A stretch of 64,000 bases of DNA from Isurus oxyrinchus (GCA_026770705.1 JANJGN010000017.1:86614001-86678000), one strand, 5' to 3'. Shown: positions 1-64,000, numbered from the stretch's first letter. The notes: generated by a model from the sequence alone, not told the origin. Program-made: numbers and translations.

Positions 1-229
1 CCATTGGGAAGAATTTTCCTGTTATTCTCAGCCCATAATGCTAAGAAATCTGTGCGCCTCTATCAAACCTCCATTCTAACTTCTTTTTGGCAAGGAAAAA
101 AATCTGAGCCTTGAAGTCTATGTAAATTTCACAATGTCCTCATCTTTGGAACCATTTCCATGTTGATTTTCTTTTCATTGTTCAATGCAACTTTGTCCTG
201 GCTGGCTCTGGCTGCATTTTATTCTCCAA

Positions 230-1390
230 AAATTAATCGCCCTTGAGGAGATGGCACTGAGCTGACTTCTTGAACTTCTGAAGTCCATCAGGAACTGGTA
301 CACCTACAGTGCTGATAGCGTGGGAGATCCTGGGTAATGGCTCAGCGACAGTGAAGGAATGGCTATGTTGCTTGAAGTCAGAATAGTGAGTCGTTTGGTG
401 GGGAATTTCCAGTTGCTGGTGTTCCCAAGAACTTGCAGTGCCGTTGTCCTTCCAGGTGGCAGGGGCTGCAGGTTTGGAATGTGTTTTCAAAGGAGACTTA
501 ATGAATGGTCGCATTGCATTTTAGAGATGGTGCACAGTGCTGCAACTGTGCGTTGATGGTGGGGGTAGTGGATGATGGATGAAGTGTCCATCAAAAGGGC
601 TGCTCTGTCCTCGATGACGACGAACCTTTTGAATGTTGTTGGACCCCTTGTCTTGTTAGCAAGTGGCGATTATCCCATCAGGTTCTTGACTTGTGACGTG
701 TAGATGGCGAACAGGTATTTGGGAGTTTGGTTTTTGTCATGCACTGCGGTTTTACTCGACTCTGACCTCTCCTTGTAGCCACAGAATTTGCAAGAGTCAA
801 GTTCAACTCTGGTCAATGGTTACAACCAGATTGTTGATAGTGCGGCATTTAGAGATGTTGCGATCATTGGATTTCAGGGTCAAATATTTGGATTATCTTT
901 TGATGGAGATAATCCTCACCTGGCACTTCCGTAAAGCGAACATTATTTTATTATGAGCCCAAGCCAAAATGCTTTCCAGGCCTTGCTGCATATTGGTACG
1001 GACGTCTTCAGTTGCTGAGCAATCATGAATAGTGCTGAACATTGTGCAAATACAGTCGATCATCTCCACTCCTGAACTTGTGATCAATGAATTTCCTTAA
1101 TGAAGCAGCTGATAATGTTTCAGCCTGCCACAATATCCTCAGGAAACAATTTAGTGATGTCTGGAACTGAGGCAATTAACCTTCAGCAACTAAAGTTATC
1201 TTCCATTATGCTCAGGGTGCTTCCAACTGTTGGTGTCTTTATGCCCTAATTCCCATTGACTCTAGTTGTGCTTGGTCTCCTTGATGTCACACTTGATCAA
1301 ACACCCCTCGATGCCAAGGCATTCAGTCTCAATTCAACTGTTGCGTGCAGTCCATTGACATATTTGGATTAACTCTATAAAAGGCTTTAA
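230..1390 (-). mobile_element. Old non-LTR LINE fragment of a second family (clade not assigned); related pieces at ~7880-8840(+), 10000-10700(+), 26050-26640(-), 40650-41420(+), 48700-49690(+), 55740-56950(-), 60640-61560(-)
   Basis: RT-like SGVEMIDCICTMFS..MQQGLESILAWA and a shared 3' UTR-like nucleotide motif among copies. Confidence 0.6.
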
Positions 1391-1439
1391 TTCTTCTCTC
1401 TCTGTCTCTCTCCCTCTCTCTCTTTCTCTTTAATGTCTT

Positions 1440-2720
1440 CAGGTATTTCCTAAATATTGTTGCCCAGAGGTGGGGACAATCATGAAATTAATCCGAATTA
1501 GTATTTTATAAAAGCTTAATATAACCTCAAAGCCTCCATTCTCTATGCCCGTTTAATAAAACTAGAATGTCCTCTGCTATATTAAGAGACCTCTGAACAG
1601 GTCCTGCCACCTTCAAGGTATATGCTCAAAAACAGCCACCTCCTGCACGTCTTTGACAACCTCCTTTATATTATTTCATATTGTATCTTCACCTTCCTTC
1701 ACTGAATATGGATCAATTATCCCTTTTCTTTATTGCGTTTCAACTGCCACTTGCCAGTTCATCCCACCACCTGCATATGCTTTATTGAATCAATGCACCC
1801 ATCTCCTCACTGTTCACGTTGCTTTAACAAGTGTTAGTGCTGCTTTCTGGGAAGGGCAAATGGACTGACAGTGTGTACAGGAGAATTCCATGACTTTTCT
1901 TTCTTCCCTCTGAAAAGAAAACATTCCTTAACCTCTGATTTAGTTTCTTGTCATTCAGGCAATTTCGTATTATTGTTGCATCTGTCAATATATTCCCTGA
2001 TTTCTCAACTTTCCGCCAAATCTGGTTTGAGTCACGTTATACAAAAATGTTTTTCGGAAGTCAGTGTCCACATCATCAAGAGCAATGCTCTCACCAAACT
2101 ATTGTACTATCTCAGCAACAAAGTATCATCGTCAATTTGTTCAGCGCGACTTTTTCTTAACCAATACATGCTGGCTTTTTTTAAATGACACAATTTCACC
2201 CAGGTGACTATTAATTTTCCTTTCTAACAAGTTCCCCAGGACCGACGGTAAACCTCCTGGCCAGCAATTGCTAAGCTTATATTTGAAACTTTGTGTATTG
2301 AGTAAGGAAGGAACATATGAAGTTCTGCAGCCATCTTGATCCATGCTTGATTCAAAGGAATTCTGGAAGATTATCGCCAGTGCCAGCATATTTTCGACTC
2401 TCATTTCACTTACTGTGCTCGTATGCAATCAATTCGGTGCAGGTGATTTATCAATTTTATACAGAGACAGTCTGTCCAACAATTTTATCGATTTTAAGCA
2501 CTTCACTTCCTGAGTTACCTGGTCTTCCAGAATGACCCGTGCGGTATTTTGTTTCTTGATTAAGACAAATGCATAATTTTTTCATTTAATACCTAAGCCA
2601 TTTCACTGCCTCCACGTGTAAATCTCCTTTTTGTTCCCTGATCGACCATAAACCTCCTTCAAACCTCCCCAACACCCCCAATTAATATTTTATATGTCGA
2701 TAAAAGTATTTTGGAGCTAA
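1440..2720 (-). mobile_element. Old CR1-like LINE fragments
   Basis: Decayed RT-region motifs (KKSQHVLVKKKSR, NLLERKINSHL). Confidence 0.55.
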
Positions 2721-2860
2721 CGTTATGCCAGTTCAATGTTTTTGTTCGAAATATGTTTTTCCTACTTACACTTTTACTACCCTCCCTTCCTTACTCTGAT
2801 TCAAGTTTCTATCCATCTCTCAGTGGCGCCGTTGGAAGAACTGAACGGAGCTAGACTCAC

Positions 2861-2907
2861 CAGCAGTGGAAAAGGCCATCATGAGAGTGGCAGTGGTATA
2901 GATACAT
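2861..2907 (-). CDS. slc43a3: SLC43A3-like A third coding exon
   Basis: ctcctcag|A TGT ATC TAT ACC...GCT G|gtgagt; 47 nt; CIYTTATLMMAFSTA; phase matches the previous exon. Confidence 0.9.
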
Positions 2908-4084
2908 CTGAGGAGCAAAATAAAAAACAAATTAATTAATTTAAACTGAGCCTCACCCTGACCACCATCCTCATCCCATTCACGCCCGCCTGTGAATAGT
3001 GTGAATTCCAATTTCTCCAGCGACATTCACGGCATCAAGATTTCCCAAATCTCTTTGCTGACAAGGGACTTCTAAAGGATACGTGGCCAAATAATTTATA
3101 CATAACTCACTTATAAATTCCTTGTTTGGATCTCAGCTTGGACACTGTGTTCCATTCTGAGCACCACGCTTCAGGAAACATATCATGGCCTTGGAGAGGA
3201 TAAGAGCAATTCACCAAAATGATACCAGAGATGATGGATCAAAATTAACGTGTAGATGAGATTATTCCTCTTGGATCATTGAGGATTAAGGATAGCTTTA
3301 GCAGAGGTGCTTCAAATTATGGAGAACATGATGAGATGTGTAATTAAGTGCTCACTGCCTTCCTCTTCAGCAAATGCAGCAGGGGCAATCAAGCCAGAGT
3401 GGAGCTCCGAAGCCATTCTCTGGTGATGTTTAGACATGACCACAAAACCTCAAACCATCTTCTCATGAGAAAGAGTGCTGTCTAGCATTTGATGAATTAA
3501 GAAGGGGCAAAAACTGTTTTATGAGTCGCAGGAGGTACTCGAGTAGAGGGAGGATGAGATTGAATTAATTCATTCACACTGTTGTTAAGAGCTGAACGCA
3601 GCACATTAAAGAGCACAGGAAAACCTTCCAATGGAAATTTCAAAAGGCAATTTGACATTTTAAATAGTTGACTAATTTGCCAATTGAAAAGCTTATGTTT
3701 TGGAGACAATTTTGAAGCTCTACTCAGTAACCAGCCGGGGCACAATCGATCAAATGGCATCCTTCTCTATTAGAACAATTTGTAATTCTGAGACTTTGCT
3801 GTTGATGCAATTTTACAAAAAAAGAGGAATTTGCTCTGCAAATTTCAGCGTTCCACTCGCACCTCACTAAAAATTTGCCTATAAGTTAATACCCTATGAC
3901 GCAATTCAGTAGTCCCATGACAGTGGCAGCAAATCTTAGTAACTGTGTAAAGCTCTGTCTGAATTACACTGAAGGTAAATTGCCTACTTTTCACCCAGTG
4001 AAAGCATCGAAGGCACCGAAAGCAGGAACATCACTTATCAGATATTGAGTTAAAATCCCTTAAATTGTCCTCACTGAGTGCCCA

Positions 4085-4226
4085 NNNNNNNNNNNNNNNN
4101 NNNNNNNNNNNNNNNNNNNNNNNNNNNNNNNNNNNNNNNNNNNNNNNNNNNNNNNNNNNNNNNNNNNNNNNNNNNNNNNNNNNNNNNNNNNNNNNNNNNN
4201 NNNNNNNNNNNNNNNNNNNNNNNNNN
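4085..4226. other. Assembly gap (N)
   Basis: Run of N. Confidence 1.
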
Positions 4227-5233
4227 TGCTGTTGCTAGTGCTAGCATTTACCAGGTATTTGCAAAGGTTTATCATGGCTTCCCTTTTTGTCTTCTATATT
4301 GCTACTGACAAAAAATGTATCTTGCATACATAGTAAACTTTCTTAGCAAATGACCCCGATAATTTCTAAGACCTTTGCCTATGTGCTTCTGGCTTCTTTT
4401 CAATAGCAAGCTCTTCAAAATGTGCATATTCCTGGCACTTCAGGTTGATTCTCACCATCTGTATCCTTCATAATTATTCGTATTAGGTTATATCTTCCAC
4501 ATCTCTTCCCATTTCAGCAGTCCGGCAGGTCCACCTGATATCTGCTACTGAACATCTTATGATTTACTACGGTGAAATTGTAGAACCATTCCCAATTCAA
4601 GATTTCGCTTGTTTGCTGCATTGTATCCCTTAGCCAGCTTCATAGCAAAGTAATGTGCTTCTCTTTGGAGTTTTTGTTTTCTGAATGAATGTATTAGATG
4701 ATACTTTCTGTATTTCCTGATTATTTTCCTGTGCAAACATGGCCCTGGAGCTCTGTGGAACCTTTTTGTTCCTTTGCTCCCTCTCTCTGCCCTATCTCCA
4801 CTGCTTTCTGTCCATCACTAGCTCATCCTCCTCCCTGGTTCTTTCTTTCTCACCCAATGCTTAACACTTCCCGCCCCTGAGCCCTTCTCTCCTCTCATTT
4901 TCCTTCTTCTACCTATCTCTTCATCAGCCCAAATTGCTGGTAATGCTCTGCCCCACCACCCAAGCTCTGCAGCGCTTCTTTCTCCTCCTGACCTGCCCCT
5001 CACCCTTCTGCTCCTCCTCCTTATGATATTTCACACTCCTCTTCATTCTGCTGGCTTACAACCGGCCTCCTGCCCGGATTGCACATCTTCCCTCCTAGAC
5101 ATCCGACTCGTTCGCCAGATTTCCCTTGCACATCTTGAGGCACCTCATCCTGGACCTGTCAATTCACTCACTGTCATTTTCCCCCACCAAGCGACATAGA
5201 ACCTGCAATATCAGCAAAGATGTGAGTACTTAC

Positions 5234-5366
5234 ATGGCCAAGATGCGGATGGCCATGGTGCCAAAGTAGTCAAACAGGGCACCACTGGGGAAGGCTAGGA
5301 AGTTGAATGTGAAAGAGGCAATGGTGAAGACGAGGCATAATTGTTCGTCCTGCAGATGACAGCCAA
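5234..5366 (-). CDS. slc43a3: SLC43A3-like A second coding exon
   Basis: tctctgtcag|TT GGC TGT...GCC AT|gtaagt; 133 nt; GCHLQDEQLCLVFTIASFTFNFLAFPSGALFDYFGTMAIRILA. Confidence 0.92.
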
Positions 5367-6402
5367 CTGACAGAGAAACAACATGAACGTGCATCAGAAA
5401 GAAATTGTGAGTGGAGAAAAATAATAACTTAAGCACCCGTCCCAAACTTATGATGTTCTAAGTCATGTGACGACTGACCAAATGCGTTTGAACTAAAGGA
5501 GCAGATTTGAGAAACATTGCTTTGCTTCCTTTCATCCTGTATTGCCATGTTCCTACGCCCCTGTTCCTCAATCCATTCATTGTGCTCATTCTCACCCCTC
5601 TCCTCTCTATGCTCATCTCAGTCCTCACCGCCCCTCCTCCCCATTCACACTCTTACCATCAGCTTTGCCCCCCGCCGGTCCTGCCACTCCCCTTCACTAA
5701 CATTTCTCAGCCCTGTCCATTATTGTCCCAATAAAACTGTTCCCCAGACTCCTCCATTTTCCCTCTATTTCTTTCGTTCCCTCAGTCTCCCCTCCATCTC
5801 TTCAATCATCTTCATCTACCCGTCTCATTCCATTCAGTTTCATCTGCCCCTCAGCCTCTCCCATTTCACTCCCAGTCCTTCTGCTCCCCTGCCCTCGACA
5901 CTTCCATTGTTGTTCTCATTATTTTGCCATGGCTCCATCTCCGCCTCTTCCTCAGACTCTGCCAACAAGCTTCTCCGTCCCTATCTACCCATTGCCTTTA
6001 CACTATTACTTTCCTTCATCTCTTGCCTGATTCCATGTTCAATCTCCATGATTCGCTCCACTTAGTTTCCTCACTCATTATATTTATTCTACATCTCTTT
6101 CTCACAAATCCATTCATTCCTTTGTGTCCCCTCCCTCTTGGACACTGAATCATCTTCTCTGGTAATCTTTTCACCCACCCTTATCTATATCTCTCAATCT
6201 CATCCTGCACCTATTCCTTTTTTACCTTTATACTATTGGCTTTCTCTAGCTATTCATCTCCTTAGCTCTGCCAATTTCCCTCACCTAACCCTCCCTCTTT
6301 ATCTCCCCTTTCTTTGGTCCAGCTTCCATTACATTTTCCTCATCTTTTCTGTAAGCTTCACCATCCCATTACATATGCCCCCCGCCATCTATTTCAATAT
6401 AT

Positions 6403-6438
<36 letters not shown>

Positions 6439-6476
6439 CCCCTCTGTCGAAGAACTTACACAAACCTAACATTTAC

Positions 6477-6670
6477 ATGTGCCATTCCTTGCTCCGGCTA
6501 TGCTGGAGTTGGAGTTGTTCAGTGCAGCAGAGATCGAGGAAATATTTCTCCTTCTTCAGCACGAAGACGAGTGAGACCCAACCATATATCACCCCCGTGA
6601 AGCCGAGGCACTCTAATATCCCTGTGGCAAAGCTCAAGTACCACTTTAATCTCTCAGCAAAATGATGCAT
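6477..6670 (-). CDS. slc43a3: SLC43A3-like A first coding exon
   Basis: ATG 6670, [48 protein letters not shown]; donor GTAAAT at 6476. Upstream acceptor ttgtttaag gives exon start 6727 and a 57-nt UTR part, the same length as in copy B. Confidence 0.9.
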
Positions 6671-7370
6671 TTCTCACTTCTCATTGAAAACTGTCTTCAA
6701 TATCTTGGCATCTTCTTCTTACTTTGCCTTAAACAAACAACGAAATCCTAATTGTAGCAAATCTTTCACAACGACAGGGCACACAAATAATGTTAGTGTG
6801 TTTACGAAGTGTATTTGTTTGTGCACCCTTGGAAATCCATCATCCACTTTGGGCAAAACAAGGCATCACAAAGAGCGATATTACAATGTTTGCTCCTTTG
6901 CTTTATACGAAGCTTGTTTTTTGTTTAGTTTCGGGCCTAAGATCATTGGGAAGAGCTCAACTGTTCTTCTTATAGAAGGGCCGATGGAGCCCTTCAGGCC
7001 AACTGATAAGGAAGATGCGGCTATATTTTGTTTAGCATTGGAAGGAAACATTTCCAAAGTGCAGCGCTGCCTCATTCCAGGCCATCTGACAGTGCATCGC
7101 TCTCTCTACCCTGAACAAACAAAAGTGTGTCACTCCTTGAGGCTAGATGATCAACCTTTGCTTTAACCTCTAAGCTCTGAGCTTCCCACAGTCCAAACCT
7201 GCCCTAATCAGTGCATTGCCCACTTGGCCATGGCCGCATAACAGTGTAGCACTCGCCCTGTGCTGCGTAGCCTACTATTCCACCACAGTTTTTATTGATC
7301 TTCAGACTGCGCTAAATTCTCTTGGTAGAACGCTTATGCACCGTTGCCTAGCCAAGCATTATAAGCTTAT

Positions 7371-7430
7371 CCACTCACCATGAGAATCTGCTGCACAAAA
7401 AATGTAGCCCTTCCGGTTTATTTAATCCCG
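7371..7430 (-). promoter_or_regulatory. Candidate promoter / non-coding first exon of paralog A
   Basis: Minus-strand ETS-type ACCGGAAG (7417-7410) about 30 nt upstream of a consensus donor G|GTGAGT (7378). The first coding exon has an upstream acceptor, so a non-coding exon is expected. Confidence 0.35.
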
Positions 7431-7881
7431 TTCCAATATCAGTGCAGCAATTGAACGAGGACATGCAACTGACCATCTGTTTGATTCTGCGGAATGTGAT
7501 GGAGAGAAAGTTAGAAGTTCGAGGCAAAGGCAGTCAAAGAGAAACGTAGAAGAGAAGGAGAGACAAGACAGACTTTTGTTGCAATGAGGCTGTAACCACA
7601 GCAGGAGGACCAAATATATTAAAGGTATTTCTTCTTCCCGATTTCCATTCACTGTTCTAATATACAATCGTGACAACAAATATGTGTACAGCAGAAGCTC
7701 ACAAATACCTAAGGAAAAATCTCCTCTCATATAGATTTACTAAGTGCGGTTAGATGAAATTTGACAATTTAATCAGAACACGTGGGGCAACAGCGCATGT
7801 TCTTCTTTCAATCCCCCCCACCACCACACCGCCCCCCCCCCCCCCGCCCCCACGTTATGTATTTTGATACCCGATAGGCAG

Positions 7882-8843
7882 GCATGTTGATAATGTGCAA
7901 ACTTGTTAATCTATATCCTGTCTTGACAAAAAAACTGTCATTCAATCCAACCAATGATAATGCTTTCAATCGGCAGCTTGGTGATCAAAGGTTTTTTGGC
8001 TGTGCTCCCCAAGCGGACTTTCTGGAATAACTTGCTCTACCATGATCAGCATGGATTCCAGCAGAGCCATTCGGCAACATAACTCTTCGGATCATCGGCC
8101 CAAATTTGAAAAGAAGAGTTGAATTCAAGAGGCAAAGTAAGAGCGATTTTACTCGACCAAGTTAAGCAATTGAATAGACAGCATTTGGTGAAGTGAGACA
8201 TAAAACCTTAATTTTTTTGGACGGAGGAAAGAAAGTGTCTAATTTTTGCACTGATGGTACCTAACACAAAGAACGATGGTTATGTCTAATGGAGGCTCAT
8301 CATATTTTCCCAGCACGTCGCCTCAGGAGTTCCTCAACTTCAGCAGGCCAAACCATCTACAGTTGCTCGATCAACGATCTTCAGACAACCTAAGGTTTGA
8401 AGTGAGGATGTTCACTGAAATTAAGTAATCTGTACCATTCACACGTCAGAAAATGAAGCACTTTGTGCTGGTAGGTGGCAACATCTGAGAGGCATAAATG
8501 TTTCTGCTGAAAGATAAATCATCGTAATTAAATGGCGCTCAGTCTGAAACACTCCATGTGCCACGATTGAGGTTAATTCCACACCAATCGGCATGCACCA
8601 TGTGAAAGATAAACTGCAGCAATTCGCCAAGGCTCCACCGATAGCACCTCGCACAGCCAGCATGTTGATAATGTGCAAAATTGTTAATCTATACCCTGTC
8701 TTGACAAAAAAACTGTCATTCAATCCAACCAATTACCGCTCAATGATAATGCTTTCAATCGGCAGCTTGGTGATCAAAGGTTTTTTGGCTGTGCTCCCCA
8801 AGCGGACTTTCTGGAATAACTTGCTCTACCATGATCAGCATGG
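7882..8843 (+). repeat. Near-identical direct repeat, 7882-8054 and 8660-8843
   Basis: gcatgttgataatgtgcaaa...catgatcagcatgg occurs twice, with about 2-3 differences plus an 11-nt indel (taccgctcaat). Confidence 0.95.
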
Positions 8844-9310
8844 TCGAGGTTTATATAATGGAAATACCTTGGGATGTCAAGCAGAGATTATTAGATTATG
8901 TTCATTTTGGGGATGATCCCGACTGGCGTCACCGTGATGTCAATGTTATTACCACGTATCAGCATTGGCCTGAATGTTGCTCAGGTCTTGTTTTCTCAAA
9001 AAAATGTATATATTATACGTTACTCCGCAGCAAATTGGCCTGAACTCCGTGAAATCATCTTGCTGCTTCGCAGTTATGATATATTTCACCTCTCTTTCAC
9101 GATCAACTTTTGGTCTGCTCTGCTCCACCCCTATTCGTTTCTCACTTTTTCTGCCCTTCCCTCTCTGGCATGTACTCTCTTGGCATCTTCAAAAAGATAA
9201 TCTTGTGTATCATAACGGCTCTTATTTTCAACTCTCCCTCGACACTTCCCTCTCTCAACTTCCCTCTTTCAAGTTCCCTCTCCCTCCATTGCTCTCTTCT
9301 TCCTTCATGT

Positions 9311-9319
9311 ATTTCTTTT

Positions 9320-9375
<56 letters not shown>

Positions 9376-9396
9376 TCCTCATTTCTTCCTTTCTTC
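9311..9396 (+). repeat. (TTTC)n microsatellite
   Basis: Direct reading. Confidence 0.95.
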
Positions 9397-10719
9397 CACG
9401 CAGAGAAGCTACTTTCCATATCTGGGAATGTTTCCGAGCAGCTGGCCAGTGTCCTGCTTCCTCCCTCTCGCAATTATTTTGTCTACTACTGTACGAATCT
9501 GCAAATACGTGTGTTTTTGCTTTTGTAGCCCACAACTCCCTCTTACAGTCAGCCAGCACCTTTTTACTTCACCGGGACCGACATCAAAAGTGAGAGGGTA
9601 TACTTGGCAGAAAAAAATAAAATAACATGCTGTGTATCGCCTTTGTGGAAAAGGGAAAGATGAGGGCGCACCCTATGCTGAGAAGTGTTTTTCCAATTCT
9701 GAGGCGGAGATTGAAACTCGAGGCCATCGTTATCAGATAGTCAGTAGTAAATCCAATCGAGAATACAGGTGAAAAGTCTTCAGGCAGAGAAGTGAGAAAG
9801 CGCAGATGCTTGCCCCAGGGACTGGTTGAAATTTGAAGACATTTGAAATGAAGGTGCCCAAACAAATGAGCTGGAAATGAAAGAGAAGACATTTTGGTGG
9901 CTTGAGGTTGAGAAGTGTAGGAGGAAAATCGTGAGGTAAAAAATGGTGGTTTTGACCTATTGATCGAAGGACCTTTTTTATGTAATGTAAATATGTTGCA
10001 GGTCACTAATCCATTTATTCATGGAACGCCCGAAATTGGTCATCAGCGTGTCCAATGAAAGCCTCTGGTGGTTCGTTAATTTAAACTGGTTATCTAATTC
10101 TTCAAATATTTCAGAGCAACTTTGAGTTAGAACCGTTGGCCAGAAATTTGGCAGCCAATAATTTATGTGGCTATAAAAGCAACACCGAGCCTGGAAATTC
10201 TGCAGTGAATACAGACCCTCCTGAACCGTAACGCCCATCCCATAATCTACATGGCAGAGGTCCGGAGTATGATGCAATAACCTGAACTTTTCATATAGAT
10301 GCAGTGCAAACGCCACACAAGATGTTCCACACCAAAAAAACAACGCAGCCTGCCTTCCTCCACCACCCATTCACCGTGAATGGAGTCTGTAGTATCAATA
10401 TGGTAAGCCTGCCTCGGAAACACCATAAACACCCGAATACCAACCACCGAGAATAAAAGGGTCAGTGGTTATTAGCGGACACAGCCAGCTTAAGATTCCC
10501 CTTCAACTCAAATACCTCGGGAAATAGTCATTGCTTCCTTCATTTGTGGTGGGGCAAGGTCTGGAAGCTCTTACTCTCTCCCGAAGAACACTGTGTACGT
10601 ACCAATTCGGGTGGGCGACATCGTTAAGGAAGACGGCGGCTATCAGCAATGGCTAATCATGTCTGGCTTCTCCAGAGAAACTCTGCGAGACAAAAGTAAT
10701 TCCTGCTTCTTTATTGACA

Positions 10720-13300
10720 ACTTTTCCTATTCTCTCTCTATCTATCTATCTCTCTCTCTCGGTCTCTCTCTCTCTCTACCACTCTTTCTATCTCTCTATA
10801 TCTCTTTCTCTCTCTATTTCTATCTCTCTGTCCATCTATCTATCTATCTCCATATTCTCTGATTTCTCCTACTCTCTTCGTTTCTATCCCTTTATCCATT
10901 CTTCTCTATCTCCGGGTAGAATCATAAATATGTAGTAAAAGAAGGAGTTGAAAGTCTCGATTTCATTCCACTTACCAGCTCCTCTGATAGATTTGTGTAA
11001 CTTATGGCATTTCAAAAGCATGTCTATCTATGAGTGTGCTTTGTTTTTTTCACTTGGGGAATGTATGTACTTCTGCGATCATTCCATACATGGATTCACA
11101 GACACGGACCACATTCTGGGTAAAGAAATTTATTTAAAAGACAAATTAATTGATCAGCCAGTTATATTCTCTATGTTCTTCGTTACTTGTTTCTCATCGA
11201 AGGAAATAAACCAATCCTATATAATCTATCAACGGGCCTTCTTAATGTTATACGCTTCCAATTATCATCTCCACAGCCATCTCTGTTCTAAAGAAAACAG
11301 CGTTAGCCTGTCCAAAGATCCCTTATAGAATATTTCTCCATTTCTGGCATCTGTATAAATATCCTACGAGCCCTGTATCGTGTGATCATCTCCTTCCAGT
11401 AATGTGATGAACTGAACTATCAGCCGTTTCCAGCTGTCATCTCACTCGTGTTTTAAACAGTTTTAACGAAACCCCCCGCTTCTTATCTGCTATAGTTCGG
11501 ATAAAAAAAATAAGTTATCAGTTTTTCCTCTTAAACCCCATACATGCTACTTCAGGTATTCGCGGACATAAAAATCCAGAATCCTTTTGCTACTCGACAG
11601 TTTTCATTTTTGTCCACATTATGAGGTCCCTGTCGCTTGTGTTGAATTGTTCTCTGTTTGCTCAGTAGTTATTTTTTTGTTTTTGGCCTCAAATGCTTGT
11701 TAACAAGCAATAGCACTGAAATAGAAACCTGCCAGTTAAGGCCCTTTCCAGGTCAGGTGTGAAGCCGCCAAGATGTCTCATGCTGCGATTCTTTCCGTTT
11801 GTTTTGAAATTTGTCAATTAGCTACCGAGAACCTGTTGCAACAAGAACCAAGGACTATACAGATAGCATCCAGTGTTCCTTCCGAGCGAGCTACACCCAG
11901 CTTCGACTAATTTCCCCATTCCATCTAAATTATTCATACTGTCGCTGCATTCCTGTTCATCTTTATCTCACTTTTTCAGGTGTTATCCATCTATGTGTTT
12001 ATTTACGATTCTTGCTTTCCGAGTTTATTTCTCTCTCATTCTCCCCCCGCCCACAAACACCGCCCCACCCCCCGCCTCTTTCTCTGTCTCTCCCTCTTTC
12101 TCTCTCTCTCTCTCTATTTAGCAATGTATCTATCGGTCACACTCTATCTATCTCTCTCACTCCCTCTCATTTTCTCTATTTACCTCCTTATATGTATCCC
12201 GCATCCCCGTCTTTCTCCTCCTCTCTTCCTCTCGTCATCCGTCTTTAACCTTCCCTCCCCCTCTCTGACCCCTCACTCCTTATACCTCCTGCTCTCTCCC
12301 CTGCGTAAAGTCATCAAAAATTACATCACTGAAGGGGCTGACATCCCGATGTCTCATACATAAAGTATATTTCAATTTACCAGCTCTGGGTAAGCAGTCT
12401 AGTAAATTAAGACATTTCAAGTCACACTTGTCAAGCGCTGTTTTTTTTTTGTTGTAACATTTATTTGGGAAGAAATTCAAGCTCCAAAAACATTTCAGAG
12501 AGTGATAGCCAAACACAGCTCACTTTCCAGGCACATGCAATTATGCTCTTACCATCTCAATCCTACAAGCAATCATCTCCAACGATTTCCCCGGATACTT
12601 ATCTATGATCTAAGAAAAGTAAATTCTCCCTTTCTATTCATCCAGGGAGCAGCCGTCAACCAACCGGTTTTGAACAAACCTCCATGTTTCTTTTCCGCTC
12701 TACTTTAATAAAGGAAGATATACAATTTGTCTCCCTAACCTCCATACCTGTTTGTTCTTCTCTCTTCATCGCGCACGGACATAGAAATTCAGAATAAATT
12801 TCCCCCTCTGTATGTTTATTACATCGTGCAACATATACGCTCAACGAATGCTATCCCGCTGTGTTGAAGAGTTCACAGATTGTTCAGTTGTTAATCATTG
12901 CTGTTGAGCACTAATTCTTGTTTATCAAATGATCAGCATTGAAACAATAACAAAAACAGAATTACCTGGAAAAACTCAGCAGGTCTGGCAGCATCGGCGG
13001 AGAAGAAAAGAGTTGACGTTTCGAGTCCTCATGACCCTTCGACAGAACAGAGCATTGAAACAATTACCTGACAGGCAAGTCCCTTTATAGCGCAGATGTG
13101 AAACTATTGACACAACTATGCAGCGGTTGGCTGGGACTAGTTCAGTTTTTTTTTTCAAAAGTAACGTGTTCTTTTACCAGCTCTATATTTGATGATTCAA
13201 CAATTCAACGTCAATTTTTTTTTGTGGCTTTGTTTGTGTGTCTGAAAACAACCCACGTTGAAAGTGTGCTTAACAAAAATGTTTGATTATTCAATCTAAC
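10720..13300 (-). repeat. Two inverted copies of the same array unit
   Basis: Reverse complements of 11680-11800 (aaacggaaagaatcgcagc..ggcttcacacctgacctgg) and 13050-13150 (cagccaaccgctgcatagttgtgtcaatagtttcacatc) match the core; CR1 tails and CT-rich spacers are mirrored. Confidence 0.8.
12949..13050 (-). mobile_element. Short Penelope terminal fragment with 14-bp TSD
   Basis: Identical by eye to ~30045-30144; flanked by agcattgaaacaat at 12935-12948 and 13051-13064. Confidence 0.9.
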
Positions 13301-13527
13301 CAAAAATACGTCAAGTATTCACAAAGTGAGCAGCTCTTGCTACTGATGCTAGTATATAATTTTAACTTGGAAGCTAGGCATTGGAATTTCGCCACACATT
13401 ACATAAGTTATATGGTGAATGATTTAAGCTGGAGCTCTGCAATCACATATAGATCTGCCTCACTGAGCACTTAGACTTCTAATAAATCGAGTAACTTTTC
13501 TCTGTCTCGGTCTATTTCTCTCTTTAT

Positions 13528-13559
<32 letters not shown>

Positions 13560-13999
13560 CACTCTCTCTCTCTCTCTCTTGGTCTGTCTCACTCTACAAA
13601 TTAGTTTACCTCTTCTATTCATCCTCTTCGATTAATCAGTTGTCAAAGGTTGGATTTAGAAAAATAGAACGATTTTTGCAAGGCTAGCGAAATTCAGACC
13701 ATCATGTTCGTGCTGGCACAAATGAATAATTCTGTCCAATCACACTTTCAATTTCTTGGCAATAATGGGTGTAATAATGATCAGCAGGGGAGATGAGGAT
13801 AATATCAATGATAATAAAATAAGTATAATCATAATCATCATCCTTATTATTGTAATTGTTTTTAATTATTGTCATTCTTAGTGATATCAATAAATATAAT
13901 AGCAACAATAAGGCGATAAAATAGGAGAAGTTGATGAAGAAGAAGGGAATTAGAAGAGATCTTGAAGCCGCTGCCTGAAAAGACGATGTAATGAGGTTC

Positions 14000-14710
14000 A
14001 ATATAATTACAGAGTAACAGATGAAAAAATAACAATCCAGCTCTATATGTGCTTATGTTCTCCATAAGAACATTCTATATAAGCCTCATGGAGTTCTATT
14101 CTTAGCCGATCGCTAGAGCACTGGAACAGGGAAGTTATGCTACAAAGATGCAATTGTAATAACAAAAATAACTCGTTGGGCCACAAACACAGCAATGCGC
14201 TCATTACTGGGTAAATAGGAACGTGGTCAAATGAGAAAGGATAGAGGAGGCAGACAAATGATGTTGCCAAAGATGGAGAATGTTAGCTATGAGGAAGGGT
14301 TTTATACGTGTGGGCAGTTTTCTTAGCAACGAAGGAGGCTATATGAAGATTTAATTGAGCCCTTTCAAATTATGATGAAATTATGGGTGGCTAGATCGAT
14401 AGATACGAATGACCTATTTCTCATCGCAACAGCGTCCTTAAAGAACAGGCAGCGACTTAAAACACTAAATGATATAATAATTCAAACTTATTTGAGGATA
14501 AATGTTTTCACTAAGAGTGTGGCGAGTAATGATAATGCTTTTCTTGAAGGAGTAGTCGAGGTATATGATTTCAGTGCCTTTAAAGCATTGTTGGGCGCTT
14601 CAAGTGTTTACAACTGCTGGTTATAGGGCAAGGGTTCGAGAACTAAAGGATGTTGTGCACCTCTCTTTCGACATGTATGAAAGGATAAAGCCAGGGTCTT
14701 TCTCTGTAGG
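14000..14710 (+). mobile_element. CR1 3' fragment forming the spacer of the inverted duplication
   Basis: gttagctatgaggaagg..gaaggaggctatatgaagatttaattgag corresponds to decayed YEERL..RRLRGDLIE. Confidence 0.65.
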
Positions 14711-14719
14711 CTGCAGCTG

Positions 14720-15085
14720 CTGTTGTTAGTTATCATTATTAGTAGTAGTAGTGTTTTATTAATATTATTATTAGAATTAGTATTATTAGTAGAATTATTA
14801 TTATTAGTGGTAGTAGTATTAGTAGTTGTAATGCTAGCATTGTATTATTCATTATTGCTAATATAAGTACATATAATAGCAATAAAAATAACATCGCCAA
14901 TAATGGTAATAATAATATATTAATGATCACAGTGAAAATGAAGATTGTTAAAATGTTTGTTATTAATATAATAATAATAGCATTTTCATTGTTATTTGTA
15001 TTATTCATAACATTAATATCATCATTAACATGTTATTTCATTGTTATTATATTTCTTGACATTAGCAATGATGACGATTAATATT
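14720..15085 (+). repeat. (TAT/TAG/TAA)n low-complexity tract (also 13770-13920, 29160-29260)
   Basis: Direct reading. Confidence 0.9.
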
Positions 15086-16214
15086 CTCCTGATCTCCTCT
15101 GTTGCTCGATATTACTCTCATTATTGCCAAGTAATTGAGGGGGTTATTAGACAAAATTGCTCACTTCTCCCAGAACGAAAAACATGGTCTGAATAACTCC
15201 AGCTGTGCCATAAAGCTTTCTTTGTTTCTGCATCCAATCATAGACCACTGGGTAAACTGAAGCAGAGTGAATGGGAGAGATTAATATACATGTGGAATCA
15301 GAGAAAGAGACAGAGAAAGGGAAAGAGAGAGAGGTATATAATTCTAATCATGTTACTCGAACTATGTGAAGTGAAATTTCACCACCTAGAAATTCTCCAT
15401 TGCTTATCGGTATCTTCTCAGCCTCAAGTATTAAGTCTGGAAACCATCAATTTAATCCGAGAATATGATCTTCTGGATTATTTGATTTTATACTCAGGAT
15501 CGGACGAGGGACCTTTGGAGTAAAAAGAAAAGTCGTCCAGTGACCGCTGATTTACCCCTGGCTCGATTCGGCGATTATTATTTTTTCCCTAAACGTACGT
15601 TCAACTTTGGCTGATTTGGCAACTTTGGCAAACGAATTGACTAGAAAAACTGTTCACGAACAATAACAATCAGGAAATACGTTTCAATCGGTGGGAAAAA
15701 AAACACTTCTTCCCGCTTTGTCTTTTTAAAACTTGAGCCAGCTAGATTCTTAACGGTGAATGTATGCGGGAGAGAAGGAATAAATTGGAGGGCCACAAAA
15801 ACTTAATGGATCATCACTAGAGTAAGATACAGAAAAAAGAGAGAGAGAGGCAGGCAGAGATACAGAGAGTGAGTGGGAGAGAGAGAAAGAGAGAGAGAAA
15901 GAGGAGGTAGACAGACAGAGGGAGAGACAGAGCGACAGAGAGGGGTAAGAGAAAGAGACAGAGAAGTATCAGGAAACTGGTATGATAACACAGATTGGAA
16001 GAGAGACAAGGTTCGACAAAAAATACAGAGGCATGGCGAATAAATTATCAAGGATGGGGGAAATGCTGGAATCGCTGTGTTTCCAATGGGAACAATGGGT
16101 ACTATGAATTCAACACTTTTTCTTTGTTCTAAAGCGGATCTTCCACAGCCAACCACGATAATGTTATGCATGTCATTCCACCGATAAAAGGACTTGGTTG
16201 ACAGTTTTTTTGTT

Positions 16215-16320
16215 GCTCTGTTGAAGGGTTACGAGGACTCGAAACGTCAACTGTGCTCTTCTCCGCTGATGCTGCCAGAACTGCAGAGTTTTTCCAGGTA
16301 TTTCTGTTTCTGTTTTTGAT
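16215..16320 (+). mobile_element. Short Penelope terminal fragment, different subfamily or older copy
   Basis: ctgttgaagggttacgaggactcgaaacgtcaac...tttttccaggtatttctg; about 10 differences from the other two copies. Confidence 0.85.
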
Positions 16321-18729
16321 TTTTTTTTTCAATGCTGTTGTGTCTTAACAAGCATTTGGGCTCAAATTCAGTGATTAATATCTGGACACTCCGCGAAGTA
16401 CTGAACATTACAGGTGGCCTATTAAATTTCGGGAAGTAAAATCTGCAGAGGAGTAAAGGATGTGACCGTATTGCGTGCCCCCGACCCCAGAAGGCAGCAG
16501 GACAAGCAGGTGTGTCGTTCAAGAAGATACATCGGAAATCTGGTTTCTTCCATAAGTCACAGCAGGTTAAAACTGGGAAGTTTTGCTACACCTGTTTAAA
16601 ACACTATGTGATTACATTTGGAGAACTGCGTACATTTCTGTTCAGTATATTACTGGAAGGACATGAATACATATCTGGGTATTGAAGAACTTTGCGAAGA
16701 TGTCACGAACGGATAAATCTAGCTATGAACAAATGTTTACATAGGCTGGTTCTGTTTTCTTTCGAGCTGAGGTGGCTAAGGAGATGCTCGACAGCGATGG
16801 ATAAAATAATGAGGATTAATGACAGAGTGACCAGGGAGGATTCCACCCACGTAGGCACCGCATCCCCCCACCACCACCCCACCCCACCCCACCCTGCTTA
16901 GATAAGAGATAGATAACCGTGAAATCGATTAAGATAATTTATTGACGGATTAAGGCATTAAGGTGTTTTGAAAATATTTTTTTTTACCCTTAAAGTGACC
17001 TATCTTTGGATATAACTGCGTGGAACTGTTGTTGATTTAGAAATTATCGCCAAATTTAAGATAAAAGTAAACAGAGATTGAAAAAAAAATATGGAGTGAA
17101 ATGTTGATAATTCACAGGTTTTTAGAGCCGAATTTGATCACTGGGATTAGGCTGCATTACAATTCGTGATGTCACATCCTTCTGTGCTCTAAATGTGTAT
17201 TATATTAGGAGGGAGAGAAGGCAGGAGGAATTAGGAGGGAGAGGGCTAAGATAGAGAATGAAAGAAAGAGAGGGCTGTGGTAGCGAGGACAGAAGAAATA
17301 AACATTAGGAAATTGAGAGAAGAATAGGGAGAGATAGGTGGACAGAAATTTTGGGAGATTGAGATAGGGAGAGAGAGAAAGCGAGAGAGAGGGGTGGAGG
17401 TGGCGAGAGAGATTTGGAAGCATATGCGTACATGGAGAGCGGAAGAGGGAATGTCAGATAGAGGGAGAGAGAGAAAGATATACCAGAGTTAAACGGCAGT
17501 ACAAGTAACTTTCCAGAGCAGACAACATATTTGAACCTGTTTGCTTTTAGTACAGTGGGAAAATGGGTTTTATTATGTTTATGTAAAAGTCAGGCTCTCA
17601 CTGATTAATCATCACACTAAAAGATGGAAGTATTCCACAGCAATTCGCTGTAAAATAAAGTCAGTGTTTTCACGTCAAGACAGAGAATGGAGCATGCCTA
17701 TCAAGTTTCTGTCTTAATGCTGCTGTTTCTTGATAAGGATTTTAGTGCAAACCCAATGATTATTAACTGAACATTCTGCTAAACACAAAGAAAACAATTC
17801 GGCGTACTGATAAGTTGCACAATATAAAAAGCTTAGGGGGAGCAAATAATTTTAGGTTTTATGTCCACAGTCCCGGAAGGCTGTAGGGCAAGCAGTTATT
17901 GGGGGAGGAAGGGGGGGGGGGGGCGAGGGGGGGGGGGATTAAGAGGAGATATCGGATACCTTCCTTTATTATCTAATGTACAAAATATAAAAACAAAAAG
18001 AGTTTGTTAAAATTATTGAAAATGTGAGTAGGATCACCGCAGGAGAGTTGCCAAATTATTGGAAGTATATGAACGCAATACAAAGGGTATACTCGAGGCT
18101 TACGAAGATGTCACAAATCAAGAAATGTAGTCACGAGGGATGTTTCGTGAGGTTTGATTTGTTTTCTTTAGAACAGAGATAGCTGAGGAGCTGTTTCTCA
18201 GAGGTGTATTAAATTCTGAGGGATCCCTGAGGGAGTTGACAGAATGCTTTTATTTCTCTTCGATGAGATACAGATAATAGGGGCAGTTGATAAAGTTAAT
18301 TGGATAAAGTATGAAAGAGATTTGAATGACCATTTTTAAATCCTGAAATCGGTCTCTGTCTGGATATGATTCCATGAATTGCTTATTAACATAGAAATTC
18401 TCGTCAGCTAAGAAGAAAACAGTGATTGACAGATATCCACTTGAAATGCCATAACTTACCGAATTACATACCAAGGGCTAATGAGTGGGATTAGTCTGCA
18501 TCGATCTTTCTGGATGCCATCTCGCTCTGTGCTGCCGATGTTTATGATTATATAATAGAGGTAAAGCAGGATCTCAGCAGGGACGGGGGTGAGCAGGAAA
18601 GAAAGTCACAGAGGAATGAAGAGGGGAAACGAGCAGGAGAAAGAGGAGAATACGGGACAAGAGTTAGAGATGGATAGACAGATAAATTGGTCAGTAGTTA
18701 CGTGGGTAGGTGAATAGGTCCTTAGGTAG

Positions 18730-18730
18730 G

Positions 18731-18795
<65 letters not shown>
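18730..18795 (+). repeat. (GATA)n microsatellite
   Basis: Direct reading. Confidence 0.97.
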
Positions 18796-21211
18796 TTATA
18801 GAGATATGGAAAGAGTGAGAGAGAGTGAGCGAAATACAGAGATGAAGGAAGAGATAGAGAGAGATGGAGGGAAAGAGGAAAAACTAAAATAGAGACGTAG
18901 AGCAGAAAGCTAAAAATGGGAAAGATTGGCAGAAATAGAATGACAAATCGCATTACATAGCAAGAATTGGTAGCTGACGCAATCGGTGTATTACTAGGAC
19001 AACGACCATTATTAATAATATTCTCCTCCATGCAACAACTGGTTATGGCTGCTGATATATTGTTTTTTTGTTTGTTTTGAACCGGAATAACGCACAGCCA
19101 ACAATTGCTTTCCGATGTCAGTGGTTTCACACATGAACTCTAAAGGAACTTGCCCAATAAGATTCTACTTCAATGCTGTTGCTGCTTTTAAAAAAAACAA
19201 TTTTGGCGCAAAGGCAATGATTAATGACAGAGCCATTAGTAAACTGTTCAGCGCAAGGGAAAGTATTTGGCGAACTAATACATAGTAAAATGTCTAAAAC
19301 CTGTGGAAGAGCCAAGGGATTCTGCAGGGTAAGCCTGCGAGCGAGGTCACATCTGGAGAACTACCTACTGTCCTGCTGACTACATTACTAGAAGGAAATA
19401 CACACAGTTTAGAAGGCAGATAGGGCATTTACGAAGATGCCACAAATGGAGACATGTGACTACGAGGAAAGTTTCAATAGGCTGAATTTGCTTTCCTAAG
19501 ATCACAGATGACTGAGGTGATATTTAACAGTGATGCAAACAATTATGAACGCCCCTAAAGGACTGGCCAGGGCTAATTTACTTCCCTTGGCTGAGAGATA
19601 AATAACCGGAAAATCGTTTTTGATAATTGGTTGAAGCGTTAAAGTGTTTTGATAATAAATGTTTCTACTCTGACAGTTGTCTATGGTTTGAAATCATTGT
19701 CTGATCTGGGTATCGATGTAGAAGTGCTCAGCAAATTAAAAAAAAACAAAGTTTTTTGAAAAAAGTGCACTTGAAGTCTTAAAATGCCTCATCCAACAGG
19801 ATTGTGTATCAAGAGCTCCGAATTGGGGCCAGGCTGCATTACACTTAGCAGAATTCGGCGCCTCCTGTAGCGTAATGTTTTTATCGTTTTATGAGGAAGA
19901 TAGGGCAGGAAGGATACGAAGAGAGAGAGGTGAGTGAGAGGTAAAGTAAGTGAGGGAATAGCAGTGCAAGGGATAAGAATAGGGTTAAAAGAACGAGGGA
20001 TGGAGAGACAAAGATAGAGAATGGGGCAGATATGAGGGAGAGTTGGAGAGAGGGTGAAAGACACTGTATATGTGTGTTTGTGCCTGAGTGGGTGTGTTCG
20101 TGTGTGTGTGTCTTTGTGTGTGTTTAAGGGAGGGAGAGAGAGAATTTCACAGAGGTAATGCTCCAGTGTGAAAAACTTGGCAATGTTGTGGTAAAGGCTG
20201 AATTCAGCGTATTTTAGTTCAGTGAGAACGAGGCACACTGTTAATAAATCAGTCTATTCACGGTACAACATGATCTCGTTCATGAATAAAGAGATATACA
20301 GAACAAACCGGAAATATTCACAGCCACCCGCTACACAGTTGTGACGCAGGTTTCACACCTGAGCTGGAGACGGGCTTGCCAGGAAGGTTTCCGTTTAAAT
20401 GCTGTCGTTTTTACAACAAACGCTTGGGCCCAAGATGGGTGATTCATAAGTGAACTAACTGAACATTGTTCAATACAGCGCAAAATCATTCAGCGATCAA
20501 ATATATTGCCAGCTATTTTAAAATATGTAAAAGCAAAGGGATTCTGGATTCTATGTCCGAAATCCCCGATATTGGCAGGTAAAGCAAGTATAGGAATTTA
20601 GAAGAGAAATCCGAGAACCATTCAGCACAAAGGAAACGATTGTCTGACCTAAACATTTGAAAGGTATGAAAAGCTGCAGTGGACTAAACGGATTTTGGAT
20701 TGTACGACCACTATCTCTGAGGTGGGATGGCAAGCAGGTATTAGGGTTAAGAAGACAAATCGAATATCCTCCTTAGTTACCTGAAGTACAACAAAAATTA
20801 AAAAGAAAGAGGTTTTGCTATTGTTTTAAAACAGGAGTGAGAACCCAGTAGGAGAAATGTGTACATTTGTACATGTGTACATGCACATGTACATGTGTAC
20901 ATGAAATGTTCCCTACATTACTGGATGGATATTAGGACGGTTTAGAAGGTAAAAAAAAATACCAAGATGTCATGCATGTTGAAATGTAGTTGTGAGAATT
21001 GTGTTGATAGGCTGGGGGTTTGCATTCTTTATAACAGAGATGACTGAGCACGTGTATATCAAAGATGTAGGAAAGTCTAAGGTCGTCTGATAAAGGAGAG
21101 AAGGGGTGAGAGTGGGCCATACAGGCGTAGGCAGGTAAATATGGAAAGGAAAAAAGAAAGCAAGAATCAATAAAAAAAGAGTTAGAAGGTGGAAGCTGGA
21201 GATAAATACTG

Positions 21212-21242
<31 letters not shown>

Positions 21243-22591
21243 CATTTATAAAGTTATGAACGTCCCTGACATAATGCAAAGGAACGATTTATCTCCCTCA
21301 AGCAAGACAGAAAATACCCTAAGAATCGATTAAGTCAATTGGTTGAAGCAGTTGGGTGGTATGAAGCTAAATGTTTTTCTTTCTATCCTGAATGTGATCT
21401 GCATCACACTCTCAGCAATGGTTGTAGGTGTTGAAGCACGCACGAATTTAAAAAAAAAGACAGTGATTGTCAGATATGCAAATAGTAATGCCATAACTTA
21501 CGGGATATTACTCTGAGAGCCGGTTAATGGGCATAGGCTGCTGTCAATTTCCGGAAGCCAGCTCGTCCTGTCCTCTAAATAGTGAGAATTTTATGAGAGT
21601 GATAATGCAGGAGCCATACGGTGAGAGAGAGAGAGAGAGAGAGAGAGGAGGCTAAGAGAGGAAAGAAAGGGGGGAGATTGTTGGGAAACGAGGAGGAGAG
21701 GTGCAGATGGAAAGATAAAGACAGGGGGAAGAGAGAGAGACAGAGAGACAGAGAGACAAAGGGGGAGAGAGGGAGAAAAGGGAACGAGAGAGAGAGAGAG
21801 AGAGAGAGGTGGTGGTGGGGTGGGGAGGGAGTGGTGTTGGGAGAGCAAGAAACTGACCTAGTGATATAGAACAAGAAAACTAAAACAAGAGAAAGATGGC
21901 CAGAAATGGAAGGACAGAGCAAATTAAATAGCAGGATTTGGCAAAGGATACTTCGAGAAAAAAACAGTCACAATTAATTATGCTCTCTCTCCATGTTACA
22001 ACTGGTTAAGGCTGATGATTTAAAACTGCTCTTTTTCTTTTAAAACGGACTAATTCAGAGCCAACAGCTGCATTATGCTGTCAGCGGTTTCACACATGAA
22101 CGGTGAAGGAACTTGCCTAGCATTTTTTTATTTCAACGCTTTTGCTGCTTTTTAAAAATAATCAATGATCGATGACAGAACTATTCAAGACAGGGTAAAA
22201 TATTGGGCAACCTAATAAATTGCACGATATAACAGAAAGCTTTTGATGAGCAATGAGATTCTGGATTATACGCCCGTCATTGCTGAAGGCAGCAGGACAA
22301 GCAGGTATGCTGGTTCAGCAGAGAAATCCATATTTTATTTCATTATTTAAAGTAGATCAGGTAAAAACAAGGAGCCTTTGTTAAAACTGTTGAAAACACG
22401 AGTGAGGTCATAGCTGGCAAAGTGCATGCTGTCCTGCTTACTAAATTGCTGGAAGGGAAGATACACAGATCAGAGGGCACATAAGACATTTACAAAGATT
22501 TCAGGAATGGAGAAATGCAATCACGAGGAGTGTTTCGATAGCCTGACTTTGTTTTATTTTGATCACGGATGGCTGAGGAGATTTTAAACAA

Positions 22592-22596
<5 letters not shown>

Positions 22597-22629
<33 letters not shown>
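22597..22629 (+). repeat. (TA)n microsatellite
   Basis: Direct reading. Confidence 0.97.
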
Positions 22630-22632
<3 letters not shown>

Positions 22633-25600
22633 GGCGCCTGACAGAGAAGACAGGAAGCAATTATTTCACTTAGATGAGATTGATAGCCAGGAAATTATTT
22701 AAGATAATTTGAAAATAAATGTTATCACTGTGAAGGTGATCTGTGTCCGAATATCTCTGCCTTGATTGCTTGTTCAGGTAGGAACTCTCGCTAATTAAAA
22801 ACAAATAATAGTGATTGACAGATATGTACTTATAATGCCATTACTTAAATGATTAGATACCAAGAGCTGGTAAATGCCATAAATTTTCATGACAATTTCT
22901 GGAGGAATATGGAGCGACAGTTGTGAGAGAGCAGAAAGGCAAACTAGGGATGAGGAGGTGAGCAGACAATGAGAAAGAGCAGGGAAAAGAGAGAGAGTTC
23001 TATATAGATAAATTGATGGATAGATGTAGAGAGGGGGCGAGAGAGATCGAGGTAGGTGGAGAGGGATAAATATGGAAAGAAATAAATAAAGCAAGAAGCA
23101 GTAATAAAGAGTTAGAAGGTGGAAACCAGCGAGAAGGAAAGAGAGAGAGGGAGAGAGGGAGAGAGGGGGAGAGAAAGGGCGGAGTGTCTGGTGGGGTTGA
23201 TTTACAGAGACAGCGAATAACTTGACAGGATTGGGGCAAATGGTGGGATCTCCGTCTATCGAATTCGACGTGAAAATGGGTATAATTAATAACGCACTGT
23301 GTGCGTGAGAACACAGGTCCTTGCTGTATAATTAACACATAAAAAGACGGAAGTATTCATCGCTACCCGCTGTATAATTATGTCAGTGTTTTCACACCGG
23401 AGTGACTTGACTGGCAAGTTTCTATGTCAACGCAATTATCCTATAACATGTATTTGGGGTCAGACGCAATGATTCCTAACTGAACAAGCCATGATAAAAA
23501 TGAACACAATGGAAACTATTCGGCGGCCTGAAAAATTACAAGATATGAAAAGCTGCAGAGGAGCAAATGGATTCTGGATTGTACGTGCGTGAACCTTGAA
23601 GGCAGCATGGGCAAGCAGCTATGGGGTTTCAGAAGAAAAATCGTATATATTCCTTTATTATCTAAAGTGTAACAGATTAAATCAGGGAGGCTTTGTTAAA
23701 ACAGTTTAAACACGAGTGAGATCACTGATGGAAAGCTACCTGCAGTCCAGTTGACTACATTGGCAGAGGGATATGCATACATTATTGAGGGTAGAGAGGA
23801 GCTGTACGTGGATACCAGGAAAAGAGACATGAAGCCATGAGGTAGGTTTTGATCGGATGGCGTCGTTCTCCTTATTACAGAATTGGCTGAGGGAATGTTT
23901 AACAGATGTATAAAAGTACGAAAGTCCCTGATAGAGTGTAGAGTAAGATTAATTTCCCTTATGTGAGAAAGAAATATTATAAAAGTCGATTAAGTTAATT
24001 GATTAAATAATTAAGGTGATATGAAAAAAATGTTCTTCTTTTCACACTGAATGTGATCTGTGTCTGGATTGCACGCTCCGCAATGATTGTAAGTCTTGAA
24101 AATCGCATCAATGTATCAATAAACCGTGACTGACATATATGCAAATTGAAATGCCATAACTTATGGGATTTTATACCGAGGGCTGGCAAGTGGGAGTAGG
24201 CTATCTGGCAATTTAAAAATGCTGGGTCCTTCGCTGTTCTACATATTTAGGATTTTATGAGGAAGATAATGCAGGAGCGAAACGGGGAAACAGCGAGGGG
24301 AGGTAAGAGAGGAAAGAAGAGAGGGCGAGAGATGGGAAAACGAGGGTGAGAGGTACAGATAGATAGATAAAGATAAGGGGAAGAGACAAAGAGACAGAGC
24401 ACGAGGGAGAGAAAATTAGTGACAGAGAGGGAGAGAGAGGGAGAGAGAGGCAGATACATATAGATATAACTCAAGTGAGCAAATATCTTTAAGAAATACA
24501 TATAATGAGATAGCCAGAAATTGAGGAATAAGATATGAAAAAAAAGCGACAGTGCGAATAACTTGGCAGGCATTATGGGCATGCTGGAAGGTTTGCTTTT
24601 CCAGTTCTGTGAGAGAAATGGAAACTGATTGTAAAGCACTCTGTTCATGGAGTGATAAAGGCTTGCTAATTATCTGACATATTTGCTTTCAAAATCTGCC
24701 GAAGTAGTCACGGCAAAACGCTGCCTCATGGTCAATGGTTCTATACCTGAGCTATGACGGGAGAGTCCTGGAAACAGAAAATCGACTTCAAATCTGTTTT
24801 TTTTTTTGTCGAGCATTTTGGCGCAGCCTCAATCTACAATAACTGAATAATCCTAGAACTAATCAACACAACGGAAACCAGCTGGTGGCTGAATGCATTG
24901 CACAATATTTTTTTCAATGTAGTGGCGTAATAGGATTCTGCACGCACTCCCTGAAGGCAGCAGGGCAAGCAGGGCTGGAGGTTAAGAATTCAAATCGGTC
25001 ATCTCCCATTAGTATCTGGAGTGTAGCAGATCAAAGAAGAAGGGGACACTTTGCGAAGCATGTTCTTAAAACTAGTGAGATCAGAGTTGGATTATTGTGT
25101 ACACTTCTTTTCATCACATTGCTGAAAGGATAGGATCACAATTTCTAGGGGACAGCGGAAAATTCAGTGGTTGCCAGGAATTGAGAAATGTGGTGACATG
25201 TCTGGCTAGGCTGACTCCGTTTTCCTTCGAAAAAGCATAGTTGAGGAGCTTTCAAACAGATTCGGATACAATTATGATGGAGTGGCAGGTATGATCCATT
25301 TCCCTTTGAATGTGAGATTAATACCTTGGAAAACTGATTAAGGTAATTGGTAGAACGATTAAGGGGCTATAAATCAAATCTTCACCCTGAATGTTTCGAT
25401 TGTCTGGATATCCCTGTCTGCAATAATTTAATGGGTAGAAACTCAACAAATTAAGCAAAGAAAAAAAGACAGATATGCACTTGAAATGTCATTACTTACA
25501 GCATTCTCTACGAATAGAGCTGGAAAGTGGGGTGGAACTGCATTACGCTCTCTGCATGCCAGTTCCTTCTGCGTTTATAATATTTAGGGCATTGTGAGCG

Positions 25601-27485
25601 GGGTAAAGCTTGAAGGGTAAGGAGGCAGATAGTTAAATGGAGGGGCGGTGACTGAAGAAGCGGGCAATATAGGTCAAAGCGATCAAAGGTGGCAAAAAGG
25701 AAGGGCTAATGAGAGAGAAGTAGAAAGAAAGGAGAAGAAAGCAAGAAAGAAAGCAGGGCAGTTGAGAGAGGAGCGTGATGTTACAATCGGAAGTGGGTGA
25801 ATGGGGACACAGTCAAATTGCGGTAAGGGGTGAGGAGTGATCAAGAGAGAGTGGGAGAGAGCGACGGAGAGAGTGAGAGAATGAGAAAGAGACACAAATG
25901 AAGAGGGAGAGAGAGATTGAGAGAGGGGGTGGGTGGAAGGGAGGGAGTGGCACAGCAAAAAGAAAGTGTGACAAGAAAGGAGCAGGGCCAACGATTTTTC
26001 TGCAGAATATCTCCAGAAAATATAGAAAATACTGATCATCGCTTTTAGCTACAGAGTCCATCTGATGTGTGATGAAACGCAGTGCTCTTGGGGAAATTGT
26101 GGGAGTTCTAGTATTTTACCCCAGCGTCAAAAAAGGACATACTGATTAGTTTGCAATTGATTATGCTGGGTGCCTTGGAGGGGAGCTTTGCTGTGTTGGT
26201 GTCGCCATCTGTATGCTTATCATTTCAATCTAGTTAGTATATTTTCAGAATAGAAAAGTGTTTCAGAAGCAGGCTTGACATATTCTTTCAGAACAACTTT
26301 GAGATTGTAAATATTGTAGTTACCGTGAGCCAATGGCACAGGGGCAAAATCATTAATGTTATGGATAAGATGCTGGTCAGGCTGGATGCATTGTACAGGT
26401 TGGTGTGCAACATCTTGCACATCATTGGAGCTACACTTGTGTGGCAAGTGGATGTTATTACATAACACTCCAGACTTGAACATTGCAGGTGATGGAACGG
26501 AACTTAGGAGTCAGGAGGGGCGTTATTCACTTCAGAATTTCCAGGCTTGATGCAACTTCTATGTCCACAAAATTTATTGCCTGCCCTAGTTCCTTGTAAA
26601 TGGTTCTAACTCAAAGGTACTCTGATAGATTGGACAAAACTTAATTCCCTGTGTAAATTAATGAGTCATAAAAGGCTTCCATCAGCCACACTGAAGGCAA
26701 TGAGAGGACCACTTCAGTGAACTCAATTGTTCCGAAGTTTTACAAAGTTACAATGCATTCATATGAAAGAAACAGGTCATTCGACCATCAGGACAATGCA
26801 ACTGCGTTTGTACCACATAAGCCTCCTTCCACTATTCTCAATCTCAAACAATCAACTTATATTTCTAATCTTTTCCACCTCATGCGTTCATCCAAATCCT
26901 TTTTATATGTCAACAACTCTCAAGACTCCTTGTGGCCACGACTTGTACATTTCTCCTTCCATCAGCTTGAAGAACATTATTCTGATTTCCTGATTGGATT
27001 TATTACTGTCTACCTCATGATGATGGCCTCGAGTTACAACTTTCTCCAAAAAAAATGGAAAACAATGGCTCCATGTCAAATCTGCCCTCAGCCTTCTCTT
27101 TTTCCACAGAAAATATCCGTTTTCGTATTTTTCATATGTATTTTCTTCCTGCTAAGCATTACTTCCCAGATTTTGATGGTGGACATGTTTAAGGAAAAAA
27201 CTTTTTCTTTCAGGCAGCACACATGCGGCCCGGCATGACTGCCTGATAGAGGCAGGTTGAACAAAGTATTATATTGCAGTTTGTAGAATCCAGCATTGAA
27301 CAAATTGGGTGCTGGGTTTCTTACAGTGAAGTCATACTTAGATTTCAGAAAAGTGCTTTAATATCTGCAACACGTATTCTGGTGTCCAGAGGTGATGAAA
27401 AAAATTGATAGATTTGTGTTCATTTCAGCCAAAGGAATAGGACGTTTCCAAGATAACGACGATAATCACCCATGAGTCATTGAAA

Positions 27486-27675
27486 ATGCAACCTTTTGCC
27501 CAGACCTGCAAGTGGTATTTGTCCTTTGCCACTGGGATATCCGAGTGTCTTGGCTTCACGGGTGTGATATATGGCTGCGCCTCACTGGTCTTCATGCTGA
27601 AGAATGAGGGATATTTCCTCGACTTCTGTGTTCAGCTGAACAACTCCAGTGGCACAGCAGCGAGAAATGATACCT
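27486..27675 (+). CDS. slc43a3: SLC43A3-like B coding exon 1
   Basis: [63 protein letters not shown]; 190 nt, phase 1, donor gtaatt; acceptor catttcag at 27428. Confidence 0.9.
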
Positions 27676-28378
27676 GTAATTGTGTAGTTGGTTGCTGTTT
27701 GTGGGTTTGGTGTCATGGCGAGACGGGGTGGGCAGAAGAGGAGCATAGAGAAATAGACAGCGAGAGAGAGTGTTACAAAAGAAGGGAAGGGTGGGAGAGG
27801 GAGCTGGGGAGAGGTGCGAAAGGTAGAGGGGAAGGGTAAGACAAAAAGTCCGGGACAGACAACAAAGGGCCCATCAAAATTGACCAGAGGTACAAAGGGA
27901 AGTGGACAGTGAGGTACACTGTCAGAAAGAGGGGGATGAATAGAGAGGGATGAACCCGGGATAAAGAAAGGGTGGGCGTAGGGGGTAGAGATCATGAGAA
28001 ATGGGCAACGGATAGAGGAAGAGATAGAAGATACAAAGAACGAGAGGGGATGTGATTGGGAGGGCAGAAATGAATGAGTGGGTGCAGGAGAATTGAAGTT
28101 GGAGTGAAGGAAATATTGGAAAAAGGTGAGATTCAGACAGTTTTGTGGATGGTGGAGGGATGAGAGGAAGATGAAGAGAAGGGGGAGGGAGGATTGAGAC
28201 ACACAGCTTTAGTGGGGAGACGATGGAGGAAAAAAGGAGTGATGCTATTTTTTTCCACTTTCAAACCTAAAGTTGCAACTTATTTCATTGGTTTTCATAC
28301 GTGTTTGGATATCTTGAGATTGTGAAATATGTCTCCATCACTCTCTTTCTTTCTGAGCCTCTTATGTTTCTTTCTCAG

Positions 28379-28511
28379 TTGGTTGTGATCTGCAGGATGA
28401 ACGTTTCACTCTCGTCTTCACCATCGCTTCTTTCACCTTCAACTTCCTGTCCTTCCTCTGTGGTGTCCTGATTGACTACCTGGGCACCATGGCATCCCGA
28501 ACCTTGGCCGT
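28379..28511 (+). CDS. slc43a3: SLC43A3-like B coding exon 2
   Basis: tttctcag|TT GGT TGT GAT CTG CAG GAT GAA...GCC GT|gtgagt; 133 nt, same size as the copy A exon. Confidence 0.92.
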
Positions 28512-29608
28512 GTGAGTCCTCGAGCTGTTCCTGTTTATAGTCGCATATAGATCACTGCCTGTAGGGTAACAGACAGTGAGTGGAGATAAAGGTCCAGGAG
28601 GAGTTTCAGGAAAATTCCCAAGAGAAAGTTGGTGAATGAGGAGGTATAGGAAGGAGGCAAATGGGGCAATATTTTTGGGTAATGAGGGATAGGGCAGTGG
28701 AATGAAGATGGATGGGAATCCAAAAGTAGAAGGATCTGGAGGGTGAGCGGCAGGGCAGGAGGAGCGGAAGTGGGAGAGATGGATGCAGAGCATTGCCAGC
28801 AATTGAGGCTAGAAAAATGGAGAAGTAAAAGAAGGATTATGCGAGATAGAGGAGGGTCCATACAGAGGAAGGTGTATGGAGTGTGTCAGAAGGAAAGTGA
28901 CCGGGAGGAGGAGTCAAGTATCAACATGAAGTGAGGGACATCTAGAAATATGCTATGTGAAGAAGGAAGAGGTTTAAAAAGACGTCTGGAACCAAGTTTC
29001 ATATGGAGATTCATCATGCAGTAGACAATTCTTCAGATAATCATCCATGCATTAACAAGAAATGCATGATATTAAAGAGCACAGCAGTGAAGAAGGGTCT
29101 TGTCTCTGAATGGAGTTAAACTTGAACATAGCCCCCTGAATGGTCTCTGTATTGCCTGTGTTATTATTATTACCATTATTATTATTGTTATTAGTATTAA
29201 CATCCTCAAATTCATCATTATCATAATATTTATTAGCTTATTATTATTCTTATTATTATTGTGCATTGTCTTTCTTTTTATGTAGATTACGTAAAATTCT
29301 GAGAAGGAAGTATAATTATGAAATTTAAGATCGATTTTCAAAACTTGTCAATGCAGTGCTTTAAACATGGTCTACAACGATCATGTTAATCGGAAGACCG
29401 TATCCAATATCTTGCGTTTGCAACAGTATCTGATTTTGGGATCATGCTGTACTGACGTTACCTGCTGCGGATCATACATTACAACAACAAATATGCTTAA
29501 AAATATATTGGCTGTGAAAATGTTTTGGATGAGCGAAAGCCGTGAATTTCACTGCATAAATGCAAGTTCATTCAGCCTTTTCACACTCGCTCTCTACTTC
29601 TGTTGCAG

Positions 29609-29684
29609 CTTCCGCGTCGCTGTTGTTCCCAGCACTCAGTCTTATGCAATTGGGGGAATTCTCCTGTTCATTACAAACATCCAG
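29609..29684 (+). pseudogene. slc43a3: SLC43A3-like B exon 4 equivalent, damaged
   Basis: tgttgcag| then ASASLLFPALSL / AIGGILLFITNIQ in two different frames (76 nt, one base short at CTT AT GCA); followed by ttaatc instead of GT. Confidence 0.85.
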
Positions 29685-30005
29685 TTAATCTAACATGCCG
29701 TGGGGTGGAGCAAAAATAGTGTCCTGAGTTCTCGCTGCACGCTCAACAGATGGTCAATCGGAGTGCACTAATGGGGGACAGTAGTGATGGGGGGGGGGGG
29801 GGGTGGGGGGTGCGCTGCCAGAGTTTCTGGACTTTGTCTGAGATGTTTAACCGTTGCCCCAGTGCACTCTAAGGTGGAGATGAAATTTGCACCATATGAT
29901 GAGTCAAGTGACCAAATTACAAACTCAATGAATATCAGTAAATCACGTTATTTGTTCAGTGATCACTTCCATCTTTGTGGAACTTTACAGTGCACAGATT
30001 GACTA

Positions 30006-31105
30006 AAATAAAAGCAAAGAAAACTGCGGATGCTGGAAATCCAAAACAAAAACAGAATTACCTGGAAAAACTCAGCAGGTCTGGCAGCATCGGCGGAGAA
30101 GAAAAGAGTTGACGTTTCGAGTCCTCATGACCCTTCGACAGAACTTGATTTCGAGTCCAAGAAAGAGTTGAAATATAAGCTGGTTTAAGGTGTGTGTGTG
30201 GGGGGCGGAGAGATAGAGAGAGAGAGAGGTGGTTGTGTAGACAAACAAGCAGTGATAGAAGCAGATCATCAAAAGATGTCAGCGACAATGGTACACAAGA
30301 ACACATAGGTGTTAAAGTTAAAGTTGGTGATATTATCTAAACGAATGTGCTAATTAAGAATGGATGGTAGGGCACTCAAGGTACAGCTCTAGTGGGGATG
30401 GGGGGAGCATAAAAGTTTTTAAAATATTTAAAAATAATGGAAATAGGTGGGAAAAGAAAAATCTATATAATTTATAGGGAAAAAAAGGAAAAAGGGGGAA
30501 ACAGAAAGGGGGTGGGGATGGGGGAGGGAGCTCACGACCTAAAGTTGTTGAATTCAATATTCAGACCGGAAGGCTGTAAGGTGCCTAGTCGGAAGATGAG
30601 GTGTTGTTCCTCCAGTTTGTGTTGGGCTTCACTGGAACAATGCAGTAAGCCAAGGACAGACATGTGGGCAAGAGAGCAGAGTGGAGTGTTAAAATGGCAA
30701 GCGACAGGGAGGTTTGGGTCATTCTTGCGGACAGACCGCAGGTGTTCTGCAAAGCGGTCGCCCAGTTTACGTTTGGTCTCTCCAATGTAGAGGAGACCAC
30801 ATTGGGAGCAACGAATGCAGTAGACTAAGTTGGGGGAAATGCAAGTGAAATGCTGCTTCACTTGAAAGGAGTGTTTGGGCCTTTGGACGGTGAGGAGAGA
30901 GGAAGTGAAGGGGCAGGTGTTACATCTTTTGCGTGGGCATGGGGTGGTGCCATAGGAGGGGGTTGAGGAGTAGGGGGTGATGGAGGAGTGGACCAGGGTG
31001 TCCCGGAGGGAGCGATCCCTACAGAATGCCGATAAGGGGGGTGAAGGGCAGATGTGTTTGGTGGTGGCATTATGCTGGAGTTGGCGGAAATGGCGGAGGA
31101 TGATC
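30006..31105 (-). mobile_element. Penelope-like retroelement, 5'-truncated, with GIY-YIG endonuclease C-terminus and 13-bp TSD
   Basis: Frame open from ~31105 to stop at 30532: CPRKRCNTC...LVYCIRCSQCGLLYIGETKRKLGDRFAEH...EQHLIFRLGTLQPSGLN. TSD cacagattgacta at 29993-30005 and 31106-31118. Confidence 0.92.
30107..30145 (-). ncRNA. Minimal type-I hammerhead-ribozyme-like motif in Penelope terminus (also 13011-13048 minus, 16215-16252 plus)
   Basis: agtt CUGUCGA A GGGUC-augag-GACUC GAAA C GUC aact: stem I agtt/aact, stem II GGGUC/GACUC, loopless palindromic stem III ACGU. Core position 6 is U rather than A. Confidence 0.6.
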
Positions 31106-31879
31106 CACAGATTGACTACTGCGTTTTCAACATGGCTAAAATATACATTTCAAAGCTACCTTCTTTTGGTATAATATGGGAGCTTATTTTGTCTGAAGCG
31201 TGAATGATGTCAAATAGGTCAGCCGAATTTCATGAGAAAATGTTCAAATCATGCTTTAATGATGCCGGAGGCTGCCTTTGCCTATCCTGCCGTGTGTCAA
31301 TGGGGATCCAAATTAAAACTGGTGCTTAGATGCAAGCCAATTACATTCCGGCAATTGAGCCCATTCAGGCCCTGCTATATTTCTGGCCTGAGTTCGGTGC
31401 CACACCTTGTGCGAGATCAGGCTAGCATGGCCAGGAGGTCCTTTGAGCCTTGGCCTATCCTGAGATTTTATCAAGAGGTGTTCATTACCATGTCCTGTGT
31501 GATATCCGGAGAGCATGGCACAAGCAGAGAATGAGCATGGGCTTTCCTTTTCCTAGTTATGTGGGTTCAATGCAATACTGTGTTATATCAAACTGACATT
31601 GCAGAGCTTATAACGGAGAATATGCCTTTCCTGCCCTTTGTGTGCAGCTCAGTACCCACATGGGATGTGATTATTGCAACATAGGACAGATTTGAAAGCT
31701 GCGCCATTCCTGCTCTGTCAGTGTCTGTATGGCACGACAGGGCAATAATGTACGCACTCATTGGATCCAAATATGATTGTTTTGGTGGGAAATAATGTAT
31801 TACCATTGAAAGTTGTTTTTATAATGGAGAATTCTTTTCCATTGTGTTCTGCACTCTCAGTGCATGGTCCTTGTTTTTT

Positions 31880-33040
31880 TTTTTTGCCGTATTCATGAAT
31901 TATTTCAATGCAAATGGAGAGGAGATGATAATAAGTTTAACAATCTTACGAAAATAGATGACTGGTTGACAATCGGCAGGAAAGCTTTACATTACAGTAA
32001 GATACAGATAGTTTGGCCAGTTGGGCACATTATTGGGAACATGAATTGAATCTGGAGAGGTTCTTGGTGCTGCATTTGGGTGGCACAACAAGTGAAGGGG
32101 ATAGATGGTTTTTAAAAAAAAAATCCTCACACAATTATGTTTCCCACACCTTCTGCAAATTGGAGGAATTGCTAACAGACTTAACAACAACCTTATTTAA
32201 TAGCGTCATAAAATCGCCTTCCATAGCCAAAAAGCCCTGAATGAAAGTTCCAAACATTGCTCTGGCTGAGGGATGGGCGCATCATCTCCTGAGCCAGCAG
32301 ACATCCAGGAACTGAGTGGGAGCACACTGAGTATGTGGGAAAAGAAAGGCCCTGACATGCATGTCCGAGAATCCATAAATGTAGCAGGAATAGTCGATAG
32401 AATGGTTTAAAATGGATATGACATCTTCATTTTACCAGCGGATGCATGAAGAAGAACAACAGGGAGGTTACACTACTTGGAGTAATGGCTTGAGTAATTC
32501 ATACAGCTGTGGTCACCAAGCTCAGAGAATGAGGTGGTATCTATGTTGAGCATCCAGAGGCCATTCACGAACAGTTGCCAGAACTTTGAAACATATAGCT
32601 CTTGGGAAATATTAGCTAAGCTGGGAATGCTATACTTGGATCAGAAGACGTTAAGAGACGAATTAATTCAGGTGTATAGAATGATGAGGCACCTGGATAG
32701 AATAAATGGGGCTTGCTCATTTGGCAGGGAGGTTTCAACAAATCAAGAATAATTTGATGGGAAATTATTACCAGAAGGATTAGAGAGAACGTTATTTTAA
32801 ATTTTTTTACCCAAATGCTGATGGGGTACCTGAACCCTGGGTATGCAACAGTGGCATTTTCGGAAACTGTTACCACACTAAAAAAAGTGCATGGGAGCCT
32901 GAAAGGTCATCTATGACATGCAGGGTTATGGATCAGGTGCAATAAAATGTAATAAGGCGAGTTATCTCTTCGACAAACACCATGGATACAATCGGCCGAA
33001 ATGCGTCCTTCTGGTTTGTAACTTATGAATAATTCTGTGA
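31880..33040 (+). mobile_element. Old CR1 LINE 3' fragment
   Basis: LGMLYLDQKTLRDELIQVYRMMRHLDRI resembles the CR1 ORF2 C-terminus. Confidence 0.7.
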
Positions 33041-33060
33041 CTGTCTGATATCATTCCTAG

Positions 33061-33153
33061 ATTGGAAACCTATTTGGAAACAATCGTTCTACAATCATCA
33101 CAATATTCAATGGAGCACTCGATTCCTCAGCAGCCGTAATTCTGTTGGTTAAG
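33061..33153 (+). CDS. slc43a3: SLC43A3-like B exon 5 equivalent
   Basis: ttcctag|IGNLFGNNRSTIITIFNGALDSSAAVILLVK|gtgagg; 93 nt. Confidence 0.93.
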
Positions 33154-33666
33154 GTGAGGCGTGGAAGCACATTCAGGAAACTTTTTCAAGAAATAAGCTG
33201 CAGGTGTGGGAGATCAAGAGCTTGGACTTGGAAATGAGCTGAGGCAGGCGAAATGGGCGAAAAGGGCATTTTTAGTGCTACAGCAACCTATAATCGAGGC
33301 ACAGGAAACTATCTCACAAAAACATATTGAGTGTTGATGATTTGTACCTTCATTTATCGAAATCTCAAAGGGGATCGAGAAAATGTCACTGAGTGTAAGG
33401 CCAGCGTTAAACCTACATACCCCACCTAGTCACCAGATTCGTGTGATGAACAGCTCTAGCAATCTTCCTTGCTGATGGGGGATAGGAGATGCAAAAGAGC
33501 ACGTACCTGTGTTTGGAGAAATGGAGAAACTGGCGGTGGTGGCGCATGGGAGAGAAAGATGGAGCAGAGAGAGATGGAGAGATAGGAGCAAAGACAGAGT
33601 GGATGTCACTGTGTGAGAGGACACAAGAAATAGATAGGTTATGCAATGGATAGAAACTCAGACAGA

Positions 33667-33670
33667 TACA

Positions 33671-33704
<34 letters not shown>

Positions 33705-33705
33705 T

Positions 33706-33737
<32 letters not shown>
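33667..33737 (+). repeat. (CA)n microsatellite
   Basis: Direct reading. Confidence 0.97.
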
Positions 33738-33740
<3 letters not shown>

Positions 33741-34135
33741 GATAGAGAGAGAGAGGGAGAGTAGAGAGTGAGAGCGATTGAAGAATATGATTAACGGTGA
33801 TGGGGCGTGAGTGATAGAGATGGTACAGTGAAATGAATAATGTGCAGAGAAACGGGGGAGAAAGGAACACTTTGCCGTGAGGGAAACGCAGATGTATCAC
33901 AGATAAGAGAGACTGAAGGAGTGTAAATATAGCGAGGGGAGCGAGAGGGCTTAGGGAAAAAAATTCTAGCATAGAGTGATTTTGTGGTGCAGAGCGAACA
34001 TTGCAGAGGTCGCAGTGAAAGGGAGGAATGGTGGAGGGAGAAATCGAGCAGAGAATTGCACATGATTGGTGTCAGACGTGTTCCATTCTGAAACAACACT
34101 TATCTTTTCTCCGGCCTCTATTCCACTCCTTCCAG

Positions 34136-34275
34136 GGTTTGTACGAGGTTCGAATTCCCCTGAAGTCTTTGTTCCTTTTCATCAGCTTTCTCAGCTCCAA
34201 CCACCTCCTGCGGACATTCTTACTCTTTCCTCGGACACGCATTCCATATCCGTTGCCCGAGGGATACACTTACGG
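34136..34275 (+). CDS. slc43a3: SLC43A3-like B exon 6 equivalent
   Basis: ccttccag|GLYEVRIPLKSLFLFISFLSSNHLLRTFLLFPRTRIPYPLPEGYTY(G)|gtaagg; 140 nt. Confidence 0.93.
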
Positions 34276-34823
34276 GTAAGGAGGAGAGGAAAGCGGACTT
34301 GCAGAGTGAAATCCTAATGAGTAATTTTGGTTGATGATTAATACAATGCCAGAAACTCGGGAGTGAAAAGCAGGCTGGAAACCATGTTGTTTCTGGGATT
34401 ACATGTAGAATAAGAGACATCCAGTTGCGAGTTGTGGATTTGAGTAGAATTACATATAATTACCTTTTGCGGTGTTTGTGACTGGTTATGGGGCCGGGCT
34501 GGGGGTGGGGGCAAAGGGATTGTTGGTGCCAGTTTCTTTATGCAGTATTGAAAAGCGATTTGGCGATAAACGTTGCAAGTCCCCTGCTATCGACCTGCTG
34601 CTGCCACATCTCCTATTGCTGGGTGCCAGCTCCGCACCTGTGTAGCCAGAGTGTTTGGCTCCACTCTACTTGTCAGTGTGACCACTGTTGCCGCCTACTG
34701 CCATGTTACGCCCCCATGGCTGATCACTTTACCTATGCATTTCTCTCTTTGAACAACATTGTTTTTGCCGAAGTTGCAGCGGTCTTGCATTTAACCTGGG
34801 AACTGGTTGCCCTGTTCGGACAG

Positions 34824-35056
34824 CGTCACTTGTAAGAAGTTTGAATTGGATTCATTCTCCGGTGCGGAGGACACTGAGAGCCAGAAGAAGCCAGAACACG
34901 GAGGAATTGGGCTGGTGGGAGTGGAAATCAAGGCACAGGAAGTGGTGGAAGAAGATACAGGAGAGAACATATCAGAGGAAGAAGCAGAAAAGGGTGACAG
35001 ACAGGAAGAAGTGGAGGGGTCTGATTCTGTGAACCCACAGATTTCTGGGCCAAGAG
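34824..35056 (+). CDS. slc43a3: SLC43A3-like B exon 7 equivalent (acidic central loop)
   Basis: ggacag|C VTCKKFELDSFSGAEDTESQ...QISGPR G|gtgaga; 233 nt; phases 2/1 fit both neighbouring exons. Confidence 0.8.
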
Positions 35057-36273
35057 GTGAGATTATCTGCTACCTCCCCTGTCTGTTGTCATCTTCACCC
35101 TAATCGTATTCCTCCTCACCCCACCTATTCATATCTCTTCACTTTCTTCCACATCTATTTCTCACTTTTCCCAATCTTTTCCTCCACCTCTCTTTTTCAT
35201 TCCCCGAATCCCACTGTTTACACTTTCCAATTCAAATTCCCACTCTGTGCTCCCCTTACCTTTCCGCAGCTCCCCAGTTTTACTTTCCAATCCTGCTTAC
35301 CCTTAATCCTACTCTTCAACAATCTCTAATCTCTATTCCCGCTTCCATGATAATTCGAATTCTCTAAACTCTGCCTTTCCAATTTGCTCTTTGCCATTCC
35401 TTTAGTATGTGTCTTTTCCCAGCTAACTCCCCCTGGTCCAAACTATGGGTTCATTTTGATTTTCTTTCCTCTGAATGGGGCGTGGGCATCACTGCTAAGC
35501 CAGCATTCAATGTCCACACTTAATTGCCACTCAACCGAATATCTTGGGGCAGTTAAGAGTTAATCACGTTAATGTGAGCCTGGACTCAAGTTAGGACCTG
35601 TTAAAGATGAAAATTTCCTTCCATAAAGGGCAGGTCCGAAGCAGAAGGTCTCATGGTCACCGTTATTGCTTTTATTTCCAGATTAATTATTTTCATAATC
35701 TACCAAACTAGGTTTTAAAATCAATTTCCCGGGCCTTTCGCTTCACAATAAGGATAAATAGTTCAGTGACATTCCCACAACGCCATCATCTCCACTGACA
35801 AAGAGCAATCATGTCATTGGGAAGCGTTTCTAATTTAAATGAAATAACTTTATGTGGTTGGAGGACAAGTAGTTTTAGGGCACAGGCTGAAGTAAGGACC
35901 AGACAGAGATGGGAAGGGAAATGTTCATTTTTTTTAAAACCGTGAGTTGTTCTGATCTAGAATCCGATGCCTGAAAGCACAGCCAGAGCAATTTCAGCGT
36001 CAACTCTGATAAAGGGAAGTGAATGGTAAAACAAAACATTTGCAGATCTACAGGAAAGGAAGAGTCAATTGCAACTAATAGAATGCAATATTTCAAAGAT
36101 GCATCGATGGGCCGTATTGCCTTTTTCTGTTCAGTGAATTGTTTCTCTAGCAGTGGAAGGAATTTTAGAAACCATTCCAGTTGATGTTGTTCGGTAAAAT
36201 TTCAGAACAACACAATATTGTTTTCTTGATTACCAGCTGTTCTGTTAATCTTTCTATTTTTCCTCTCCTGCAG

Positions 36274-36441
36274 ACTCAGAATGGAACAAGGATCATATTG
36301 CGTCCTTCAGAAGCTGCGTCTTCTCCAAAATTTTCCTCAGCCACCTGTTCTGGCTCTCTGCAATGGTGCTCCTACACAACCTGTACATTGGCACCCTGAA
36401 TCCAATGCTCACACTGTTCGCTGGTGCTGACCACTTTAAAG
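36274..36441 (+). CDS. slc43a3: SLC43A3-like B exon 8 equivalent
   Basis: ctcctgcag|...ASFRSCVFSKIFLSHLFWLSAMVLLHNLYIGTLNPMLTLFAGADHFK|gtaaca; 168 nt. Confidence 0.93.
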
Positions 36442-38096
36442 GTAACAGGGCGCATATAAGTCACTGATTATATTGGCGGCGGGGGTGGGGGTCGCTTGGG
36501 AAAGAGTGAATCTTCTGGGCAAGGAGGGGAGCAGAGCAGACAGGGTAGCGTGAAAATTAGAGTTGAACAGATTTTGTAAGAGACAGACAGATGTGAGTGA
36601 ATATGAGGGGTGATATAGGGAGTACTGTGCAGGAGAGAGTGGGACGACAAAAAGAGGGAGAAAGGAAAAGGAGACAATCAGGATGAAGAGGGGCGACCAG
36701 CGGGGTAGGGGTAGAAGCGGCTGAGGCAGGGAAATAGAGCTAGAAGGGTAAATGGGAATATAAATGAGTTGCGGAATGTAGTGAGCAGAGAAAAATATAT
36801 ATTTATAAATATATACATATGAGAGAGAGAGAAAGTGCAAATTGTGTCATCAAAAGCCGAATAGATTGGGGTGAAAGAATGGGATGACGGGGGGGGGGGG
36901 GGGGGTTGGGGGTGGGGGCAGCGGGTGGGGGGGGTGGGGAGACATAGAGCAGAAGAAGGAAGAGAATGTGAGGGGGTCGTTGAAGACGTAAGATTATGAA
37001 GACATCTTTTGGATACCAGCAATTGGGAATAGAACAGGGGGAGAGATGTCCTGGGGACTTTGGGGTAAGTGTAGGGAGCAGAGCGCAAACAGAGATAAAG
37101 TGGGACAGTAAAAAATGAGATTTGGCAAAGGTCGAAAAAAGGAGGTAAAACAGTAGGGAAACAGGGGAAATAGAGATCTGGAGGGGAGAAAGTGAGGCGG
37201 TAGGGACAGTTGAAGTTCGGAGAGAAAGTGAGCTATTTGAACACAGGATAAGGGAGGAAGGGAGAACTAGGAGGATGGAAGCAAAAGGTATGTGAGAAAG
37301 TGAAAAAGGACAGGAAACAATAATTTAATGGACCGAGTTAGAGGGGAAGAATTTGGAAGGAGATGCTGTGGGAAGGACAGGCGAGGGTTGGTGGGGGGGG
37401 GGGGGGGAGGGGGGGGGGCAACCGGAAAAAATGGAGAGCAGAGGAAAAGAGGGGAGGGATTGCAATTAAGCAGTGGAACAGAAAGAGATGGACTGCAGAG
37501 AGAAACCGAGTAGAGATAGACATGAAAGAGAGTGAAAGGGAAGAACGAGAGAACCATTGCTTAGACAAAGGGCAAGTTAAGAGAGGTGGGGGGGGCGGGG
37601 TGGAGAGAGAGAGAGAGAAAGCAAGAGAGAGATTGAGAGAGAAAGAGTTAGATGGAGACAGAGGGAGGCAGAGAGAGAGAGATGCAGAGACACAGAGGGA
37701 AATAAATAAAGTAAATGGACACAGAATACAGATGTGGTGTGAGAGAGTGATGATGAGAGGAACAGGAGTTTGGTGAGATAGAGATTTGCTAAAAAGCAAG
37801 TAGAGGGAGAGCGAGCCAGGAGAGATAGACTGAGAGGAGGAACAGAGAACGGCAAGAAAATAGTGGGCAGAGTATGTGACTGAGGGGAGAGGTAGGAAGG
37901 ATGGAGATCCAGGAGAGAGCGAGAGCAAATGGAGAGAGAGCAAATGGGGAGAGTCATTGATCATGGACAGGATGATTGGTTCAGAACAGTTCAGGAGAGG
38001 GAAAGAGACTTAATGTTCTGTATCTCTCTCCATTGGTGTATCACTATCTGGATTCACGTCATTGTCCTTGCTAATCTCTGTGTTTCTATCTCTCAG

Positions 38097-38216
38097 TTAG
38101 CCATTTTACAAATGCTTTTGCTTTCACTCAGCTATGTGGCCTCCTCTGTTCTCCCTTGAATGGGCTGATCTTGGACCGGCACAGGCGCAAAGGAAAATCC
38201 CCAGGCGCTGCTACAG
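38097..38216 (+). CDS. slc43a3: SLC43A3-like B exon 9 equivalent
   Basis: tctctcag|(V)SHFTNAFAFTQLCGLLCSPLNGLILDRHRRKGKSPGAAT|gtaatg; 120 nt. Confidence 0.93.
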
Positions 38217-38639
38217 GTAATGCGAACATGATCAATCAGCTCCCTCCCAGCCTCAGATCATCCAATTCAGATCCGAACAGGTCTCTTTGAGCTCCCTCCC
38301 AGCCTTATGTATTCCACACGTGTACATTCTGATCACTCCCTGCCTCTCGTAGTCCACGTGTGAAAAGTGAGTGCTATCCCACACTCGGTGAATGCACATG
38401 TGAACAATAAAATCAATGCCAACAACGAACAGTGCAGTTTTAGAGCACCTGTTCACCCCGAGCCTCTCCTAATTAAAATGGGGGCAAAGTTCCCTCAAAG
38501 CTTTTGGTATTCCAGTGTAAAAAGCCAGCTCCCTCAGCCCAAAGAAATCAAGTTGTGAACTCTCAGAATATCCTATTAACAGTTAATCGAGATGTGAGCA
38601 ATTAATTCTATCCCATTCTCAAGTAATACAGACTTTCAC

Positions 38640-40490
38640 AGTGGGTCCTTCCCAGAAGAATGTACCTTTATCCCTGCGACCAGGAGTGAAATCGAGATGC
38701 AGATGGAAGCTGGGTTTGAAGGGTTGGTGATGATGAAGCAGAGGGCGGGGAAGGGGCGGTGTTGTAGGTGCATGGGGTGATAATGAGTATTGGTCACGAG
38801 GGCAGTTGGTGTACGGGGAAATTGGGGGACACCCCTTCTCTCTGGGACTCATGTTAATTTTATGAAGCTGAATCTCTGGGAATGAAATTACTTTGTTACT
38901 TTATTTGTTCAATGGATGGGACCGTCGTTGTCAATACCACCATACATTGCCAATCCGGAATCGCCCGGTGAATGTGGTGCTGAACCATCTTCTTCCATTG
39001 TTGCAGTACATGTTGCGGTGCTATACCCAGCGTGCATTTCCTCAAGTCATCATTGTGTCCATTTTGACGCGAAAATTGCAGGTGCAAGAGTTTCCATGTG
39101 TTTGTTCAAGTTGCGCATCATGCTGGTCGATTTCGTTGGTTTAGAATTTCATTCAAAGGTGTATTTGCTTACTGCTGGGGTTGAAGCTTCAATGCTCCCC
39201 CCGCTAAATTCTGGAAAATTGTGAAAAAGGTGGTGTTCTCCAAACTAGTGAAGTTTGTGATCGTCATACTTATTGGATCTTACCGGTCAGCCATTCTCCC
39301 AGATGGTTCGAAGCAGACGCACATTGCGCTCAACATGTTTACTCGGTTTATCTCTCCTCAGGTGCAGGCTGAGCATTACATTCCATCATTTTCTGTTTTT
39401 TTTTTGTCCCTCCAAGACAACCCCTAATAAAGTTGTTATCAAAAGTGCACGACAAGCCACGGGAAGTGCTAAACATTCGGAGGATATGTCAACTGGAGTC
39501 ATGAACCTTAACCTCGGCCCCGTCGATGTCTTATGATATTTCGTCAAATATGGGCAACGGACCCTTCTGCTGATGATTATCTATCACTCTCCAGACGCTG
39601 TGAATCAGGATCCCTCCATATTTAACTCCTCTTAGAAGAAATATTTAGGCTATAAAGGAGGAAGAATGCACACGGGGCGAGGGAAATCAATGCCCACGGT
39701 CCAGTGGAGATCTTTGCACAAACATTGGAATTGGTTGCCAAGTCCTGGTGGATATTGGCAGCTAACTCAGACTGGGCGTGTGTGTAAGAGAACCCATTCG
39801 AGGGAAACTGCTGCTTAACACCTCGTTCACCGATCTCCTCTGGCGGATTTGTCAGTCCAAAATAACATTCTTTAGAGTCAAACCACATCATAATCTTTGT
39901 AGCGGCAGAGTTATGCCTTTACACTGAGAATAATATTCGTCATGTTATGTGGTTTTTTCAGGGTTCAAAATGGGTTAGTTAAAAATACACCCAACAGATC
40001 ATAACTGGACATGAAGCGCTGTGGGCCATCAGCTGCATCGCAATTGAATTCAGCCAAATCTTGAACTTCGTGGCCTTTCATACCCGGCCTTCAAACGTCA
40101 TAGTTCCCATCAAGAGAAGGGATAAATTCTGGCATTGAAGAATTTGAAACTATCTTTCGTGGGAATTTTTGAATGGATATATCAGCTGGGCCGACTCCAC
40201 AGAATGTAAACCACAGATGCCCGTCTTCAGCCTATCAGTTAATTCCACAGGGTAGTCAGCAAACGGCTGAAGACAAGCTACGGAGGCGCTGCTGCCTGTA
40301 TTCCGTTCTGCAATACCGATAATAAAGACTCGGTAATTAGTTTCATGCCAAACCGAGAACTTCCAGTAGAACTACATCACTGTCATTTTACCGACAAGAT
40401 GGACAATTTCGCAGGCACCCCTTCTCTGTAAAACAGCCCAGAGCAAATTCAATCAATCCAATCAGCATAGCCAGAAATCCTGGCCCCATA
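38640..40490 (-). mobile_element. Possible decayed DNA transposon (hAT-like) in intron of B
   Basis: Coding-like composition with weak motifs IAMQLMAH (cf. HCxAH) and NDDLRKC..QQW. Confidence 0.3.
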
Positions 40491-41555
40491 CCCATCAGCG
40501 CACTCATTATCATGAGCAAAGCGAACTGTCAAGGGAAACGTATTCAGCTTCAACCTGCTCCCGTATATTCAGTTTGGGTTCTGCCATTGAGATAACCTTG
40601 GCCAGAAATGGACAGGACAGCTCAAATCAAACGTTAGATTTGGATGGCGGGCCTTGGTATCATGTTAGCATGTGACCGCATGCGACATCAAGGAGTCCCA
40701 ATAAAATTGAAGCCACTGAAAATGACAGGAAAGCTCTCCAGTAGCTGGAGTCATTCCTCGTACAAATGATGTTTTATATTATTATTGCCAATTCCTCACA
40801 AAACTAGGACAATTCCACAGTTGTTTGGTAAAATACTGTCCTGAGCACGACCTTCTTTAATTGCTTGATCAATAACATTCTGAACATCCAGAGGTATGAA
40901 TGCCCATTGGAGATTTGCCAATGTTCAGTGTCATACGCAACTATTCAGTTACGGAAGCTATCTGATCCAGGATTAAGCAAGTCCTGGAGAGCGTGTAGAC
41001 ATGTGCTTATAAGTGGCAAGTAAGTGCCAGCAACGACAATCTCCAGCAATTGAGCACATGATCTGCTCGGCTGTGGTGATATGGTAATACCATCGCTGAA
41101 GATCCAACCGCTATTGTCCCGGGTTTTACCATTGAGCAGAAGCTCAACTGGAGCAGCCGAATAAATGCTGCGGCTGCAGGAACAAGCCAGAGGCCGTGAA
41201 AGCTTGGGATGCTATTCAACTGCTCACTCCCAAAAGATTTTCCACAGTCTACAAGAAACAAGTCAGGAATATGATATAAATATTTGCAACTATCTGGGTG
41301 AGGGCAAAAACAACAATAATGAACACAGTCAGTACAAAGTTAAACAAAACAGGCTACTAGAATGGCACCCCTTTCACCATTCTAATCTTTAATTCCATCC
41401 ACCACGGGATTCGTGTGCGCAATTGTTCTCTCTGGGATGATTGCGGAGAGGATTCACAACTCTCTCTGCAACTGGATTGGGCCCAACGTATTTTGACAGA
41501 TCCGCCTGACCATTATGAATGTTTTACATTTATTGCCTTTCTTGTTGCTCCTCAG

Positions 41556-41748
41556 AATCTGTCACTTCCCAGAGACTGGCTGACATGAAATCTGCGGTGT
41601 TGTCTCTTGCCATCACAGTCACGCAGTGTGTCATTTTTGCAATCTTCGCCACTATTCCTGAGCTGGATGTCCAGTATCTGACATTCGCCATGCAAGTGAT
41701 TAACCGGTCGTTCCTGTTTGGGGGAAACGCCACATTCATCACTATTGC
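41556..41748 (+). CDS. slc43a3: SLC43A3-like B exon 10 equivalent
   Basis: ctcctcag|...RLADMKSAVLSLAITVTQCVIFAIFATIPELDVQYLTFAMQVINRSFLFGGNATFITI|gtaagt; 193 nt. Confidence 0.93.
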
Positions 41749-42145
41749 GTAAGTAAATCCATGACATGCAGGGAGGGAATGCACATCTGCACAGTCAAAA
41801 TAAGGTCAAACGGAATGGAATTGTGAGACCAAGAGCCCGTACAGTCTCCTGTCATATCATTGCTTTGGGAACTCTAAGGCCAGGAATCAACCCGTGTTCG
41901 CTTGCACATTGTGTGATCGACAAGAATGTTAATAACGTGGAGTTCATTTCACAAGAATGTTGAAATGAATATCAAGGACACTTTTAACGAGATTCGCAGT
42001 GAAAATATGAGGTTGGGTAGAGTTGGAGGATATGCTGATCTGTAGGCTATAGGCAAAATTTCGAGATGAAGATGAATCTTCAGTTTCTCTGCTTCTGGAA
42101 TTGAAATCATTGACTGAAGCTGCTGGTCTGTTCTTCTTTTTGCAG

Positions 42146-42269
42146 ATTCCCTCCCTGTCACTTCGGGAAAATCTTTGGCCTGGCACTGGCTGTCTCGGCA
42201 GTTGTGTCTCTTCTGCAGTACCCTAGCGTCGCTCTGGTCCTGGGGCCTCTACAACACAATCCTTTGTAT
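42146..42269 (+). CDS. slc43a3: SLC43A3-like B exon 11 equivalent
   Basis: ttttgcag|A FPPCHFGKIFGLALAVSAVVSLLQYPSVALVLGPLQHNPLY|gtaagt; 124 nt. Confidence 0.93.
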
Positions 42270-42321
42270 GTAAGTTGAGGCTAATTTCGGGAAGCCAATG
42301 ATAATCCTCGGTTTTAGAGAC

Positions 42322-43263
42322 NNNNNNNNNNNNNNNNNNNNNNNNNNNNNNNNNNNNNNNNNNNNNNNNNNNNNNNNNNNNNNNNNNNNNNNNNNNNNNN
42401 NNNNNNNNNNNNNNNNNNNNNNNNNNNNNNNNNNNNNNNNNNNNNNNNNNNNNNNNNNNNNNNNNNNNNNNNNNNNNNNNNNNNNNNNNNNNNNNNNNNN
42501 NNNNNNNNNNNNNNNNNNNNNNNNNNNNNNNNNNNNNNNNNNNNNNNNNNNNNNNNNNNNNNNNNNNNNNNNNNNNNNNNNNNNNNNNNNNNNNNNNNNN
42601 NNNNNNNNNNNNNNNNNNNNNNNNNNNNNNNNNNNNNNNNNNNNNNNNNNNNNNNNNNNNNNNNNNNNNNNNNNNNNNNNNNNNNNNNNNNNNNNNNNNN
42701 NNNNNNNNNNNNNNNNNNNNNNNNNNNNNNNNNNNNNNNNNNNNNNNNNNNNNNNNNNNNNNNNNNNNNNNNNNNNNNNNNNNNNNNNNNNNNNNNNNNN
42801 NNNNNNNNNNNNNNNNNNNNNNNNNNNNNNNNNNNNNNNNNNNNNNNNNNNNNNNNNNNNNNNNNNNNNNNNNNNNNNNNNNNNNNNNNNNNNNNNNNNN
42901 NNNNNNNNNNNNNNNNNNNNNNNNNNNNNNNNNNNNNNNNNNNNNNNNNNNNNNNNNNNNNNNNNNNNNNNNNNNNNNNNNNNNNNNNNNNNNNNNNNNN
43001 NNNNNNNNNNNNNNNNNNNNNNNNNNNNNNNNNNNNNNNNNNNNNNNNNNNNNNNNNNNNNNNNNNNNNNNNNNNNNNNNNNNNNNNNNNNNNNNNNNNN
43101 NNNNNNNNNNNNNNNNNNNNNNNNNNNNNNNNNNNNNNNNNNNNNNNNNNNNNNNNNNNNNNNNNNNNNNNNNNNNNNNNNNNNNNNNNNNNNNNNNNNN
43201 NNNNNNNNNNNNNNNNNNNNNNNNNNNNNNNNNNNNNNNNNNNNNNNNNNNNNNNNNNNNNNN
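42322..43263. other. Assembly gap (N)
   Basis: Run of N. Confidence 1.
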
Positions 43264-43769
43264 TATAGAAGGACAGGTACAGATGCATTGAAAAACAGAA
43301 GAAGGCATTTTAGCTGGGGGAAAGGTTGAAACCTGAAGTCAACCACAGACAATACGTCGAGTATCAATGTGGAAACATGGTTTCTTTCATTCCAAAATAA
43401 CCCCACCCTCCCACCCTGCCAGACAGACCTGAGGAAGTTATTTTTCTCTGACCAGAGAGGGTTAAGGTAATGTTTGTTCGTGGTGTTCTAAACTATGAGC
43501 GGTTTTGGTGTAGAAATAAAAGAGGAGCCGTTTCCAAAGACAGAGGACAAAGACTGATGCTGATTTGCAAAAGAAAAGAAACAGAGCGGACATGAGTGAA
43601 GCAAGTTTTCATGCAACGACTGGTGAGAAATAAAAGCTCATTGCTTGGAGAGCATTGTGATTTAACAACGGCCTTCAGAATTTAATTTGACAAGGGCTTG
43701 TAGGACGATTATGCAGGGATAAAATGAAATAAATGTGTAGCGGAACCACTTCGAATGAGACAGCACAGG

Positions 43770-45330
43770 AACAAAGGCACAATAACACAAGAAATGGGAG
43801 CCCGTGGAGCCAACTAGGCTATTCAATACAATCATGCTCGTTCGCGGGCTTCAACTCCACTTGCCTGACAGATCCTATATCCATTAATTCACTGAGCAGC
43901 CAGAAGTCAATCTGTTCCATCTTTAATTTTGTTAAACGATGGAACTCCAAAAGCATTCTGAGGTAAAGAATGCCAATTATTCATAGCCATTCGAGAGAGA
44001 GAAATCCATCTCCTCTCAGCCCGAAATGATATGACCCTCATCCTGAGACTCTGTGCCTGTGTTTTATACCCCCTGACAAGTGAGGGTGTCTCAGATACTA
44101 GCCTATTCAGTTTCTTACAAAAATTATACATGTTCCACAAACACAGAATCTCATTATTTTTCTTTCCCTGGATTGCAGGATCAATTAACTCAGCCTCTCT
44201 CTGAGGCAACAGCCTCATCTCAAAGACCAATTTTGTGAACCTTCAATGTGCCATCCCTAATGCAATATATTTGTTTCTAGAACTTGGGTACCAATAGTGT
44301 GCGCAGTAATCCAGATGATGTTGTCTCAAACCCTTTACAAGTTTATTGAGGCTTATTTTTTGACAGTTCCTGCAATGAAGTAGACTTGCTTTGAAAGTCA
44401 ATATGCACTTAATCTTTCTAGGCAGCTGCAGTACCTTCATGTTTAAATTCTGCTTTTGCTTTCCTTGTAGAAGCACACCCAATTCTCTTTGAACGTCAAT
44501 ATTTATACGCGGTTTATCAGAATATTCTGCTTTTCTACTCTTATAGACAAAGTGATTTACCTCACAGCTCTCTGCATTATATCCCATCTTCAAGCTTGTT
44601 ACCCATTTAATTTACTTATCTATATATCTTTGCAGACACTCCGTGGTATCTCCGCACCTGAAAGTTTCACAAAGCTTGCATCATTAGCAAACTTAGGTAC
44701 ATTACTCTCAGCCTGTTCATCTACAGCAATAATATATATTCCAAGTACCTGAAGCCACAGTACTGATTCTTGAGGCTTTTTACTTTTTCCTGCATGGCAC
44801 TTTGAAGACAAATCCAGTTTGTGGCCACTCTGTGCTTTCTGCAAGTTAACTAATCCTGTGCACATATTAATATATTGTCCAACTCAAATCACTTATCTTG
44901 CCTTTGGTATGCCACCTGAACAAATGTCTTTTGGAAATCTAACTAAAGGAAATCTATTAATTCCCCTTTAGCTACCCTACGGTTACATGCTAAGAAGGTT
45001 CTAATAAATTTGTAAAACATGATTTACATTTACTGAAACATTTATGAATTGTTCTAATCATGCTTTGCTTTTCTGAGTGCATCCTTAAAACTTCTTTTCA
45101 AATACATTTCAGAATTTTCCAAATGCTGACCTTTGGCTAATCGCTCTCCATTTCATTTCTTTTCTCATGAAAAACGGTGTAATATTTGCCAACTTTGAAA
45201 CTGATTAAATAGTTCCTATTCGACAGAATATTGGAGAACCATTGCTACACCTGTAGCTTTTTCTTCTCGAAAACATTGGCATAGGTCCCGGGGACTTTTC
45301 GAAATTTAGTTCATTAAGGTTCTCCATTTC
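43770..45330 (-). mobile_element. Old CR1 LINE fragment in last intron of B
   Basis: Decayed LDYCAHYWYP, VQRELGVL and NNWHSLPQ motifs; CR1-type 3' tail near 43770. Confidence 0.8.
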
Positions 45331-45407
45331 TCTTTGATGAGAAGCATTTGAGATAACCGTTTACTGAATATTAACTCTTTCTGCCTTGTTTACCCTTCTT
45401 GACGCAG

Positions 45408-45818
45408 CTGAACATTGGATTTATCGCCCTGGTAAGCCTGGCTTACGTCCATCCCATCAATGTCCACATGACCTGTCGTCTCGCCTGTTTTGTCTCTCTC
45501 TTCCTTTCCCTTTCGCTGACGTTCTCTCTTTCCATTGCTAAGTCAACTGGTTTTCTCTGTATTGACCTTCTTTTTCATTATTCATCTCCTTCTCTCCCAT
45601 CCCATCACTTCCCATTTCACGTTCTCCCATCCACTGCCGCTTGCCTAATTGCTGTCTTTGTCTCCTTCCTCCAGTTCACCTCACTCGACCCGTCTTCTCT
45701 CCTTCTGTCCTGGTCATTCGCCTTCCACCCACTTACTTCCCTCATTTTCATGTCCACCCCCATTATCCATCTTAATTCTAAATACTTTCCTTCACGTGGT
45801 TCAGCATTTGGCTTTTAA
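45408..45818 (+). CDS. slc43a3: SLC43A3-like B terminal coding exon (homology ends near 45480, then read-through to stop at 45818)
   Basis: gacgcag|LNIGFIALVSLAYVHPINVHMTCR matches the last TM helix (HP motif); the frame then stays open through CT-rich DNA. Confidence 0.75.
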   Translation: MNIGFIALVSLAYVHPINVHMTCRLACFVSLFLSLSLTFSLSIAKSTGFLCIDLLFHYSSPSLPSHHFPFHVLPSTAACLIAVFVSFLQFTSLDPSSLLLSWSFAFHPLTSLIFMSTPIIHLNSKYFPSRGSAFGF

Positions 45819-47119
45819 TGATGATGAAACTGAGGGCCACAGTAGTGTCTCAGTTATCCAAAAGTTAATTTTGTTTTATGTCAGCCTGAAAAAGCATTGC
45901 CCAGCCTAGCAATGCATTGCAATTCATTTTTAATGATAAAAACGTGGGGCCCACAACAACAGCTGTGTTCCTCAGGAAGAATACCTCCACCCGACATGTA
46001 CGACTCACTGTTCAGGGAAAGCAATGCACTTTTGCTAAGTTGCTGTTACAAATTAGATTTAATTGTTTCGGGGATACAGTATAATGTTTGATTACGTGGA
46101 GATTAAGCATGTACTTTTTAGTTTCTGGTAATTAAGATTCATGGTAATACACTAAAGAAGTTCCAGAACCCTATTTTCTTGGTAATAAATTAAGAGCTGG
46201 CAAACATATCACGATGTACACTTGACTGAATCTGTTTAAATGAACAGAAAGGGATTATCTATTAGTTATAATCCCAGAACAACATTAGCAAAATTGAAAA
46301 CAACAAGTTCTTGCTGACATCAACAGGATCCATTGCAAAATCATGACCCCCCCCACCCACACCCCCCCACCACCACCACCACCGCCACCCCTCTCCCCCC
46401 ACCGCATCCCCCCCCCCCCCCCCCCCCCCGGCCCCCTCCTATCAGGTGACGTTTCTTGCTGAATGGACATTGGACCACTGGGCACGAGGGTGAATATCCC
46501 TGTTCTTCATCCTACTGTTACCAGGATCTATTACCAACACAGAAGAGGGAAGACAGGGGGTTAAGTGGAAACTGTTATCCATAAAGTTGGACCAGGATTG
46601 TTCAAAACTTGTCTGCCCAAATAAACTCTACAAGGCCCATGATCACATTTGTGGGCTGAATCATTTACACCACGTTTTAGAAGAGCCTTTAACGATTTAA
46701 TATTCCAATAATTACCTTCTCTATTCTAAACGTTCAGGTCCCATACCACAAAGTTCTCACACTTCTTCTAAAGCATGGTTTGTGCGTTCAAATCTCCCCC
46801 ATGGTTTTATCAATTTTGACTGATCTTTCCCAGTTCATGGCGAATTATAACAGGGTTACAAACTTAACAAGGACAGTTCACGATGCACATTACAAACAGT
46901 CCTCAGCAGTTTCACTCTTCAGTCCACATACAATATCCTAATTATTTCATGTTATGCCTGACTCACCAATACATGCAGAAATTTCACATTTACTGGAATA
47001 ATTGACAAGGCCTGTGGATTGATGAAAGACGACCCAGCTGCATGTTATTCAATAATTAATCTTGTGTTGACTTGATAATCCTTGTGTTACATTGTATGTT
47101 CTCAAAATTTCTGAAATCA

Positions 47120-48200
47120 GCAATTTCCCCAGAGAGTACTTGAACTTTCAAGTTGTCCAAATGGAGCTAAGAAAAACATCCCTTCTGCCCCAACTCTTGC
47201 ATCTTCATGCCTAAGAACACAGAACAGGCAGAAACAGTGAGAGTTAGTGCGTTCATGGTTTTGTGAGTGCGAGAAAGACAAAGTAATAGAATGAGTGAAA
47301 TATACAGAGATAGAAGAGTTTCCATCCCTCAAATCCACACTCTCTCAATTTCTCTCCTTCCATCCCCCTCTCCCCACCCCCCACCCCCACGCCCACTCTC
47401 TCTGTCTTGCTTACCATATCGTCAATGTCCAATGATTCCCCATCACTATCCAAGAGGATGTTGTTAACAACAGGAGAGTTGGAAGATCTACACATTCACG
47501 AATCAGTGACTGTGGCTGTCCTCAACATTAACTCTGGGACGCAAAAACTCTCATGCACCAATCAAGCATGCAGAAAAAAAAAACCCTTCCTTGATTTCGA
47601 GCTGCAAACTTCCATGATCTGAAGCAACAGTGCTCCTCCTTGTTGAAGCTCAATTGAATGATGAGCTGAGGGGAGAAAGGGCACAGCATGTCCATCACAA
47701 ACAAGGAACTGGAAGCACCATTTCTGACGTAACTGGTTGAATATTGATGGACAGTTCTGTCAGACCTCGCCAGTGGCCGCTTTTGAGAGAACCAACAGTG
47801 GGAAAAAAAGAAATCAATTTGATATCATACTCAGATATCTAACAGTCGCTGTTCCATGTGGCCATGACTGAACCGGGAAGAATAGCCAAATACGGTTCTG
47901 GTGGAGAAGTGCCCCGCCTTCACACTGAGGGTGCCATGTGAAATGTACTTGGGCAATACCAAAGTCCTAAATTCGATAGCACCAGATCGGATATAGCCTT
48001 TTAACACTTAGCATTTGAGATGCGCTATGGACCATCAGGAGCAGCATAACTGCATTGAACGATAATCTGTCACCTCATGTTCTGCCCTATTCTTCATTCT
48101 GCGCCCGCCATCAATCCAGGAAATGAACTCTGTTTCAATAAGCAATTCAAGAGGTTGTTATAAAATAGGACCAGTCAAACATCACAATGATGCATCTGCC
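47120..48200 (-). mobile_element. Possible PIF/Harbinger transposase remnant
   Basis: Ordered decayed motifs across frames: DGHAVP, RKGFF, DS*MCRSS, LLDSDG, ARVGAE..FGQL, resembling DGTHV / NRKGF / HDS / LLGDSG / ARV.VE.AFG. Confidence 0.4.
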
Positions 48201-49690
48201 TGGTAAATCTGCAACACAGGAAAAAAGCATGCAAAACAGGAGAAACAATACATTTTGGAGCAAAATCGCTCAACCAATGAATCAGTTCAAAGTGCTGCAG
48301 CCCTTTCACATACACTCGTGAACGGTATTGAAGAACTAACAAACTAACTGGGTGAGGACGATGCAGAAACCACCTCATCCACAATGATGCGTGAGATTGA
48401 CAAACAAGTGCAAAAGTACGAGCAGGAATATTTGCACTGATATAGAGAAACACATATGCTAGTTTTCAGCAATTCATTTTTGTTCCAAATGGGAGAATCA
48501 AAAAAGATTAAGCACATTGTGTGCATCAAAGGCTACGTCCTAGGACAATATCGTGGCTGTAGAGTAGTGTTCCTAGCTTCATAATTAGCCATTCGCATAG
48601 CAAAGATTTCCCAGGGTTACAAGAGACATTGATATATATCAATAATCGTGGAATTTAGCCGAGGTTTGAATTTTCCACAAAAGTGAGAACTATCCAATTT
48701 GTCCAATTATACGTCAATGAATCTAGTCCTTTTGGCCAACTAAGTGAAAGGAGGTGTCAACGAGAGTTGTATGAAGCGGCTGTTAATCGGAAATAATGTG
48801 CACACCTATGCTCAGCATGGATTCCAACAGAACCATTTGCTGAAGACCTCGCTCAAACGATGCACAAAAGTGGTATATTCAAAAGTGAAATCATTGCACT
48901 TGATATCAAGGCAAAATTTGTCCGAATGGTGCACCAAACTATCAGAGGAATAAGGACGTTAATGGGAATAATATTGAAAACTCCGTGCGCATTGCAGTTA
49001 TACCTCGAAAAAGGATGATGGTTATGTTGTGGAATCTGTCATCACAGACTCAGTACTTTTCTGCTGAAGTTCATTAGGACTGTCCAATAGGCCTGAACAT
49101 CTTCAGCTAATTCAACAATGAATATCCAGGCACTTAAGATCAGAAGTGGTGACTTTCGCTGAGCTCTATCTACCATTTAGGCCCATTTGTAACTCATTAT
49201 GCAGCAAGACGTGAATAACATTCATGGTTGGCAGATAACTGGCAAATAGCATTCTCAAAAACAATTTTCTGAAAAAGCTAATCTCCAAAAATAAATAATA
49301 AATAACCTAACCTTGAGAGCAGGGGAATTAACATCAATTAATTTCGCATCTTAATCATTGAGCGAATTCCTGTTGAGCAAACATTGATTGAACCAACATT
49401 AAGTGCTATGGATAGAAGAGCAGAGCAGAAGATGGTTATTGTTTGGCGTCTATCTTAAAACCTAACAGCCCGAAGCCTGACAAACATCCACAGAGACTCA
49501 GAACTCAGGAATGAGACAGATTCCACTTGATTGCATGGATGCACTCAAATACACACCAGATGTTCGATAGGATCCTCAACAAAGAAATCCGCTTGATCAT
49601 CAGCCCAAACAGCTCCTTAAATAATCGTTTCGTCAACATTATTGTAAAGTGACTGCAGTTTTCAGGGGCTAATAAGTACATTGCAGCAAC

Positions 49691-52600
49691 CAGGGCCGTA
49701 ATGATCGGGGTACGGTGCCTGGGACACTTCACCCTGTCCCAGCAACCCACCCCAGCCTCAAAACACTGCCGTCCGTTCCATTTTTAGACAGGTTGAAATC
49801 TCGTTTCAATTAACACGAAGGGCAGCTGCAGCCCACAGGTTAAATATCCATGGCGTCAAGGCATAATTGCAATGTAGTTATTTTTTTTCTCATTCGTCAC
49901 TAAAGTTAAGTCTATACATTTAAATAAAGAACAATCATGAGCATTTTTGTGCAGCCTACATTCTGAAGTCCTCGTTTCGTGTTGTCCTTATAGCAAACCC
50001 TGCTATTAGATCGTGGGAAAGCAAGTTAGATGGTACTTCGTACTGGATGGAAGAAATAGCCAGTCCACCCAGGATATATGGAAACGTAGTTGCTCTTAGC
50101 TAGTCCTTTATCAATTTTAAACAGGTAAAAAGCCTTCACTCCGCTGAGGCAACTGTGACTGTTATCGGCAGCAACATGCTGCCCGATGTTAAGGCGTTGG
50201 GAAGGAATATTTGAGTGCTTTATGCAACGGAAGGGCTTGAAGTGCAATAATTTGTCTTCAGGGACGAATTCTCATCGCACAGAAGCTGTGAAAAATGTTC
50301 CGCACAGCTGATATCGTGAGATTGTTTGTCAGACACTGCAATGTCCAGTCCCATGCCCCAAACATTCTCAACTGACAATCCAAGAGCTCCAAAAAGCCCA
50401 GCAGTGCCGCCTTCTCCAGAATGCGTTGAAAAAATATCAGTCTTTAAGAGCAACCGAAGTTAATTGTCATCAGAAAAGTAAATGCACATACGGACGCGAT
50501 GAGACAATCGCTAAATTCGACACTGCGATGCATGAACAGGCCCGAAGCATTAAAAATGAAGAAATCCTCGAAAATTGTCTTCGCCCTCGCACTAAAAATG
50601 AGCTTGTCTCGTTGATGGTGTTGCGAATGAAGATAAACACTTTCGGAAAGTTGAATATGCAAAACGCTTTGATCTGCCTGTAGCGAGTTCTGGTCTTCGT
50701 CACCAAAAGCAGATGTCCTTTGTGTTTCGTTATAACCATAAGACATAGGAGCACAAATTAGGCCATTCGGCCCATCGAGTCTGCTCCGCTATTCAATCAT
50801 GGTTGATAAGTTTCTCAACACAATTTTCCCGCCGTCTCCCCGTAACCTTTGATCTCCTTACTAATCAAGAACCTATTTGTCTCCGTCTTAAAAACATTCA
50901 ATCACCTGGCCTCCATAGCCTTCTGTGGCAATGAATTCCATAGATTCACCACTCTCTGGCTAAAGAAGTTTGTCCTCATCTCTGTTCTAAAAGGTCTTCC
51001 CTTTACTCTTAGACTGTGCCCTCGGGTCCTAGTCTCTCCTACTAATGGAAACATCTTCTCCACGTCCACTCTGTCCAGGCCTTTCAGTATTCTGTAAGTT
51101 TCAATCAGATCCCCTCTCATTCTTCTAAACTCCATCGAGTATAGACTCAGAGTCCTCAAACGTTCCTCATATGTTAAGCCTTTCATTCCTGGGATTGTAC
51201 TCGTCAACATCCTCTGGACCCTCTCCAGGACCAGCACATCTTTCTGAGATAAGGGCCAAAAATTGCTCACAATATTCTAAATTAGGTCTGAACAGAGACT
51301 TATAAAGCCTCAGCAGCACATCCCTGCTTTTATATTCTAGTCCTCTCGGAATAAATGCCAACATTGCATTTTCCTTCCTAACTACCGCCTCAACCTGCAA
51401 GTAAGCCTTAAGAGAATCCTGGACTAGGACTCCCAAGTCACTTTGCACTCCAGATTTCTGAATTCTCTCCCCATTTAGAAAATAGTCTATGCCTCTATTC
51501 TTCCTACCAGAGAGCATGACCTCACACTTCCCCACGCTGTATTCCATCTGCCACTTCTTTGCCCATTCTCTTGTCCTGTCCCAATCCTTCTGCAGCCTCC
51601 CCGCCTCCTCAATACTACCTGCCTCTCTGCCTATCTTTGTATCATCTGCAAACTTAGCCAGGATGCCCTAAATTCCTCCATCTAGATCATGAATGTATAA
51701 AGTGAAAAGTTGTGGTCCCAACACTGATGCCTGCGAAACTAGTCACCGGCTGCCATCCTGAGAAGGATCCCCTTATCCCCACTCTCTGCCTCCTGCCAGA
51801 TAGCCAATCTTCTATCCATGCTAATAACTTGCCACTAAATCATGGGCTCTCATCTTACTGAGCAGCCTCCTGTGTGGCACCTTGTCAAAGACCTTCTGGA
51901 AGTCCAAGTAGATAACATCCATTGGCTCTCCTTTGTCTAGCATACTCGTTAAATCCTCAAAGCATTCTAATAGATTTGTCAGCCATGACATCGCTTGATG
52001 AAGCCATGATGACTTTGCCCTATTTTACCATGCACTTCCAAGTATTCTGAAATCTCATCCTTAATAATCGATTCCAAAATCTTACCAACGACTGAGGTCA
52101 GGCTAATCAGCCTGTAATTTCCAGTCTTTTGTCTCACTCCCTTCTTAAACAGGGGGGTTACGTTAGCAATTTTTCAGTCCTCTGGGAGCCTCCCTTACTC
52201 CAGTGATTCCTGAAAGATCACCACTAACACCTCCACTAGCTCTTCAGCTATCTCCTTCAGAACTCTGGGGTGCAATCCATCTGGTCCAGGTGATTTATCC
52301 ACCTTCAGACTTTTCGGTTTTCCTAGCACCTTCTCCTTCGTAATGGCCACGATCTTCACCTCTCTCCCCCCCATCCCGCCCCCACCCCCCATCCCCCGAC
52401 TCTCTTGAACTTTGGGGATGTTACTCGTGTGTTCCACTGTGATGACTGACACAAAGTACCTATTCAGTTCCTCTGCCATTTCTTTGTTCCCCACAACTAC
52501 TTCTCCAACGTCATTTTCCAGCAGCCCAAATTTCACCTTTTCCTCTCTCTTACCCGTTACATATCTAAAAAAAAACTCTTGCAATCTTCTTTTATGTTAC

Positions 52601-54541
52601 TGGCTAGTTTACCCTCATATTCAATCTTCTTCCTCCTTATTTCTTGTTTAGTTGTCCTTTGTTGGTCTCTATAGGCTTCCCAATCCCCTGGTTTCCCACT
52701 GCTCTTCGCTGCATTGTATACTTTCTCTTTAGCTTTTGTGCTGTCCCTGTCTTTCCTTCTCAGCCATGGTTGCCTCGTCCTCCCTTTAGTATGCTTCTTC
52801 TTCCTAGGGCTGAATGTTTGCTGTGTCTCCCAAATTCCTCCCAGAAACTCCTTCCATTTCTGTTCATGCTAGGCTCATCTCCCAGTCAATTCTAGCCAGC
52901 TCCTCCCTCATGCCTCTGTAGTTGCCTTTATTCAACTGTAATACTGTTATGTCTGAAAGGACTTCCGCAGAACTGAATTCTATTGAGTTTCTACCTATTC
53001 AAGACATAGGCGGACATGGGTTGTCAGGTTTTCTGATGTCTGATTTGGATGGACAAGTTCTCCATATCACTGATTGCAGGGTGCAGGGATACGGCAATGG
53101 ACAGACATGAGGTGCCAAGGATGAGGCGCAGAGGTGCGAAACCTTGAAGACAATAGCCGAGCATTTTCACAACATGCTGCAACTTAAACCTGACATTAGG
53201 AGATAAGGAAAAGTGCAGTCAAAATCCACGACATTGTTTGTATTTGCACAGTAAATTTGCAATACATCGGGAGCTTCAACTAATGGATGGAAAACATTGA
53301 GAGAGTATGCTTCCTCTCTAACCCAAAGCCACTGTCAGGCAAACTGGTTGTAGATTGAGTAGAGAATATAAATGCAATCCCCGACCAAACAAGTGATATG
53401 AGGATCGCCTTGTTTAAAGTTGTGAGAAGATGCGACAACTGAGAATTTAAAAGTTAATCTGCGTCGTTGGTCAACCACGCATTCAACAATTTTGAATTTG
53501 TGTATGCAACGATTGTATGGTACAGCATCATGTTCGCCGTTATCGCAGTGAACAAGACAATTCAGTCCAGGGAAATGTAGCTTGTTGTGGCTGCTGCACA
53601 CGTCAAAGGATCATTGGTTTCTTGAATAAATAGAGCAGCACTGGATTTATCTCAGCAAAGAACACAGCAGCAGACATAGCAGCTGAAATGGACATAGAAA
53701 ATAAATCAGAGATCGTGTGAAACGAAAGAGAGGTGAGGAGGAGCTGGAGTAGTCGCCCGACAAAGGATTTCAAAACACTGACTTTCGGGACATTGTGAAT
53801 CAGGCTGTCGGAAAACTGATCACAAGTTTGCAATAAATGCAAGCATACTGCGCCAATTCTGGGTTTTTGTATGATGTGGAGAAATTCATAGAAATTGCAG
53901 GAGTCGGCATGAGAAAGTGAAGCATAGAATTGGGCATTGCATTGTTTGAAAAGCATCTCAGAATCTAGGCAGTGCGGACCTTTCCTTAGAATGTCGGTGC
54001 TTCGAGAATTCTTCCCTGAAGGAGGAAGCCCTGAACATCAAGCAGTTTCAGAGAACCCACTGTTCCTTCGTAAGCATAACAACAGCGTCCAGGATTTTGC
54101 TGGAAACCCCAGTCACTGTGGCTTCAAGAGATGGCGAAGTTTTCCCTGATCAAAAGTGGTAAAGTTTTACCTGATGGCAACAATGTCTCAAGTTAGGCTT
54201 TGCGGACTGGCAATTATGCCCATCGAGATGGAAATCGCATCTGACCTGGACTCCTACGATCCGATAGAAGAGTTTGATGCAAGTAAGTCTCCGAAGGTAG
54301 AATTCAGAATGCAGACTGCACGACAGTGATCGTGATTGGTGACATTTTTTTGTAACTATATCAATTCGATATCTTTGTATAGAAGATGATGAACTGCATT
54401 GTAATTATACAGCTGGGCGCTCTCAGTATTTAAATTGCAGGCTTGATGTTCATTGTGATCAGGTTTCACTGAATGAAAATGTTGCGGGCAGCACTGCAGT
54501 GTGATTAGCCCTGGGCACCGTACCCCGCTGAGGACGGCCTG
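49691..54541 (+). mobile_element. hAT DNA transposon (ZMYM1/Tip100-like), decayed, with TIRs, interrupted by CR1
   Basis: Left end cagggccgtaatgatcggggtacggtgcctggg vs reverse complement of right end caggccgtcctcagcggggtacggtgcccaggg. Transposase remnants AKFDTAMHEQARSIKNEE, QMSFVFRY|V, DCRVQGYGNG, and dimerization-domain-like ATMSQVRLCGLAIMPIE. Confidence 0.8.
50734..52945 (-). mobile_element. CR1 LINE, 5'-truncated, relatively young
   Basis: ORF2 pieces KSPGPDGLHPRVLKE, LYKSLFRPNLEYC, YEERLRTLSLYSMEFRRMRGDLIETYRIL...FFSQRVVNLWNSLP; CR1-type 3' tail at 50734; gttat repeated at both junctions. Confidence 0.95.
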
Positions 54542-57049
54542 ATAGAGTCTGTCCTCCTCTTCTCAGAAGCTTATTTTTTAGTTCACTGATGCGAAATGGG
54601 CGTGACTGGCTAAGGCAGCAATTGTTGCGCATCTCTAATTGCTCTTGAAAAAATAATAATTCTTTCCTAAACCGGTGCAGTGCATGTGTCGTAGGACAAC
54701 CTCAGCACTGTTCTAAAGGCTTTTGCAAGCTCGTGCTGCGAATGGATGATGGGTACATAAAAGTGGCAGTGGAGGGCTTATATATTTCTGTTTGGCGTGT
54801 AGTTTCCCTTCTGGCTGACAAAATGGCTACAACTTCGGGGTCTACCTATATTTATCAACATTTTTCAGGGCCACTGGGGGATTCTGCTCCGAACCATGGT
54901 TCCTGTCCGCTGCCCGTCTCTCACCCTGCCTCAACATTTTTTACCTCCTCCAGATGGTCTGTCTGATTGCTAAATGTGGAAGGAGAGCTCCGGAAAAGTC
55001 TCGTGTCCTGATTTGAGCCAGAAACGTGCCTACTCCAAGTCAAGAATCGCACACCTGATCACATTTTTCTTTTCATCCAAGTTTGAAATCTCATACTGAA
55101 CGGGGGTAGGGCGAGGTTATCTGTTCCCAAGGTATTGGACATGAAATGTGCCCTATCACTGGATGAGCGAAAGATCATGAGGCATGCATGATACCGGGTA
55201 TTGAGATATTATATTCATGCAATATGCCAATGTACTCCTAAGTTGGGTGTAGACCAATATGCAACAAACAGCAATTATCGTGTAGCATGCAAGTAGCAAT
55301 TGCAACTGTGGCGCCCTTGTAAATAACGGTTGCTGAATCCATGTTATTGACCAGTTTCATGAGCCATCCTACATTGCACATTCAAAGAATTGAAATTACA
55401 TATAATTAACCAGTATTGGTGTTTATTGACCATTATGCTCACATAACCTTCGGAACGCAGCATGATGGTAGTTATATGAATTGGAAGAGTACGAGGCACA
55501 TGCAAGATTTGATACAGTGCGCAGGCTGTATAAACATTGAATTACCGTGAGGCAGAATCCCTCTCCGAACATTCCCAGAACGGTCAGAACCTCATTGGTG
55601 GACGAAGCTGATTGATGGTTAGTGAGAGCAGTAAGTCGCTTCACTGTGGTGTTGTGTCGTCACTTTTGAATCTGGCCTTGCAAGAGCAGTGTAATGTCTC
55701 ATGTTTCCATACCCGCGCAAACGTTAAATTGTTAGAAAAACCTTTCTAAAACATTTCCACATTGTGGGGTAGATGGCAGTGATGTAGCCGTACTGGCAAA
55801 GCTTGGATTGGCGTGCAGCATGTTCTGGAGCACTAGTCATCAGTGCTATTTCTAGAATATCGTCAATGCCTTAGGCTGTTCCTAGAACACGCGTGGAGTG
55901 AAACAAATTGGCTGAAAACTGGCACTAGTGAGCATGGGAGGAGGCTGAGGTGGATCAGCCACTCTACACTTCTGGCTAAACATAATTGTGAACGGTCCAG
56001 CCTTATATTTTGCACCGGTGTGCTGGGCTCCTCAAGCACTGAGGATGAGGATATATGTGGACCCTTCGCTCCAGTGAGTTCTTTAATTTTCCACTGCCAT
56101 TCACGACTGAAATTGGAAGGAAGGCGGAGCTCCCATCACACCCTTTGGCTGGTGGAACCGTTCAGCCCTGTGAATCACTTGCTGCTTATGCTGTTTAGTT
56201 CGCAAGTATTCCTATGTTGCAGCTGCACCAGGCTGACACATCATATTTAACTATGTCTACTGCTATCTCTGGCATGCCCTCATGCACTCTTATTTGAATC
56301 AGTGTTGATCCCCTAGCTTGGAGATAAAGGTACAATGGGTGCAATTCCAGCCATCATGTTACAGTTTGTGTTTGTGTACAATTCTGCTGCTGCTGAAGGC
56401 CAGAGAATACTAAACTTCATCTGCACAACGATTGTGTGGTGGTCACTCCTAAAAATATTGTTATAGACAGATGATTTTGCCGCAGGTAGGTCAAGTATGC
56501 GTTGTTTTTATCCGTTCTTTGTTCCCCCAATACCTGTCACAGACCCAGTTTAATAGATATCCCCTTTAGGACTCAGCCAGCACGCTCTGCGGTGGTGCTA
56601 TCAAGCCATGTTTGTTGATGGACATTATATTCGCCCATCCAGACTACATTCTTCATTCTTGAAACCCTCAGTGCTTCCGCATAGTGGTGATCAAAATGGA
56701 GGAGTACTGATTCAACAGTTGTGGCTATGGGGAGTGAATTCTGCACGTGGTAATCTGCAGGGCGTTTCCATGTTCATTTTTCATTTGATGCGATAGACTA
56801 CGGGGCCCGTAGCCGATTTTGACGACCTCCAGGGGAATTATTTGCCCAATTTATACCAAAGTGCTGTAATCACCAATGGCTCTGCCCTGCCAGTGGGGTA
56901 GGACCTACCCAGGTTTAATGATGGTGGTGTCTGACCGTGCATCCACAGAACACGAGGGGGAAAAAAAAACTAGAACAAAACACAGCGCAGCTGTGATTTC
57001 TCATTGAAGCTCCTGCTCACATACTGGTCTAGGTCCTGGTTGTTTCTTC

Positions 57050-58300
57050 ATTTGCATTATCCCATAAAGTGATATTACAATACCGAAAGAGAGGGCCTTG
57101 CCCTGACAAGGGCCTGAAATTGTGGAACCTCTGGTGCTGTGGAGGGTGAGATTTTGCACAGGCTTTGAACCGTTTGTATGGTGTTTGCCTCCAAGGAACT
57201 TTGCGCACCTTTGGAGTTTTGAACCTGACCTATGTTGCTTCAAATATGGGGTGGATTTCGATCCCTGAACAGGGCCAGATCATGTGCGGGAAAGTGGGGA
57301 TGTAGTGCTGCTGGAGAATGTCCAAAACCTGCTCAGTTTCAGATTCTGGGTATTTTCTGAACCTGAGGGGAGTGCAATGCATGAGAAGGACTCAAACATA
57401 CGTTTCAGGATTCACTGATTCTGTCGTCAATCATGCCTCTCTCTGGACTGCTGTATCTGATGGGTAAACACGGAATCTGGGTTGAACCTGCAAAGAAGAT
57501 AATAGCAGAGACATCCAGGATCATCAAAATATTTAAAGTGGGAGCCCAGCTCCCAGGAGCTCTTCTCTCCCCAAGCTCGGCTCTGATGCTATTAGCCAAG
57601 TGGAAGCCGGTTGGAGATCAGTTGGACACTGGATTCAAATTCTTAATCTGGTACCTCTAAATCATCACCATCCAACTCGAGTTTGGTACTAAAATCCATC
57701 CCTTGATACCTGGGTCAAGAACAAGAATGTTTGATGAGTGACATTCAATTGTCTCTCTTACATTCGAATCACTGGTGATTTTACATTTATCCTGGGGAAC
57801 ACGTGAATGATCCACAAGCACGACTTGCTTTCTGGTATGCAAGACAATCTGATGGCCATCAGTACTGAGGTCATACCAATGCAGATCAATTATTATTATT
57901 TTCCAGTGTGTTGCAGGTACATCACCCTTGTGAGTAGTGTTAGCATTGTCTTTTGGCCTGCAGACATACCATCTTCTGTCTGGTTCACCGTCACTATCTT
58001 CATTGGTCATTTTCTGACTATTTCTTTCCTAGAGCTGAAAACATATTCTGCAACGGAGAAAACTACGGCTGTGGTTCTAAGAACATTCTTTATTTTGCTC
58101 TGTTTAGTCAACTTACCCATCTTTGTTAGATATAGTACTTGAGAGATAACCGACCATGTTCCGTGGTGCAGTCATATAAAACGAATCTTTTATGATGAGT
58201 CCAGGTGGGTGCGGTTTATATGGCTTAATAGGTTTTTAATCGCATGGCGCCCAGTTGCTTGAATTTTGCTATGACAACTCTTTAGGCTCATGTTAGTGTC
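57050..58300 (-). mobile_element. Possible decayed LTR-retrotransposon (Gypsy-like) pol remnant
   Basis: Weak ordered motifs LVLDPG (protease-like) and PIRYSSPERGMIDDRI..PSHALHSP (RT N-terminus-like). Confidence 0.3.
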
Positions 58301-59734
58301 CATTTGAGTCCATAAGAGAACAAAGGAAAGAATTGCTTTGACCCATAAATTGAGAGCAAAATGAAATATGTGATTTTATTTTACACCATATCGCACAGCT
58401 TCATCATTCTGTGGTTGTTAAAAGTTTTATACATTTGGCATACAAATTTACTAGAGTGGATCTTAATGATTATACTGGCATTGAATATATATTTAGACAA
58501 GGTGGAAATATGGTGCGGATTCTAAATTGCAGAAGAAGCGCATTAATTTATGCTGCAACTCAGGCCAAGTTCAGAGGGAAGATCAAGACCACTTTTAATT
58601 AACTGGTCGGGTAAACTATTCAATTCATTCATCAACTGAAGAACAGATAGCAGCAGAGGGACAGGTCGCAATTTTTCCAGTCAAGTAATGGAATACTTAG
58701 CATTCAACTTACAATAGGGAGACAGAAAACAGAAATGCACTGTCGGAAAATATGCGATGTTTGAACGTTCGGACAGATGTTGACAGGTGGAGAGTGAGAG
58801 CGCCTCATGCAAGACAACAACTTCACTCCGTTCTTCACGGGATTGATTCTCCTCTTCTCAGTTCGGTTCATGGTGAACTTCCGATTTCAAAAAGAAAATG
58901 TAATAGATGCTGGAAATTTTCTTGGGTGAATTGATTTTGCTTAATTGATTTTGGGATCACTGTCTCCTGAACCTCATCCTGCCTTTAACTACAGAGACCA
59001 TGGAATTGTTGTTGCCTCCAAAACTTTTTAAATTAAATTTCGGAAACCATGTTTGAAATCCTCAAATTTGTTTTCCACCACTACCACCCCACACAACATT
59101 GCTTCATTCTCATTGGTCTCTACAGTTGCCTATCTTCCCCCTCCCTTGCTTGGGTTGAACAGCCATTCCCTTGCCTCCCCTGATACCTCGGCACCCTACA
59201 TAGCTGGAAGACAAATCATATCATCGCTTTTCCGAGAACAAATGAGTAACAAAACCACCTAACCCTTTGTTGTCACTCACTACATTGGCCGCTCGATCTG
59301 TGAATTATCCCGCTCACTTGCACGGGTTGCAAAGGGGGCCGAACCTCGTGTTGGCCTCAAGTCACTTCCTTTGGCTGCTCGTTCTATTCATTTGCCTCAC
59401 CCATGTCACCCATTGTGCACGGACCCAGCTTCGCTTTCTGTAATCGCTCCAATTGCAGCTCGAACTGTCTATCACGCTATGGCAACGATTGAACAGGGAC
59501 GTTTGCATACTGCAACCACGCCCCCCCCCCGCCCCTCTTCCCCCTCAAAATTTGCCTCCTGTTGCCAGTCCAACGACCCAACCTCCCGTTAGCATGTGCC
59601 GACTGGAGAAACTACTGTCTTCAATCATTACTTCCAAACCAAGCCCTCCCTCCTCCAGAACAAACACTCAAATGTGCGTGCCCACACACACACAAACAAA
59701 CACACCTCTCCCCCTCTCTCACACACAGACACAC

Positions 59735-59906
59735 NNNNNNNNNNNNNNNNNNNNNNNNNNNNNNNNNNNNNNNNNNNNNNNNNNNNNNNNNNNNNNNNNN
59801 NNNNNNNNNNNNNNNNNNNNNNNNNNNNNNNNNNNNNNNNNNNNNNNNNNNNNNNNNNNNNNNNNNNNNNNNNNNNNNNNNNNNNNNNNNNNNNNNNNNN
59901 NNNNNN
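59735..59906. other. Assembly gap (N)
   Basis: Run of N. Confidence 1.
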
Positions 59907-61989
59907 CGACAACAAAAATCTTGAATCTTTGCTTCCGGGTCTGTGTGTACGAGGGAAACTTATGGGGGTGCAGTTTGATGAGGGGGGAGGTTTACGTTCA
60001 AGCTCCAGACGACTTGGAGACTAATAAAGCGCCCAACTGCTTTATCCCTGCTGTTTATCAGTTTCAAAACTGCTGCAGGTTTAAAAATATTTCATTATTT
60101 ATGTCTCCACCCTGCCTGTTTCATGTGAACCCATTCCTCTGGGGTCTGAAAATCAGGGCAGCAATTACCAGAGGGCAGCGGGTGGGGAGCGAGTTTGCTT
60201 GGGGGTCGGTGGGGTCAGAGAGGAAGTGAGGTGAGAAACAAGATCAATGCAGATGCAAGACCCCAGCTCACCTTGTTCTGCTGGCACTCAAGTGTCAATG
60301 GAGCGGTGTTCAACTGAAGATGAATTATGATAATTTGCTTTCATTTTTCTATCCTCATTTTGTTTCAACCATCTATTTGTCCAAGGGATTTCCGGGTAGA
60401 ATTGACTTTCTAATTCCCCTTTAATGGATGTTAATGTGAATTAGAGGTTCCATTGCCCCCGAACCTCTCTTGGACAGATATATTGTTAAATAAATAAGCT
60501 GTACACTATAATATAAAAAAACTCAACAGAGTTATAAGTAATCATTTAAATAAAATGTAGTGTAAAGTAATTTAACAATTATACCATCATGACCATTTCA
60601 GCATGAATTAAATCATATACTTGGTTCTTATTGTTTTGCGGGATTTGGGCACCTCATTTTTGCCTATCATAATACTTCTTGATAATGCGGTAACAATATT
60701 CTTTCTTGGACCACTGCATTGTTTGTGGTGCAAATATACTAAGAGTGCTGCAAGTTGGGGATTTCAGGGGCTTTAACCCAGCATAAATGAAAGAACGGCT
60801 ATACAATTCCCAGTCAGCATGTTGTGTGGTTTATATGGGAATTATTAGTTGGCGGTGTCCTTACACATCCACTGCCCTTGTCTTTGTTGTAGTAGTGTTG
60901 GCGTTTTTGTCGGGCACAGTAGAAGGAACCTTAGCGAGTTTCTGAATGGATCTTTCAGATGCTACACACAGCCTCCAGTGAGCGTATGTGAGGAATATAT
61001 TTTTAGTCCAAGGTGCTGGACGGGTTGCCGATCAGGCAGTCAGCCTTGTCCTGGGTGGTGTTGAACTTCCTCGGGGTTTTTGGAGCTTTCGTCGCAGGCA
61101 AATGACGTATGTACTATCGCTCACATCAATTATGATTTTAAAATGGTGGACATGCTTCGCTGGATCAGCAATTGTGATAAAATCCATGGATTTTGTATCC
61201 TTTAACATGCTCTTCTAACCATGATATTTATATCGGTGGTCCAATTCATATTCTAGTCAATGCACATGGATAAGGACAGAGGCATATGGATAAGGGCAGC
61301 TTCAGTACCTGAGGATTCATGAGGAGCGCACAATATTCTGCAATCATCAGGCAACATCCCCACACTCGACCATATGATGGATTTAGGGTCATTGATGAAT
61401 CAACTAAACCTATTTATTGCCAGTTCACTAACTGATAAACGCGTGGAGTTTATCCCTTGCACTGAGATTATGGATAATCAATAAACACAATTATCTTCGG
61501 TTGGCCTAAGTATGACTAAAATCAATGTAATGATTTCCGCGTCATGTGTTTTGCAAAATGTAGGTTCCCGATTATGTCTGGAAAGAGATGAGTTAAAAGG
61601 CTAAGTGCGGTTTGCTTTATGATTTTCTGTATTCACGAACTCTACCCAGAACAAATGTAATAACATGACGGGAATTAGGACAAAGAGTAGGACATCTGAG
61701 CTTAGAACCTGGGCTACCATTTAATAATATCATCACCGACCTGTCTTTGGCATTAATTCCGCATTGCTGCTAGCGCCCCACAACCGCCCACCCCCGCCAT
61801 TCTCCGCCGCCCCACGCAAATGCACTCTCACACAAACCCTAACACTTTTTTCCCCGTACATCGAAAATCTTTATATGTCATCTGGGAAATATTCAACGAC
61901 CCAAACAAAACACTCACCGTCACCAATCTCTGTCTGCTAGGCACTCAGGAAGATTGCATTCGCTTAACTGAAGTGGCTTAAGAAGCTGT

Positions 61990-62840
61990 GAAACATAAAT
62001 GTTAAGCTGGGGGAATGGGGTCATTTTGCAACTCAGCAAAACATGAGCAATAAATTGATTGAAAAACGAAAGTCAAAATGCAATATGAATGTAAGCTGGC
62101 AAGATACATTAAAGCGGAATTTAAGAAGGTTCTTTGGTTTTTCGAAAAGAAAAGTTTCGCTTGGACAAACGTGCGCCCATGACAGGTGGAGATAGGAGAA
62201 TGTACATTGGAGACGAGGGAACTGGCGGTGAAACTTAGCAGTAACTTTGTATTTTTCTTCATGAAGAACATATCGAATAACTTCCAGAAATACAAGGCAA
62301 CCAAGGAATTTGTGAACCTTAATGAATGAAGGAAACCTTTTTGTAAAGTGGTAGTAATCGAAAATTTATCTGGTTTGAAATTTGCTGAATGCCCTGGACC
62401 AGATGAGCTGCATCCCAGATTTTTGTGGGTGGTGGCTGTAGAGCTACTGGATCCGTTGCTGATTTCCTTTCAAATATGAATAGAATCTGAATAGGTATCT
62501 GCCTACTGGAAACCAGCAAATATATCGCCACTATTTAAGAAGGAAGGAAGAGGGAGAATAGAGAATTAGAGACTTGTTAGTTTGTCACCAGTTTCCGGGA
62601 AAATGTTAGAATCTATCACACATGATATGATAACTTGACGCTTAGCAAATAATGGTAACATGGTGGAGAGACAACAGGGATTTAGAAAAGGGCCATTATG
62701 TTTAACAAAGCTGTTTGAGGTATTTTTGGGTGTTACTCGTAACAGAGACAGTGGGCATGGTGTTTTCGATTTTAAGATGTGTTTTAATATTGCCCGTCAC
62801 AGAGTGCAATTCAACAACATTAGAGTACATAGGATCGAGA
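61990..62840 (+). mobile_element. CR1 ORF2 internal fragment
   Basis: ccctggaccagatgagctgcatcccag (PGPDxLHP) and RQQGFRKGPLCLTKLFEVF. Confidence 0.75.
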
Positions 62841-63619
62841 CAATATAATATCAATAAACAGCCATGATCTATTTGGGTGGCGCAACAGGCTTGATTTTCT
62901 ATATGTCCTGTGCGTGTTCCTCCGTTCCCATGTTGCAGTGTACACTAACGTATTGGATCTCTCTCCCTCTTTCGCTCTCTATCTCTATTTCTCTTTCACA
63001 CACGCACACACACACAGACATACGCGTATCATTTGTCGCTGGAACTTATATTCTGATTTTTTAAAAACCACTTCGACATGACTTCGTTTTTGCAGGAAAT
63101 CGAGAATGTACATTGTAGCTGTTGTCCGAGCGAGTGGAAATTTCTTGGTTTGATGTTGGTTTCAAACGTAGTGCTTTGATTCGATTCAATTCTGTTTATC
63201 CTTGGGAATTCCCCTTTCATATATCCATGTTGGCTCTGCATAATCTTACCATTGTTTCTAAGCGTCTAATTATCACATCTTGCGTGATAGAGATTAAATT
63301 GCTCCCGGATACTTGTTACAAACCAACAGGTCTCTCGTTCTCTATTCTCCATCTTCCATCGTTCTTTAATAGCTGGGATACATTTGCTAGTTTCCAGTAC
63401 GTAGGCACCTAGTTAGATTCAATTGAATTTTGAAAGATAATCAGTAGGTGCATTTTATTGACATGTCGAGTCCATAAACGCCTTAGGAGTGAGAGTAATG
63501 GAGAGAATCACAGTGATGCAGAGTTGAATAGCATAAAGAAGTTTCTGATTTTGCTCTTCACCATATCTGGCAACTTTAAACTTCTTTAGTTGATGTTTAT
63601 TATGAAATCCATACATGGC

Positions 63620-64000
63620 AAGTTAGAACCTATGAGCAGGAGTCGGCCATTCGGAAATTCGAGCCTGCTCCGACATTCATTATGATCATGGCTGATTCTT
63701 TATCTCAATGTCAAATTCCTGCTTTCCCTTCATATCCCTTGATGCCCCGATCATTCAAAAATTCTTGTTTGTGCTCGGTGACACGGCGAAATGTTTCCCA
63801 CTCTCTAACTGAAGACGTGTTTCCTCATCTCAGTCCAAAATGGCTAGTCCAGTATCCTGACACTATGGCTCCTGGTTCTAGAATCCCGAACCAGAGCTAA
63901 AGGTGAAACTAGTCTGCCTTCCCTTGTTAGAATTGTATACGTTTCAATCAGATCTCCTCTCATTCCTCTAAAATCTATTGAATAGATGCCGAAAAGAACC
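63620..64000 (-). mobile_element. CR1 3' end
   Basis: Similar to 50740-51130 (ggccattcgg..gagcctgctccg..gtttcaatcagatctcctctcattc). Confidence 0.85.

What the first reader, a model, noticed from the sequence alone, without database searches (positions are those of the whole stretch)
10720..26000. Unnamed array of nine ~1.4-kb units with a conserved non-TE core between the divergent genes (2 inverted + 7 direct)
Seen: each unit is a ~450-bp core, a ~600-bp decayed CR1 3' end and a 300-400-bp GA-rich spacer. Core anchors lie at ~16134, 17623, 19081, 20307, 22044, 23346 and 24698 (plus) and ~11795 and ~13140 (minus). Units are strongly diverged yet keep short blocks: ETS-like CGGAA(G/A)T in several copies, GGTTTCACAC, GATTCTGGATT and GGCAAGCAGGT. 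Each unit points toward the paralog in its own arm. Inference: this could be an amplified enhancer or alternative-promoter module for the SLC43A3 pair, or a neutral old macrosatellite.
Basis: partly seen in the sequence, partly recalled or inferred. Interest (0 to 1): 0.7.

Follow-up and report, generated by a model that had tools for sequence, protein, structure and literature searches.

The report
Decayed CR1 tandem array between transporters
Between two back-to-back nucleobase-transporter genes of a shark lie nine old, worn copies of a 1.4-kb stretch that is mostly retrotransposon; its supposedly conserved core has changed as fast as the rest, so it is likely a harmless relic of old local duplications rather than an amplified switch.

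Summary
The array is real: nine units, 2 inverted and 7 direct, mean spacing about 1.43 kb, plus a partial tenth. It lies between two divergent SLC43A3-like paralogs. Each unit is a GA tract, about 300 bp with no detected homolog elsewhere, and about 650 bp of one 5'-truncated CR1. The 'conserved non-TE core' is not supported. The remaining core evolves at the CR1 rate (relative rates 1.004 vs 0.999). In 500 neutral simulations none of eight conservation statistics of the core was exceptional (P 0.10-0.79). Indel rates are equal, and units are about as diverged as fourfold sites of the two genes. A related organism lacks one 'block' in unit 5 (42-bp deletion, 4 of 4 runs). Best reading: one CR1-containing segment was amplified by unequal crossover, likely seeded by an upstream CR1 tail plus GA tract, at about the time of the inverted gene duplication. 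It then stopped homogenising and decayed. Both genes likely have an unlocated non-coding first exon, so a promoter in one unit is not excluded; the RNA data were uninformative.

The parts
10938..11889 (-). Unit M1: core 11888-11618, then CR1 3' part; followed by a TC (GA on minus) tract at about 10727-10915
12320..13227 (-). Unit M2: core 13227-12823, interrupted by a Penelope-like end; CR1 part with an internal deletion of about 200 bp; TC tract at about 12045-12300
12949..13048 (+). 100-bp end of a Penelope-like element, 100% identical to young dispersed copies, flanked by a 14-bp target duplication
13555..13809 (-). Centre block of the minus arm: likely the 3' tail of a separate CR1 copy leading into a GA tract; mirror of 15077-15336
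14082..14624 (+). Unrelated old CR1 3' fragment near the axis of the inverted duplication
15077..15336 (+). Centre block of the plus arm (CR1 tail plus GA tract), 72-73% identical to its mirror
16082..17194 (+). Unit U1: core 16082-16435 with a Penelope-like end at 16217-16322 (88.8% to the M2 copy); CR1 part from about 16447
17548..18538 (+). Unit U2: core 17551-17823
18987..19875 (+). Unit U3: core 18988-19291; deletion of about 120 bp at the start of the CR1 part; core is sister to the U5 core
20215..21580 (+). Unit U4, a composite: full core 20215-20514 and the start of CR1, then a partial second core (20608-20653) with its CR1 part; GA insert at about 21095-21240
21951..22905 (+). Unit U5: core 21950-22228; 22258-22299 is deleted in the related organism A
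23262..24244 (+). Unit U6: core 23264-23544; CR1 nodes 909-1566
24602..25580 (+). Unit U7: core 24603-24906; followed by a GA-rich tract to about 25960
27429..27675 (+). First coding exon of the plus-strand SLC43A3-like gene (ATG at 27486), preceded by an acceptor-like pyrimidine tract and AG; later exons to 42269 located
6510..6727 (-). First coding exon of the minus-strand SLC43A3-like paralog (ATG at 6670, boundaries approximate); the gene runs on about 15 kb beyond the window's left end

Best explanation
This is an old local tandem array of one CR1-containing segment whose units have all decayed at the same rate, and it likely has no function as an array. Shown: each unit is a GA tract, about 300 bp of unassigned DNA and the last 650 bp or so of a CR1; the nine CR1 parts form one group apart from dispersed CR1 copies; the tree is star-like; core and CR1 part change at the same rate. 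Inferred mechanism: a 5'-truncated CR1 with a GA tract came to lie downstream of an older CR1 tail with a GA tract (the centre block). The two tail-plus-GA direct repeats mispaired, and unequal crossover duplicated the segment between them. More rounds gave ten or more units, around the time the gene and its upstream DNA were duplicated in inverted orientation. Exchange then ceased, apart from some later events among inner units (U3/U5 cores, U4/U6 CR1 parts, the composite U4), and the copies drifted apart.
For: Rates: partition speeds 1.004 (core) vs 0.999 (CR1); equal tree lengths 2.57; rate variation among core sites adds only 0.6 lnL. Identity 59.6% over 208 core columns vs 61.0% over 693 CR1 columns, difference CI -0.047 to +0.022; the whole core with its 5' part is lower, 56.3%. 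500 neutral simulations: invariant columns 22 observed vs 21.4; best 10-column window 0.756 vs 0.757; all eight statistics P 0.10-0.79. Indels 22 vs 82 events, p=0.82. Independent yardstick: fourfold sites of the paralogs differ at 47 of 132 (JC 0.48), seven non-coding arm pairs 0.33-0.45, unit CR1 pairs 0.42 with the same aligner. The nine CR1 parts group at 90/78 support, moderate. Outer units have longer branches (0.32-0.38) than U5 and U6, as unequal crossover would give. Cores tolerate insertions (U1, M2) and deletions. Organism A lacks 22258-22299 in 4 of 4 runs. The centre block has 15 weak hits (E 0.0009-0.39), 14 of them at the 3' end of CR1 copies.
Against: Comparing paralogous units cannot see a function kept by only one unit per arm, or a few scattered binding sites. 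Both genes, and at least three other paralogs, have an acceptor-like AG about 55 nt before the ATG, so a non-coding first exon and promoter likely lie upstream, and the array fills about 15 of the 20.7 kb between the genes. The best-kept window of the whole unit is the CR1-derived AGG(A/G)CAAGCA just before a donor-like CAG|GT (P=0.04, uncorrected among 16 statistics), and the CR1 part has slightly more invariant columns than simulated (102 vs 85, P=0.03). The U5 core region differs from organism A at 5 of 418 sites vs 13 of 584 in its CR1 part (p=0.33). The seeding role of the centre block rests on weak hits, and its order relative to the inversion is unresolved: the tree does not pair M2 with U1.
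Confidence: 0.76

Rival explanations
1. The ancestral unit held the gene's promoter and non-coding first exon, ending at a CR1-derived donor; one or a few units per arm still work and the rest are dead copies.
For: Upstream non-coding exons are implied by the conserved acceptor. The core is among the few arm-shared segments without a repeat match. The majority sequence at the block scores as a good donor (8.5, with a recalled weight matrix), and donor-like sites are present in U1, U3, U4 (first part), U5 and M2.
Against: Donor retention matches neutral decay (P 0.10-0.33 for 5 of 10; 0.37-0.65 for 3 of 8). The GT is lost in U2, U6 and U7, and the site is weak in M1. No minus-arm/plus-arm pair of cores stands out (53-58%). 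Donor-like sites in the arm are as frequent as in local shuffles (41 vs 35.5 +/- 6). CpG observed/expected of the array (0.58) is within the range of its 315-kb surroundings (0.35-0.67).
Confidence: 0.14
2. The array is an amplified enhancer module: all cores carry selected binding sites (ETS-like and others) that raise or tune expression of the pair.
For: Cores are local and upstream of both genes; a CpG at the anchor is present in 5 of 9 aligned units in one column pair; lag-1 clustering of conserved columns is P=0.10.
Against: No rate difference and no excess of short conserved words; the ETS-like word is exact at the anchor in only 2 of 9 units; three CpG columns in the CR1 part are also kept in 5 of 9.
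Confidence: 0.06
3. The unit is a dispersed composite retroelement (a SINE or non-autonomous CR1 with its own head), or the core is simply more upstream CR1 ORF2.
For: The unit ends in a CR1 3' end, as CR1-dependent elements do (recalled). A 300-bp fragment of an ancient, unsampled repeat at this divergence could escape my searches; a 1-Mb library left even known CR1 parts unmatched.
Against: The core profile scores no CR1 or Tx1 locus (best E 6.7), while an equally old copy of CR1 nodes 553-892 is found at E 7.6e-24. Genome-wide searches with three cores hit only the array. Two 20-mer patterns gave 14 vs 19 and 48 vs 19 matches against reversed controls, and none of the 41 outside loci examined extended beyond the word. 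No tRNA or Rfam match.
Confidence: 0.04

Closest known systems
Chicken HinfI repeat and the cetacean common satellite (LINE-derived tandem repeats; passages of the review PMC9659126)
   Same: The monomer contains the 3' UTR and part of ORF2 of a CR1 (HinfI) or the 3' part of a LINE (cetaceans) together with other DNA, repeated head to tail.
   Different: Those are described as satellite DNAs. This one has 9-10 copies at one genic locus, units only 56-61% alike, split into two orientations by an inverted gene duplication.
'First steps' model of Wong and Choo 2004: tandem repeats born by unequal crossover between dispersed TE copies (passage of PMC6947457)
   Same: A CR1 tail plus GA tract lies upstream of the first unit in both arms and each unit ends the same way, which is the layout the model needs.
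   Different: The array stopped at about ten copies and never homogenised, so it looks like an arrested early stage.
Human macrosatellites such as D4Z4 and DXZ4 (recalled; not read here)
   Same: Kilobase units, confined to one locus.
   Different: Those have near-identical, CpG-rich units and variable copy number; here GC is about 40% and units are deeply diverged.
Variable first-exon clusters such as protocadherin and UGT1A (recalled; not read here)
   Same: Tandem units upstream of constant exons, oriented towards them.
   Different: No coding exon, no conserved promoter element and no conserved donor in the units; no transcript evidence.

Membership tests
LINE-derived tandem repeat (HinfI type) | Monomer includes part of CR1 ORF2 and its 3' UTR | tested here: met
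   CR1 profile: 8 of 9 units at E <= 1.2e-13, M2 weak; direct alignment
LINE-derived tandem repeat (HinfI type) | Copies arose by tandem duplication of one insertion, not by separate insertions | tested here: met
   Shared upstream core and truncation zone; the nine CR1 parts group together at 90/78
Satellite or macrosatellite DNA | Units homogenised to high identity | tested here: not met
   56-61% identity, star tree with branches of about 0.3
Satellite or macrosatellite DNA | High or variable copy number | tested here: inconclusive
   9 full units plus 1 partial in this assembly; variation between individuals was not measurable
Variable first-exon or tandem promoter cluster | A promoter element conserved across units | tested here: not met
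   No core statistic above neutral simulation
Variable first-exon or tandem promoter cluster | A splice donor kept in each unit | tested here: not met
   GT lost in U2, U6 and U7; retention at neutral level
Variable first-exon or tandem promoter cluster | Transcripts splice from units to the constant exons | not testable with these tools
   No informative RNA run was available (see Tried and rejected)
Dispersed SINE or non-autonomous CR1 | Many dispersed copies of head plus tail | tested here: not met
   these searches miss very old copies
Dispersed SINE or non-autonomous CR1 | tRNA- or other RNA-derived head | tested here: not met
   No Rfam or ARAGORN hit in the window; low power at 40% divergence

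The most novel reading that the evidence does not exclude
The unit was the gene's promoter plus a non-coding first exon whose splice donor was recruited from a CR1. Tandem duplication made a bank of alternative first exons for a lineage-specific SLC43A3 pair, and several (for example U1, U5, M2) are still used in different tissues.
Probability: 0.1. Interest if true: 0.65.

Novelty: new member of a known kind. Interest (0 to 1): 0.22.

Why it matters
As read here it matters little: it is a well-preserved fossil of the first steps by which a LINE fragment becomes a tandem repeat, and a warning that short shared blocks among nine diverged copies arise without selection. The nine neutral paralogs are a small natural experiment in shark sequence decay, and two of them took a Penelope-like insertion at the same site. 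If units proved to be alternative first exons, it would be a transposon-built promoter bank for an expanded shark transporter family.

Tried and rejected
RNA: no RNA holder listed. Four of five runs guessed to be RNA were laid on 6400-26300; they covered neither the minus gene's first coding exon nor the unit cores, only repeats and simple tracts. This is no evidence either way. In the four DNA runs of organism A the bin 19011-19393 (U3) had no cover, but no contig joins across it, so a missing unit is not shown. My first idea, that the whole core is upstream CR1 ORF2, was rejected for the 5' 300 bp. The first reverse-transcriptase search returned two Tx1-like families (label from recall), not CR1. 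A second CR1 family profile matched nothing from 6000 to 28000. No core was found upstream of six other SLC43A3-like first exons (30 kb each for four, 20 kb and 1.9 kb for two; best E 0.7); these paralogs are distant (43-57% amino-acid identity in that exon), so power is low. Pairwise global identities of cores were dropped because shuffled controls reached 63%. No A>G vs T>C strand asymmetry in units. The centre block as a promoter candidate was weakened by its CR1-tail match. A genome-wide profile search with the core was not available, so very old dispersed relatives remain possible. Earlier scan findings: none. Literature: SLC43A3 + shark gave 2 papers, one read in passages with SLC43A3 only as a flanking gene in reptiles; chondrichthyan/tandem array/CR1/macrosatellite gave 3 listings, none on sharks' arrays by title; some searches were seen as listings only. 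No supplements were opened.

Full report
Setting. The window lies on a 119-Mb contig of a 4.98-Gb genome. It holds two divergently oriented genes whose closest database proteins are two Carcharodon carcharias SLC43A3-like proteins with consecutive accessions. Ten coding exons of the plus gene were located (27486-42269), and nine of them found a partner on the minus strand from 6670 to about 15 kb left of the window. In a tree of 31 proteins, chosen from the 120 listed, the two form a sister pair (100/99) apart from catshark and horn-shark copies, so the duplication is lineage-specific among the sampled species. Six more similar first exons lie on other contigs.

Observation. Self-comparison shows repeats at 62-76% identity across 10.7-26 kb, and the nine units align over their length. 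A profile of the core finds the nine units, a partial tenth core inside U4 and one hit at E 0.77 in 464 kb. All stated anchors fall inside these hits. GC skew changes sign near 14 kb, and mirror segments pair across that axis, so the units' orientation follows from the inverted duplication.

What the unit is made of. A search with the CR1 part of U6 gave dispersed copies, which led to a family of which 35 copies were used for a profile. It matches 8 of 9 units strongly and M2 weakly, starting at node 878-961 in most. Direct alignment shows that GATTCTGGATT and GGCAAGCAGGT correspond to CR1 ORF2 sequence. The 300 bp upstream do not match CR1 or Tx1-like loci, although an equally old copy of the adjoining CR1 region is easily found. 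Searches with three cores and two 20-mers found no relatives outside the array. These searches miss very old copies, so 'unassigned' is the right word, not 'non-TE'.

Is the core conserved? No, by every test run. Column identity is 59.6% from the anchor to the CR1 start, 56.3% for the whole core and 61.0% for the CR1 part. On one tree the two partitions have relative rates 1.004 and 0.999. In 500 simulations without rate variation, invariant columns, best windows and longest exact words of the core were all ordinary (P 0.10-0.79). The CR1 part showed mild excesses (P 0.03-0.04 for 3 of 8 statistics, uncorrected). Indel rates are equal. As a yardstick that does not assume the CR1 part is neutral, fourfold sites of the paralogs give JC 0.48 and other arm pairs 0.33-0.45, against 0.42 for unit CR1 pairs with the same aligner. 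CpG observed/expected is 0.58 in the array, within the range of a 315-kb domain around it.

A second genome. Four DNA runs of a coded organism A, about 2.5-3% different from the window, cover the 3' part of U1 and most of U2 and U4-U7. Eight contig pieces in the array differ at 162 of 6371 sites; the piece spanning U7 to the first coding exon differs at 102 of 3329. All four runs lack 22258-22299, which holds the GATTCTGGATT block of U5 but leaves the donor-like site. The U5 core region differs less than its CR1 part, not significantly (p=0.33).

History (inferred). The CR1 parts of the nine units group together, and the tree is nearly a star with branches near 0.3. Only U3/U5 (core, 100/99), U2/U6 (core, 87/87) and U4/U6 (CR1, 84/92) show later exchange. 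Upstream of the first unit in both arms is a block whose middle weakly matches the 3' tail of CR1 copies and which runs into a GA tract. Each unit ends the same way, so the ancestral arm likely had two tail-plus-GA direct repeats around the core. Unequal crossover between such repeats is the 'first steps' route described in PMC6947457 (passages). Amplification and the inverted gene duplication are of similar age within noise; their order is not resolved. Sharks mutate slowly (7e-10 per generation in PMC10587355, abstract only), so this divergence implies great age; I did not convert it to years.

What stays open. An acceptor-like site lies about 55 nt before the ATG in both genes and in three of four other paralogs shown (the fourth has a similar tract at a different distance), so a non-coding first exon likely exists upstream and was not located. 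The majority sequence at the GGCAAGCAGGT block scores as a donor, but retention is at the neutral level. Tests across paralogs cannot detect function in a single unit. I give 0.14 to a promoter in one or a few units and 0.06 to a selected enhancer array.

Comparison. The array works like a LINE-derived tandem repeat of the chicken HinfI type (PMC9659126, passages), but it is not a satellite or macrosatellite in the usual sense, because its units are few and not homogenised. It fails the sequence tests for a variable first-exon cluster. I found no description of this locus in the searches run; they cover only the open library.

Verdict. A real structure, a new member of a known kind, most likely neutral. 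Interest 0.22.

Noticed in passing
window 12949-13048 (M2) and 16217-16322 (U1): The same 100-bp end of a Penelope-like element sits at the same site, in the same orientation, in two units. The M2 copy is 100% identical to young dispersed copies and has a clean 14-bp target duplication; the U1 copy is 88.8% alike with a worn duplication, while the flanks are only about 60-70% alike. This points to two independent insertions at one site or to replacement by a young copy. The site resembles the element's end over about 10 bases.
   Followed up: partly
G000:C17, from 200 kb left of the window to about window coordinate 115,000: CpG observed/expected is 0.35-0.67 in 15-kb bins over about 315 kb, then drops abruptly to 0.19-0.32; possibly a germline-hypomethylated domain. 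It includes ORFs that look like SRCR domains and a GPCR fragment (labels from recall).
   Followed up: no
G000 contigs C2835, C35, C4591, C640, C1052, C18 (L134-L139): Six further SLC43A3-like first coding exons; the protein tree shows separate expansions of the family in several shark lineages. Several have minisatellite arrays upstream.
   Followed up: partly
window 7882-8054 and 8660-8843: A local duplication of about 180 bp at 93% identity upstream of the minus gene.
   Followed up: no
window 62459-62692 / 63212-63444 and 49932-50356 / 53922-54338: Two inverted pairs (78% and 65%); the first lies in CR1-like sequence.
   Followed up: no
window 27470-27481: A three-codon upstream ORF begins 16 bases before the main ATG of the plus gene.
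   Followed up: no
G000:C2:61840771-61878254 and similar groups on C3, C4, C11: Reverse-transcriptase matches with long open frames recur at about 7.3-kb spacing, suggesting tandem clusters of a young Tx1-like element.
   Followed up: no
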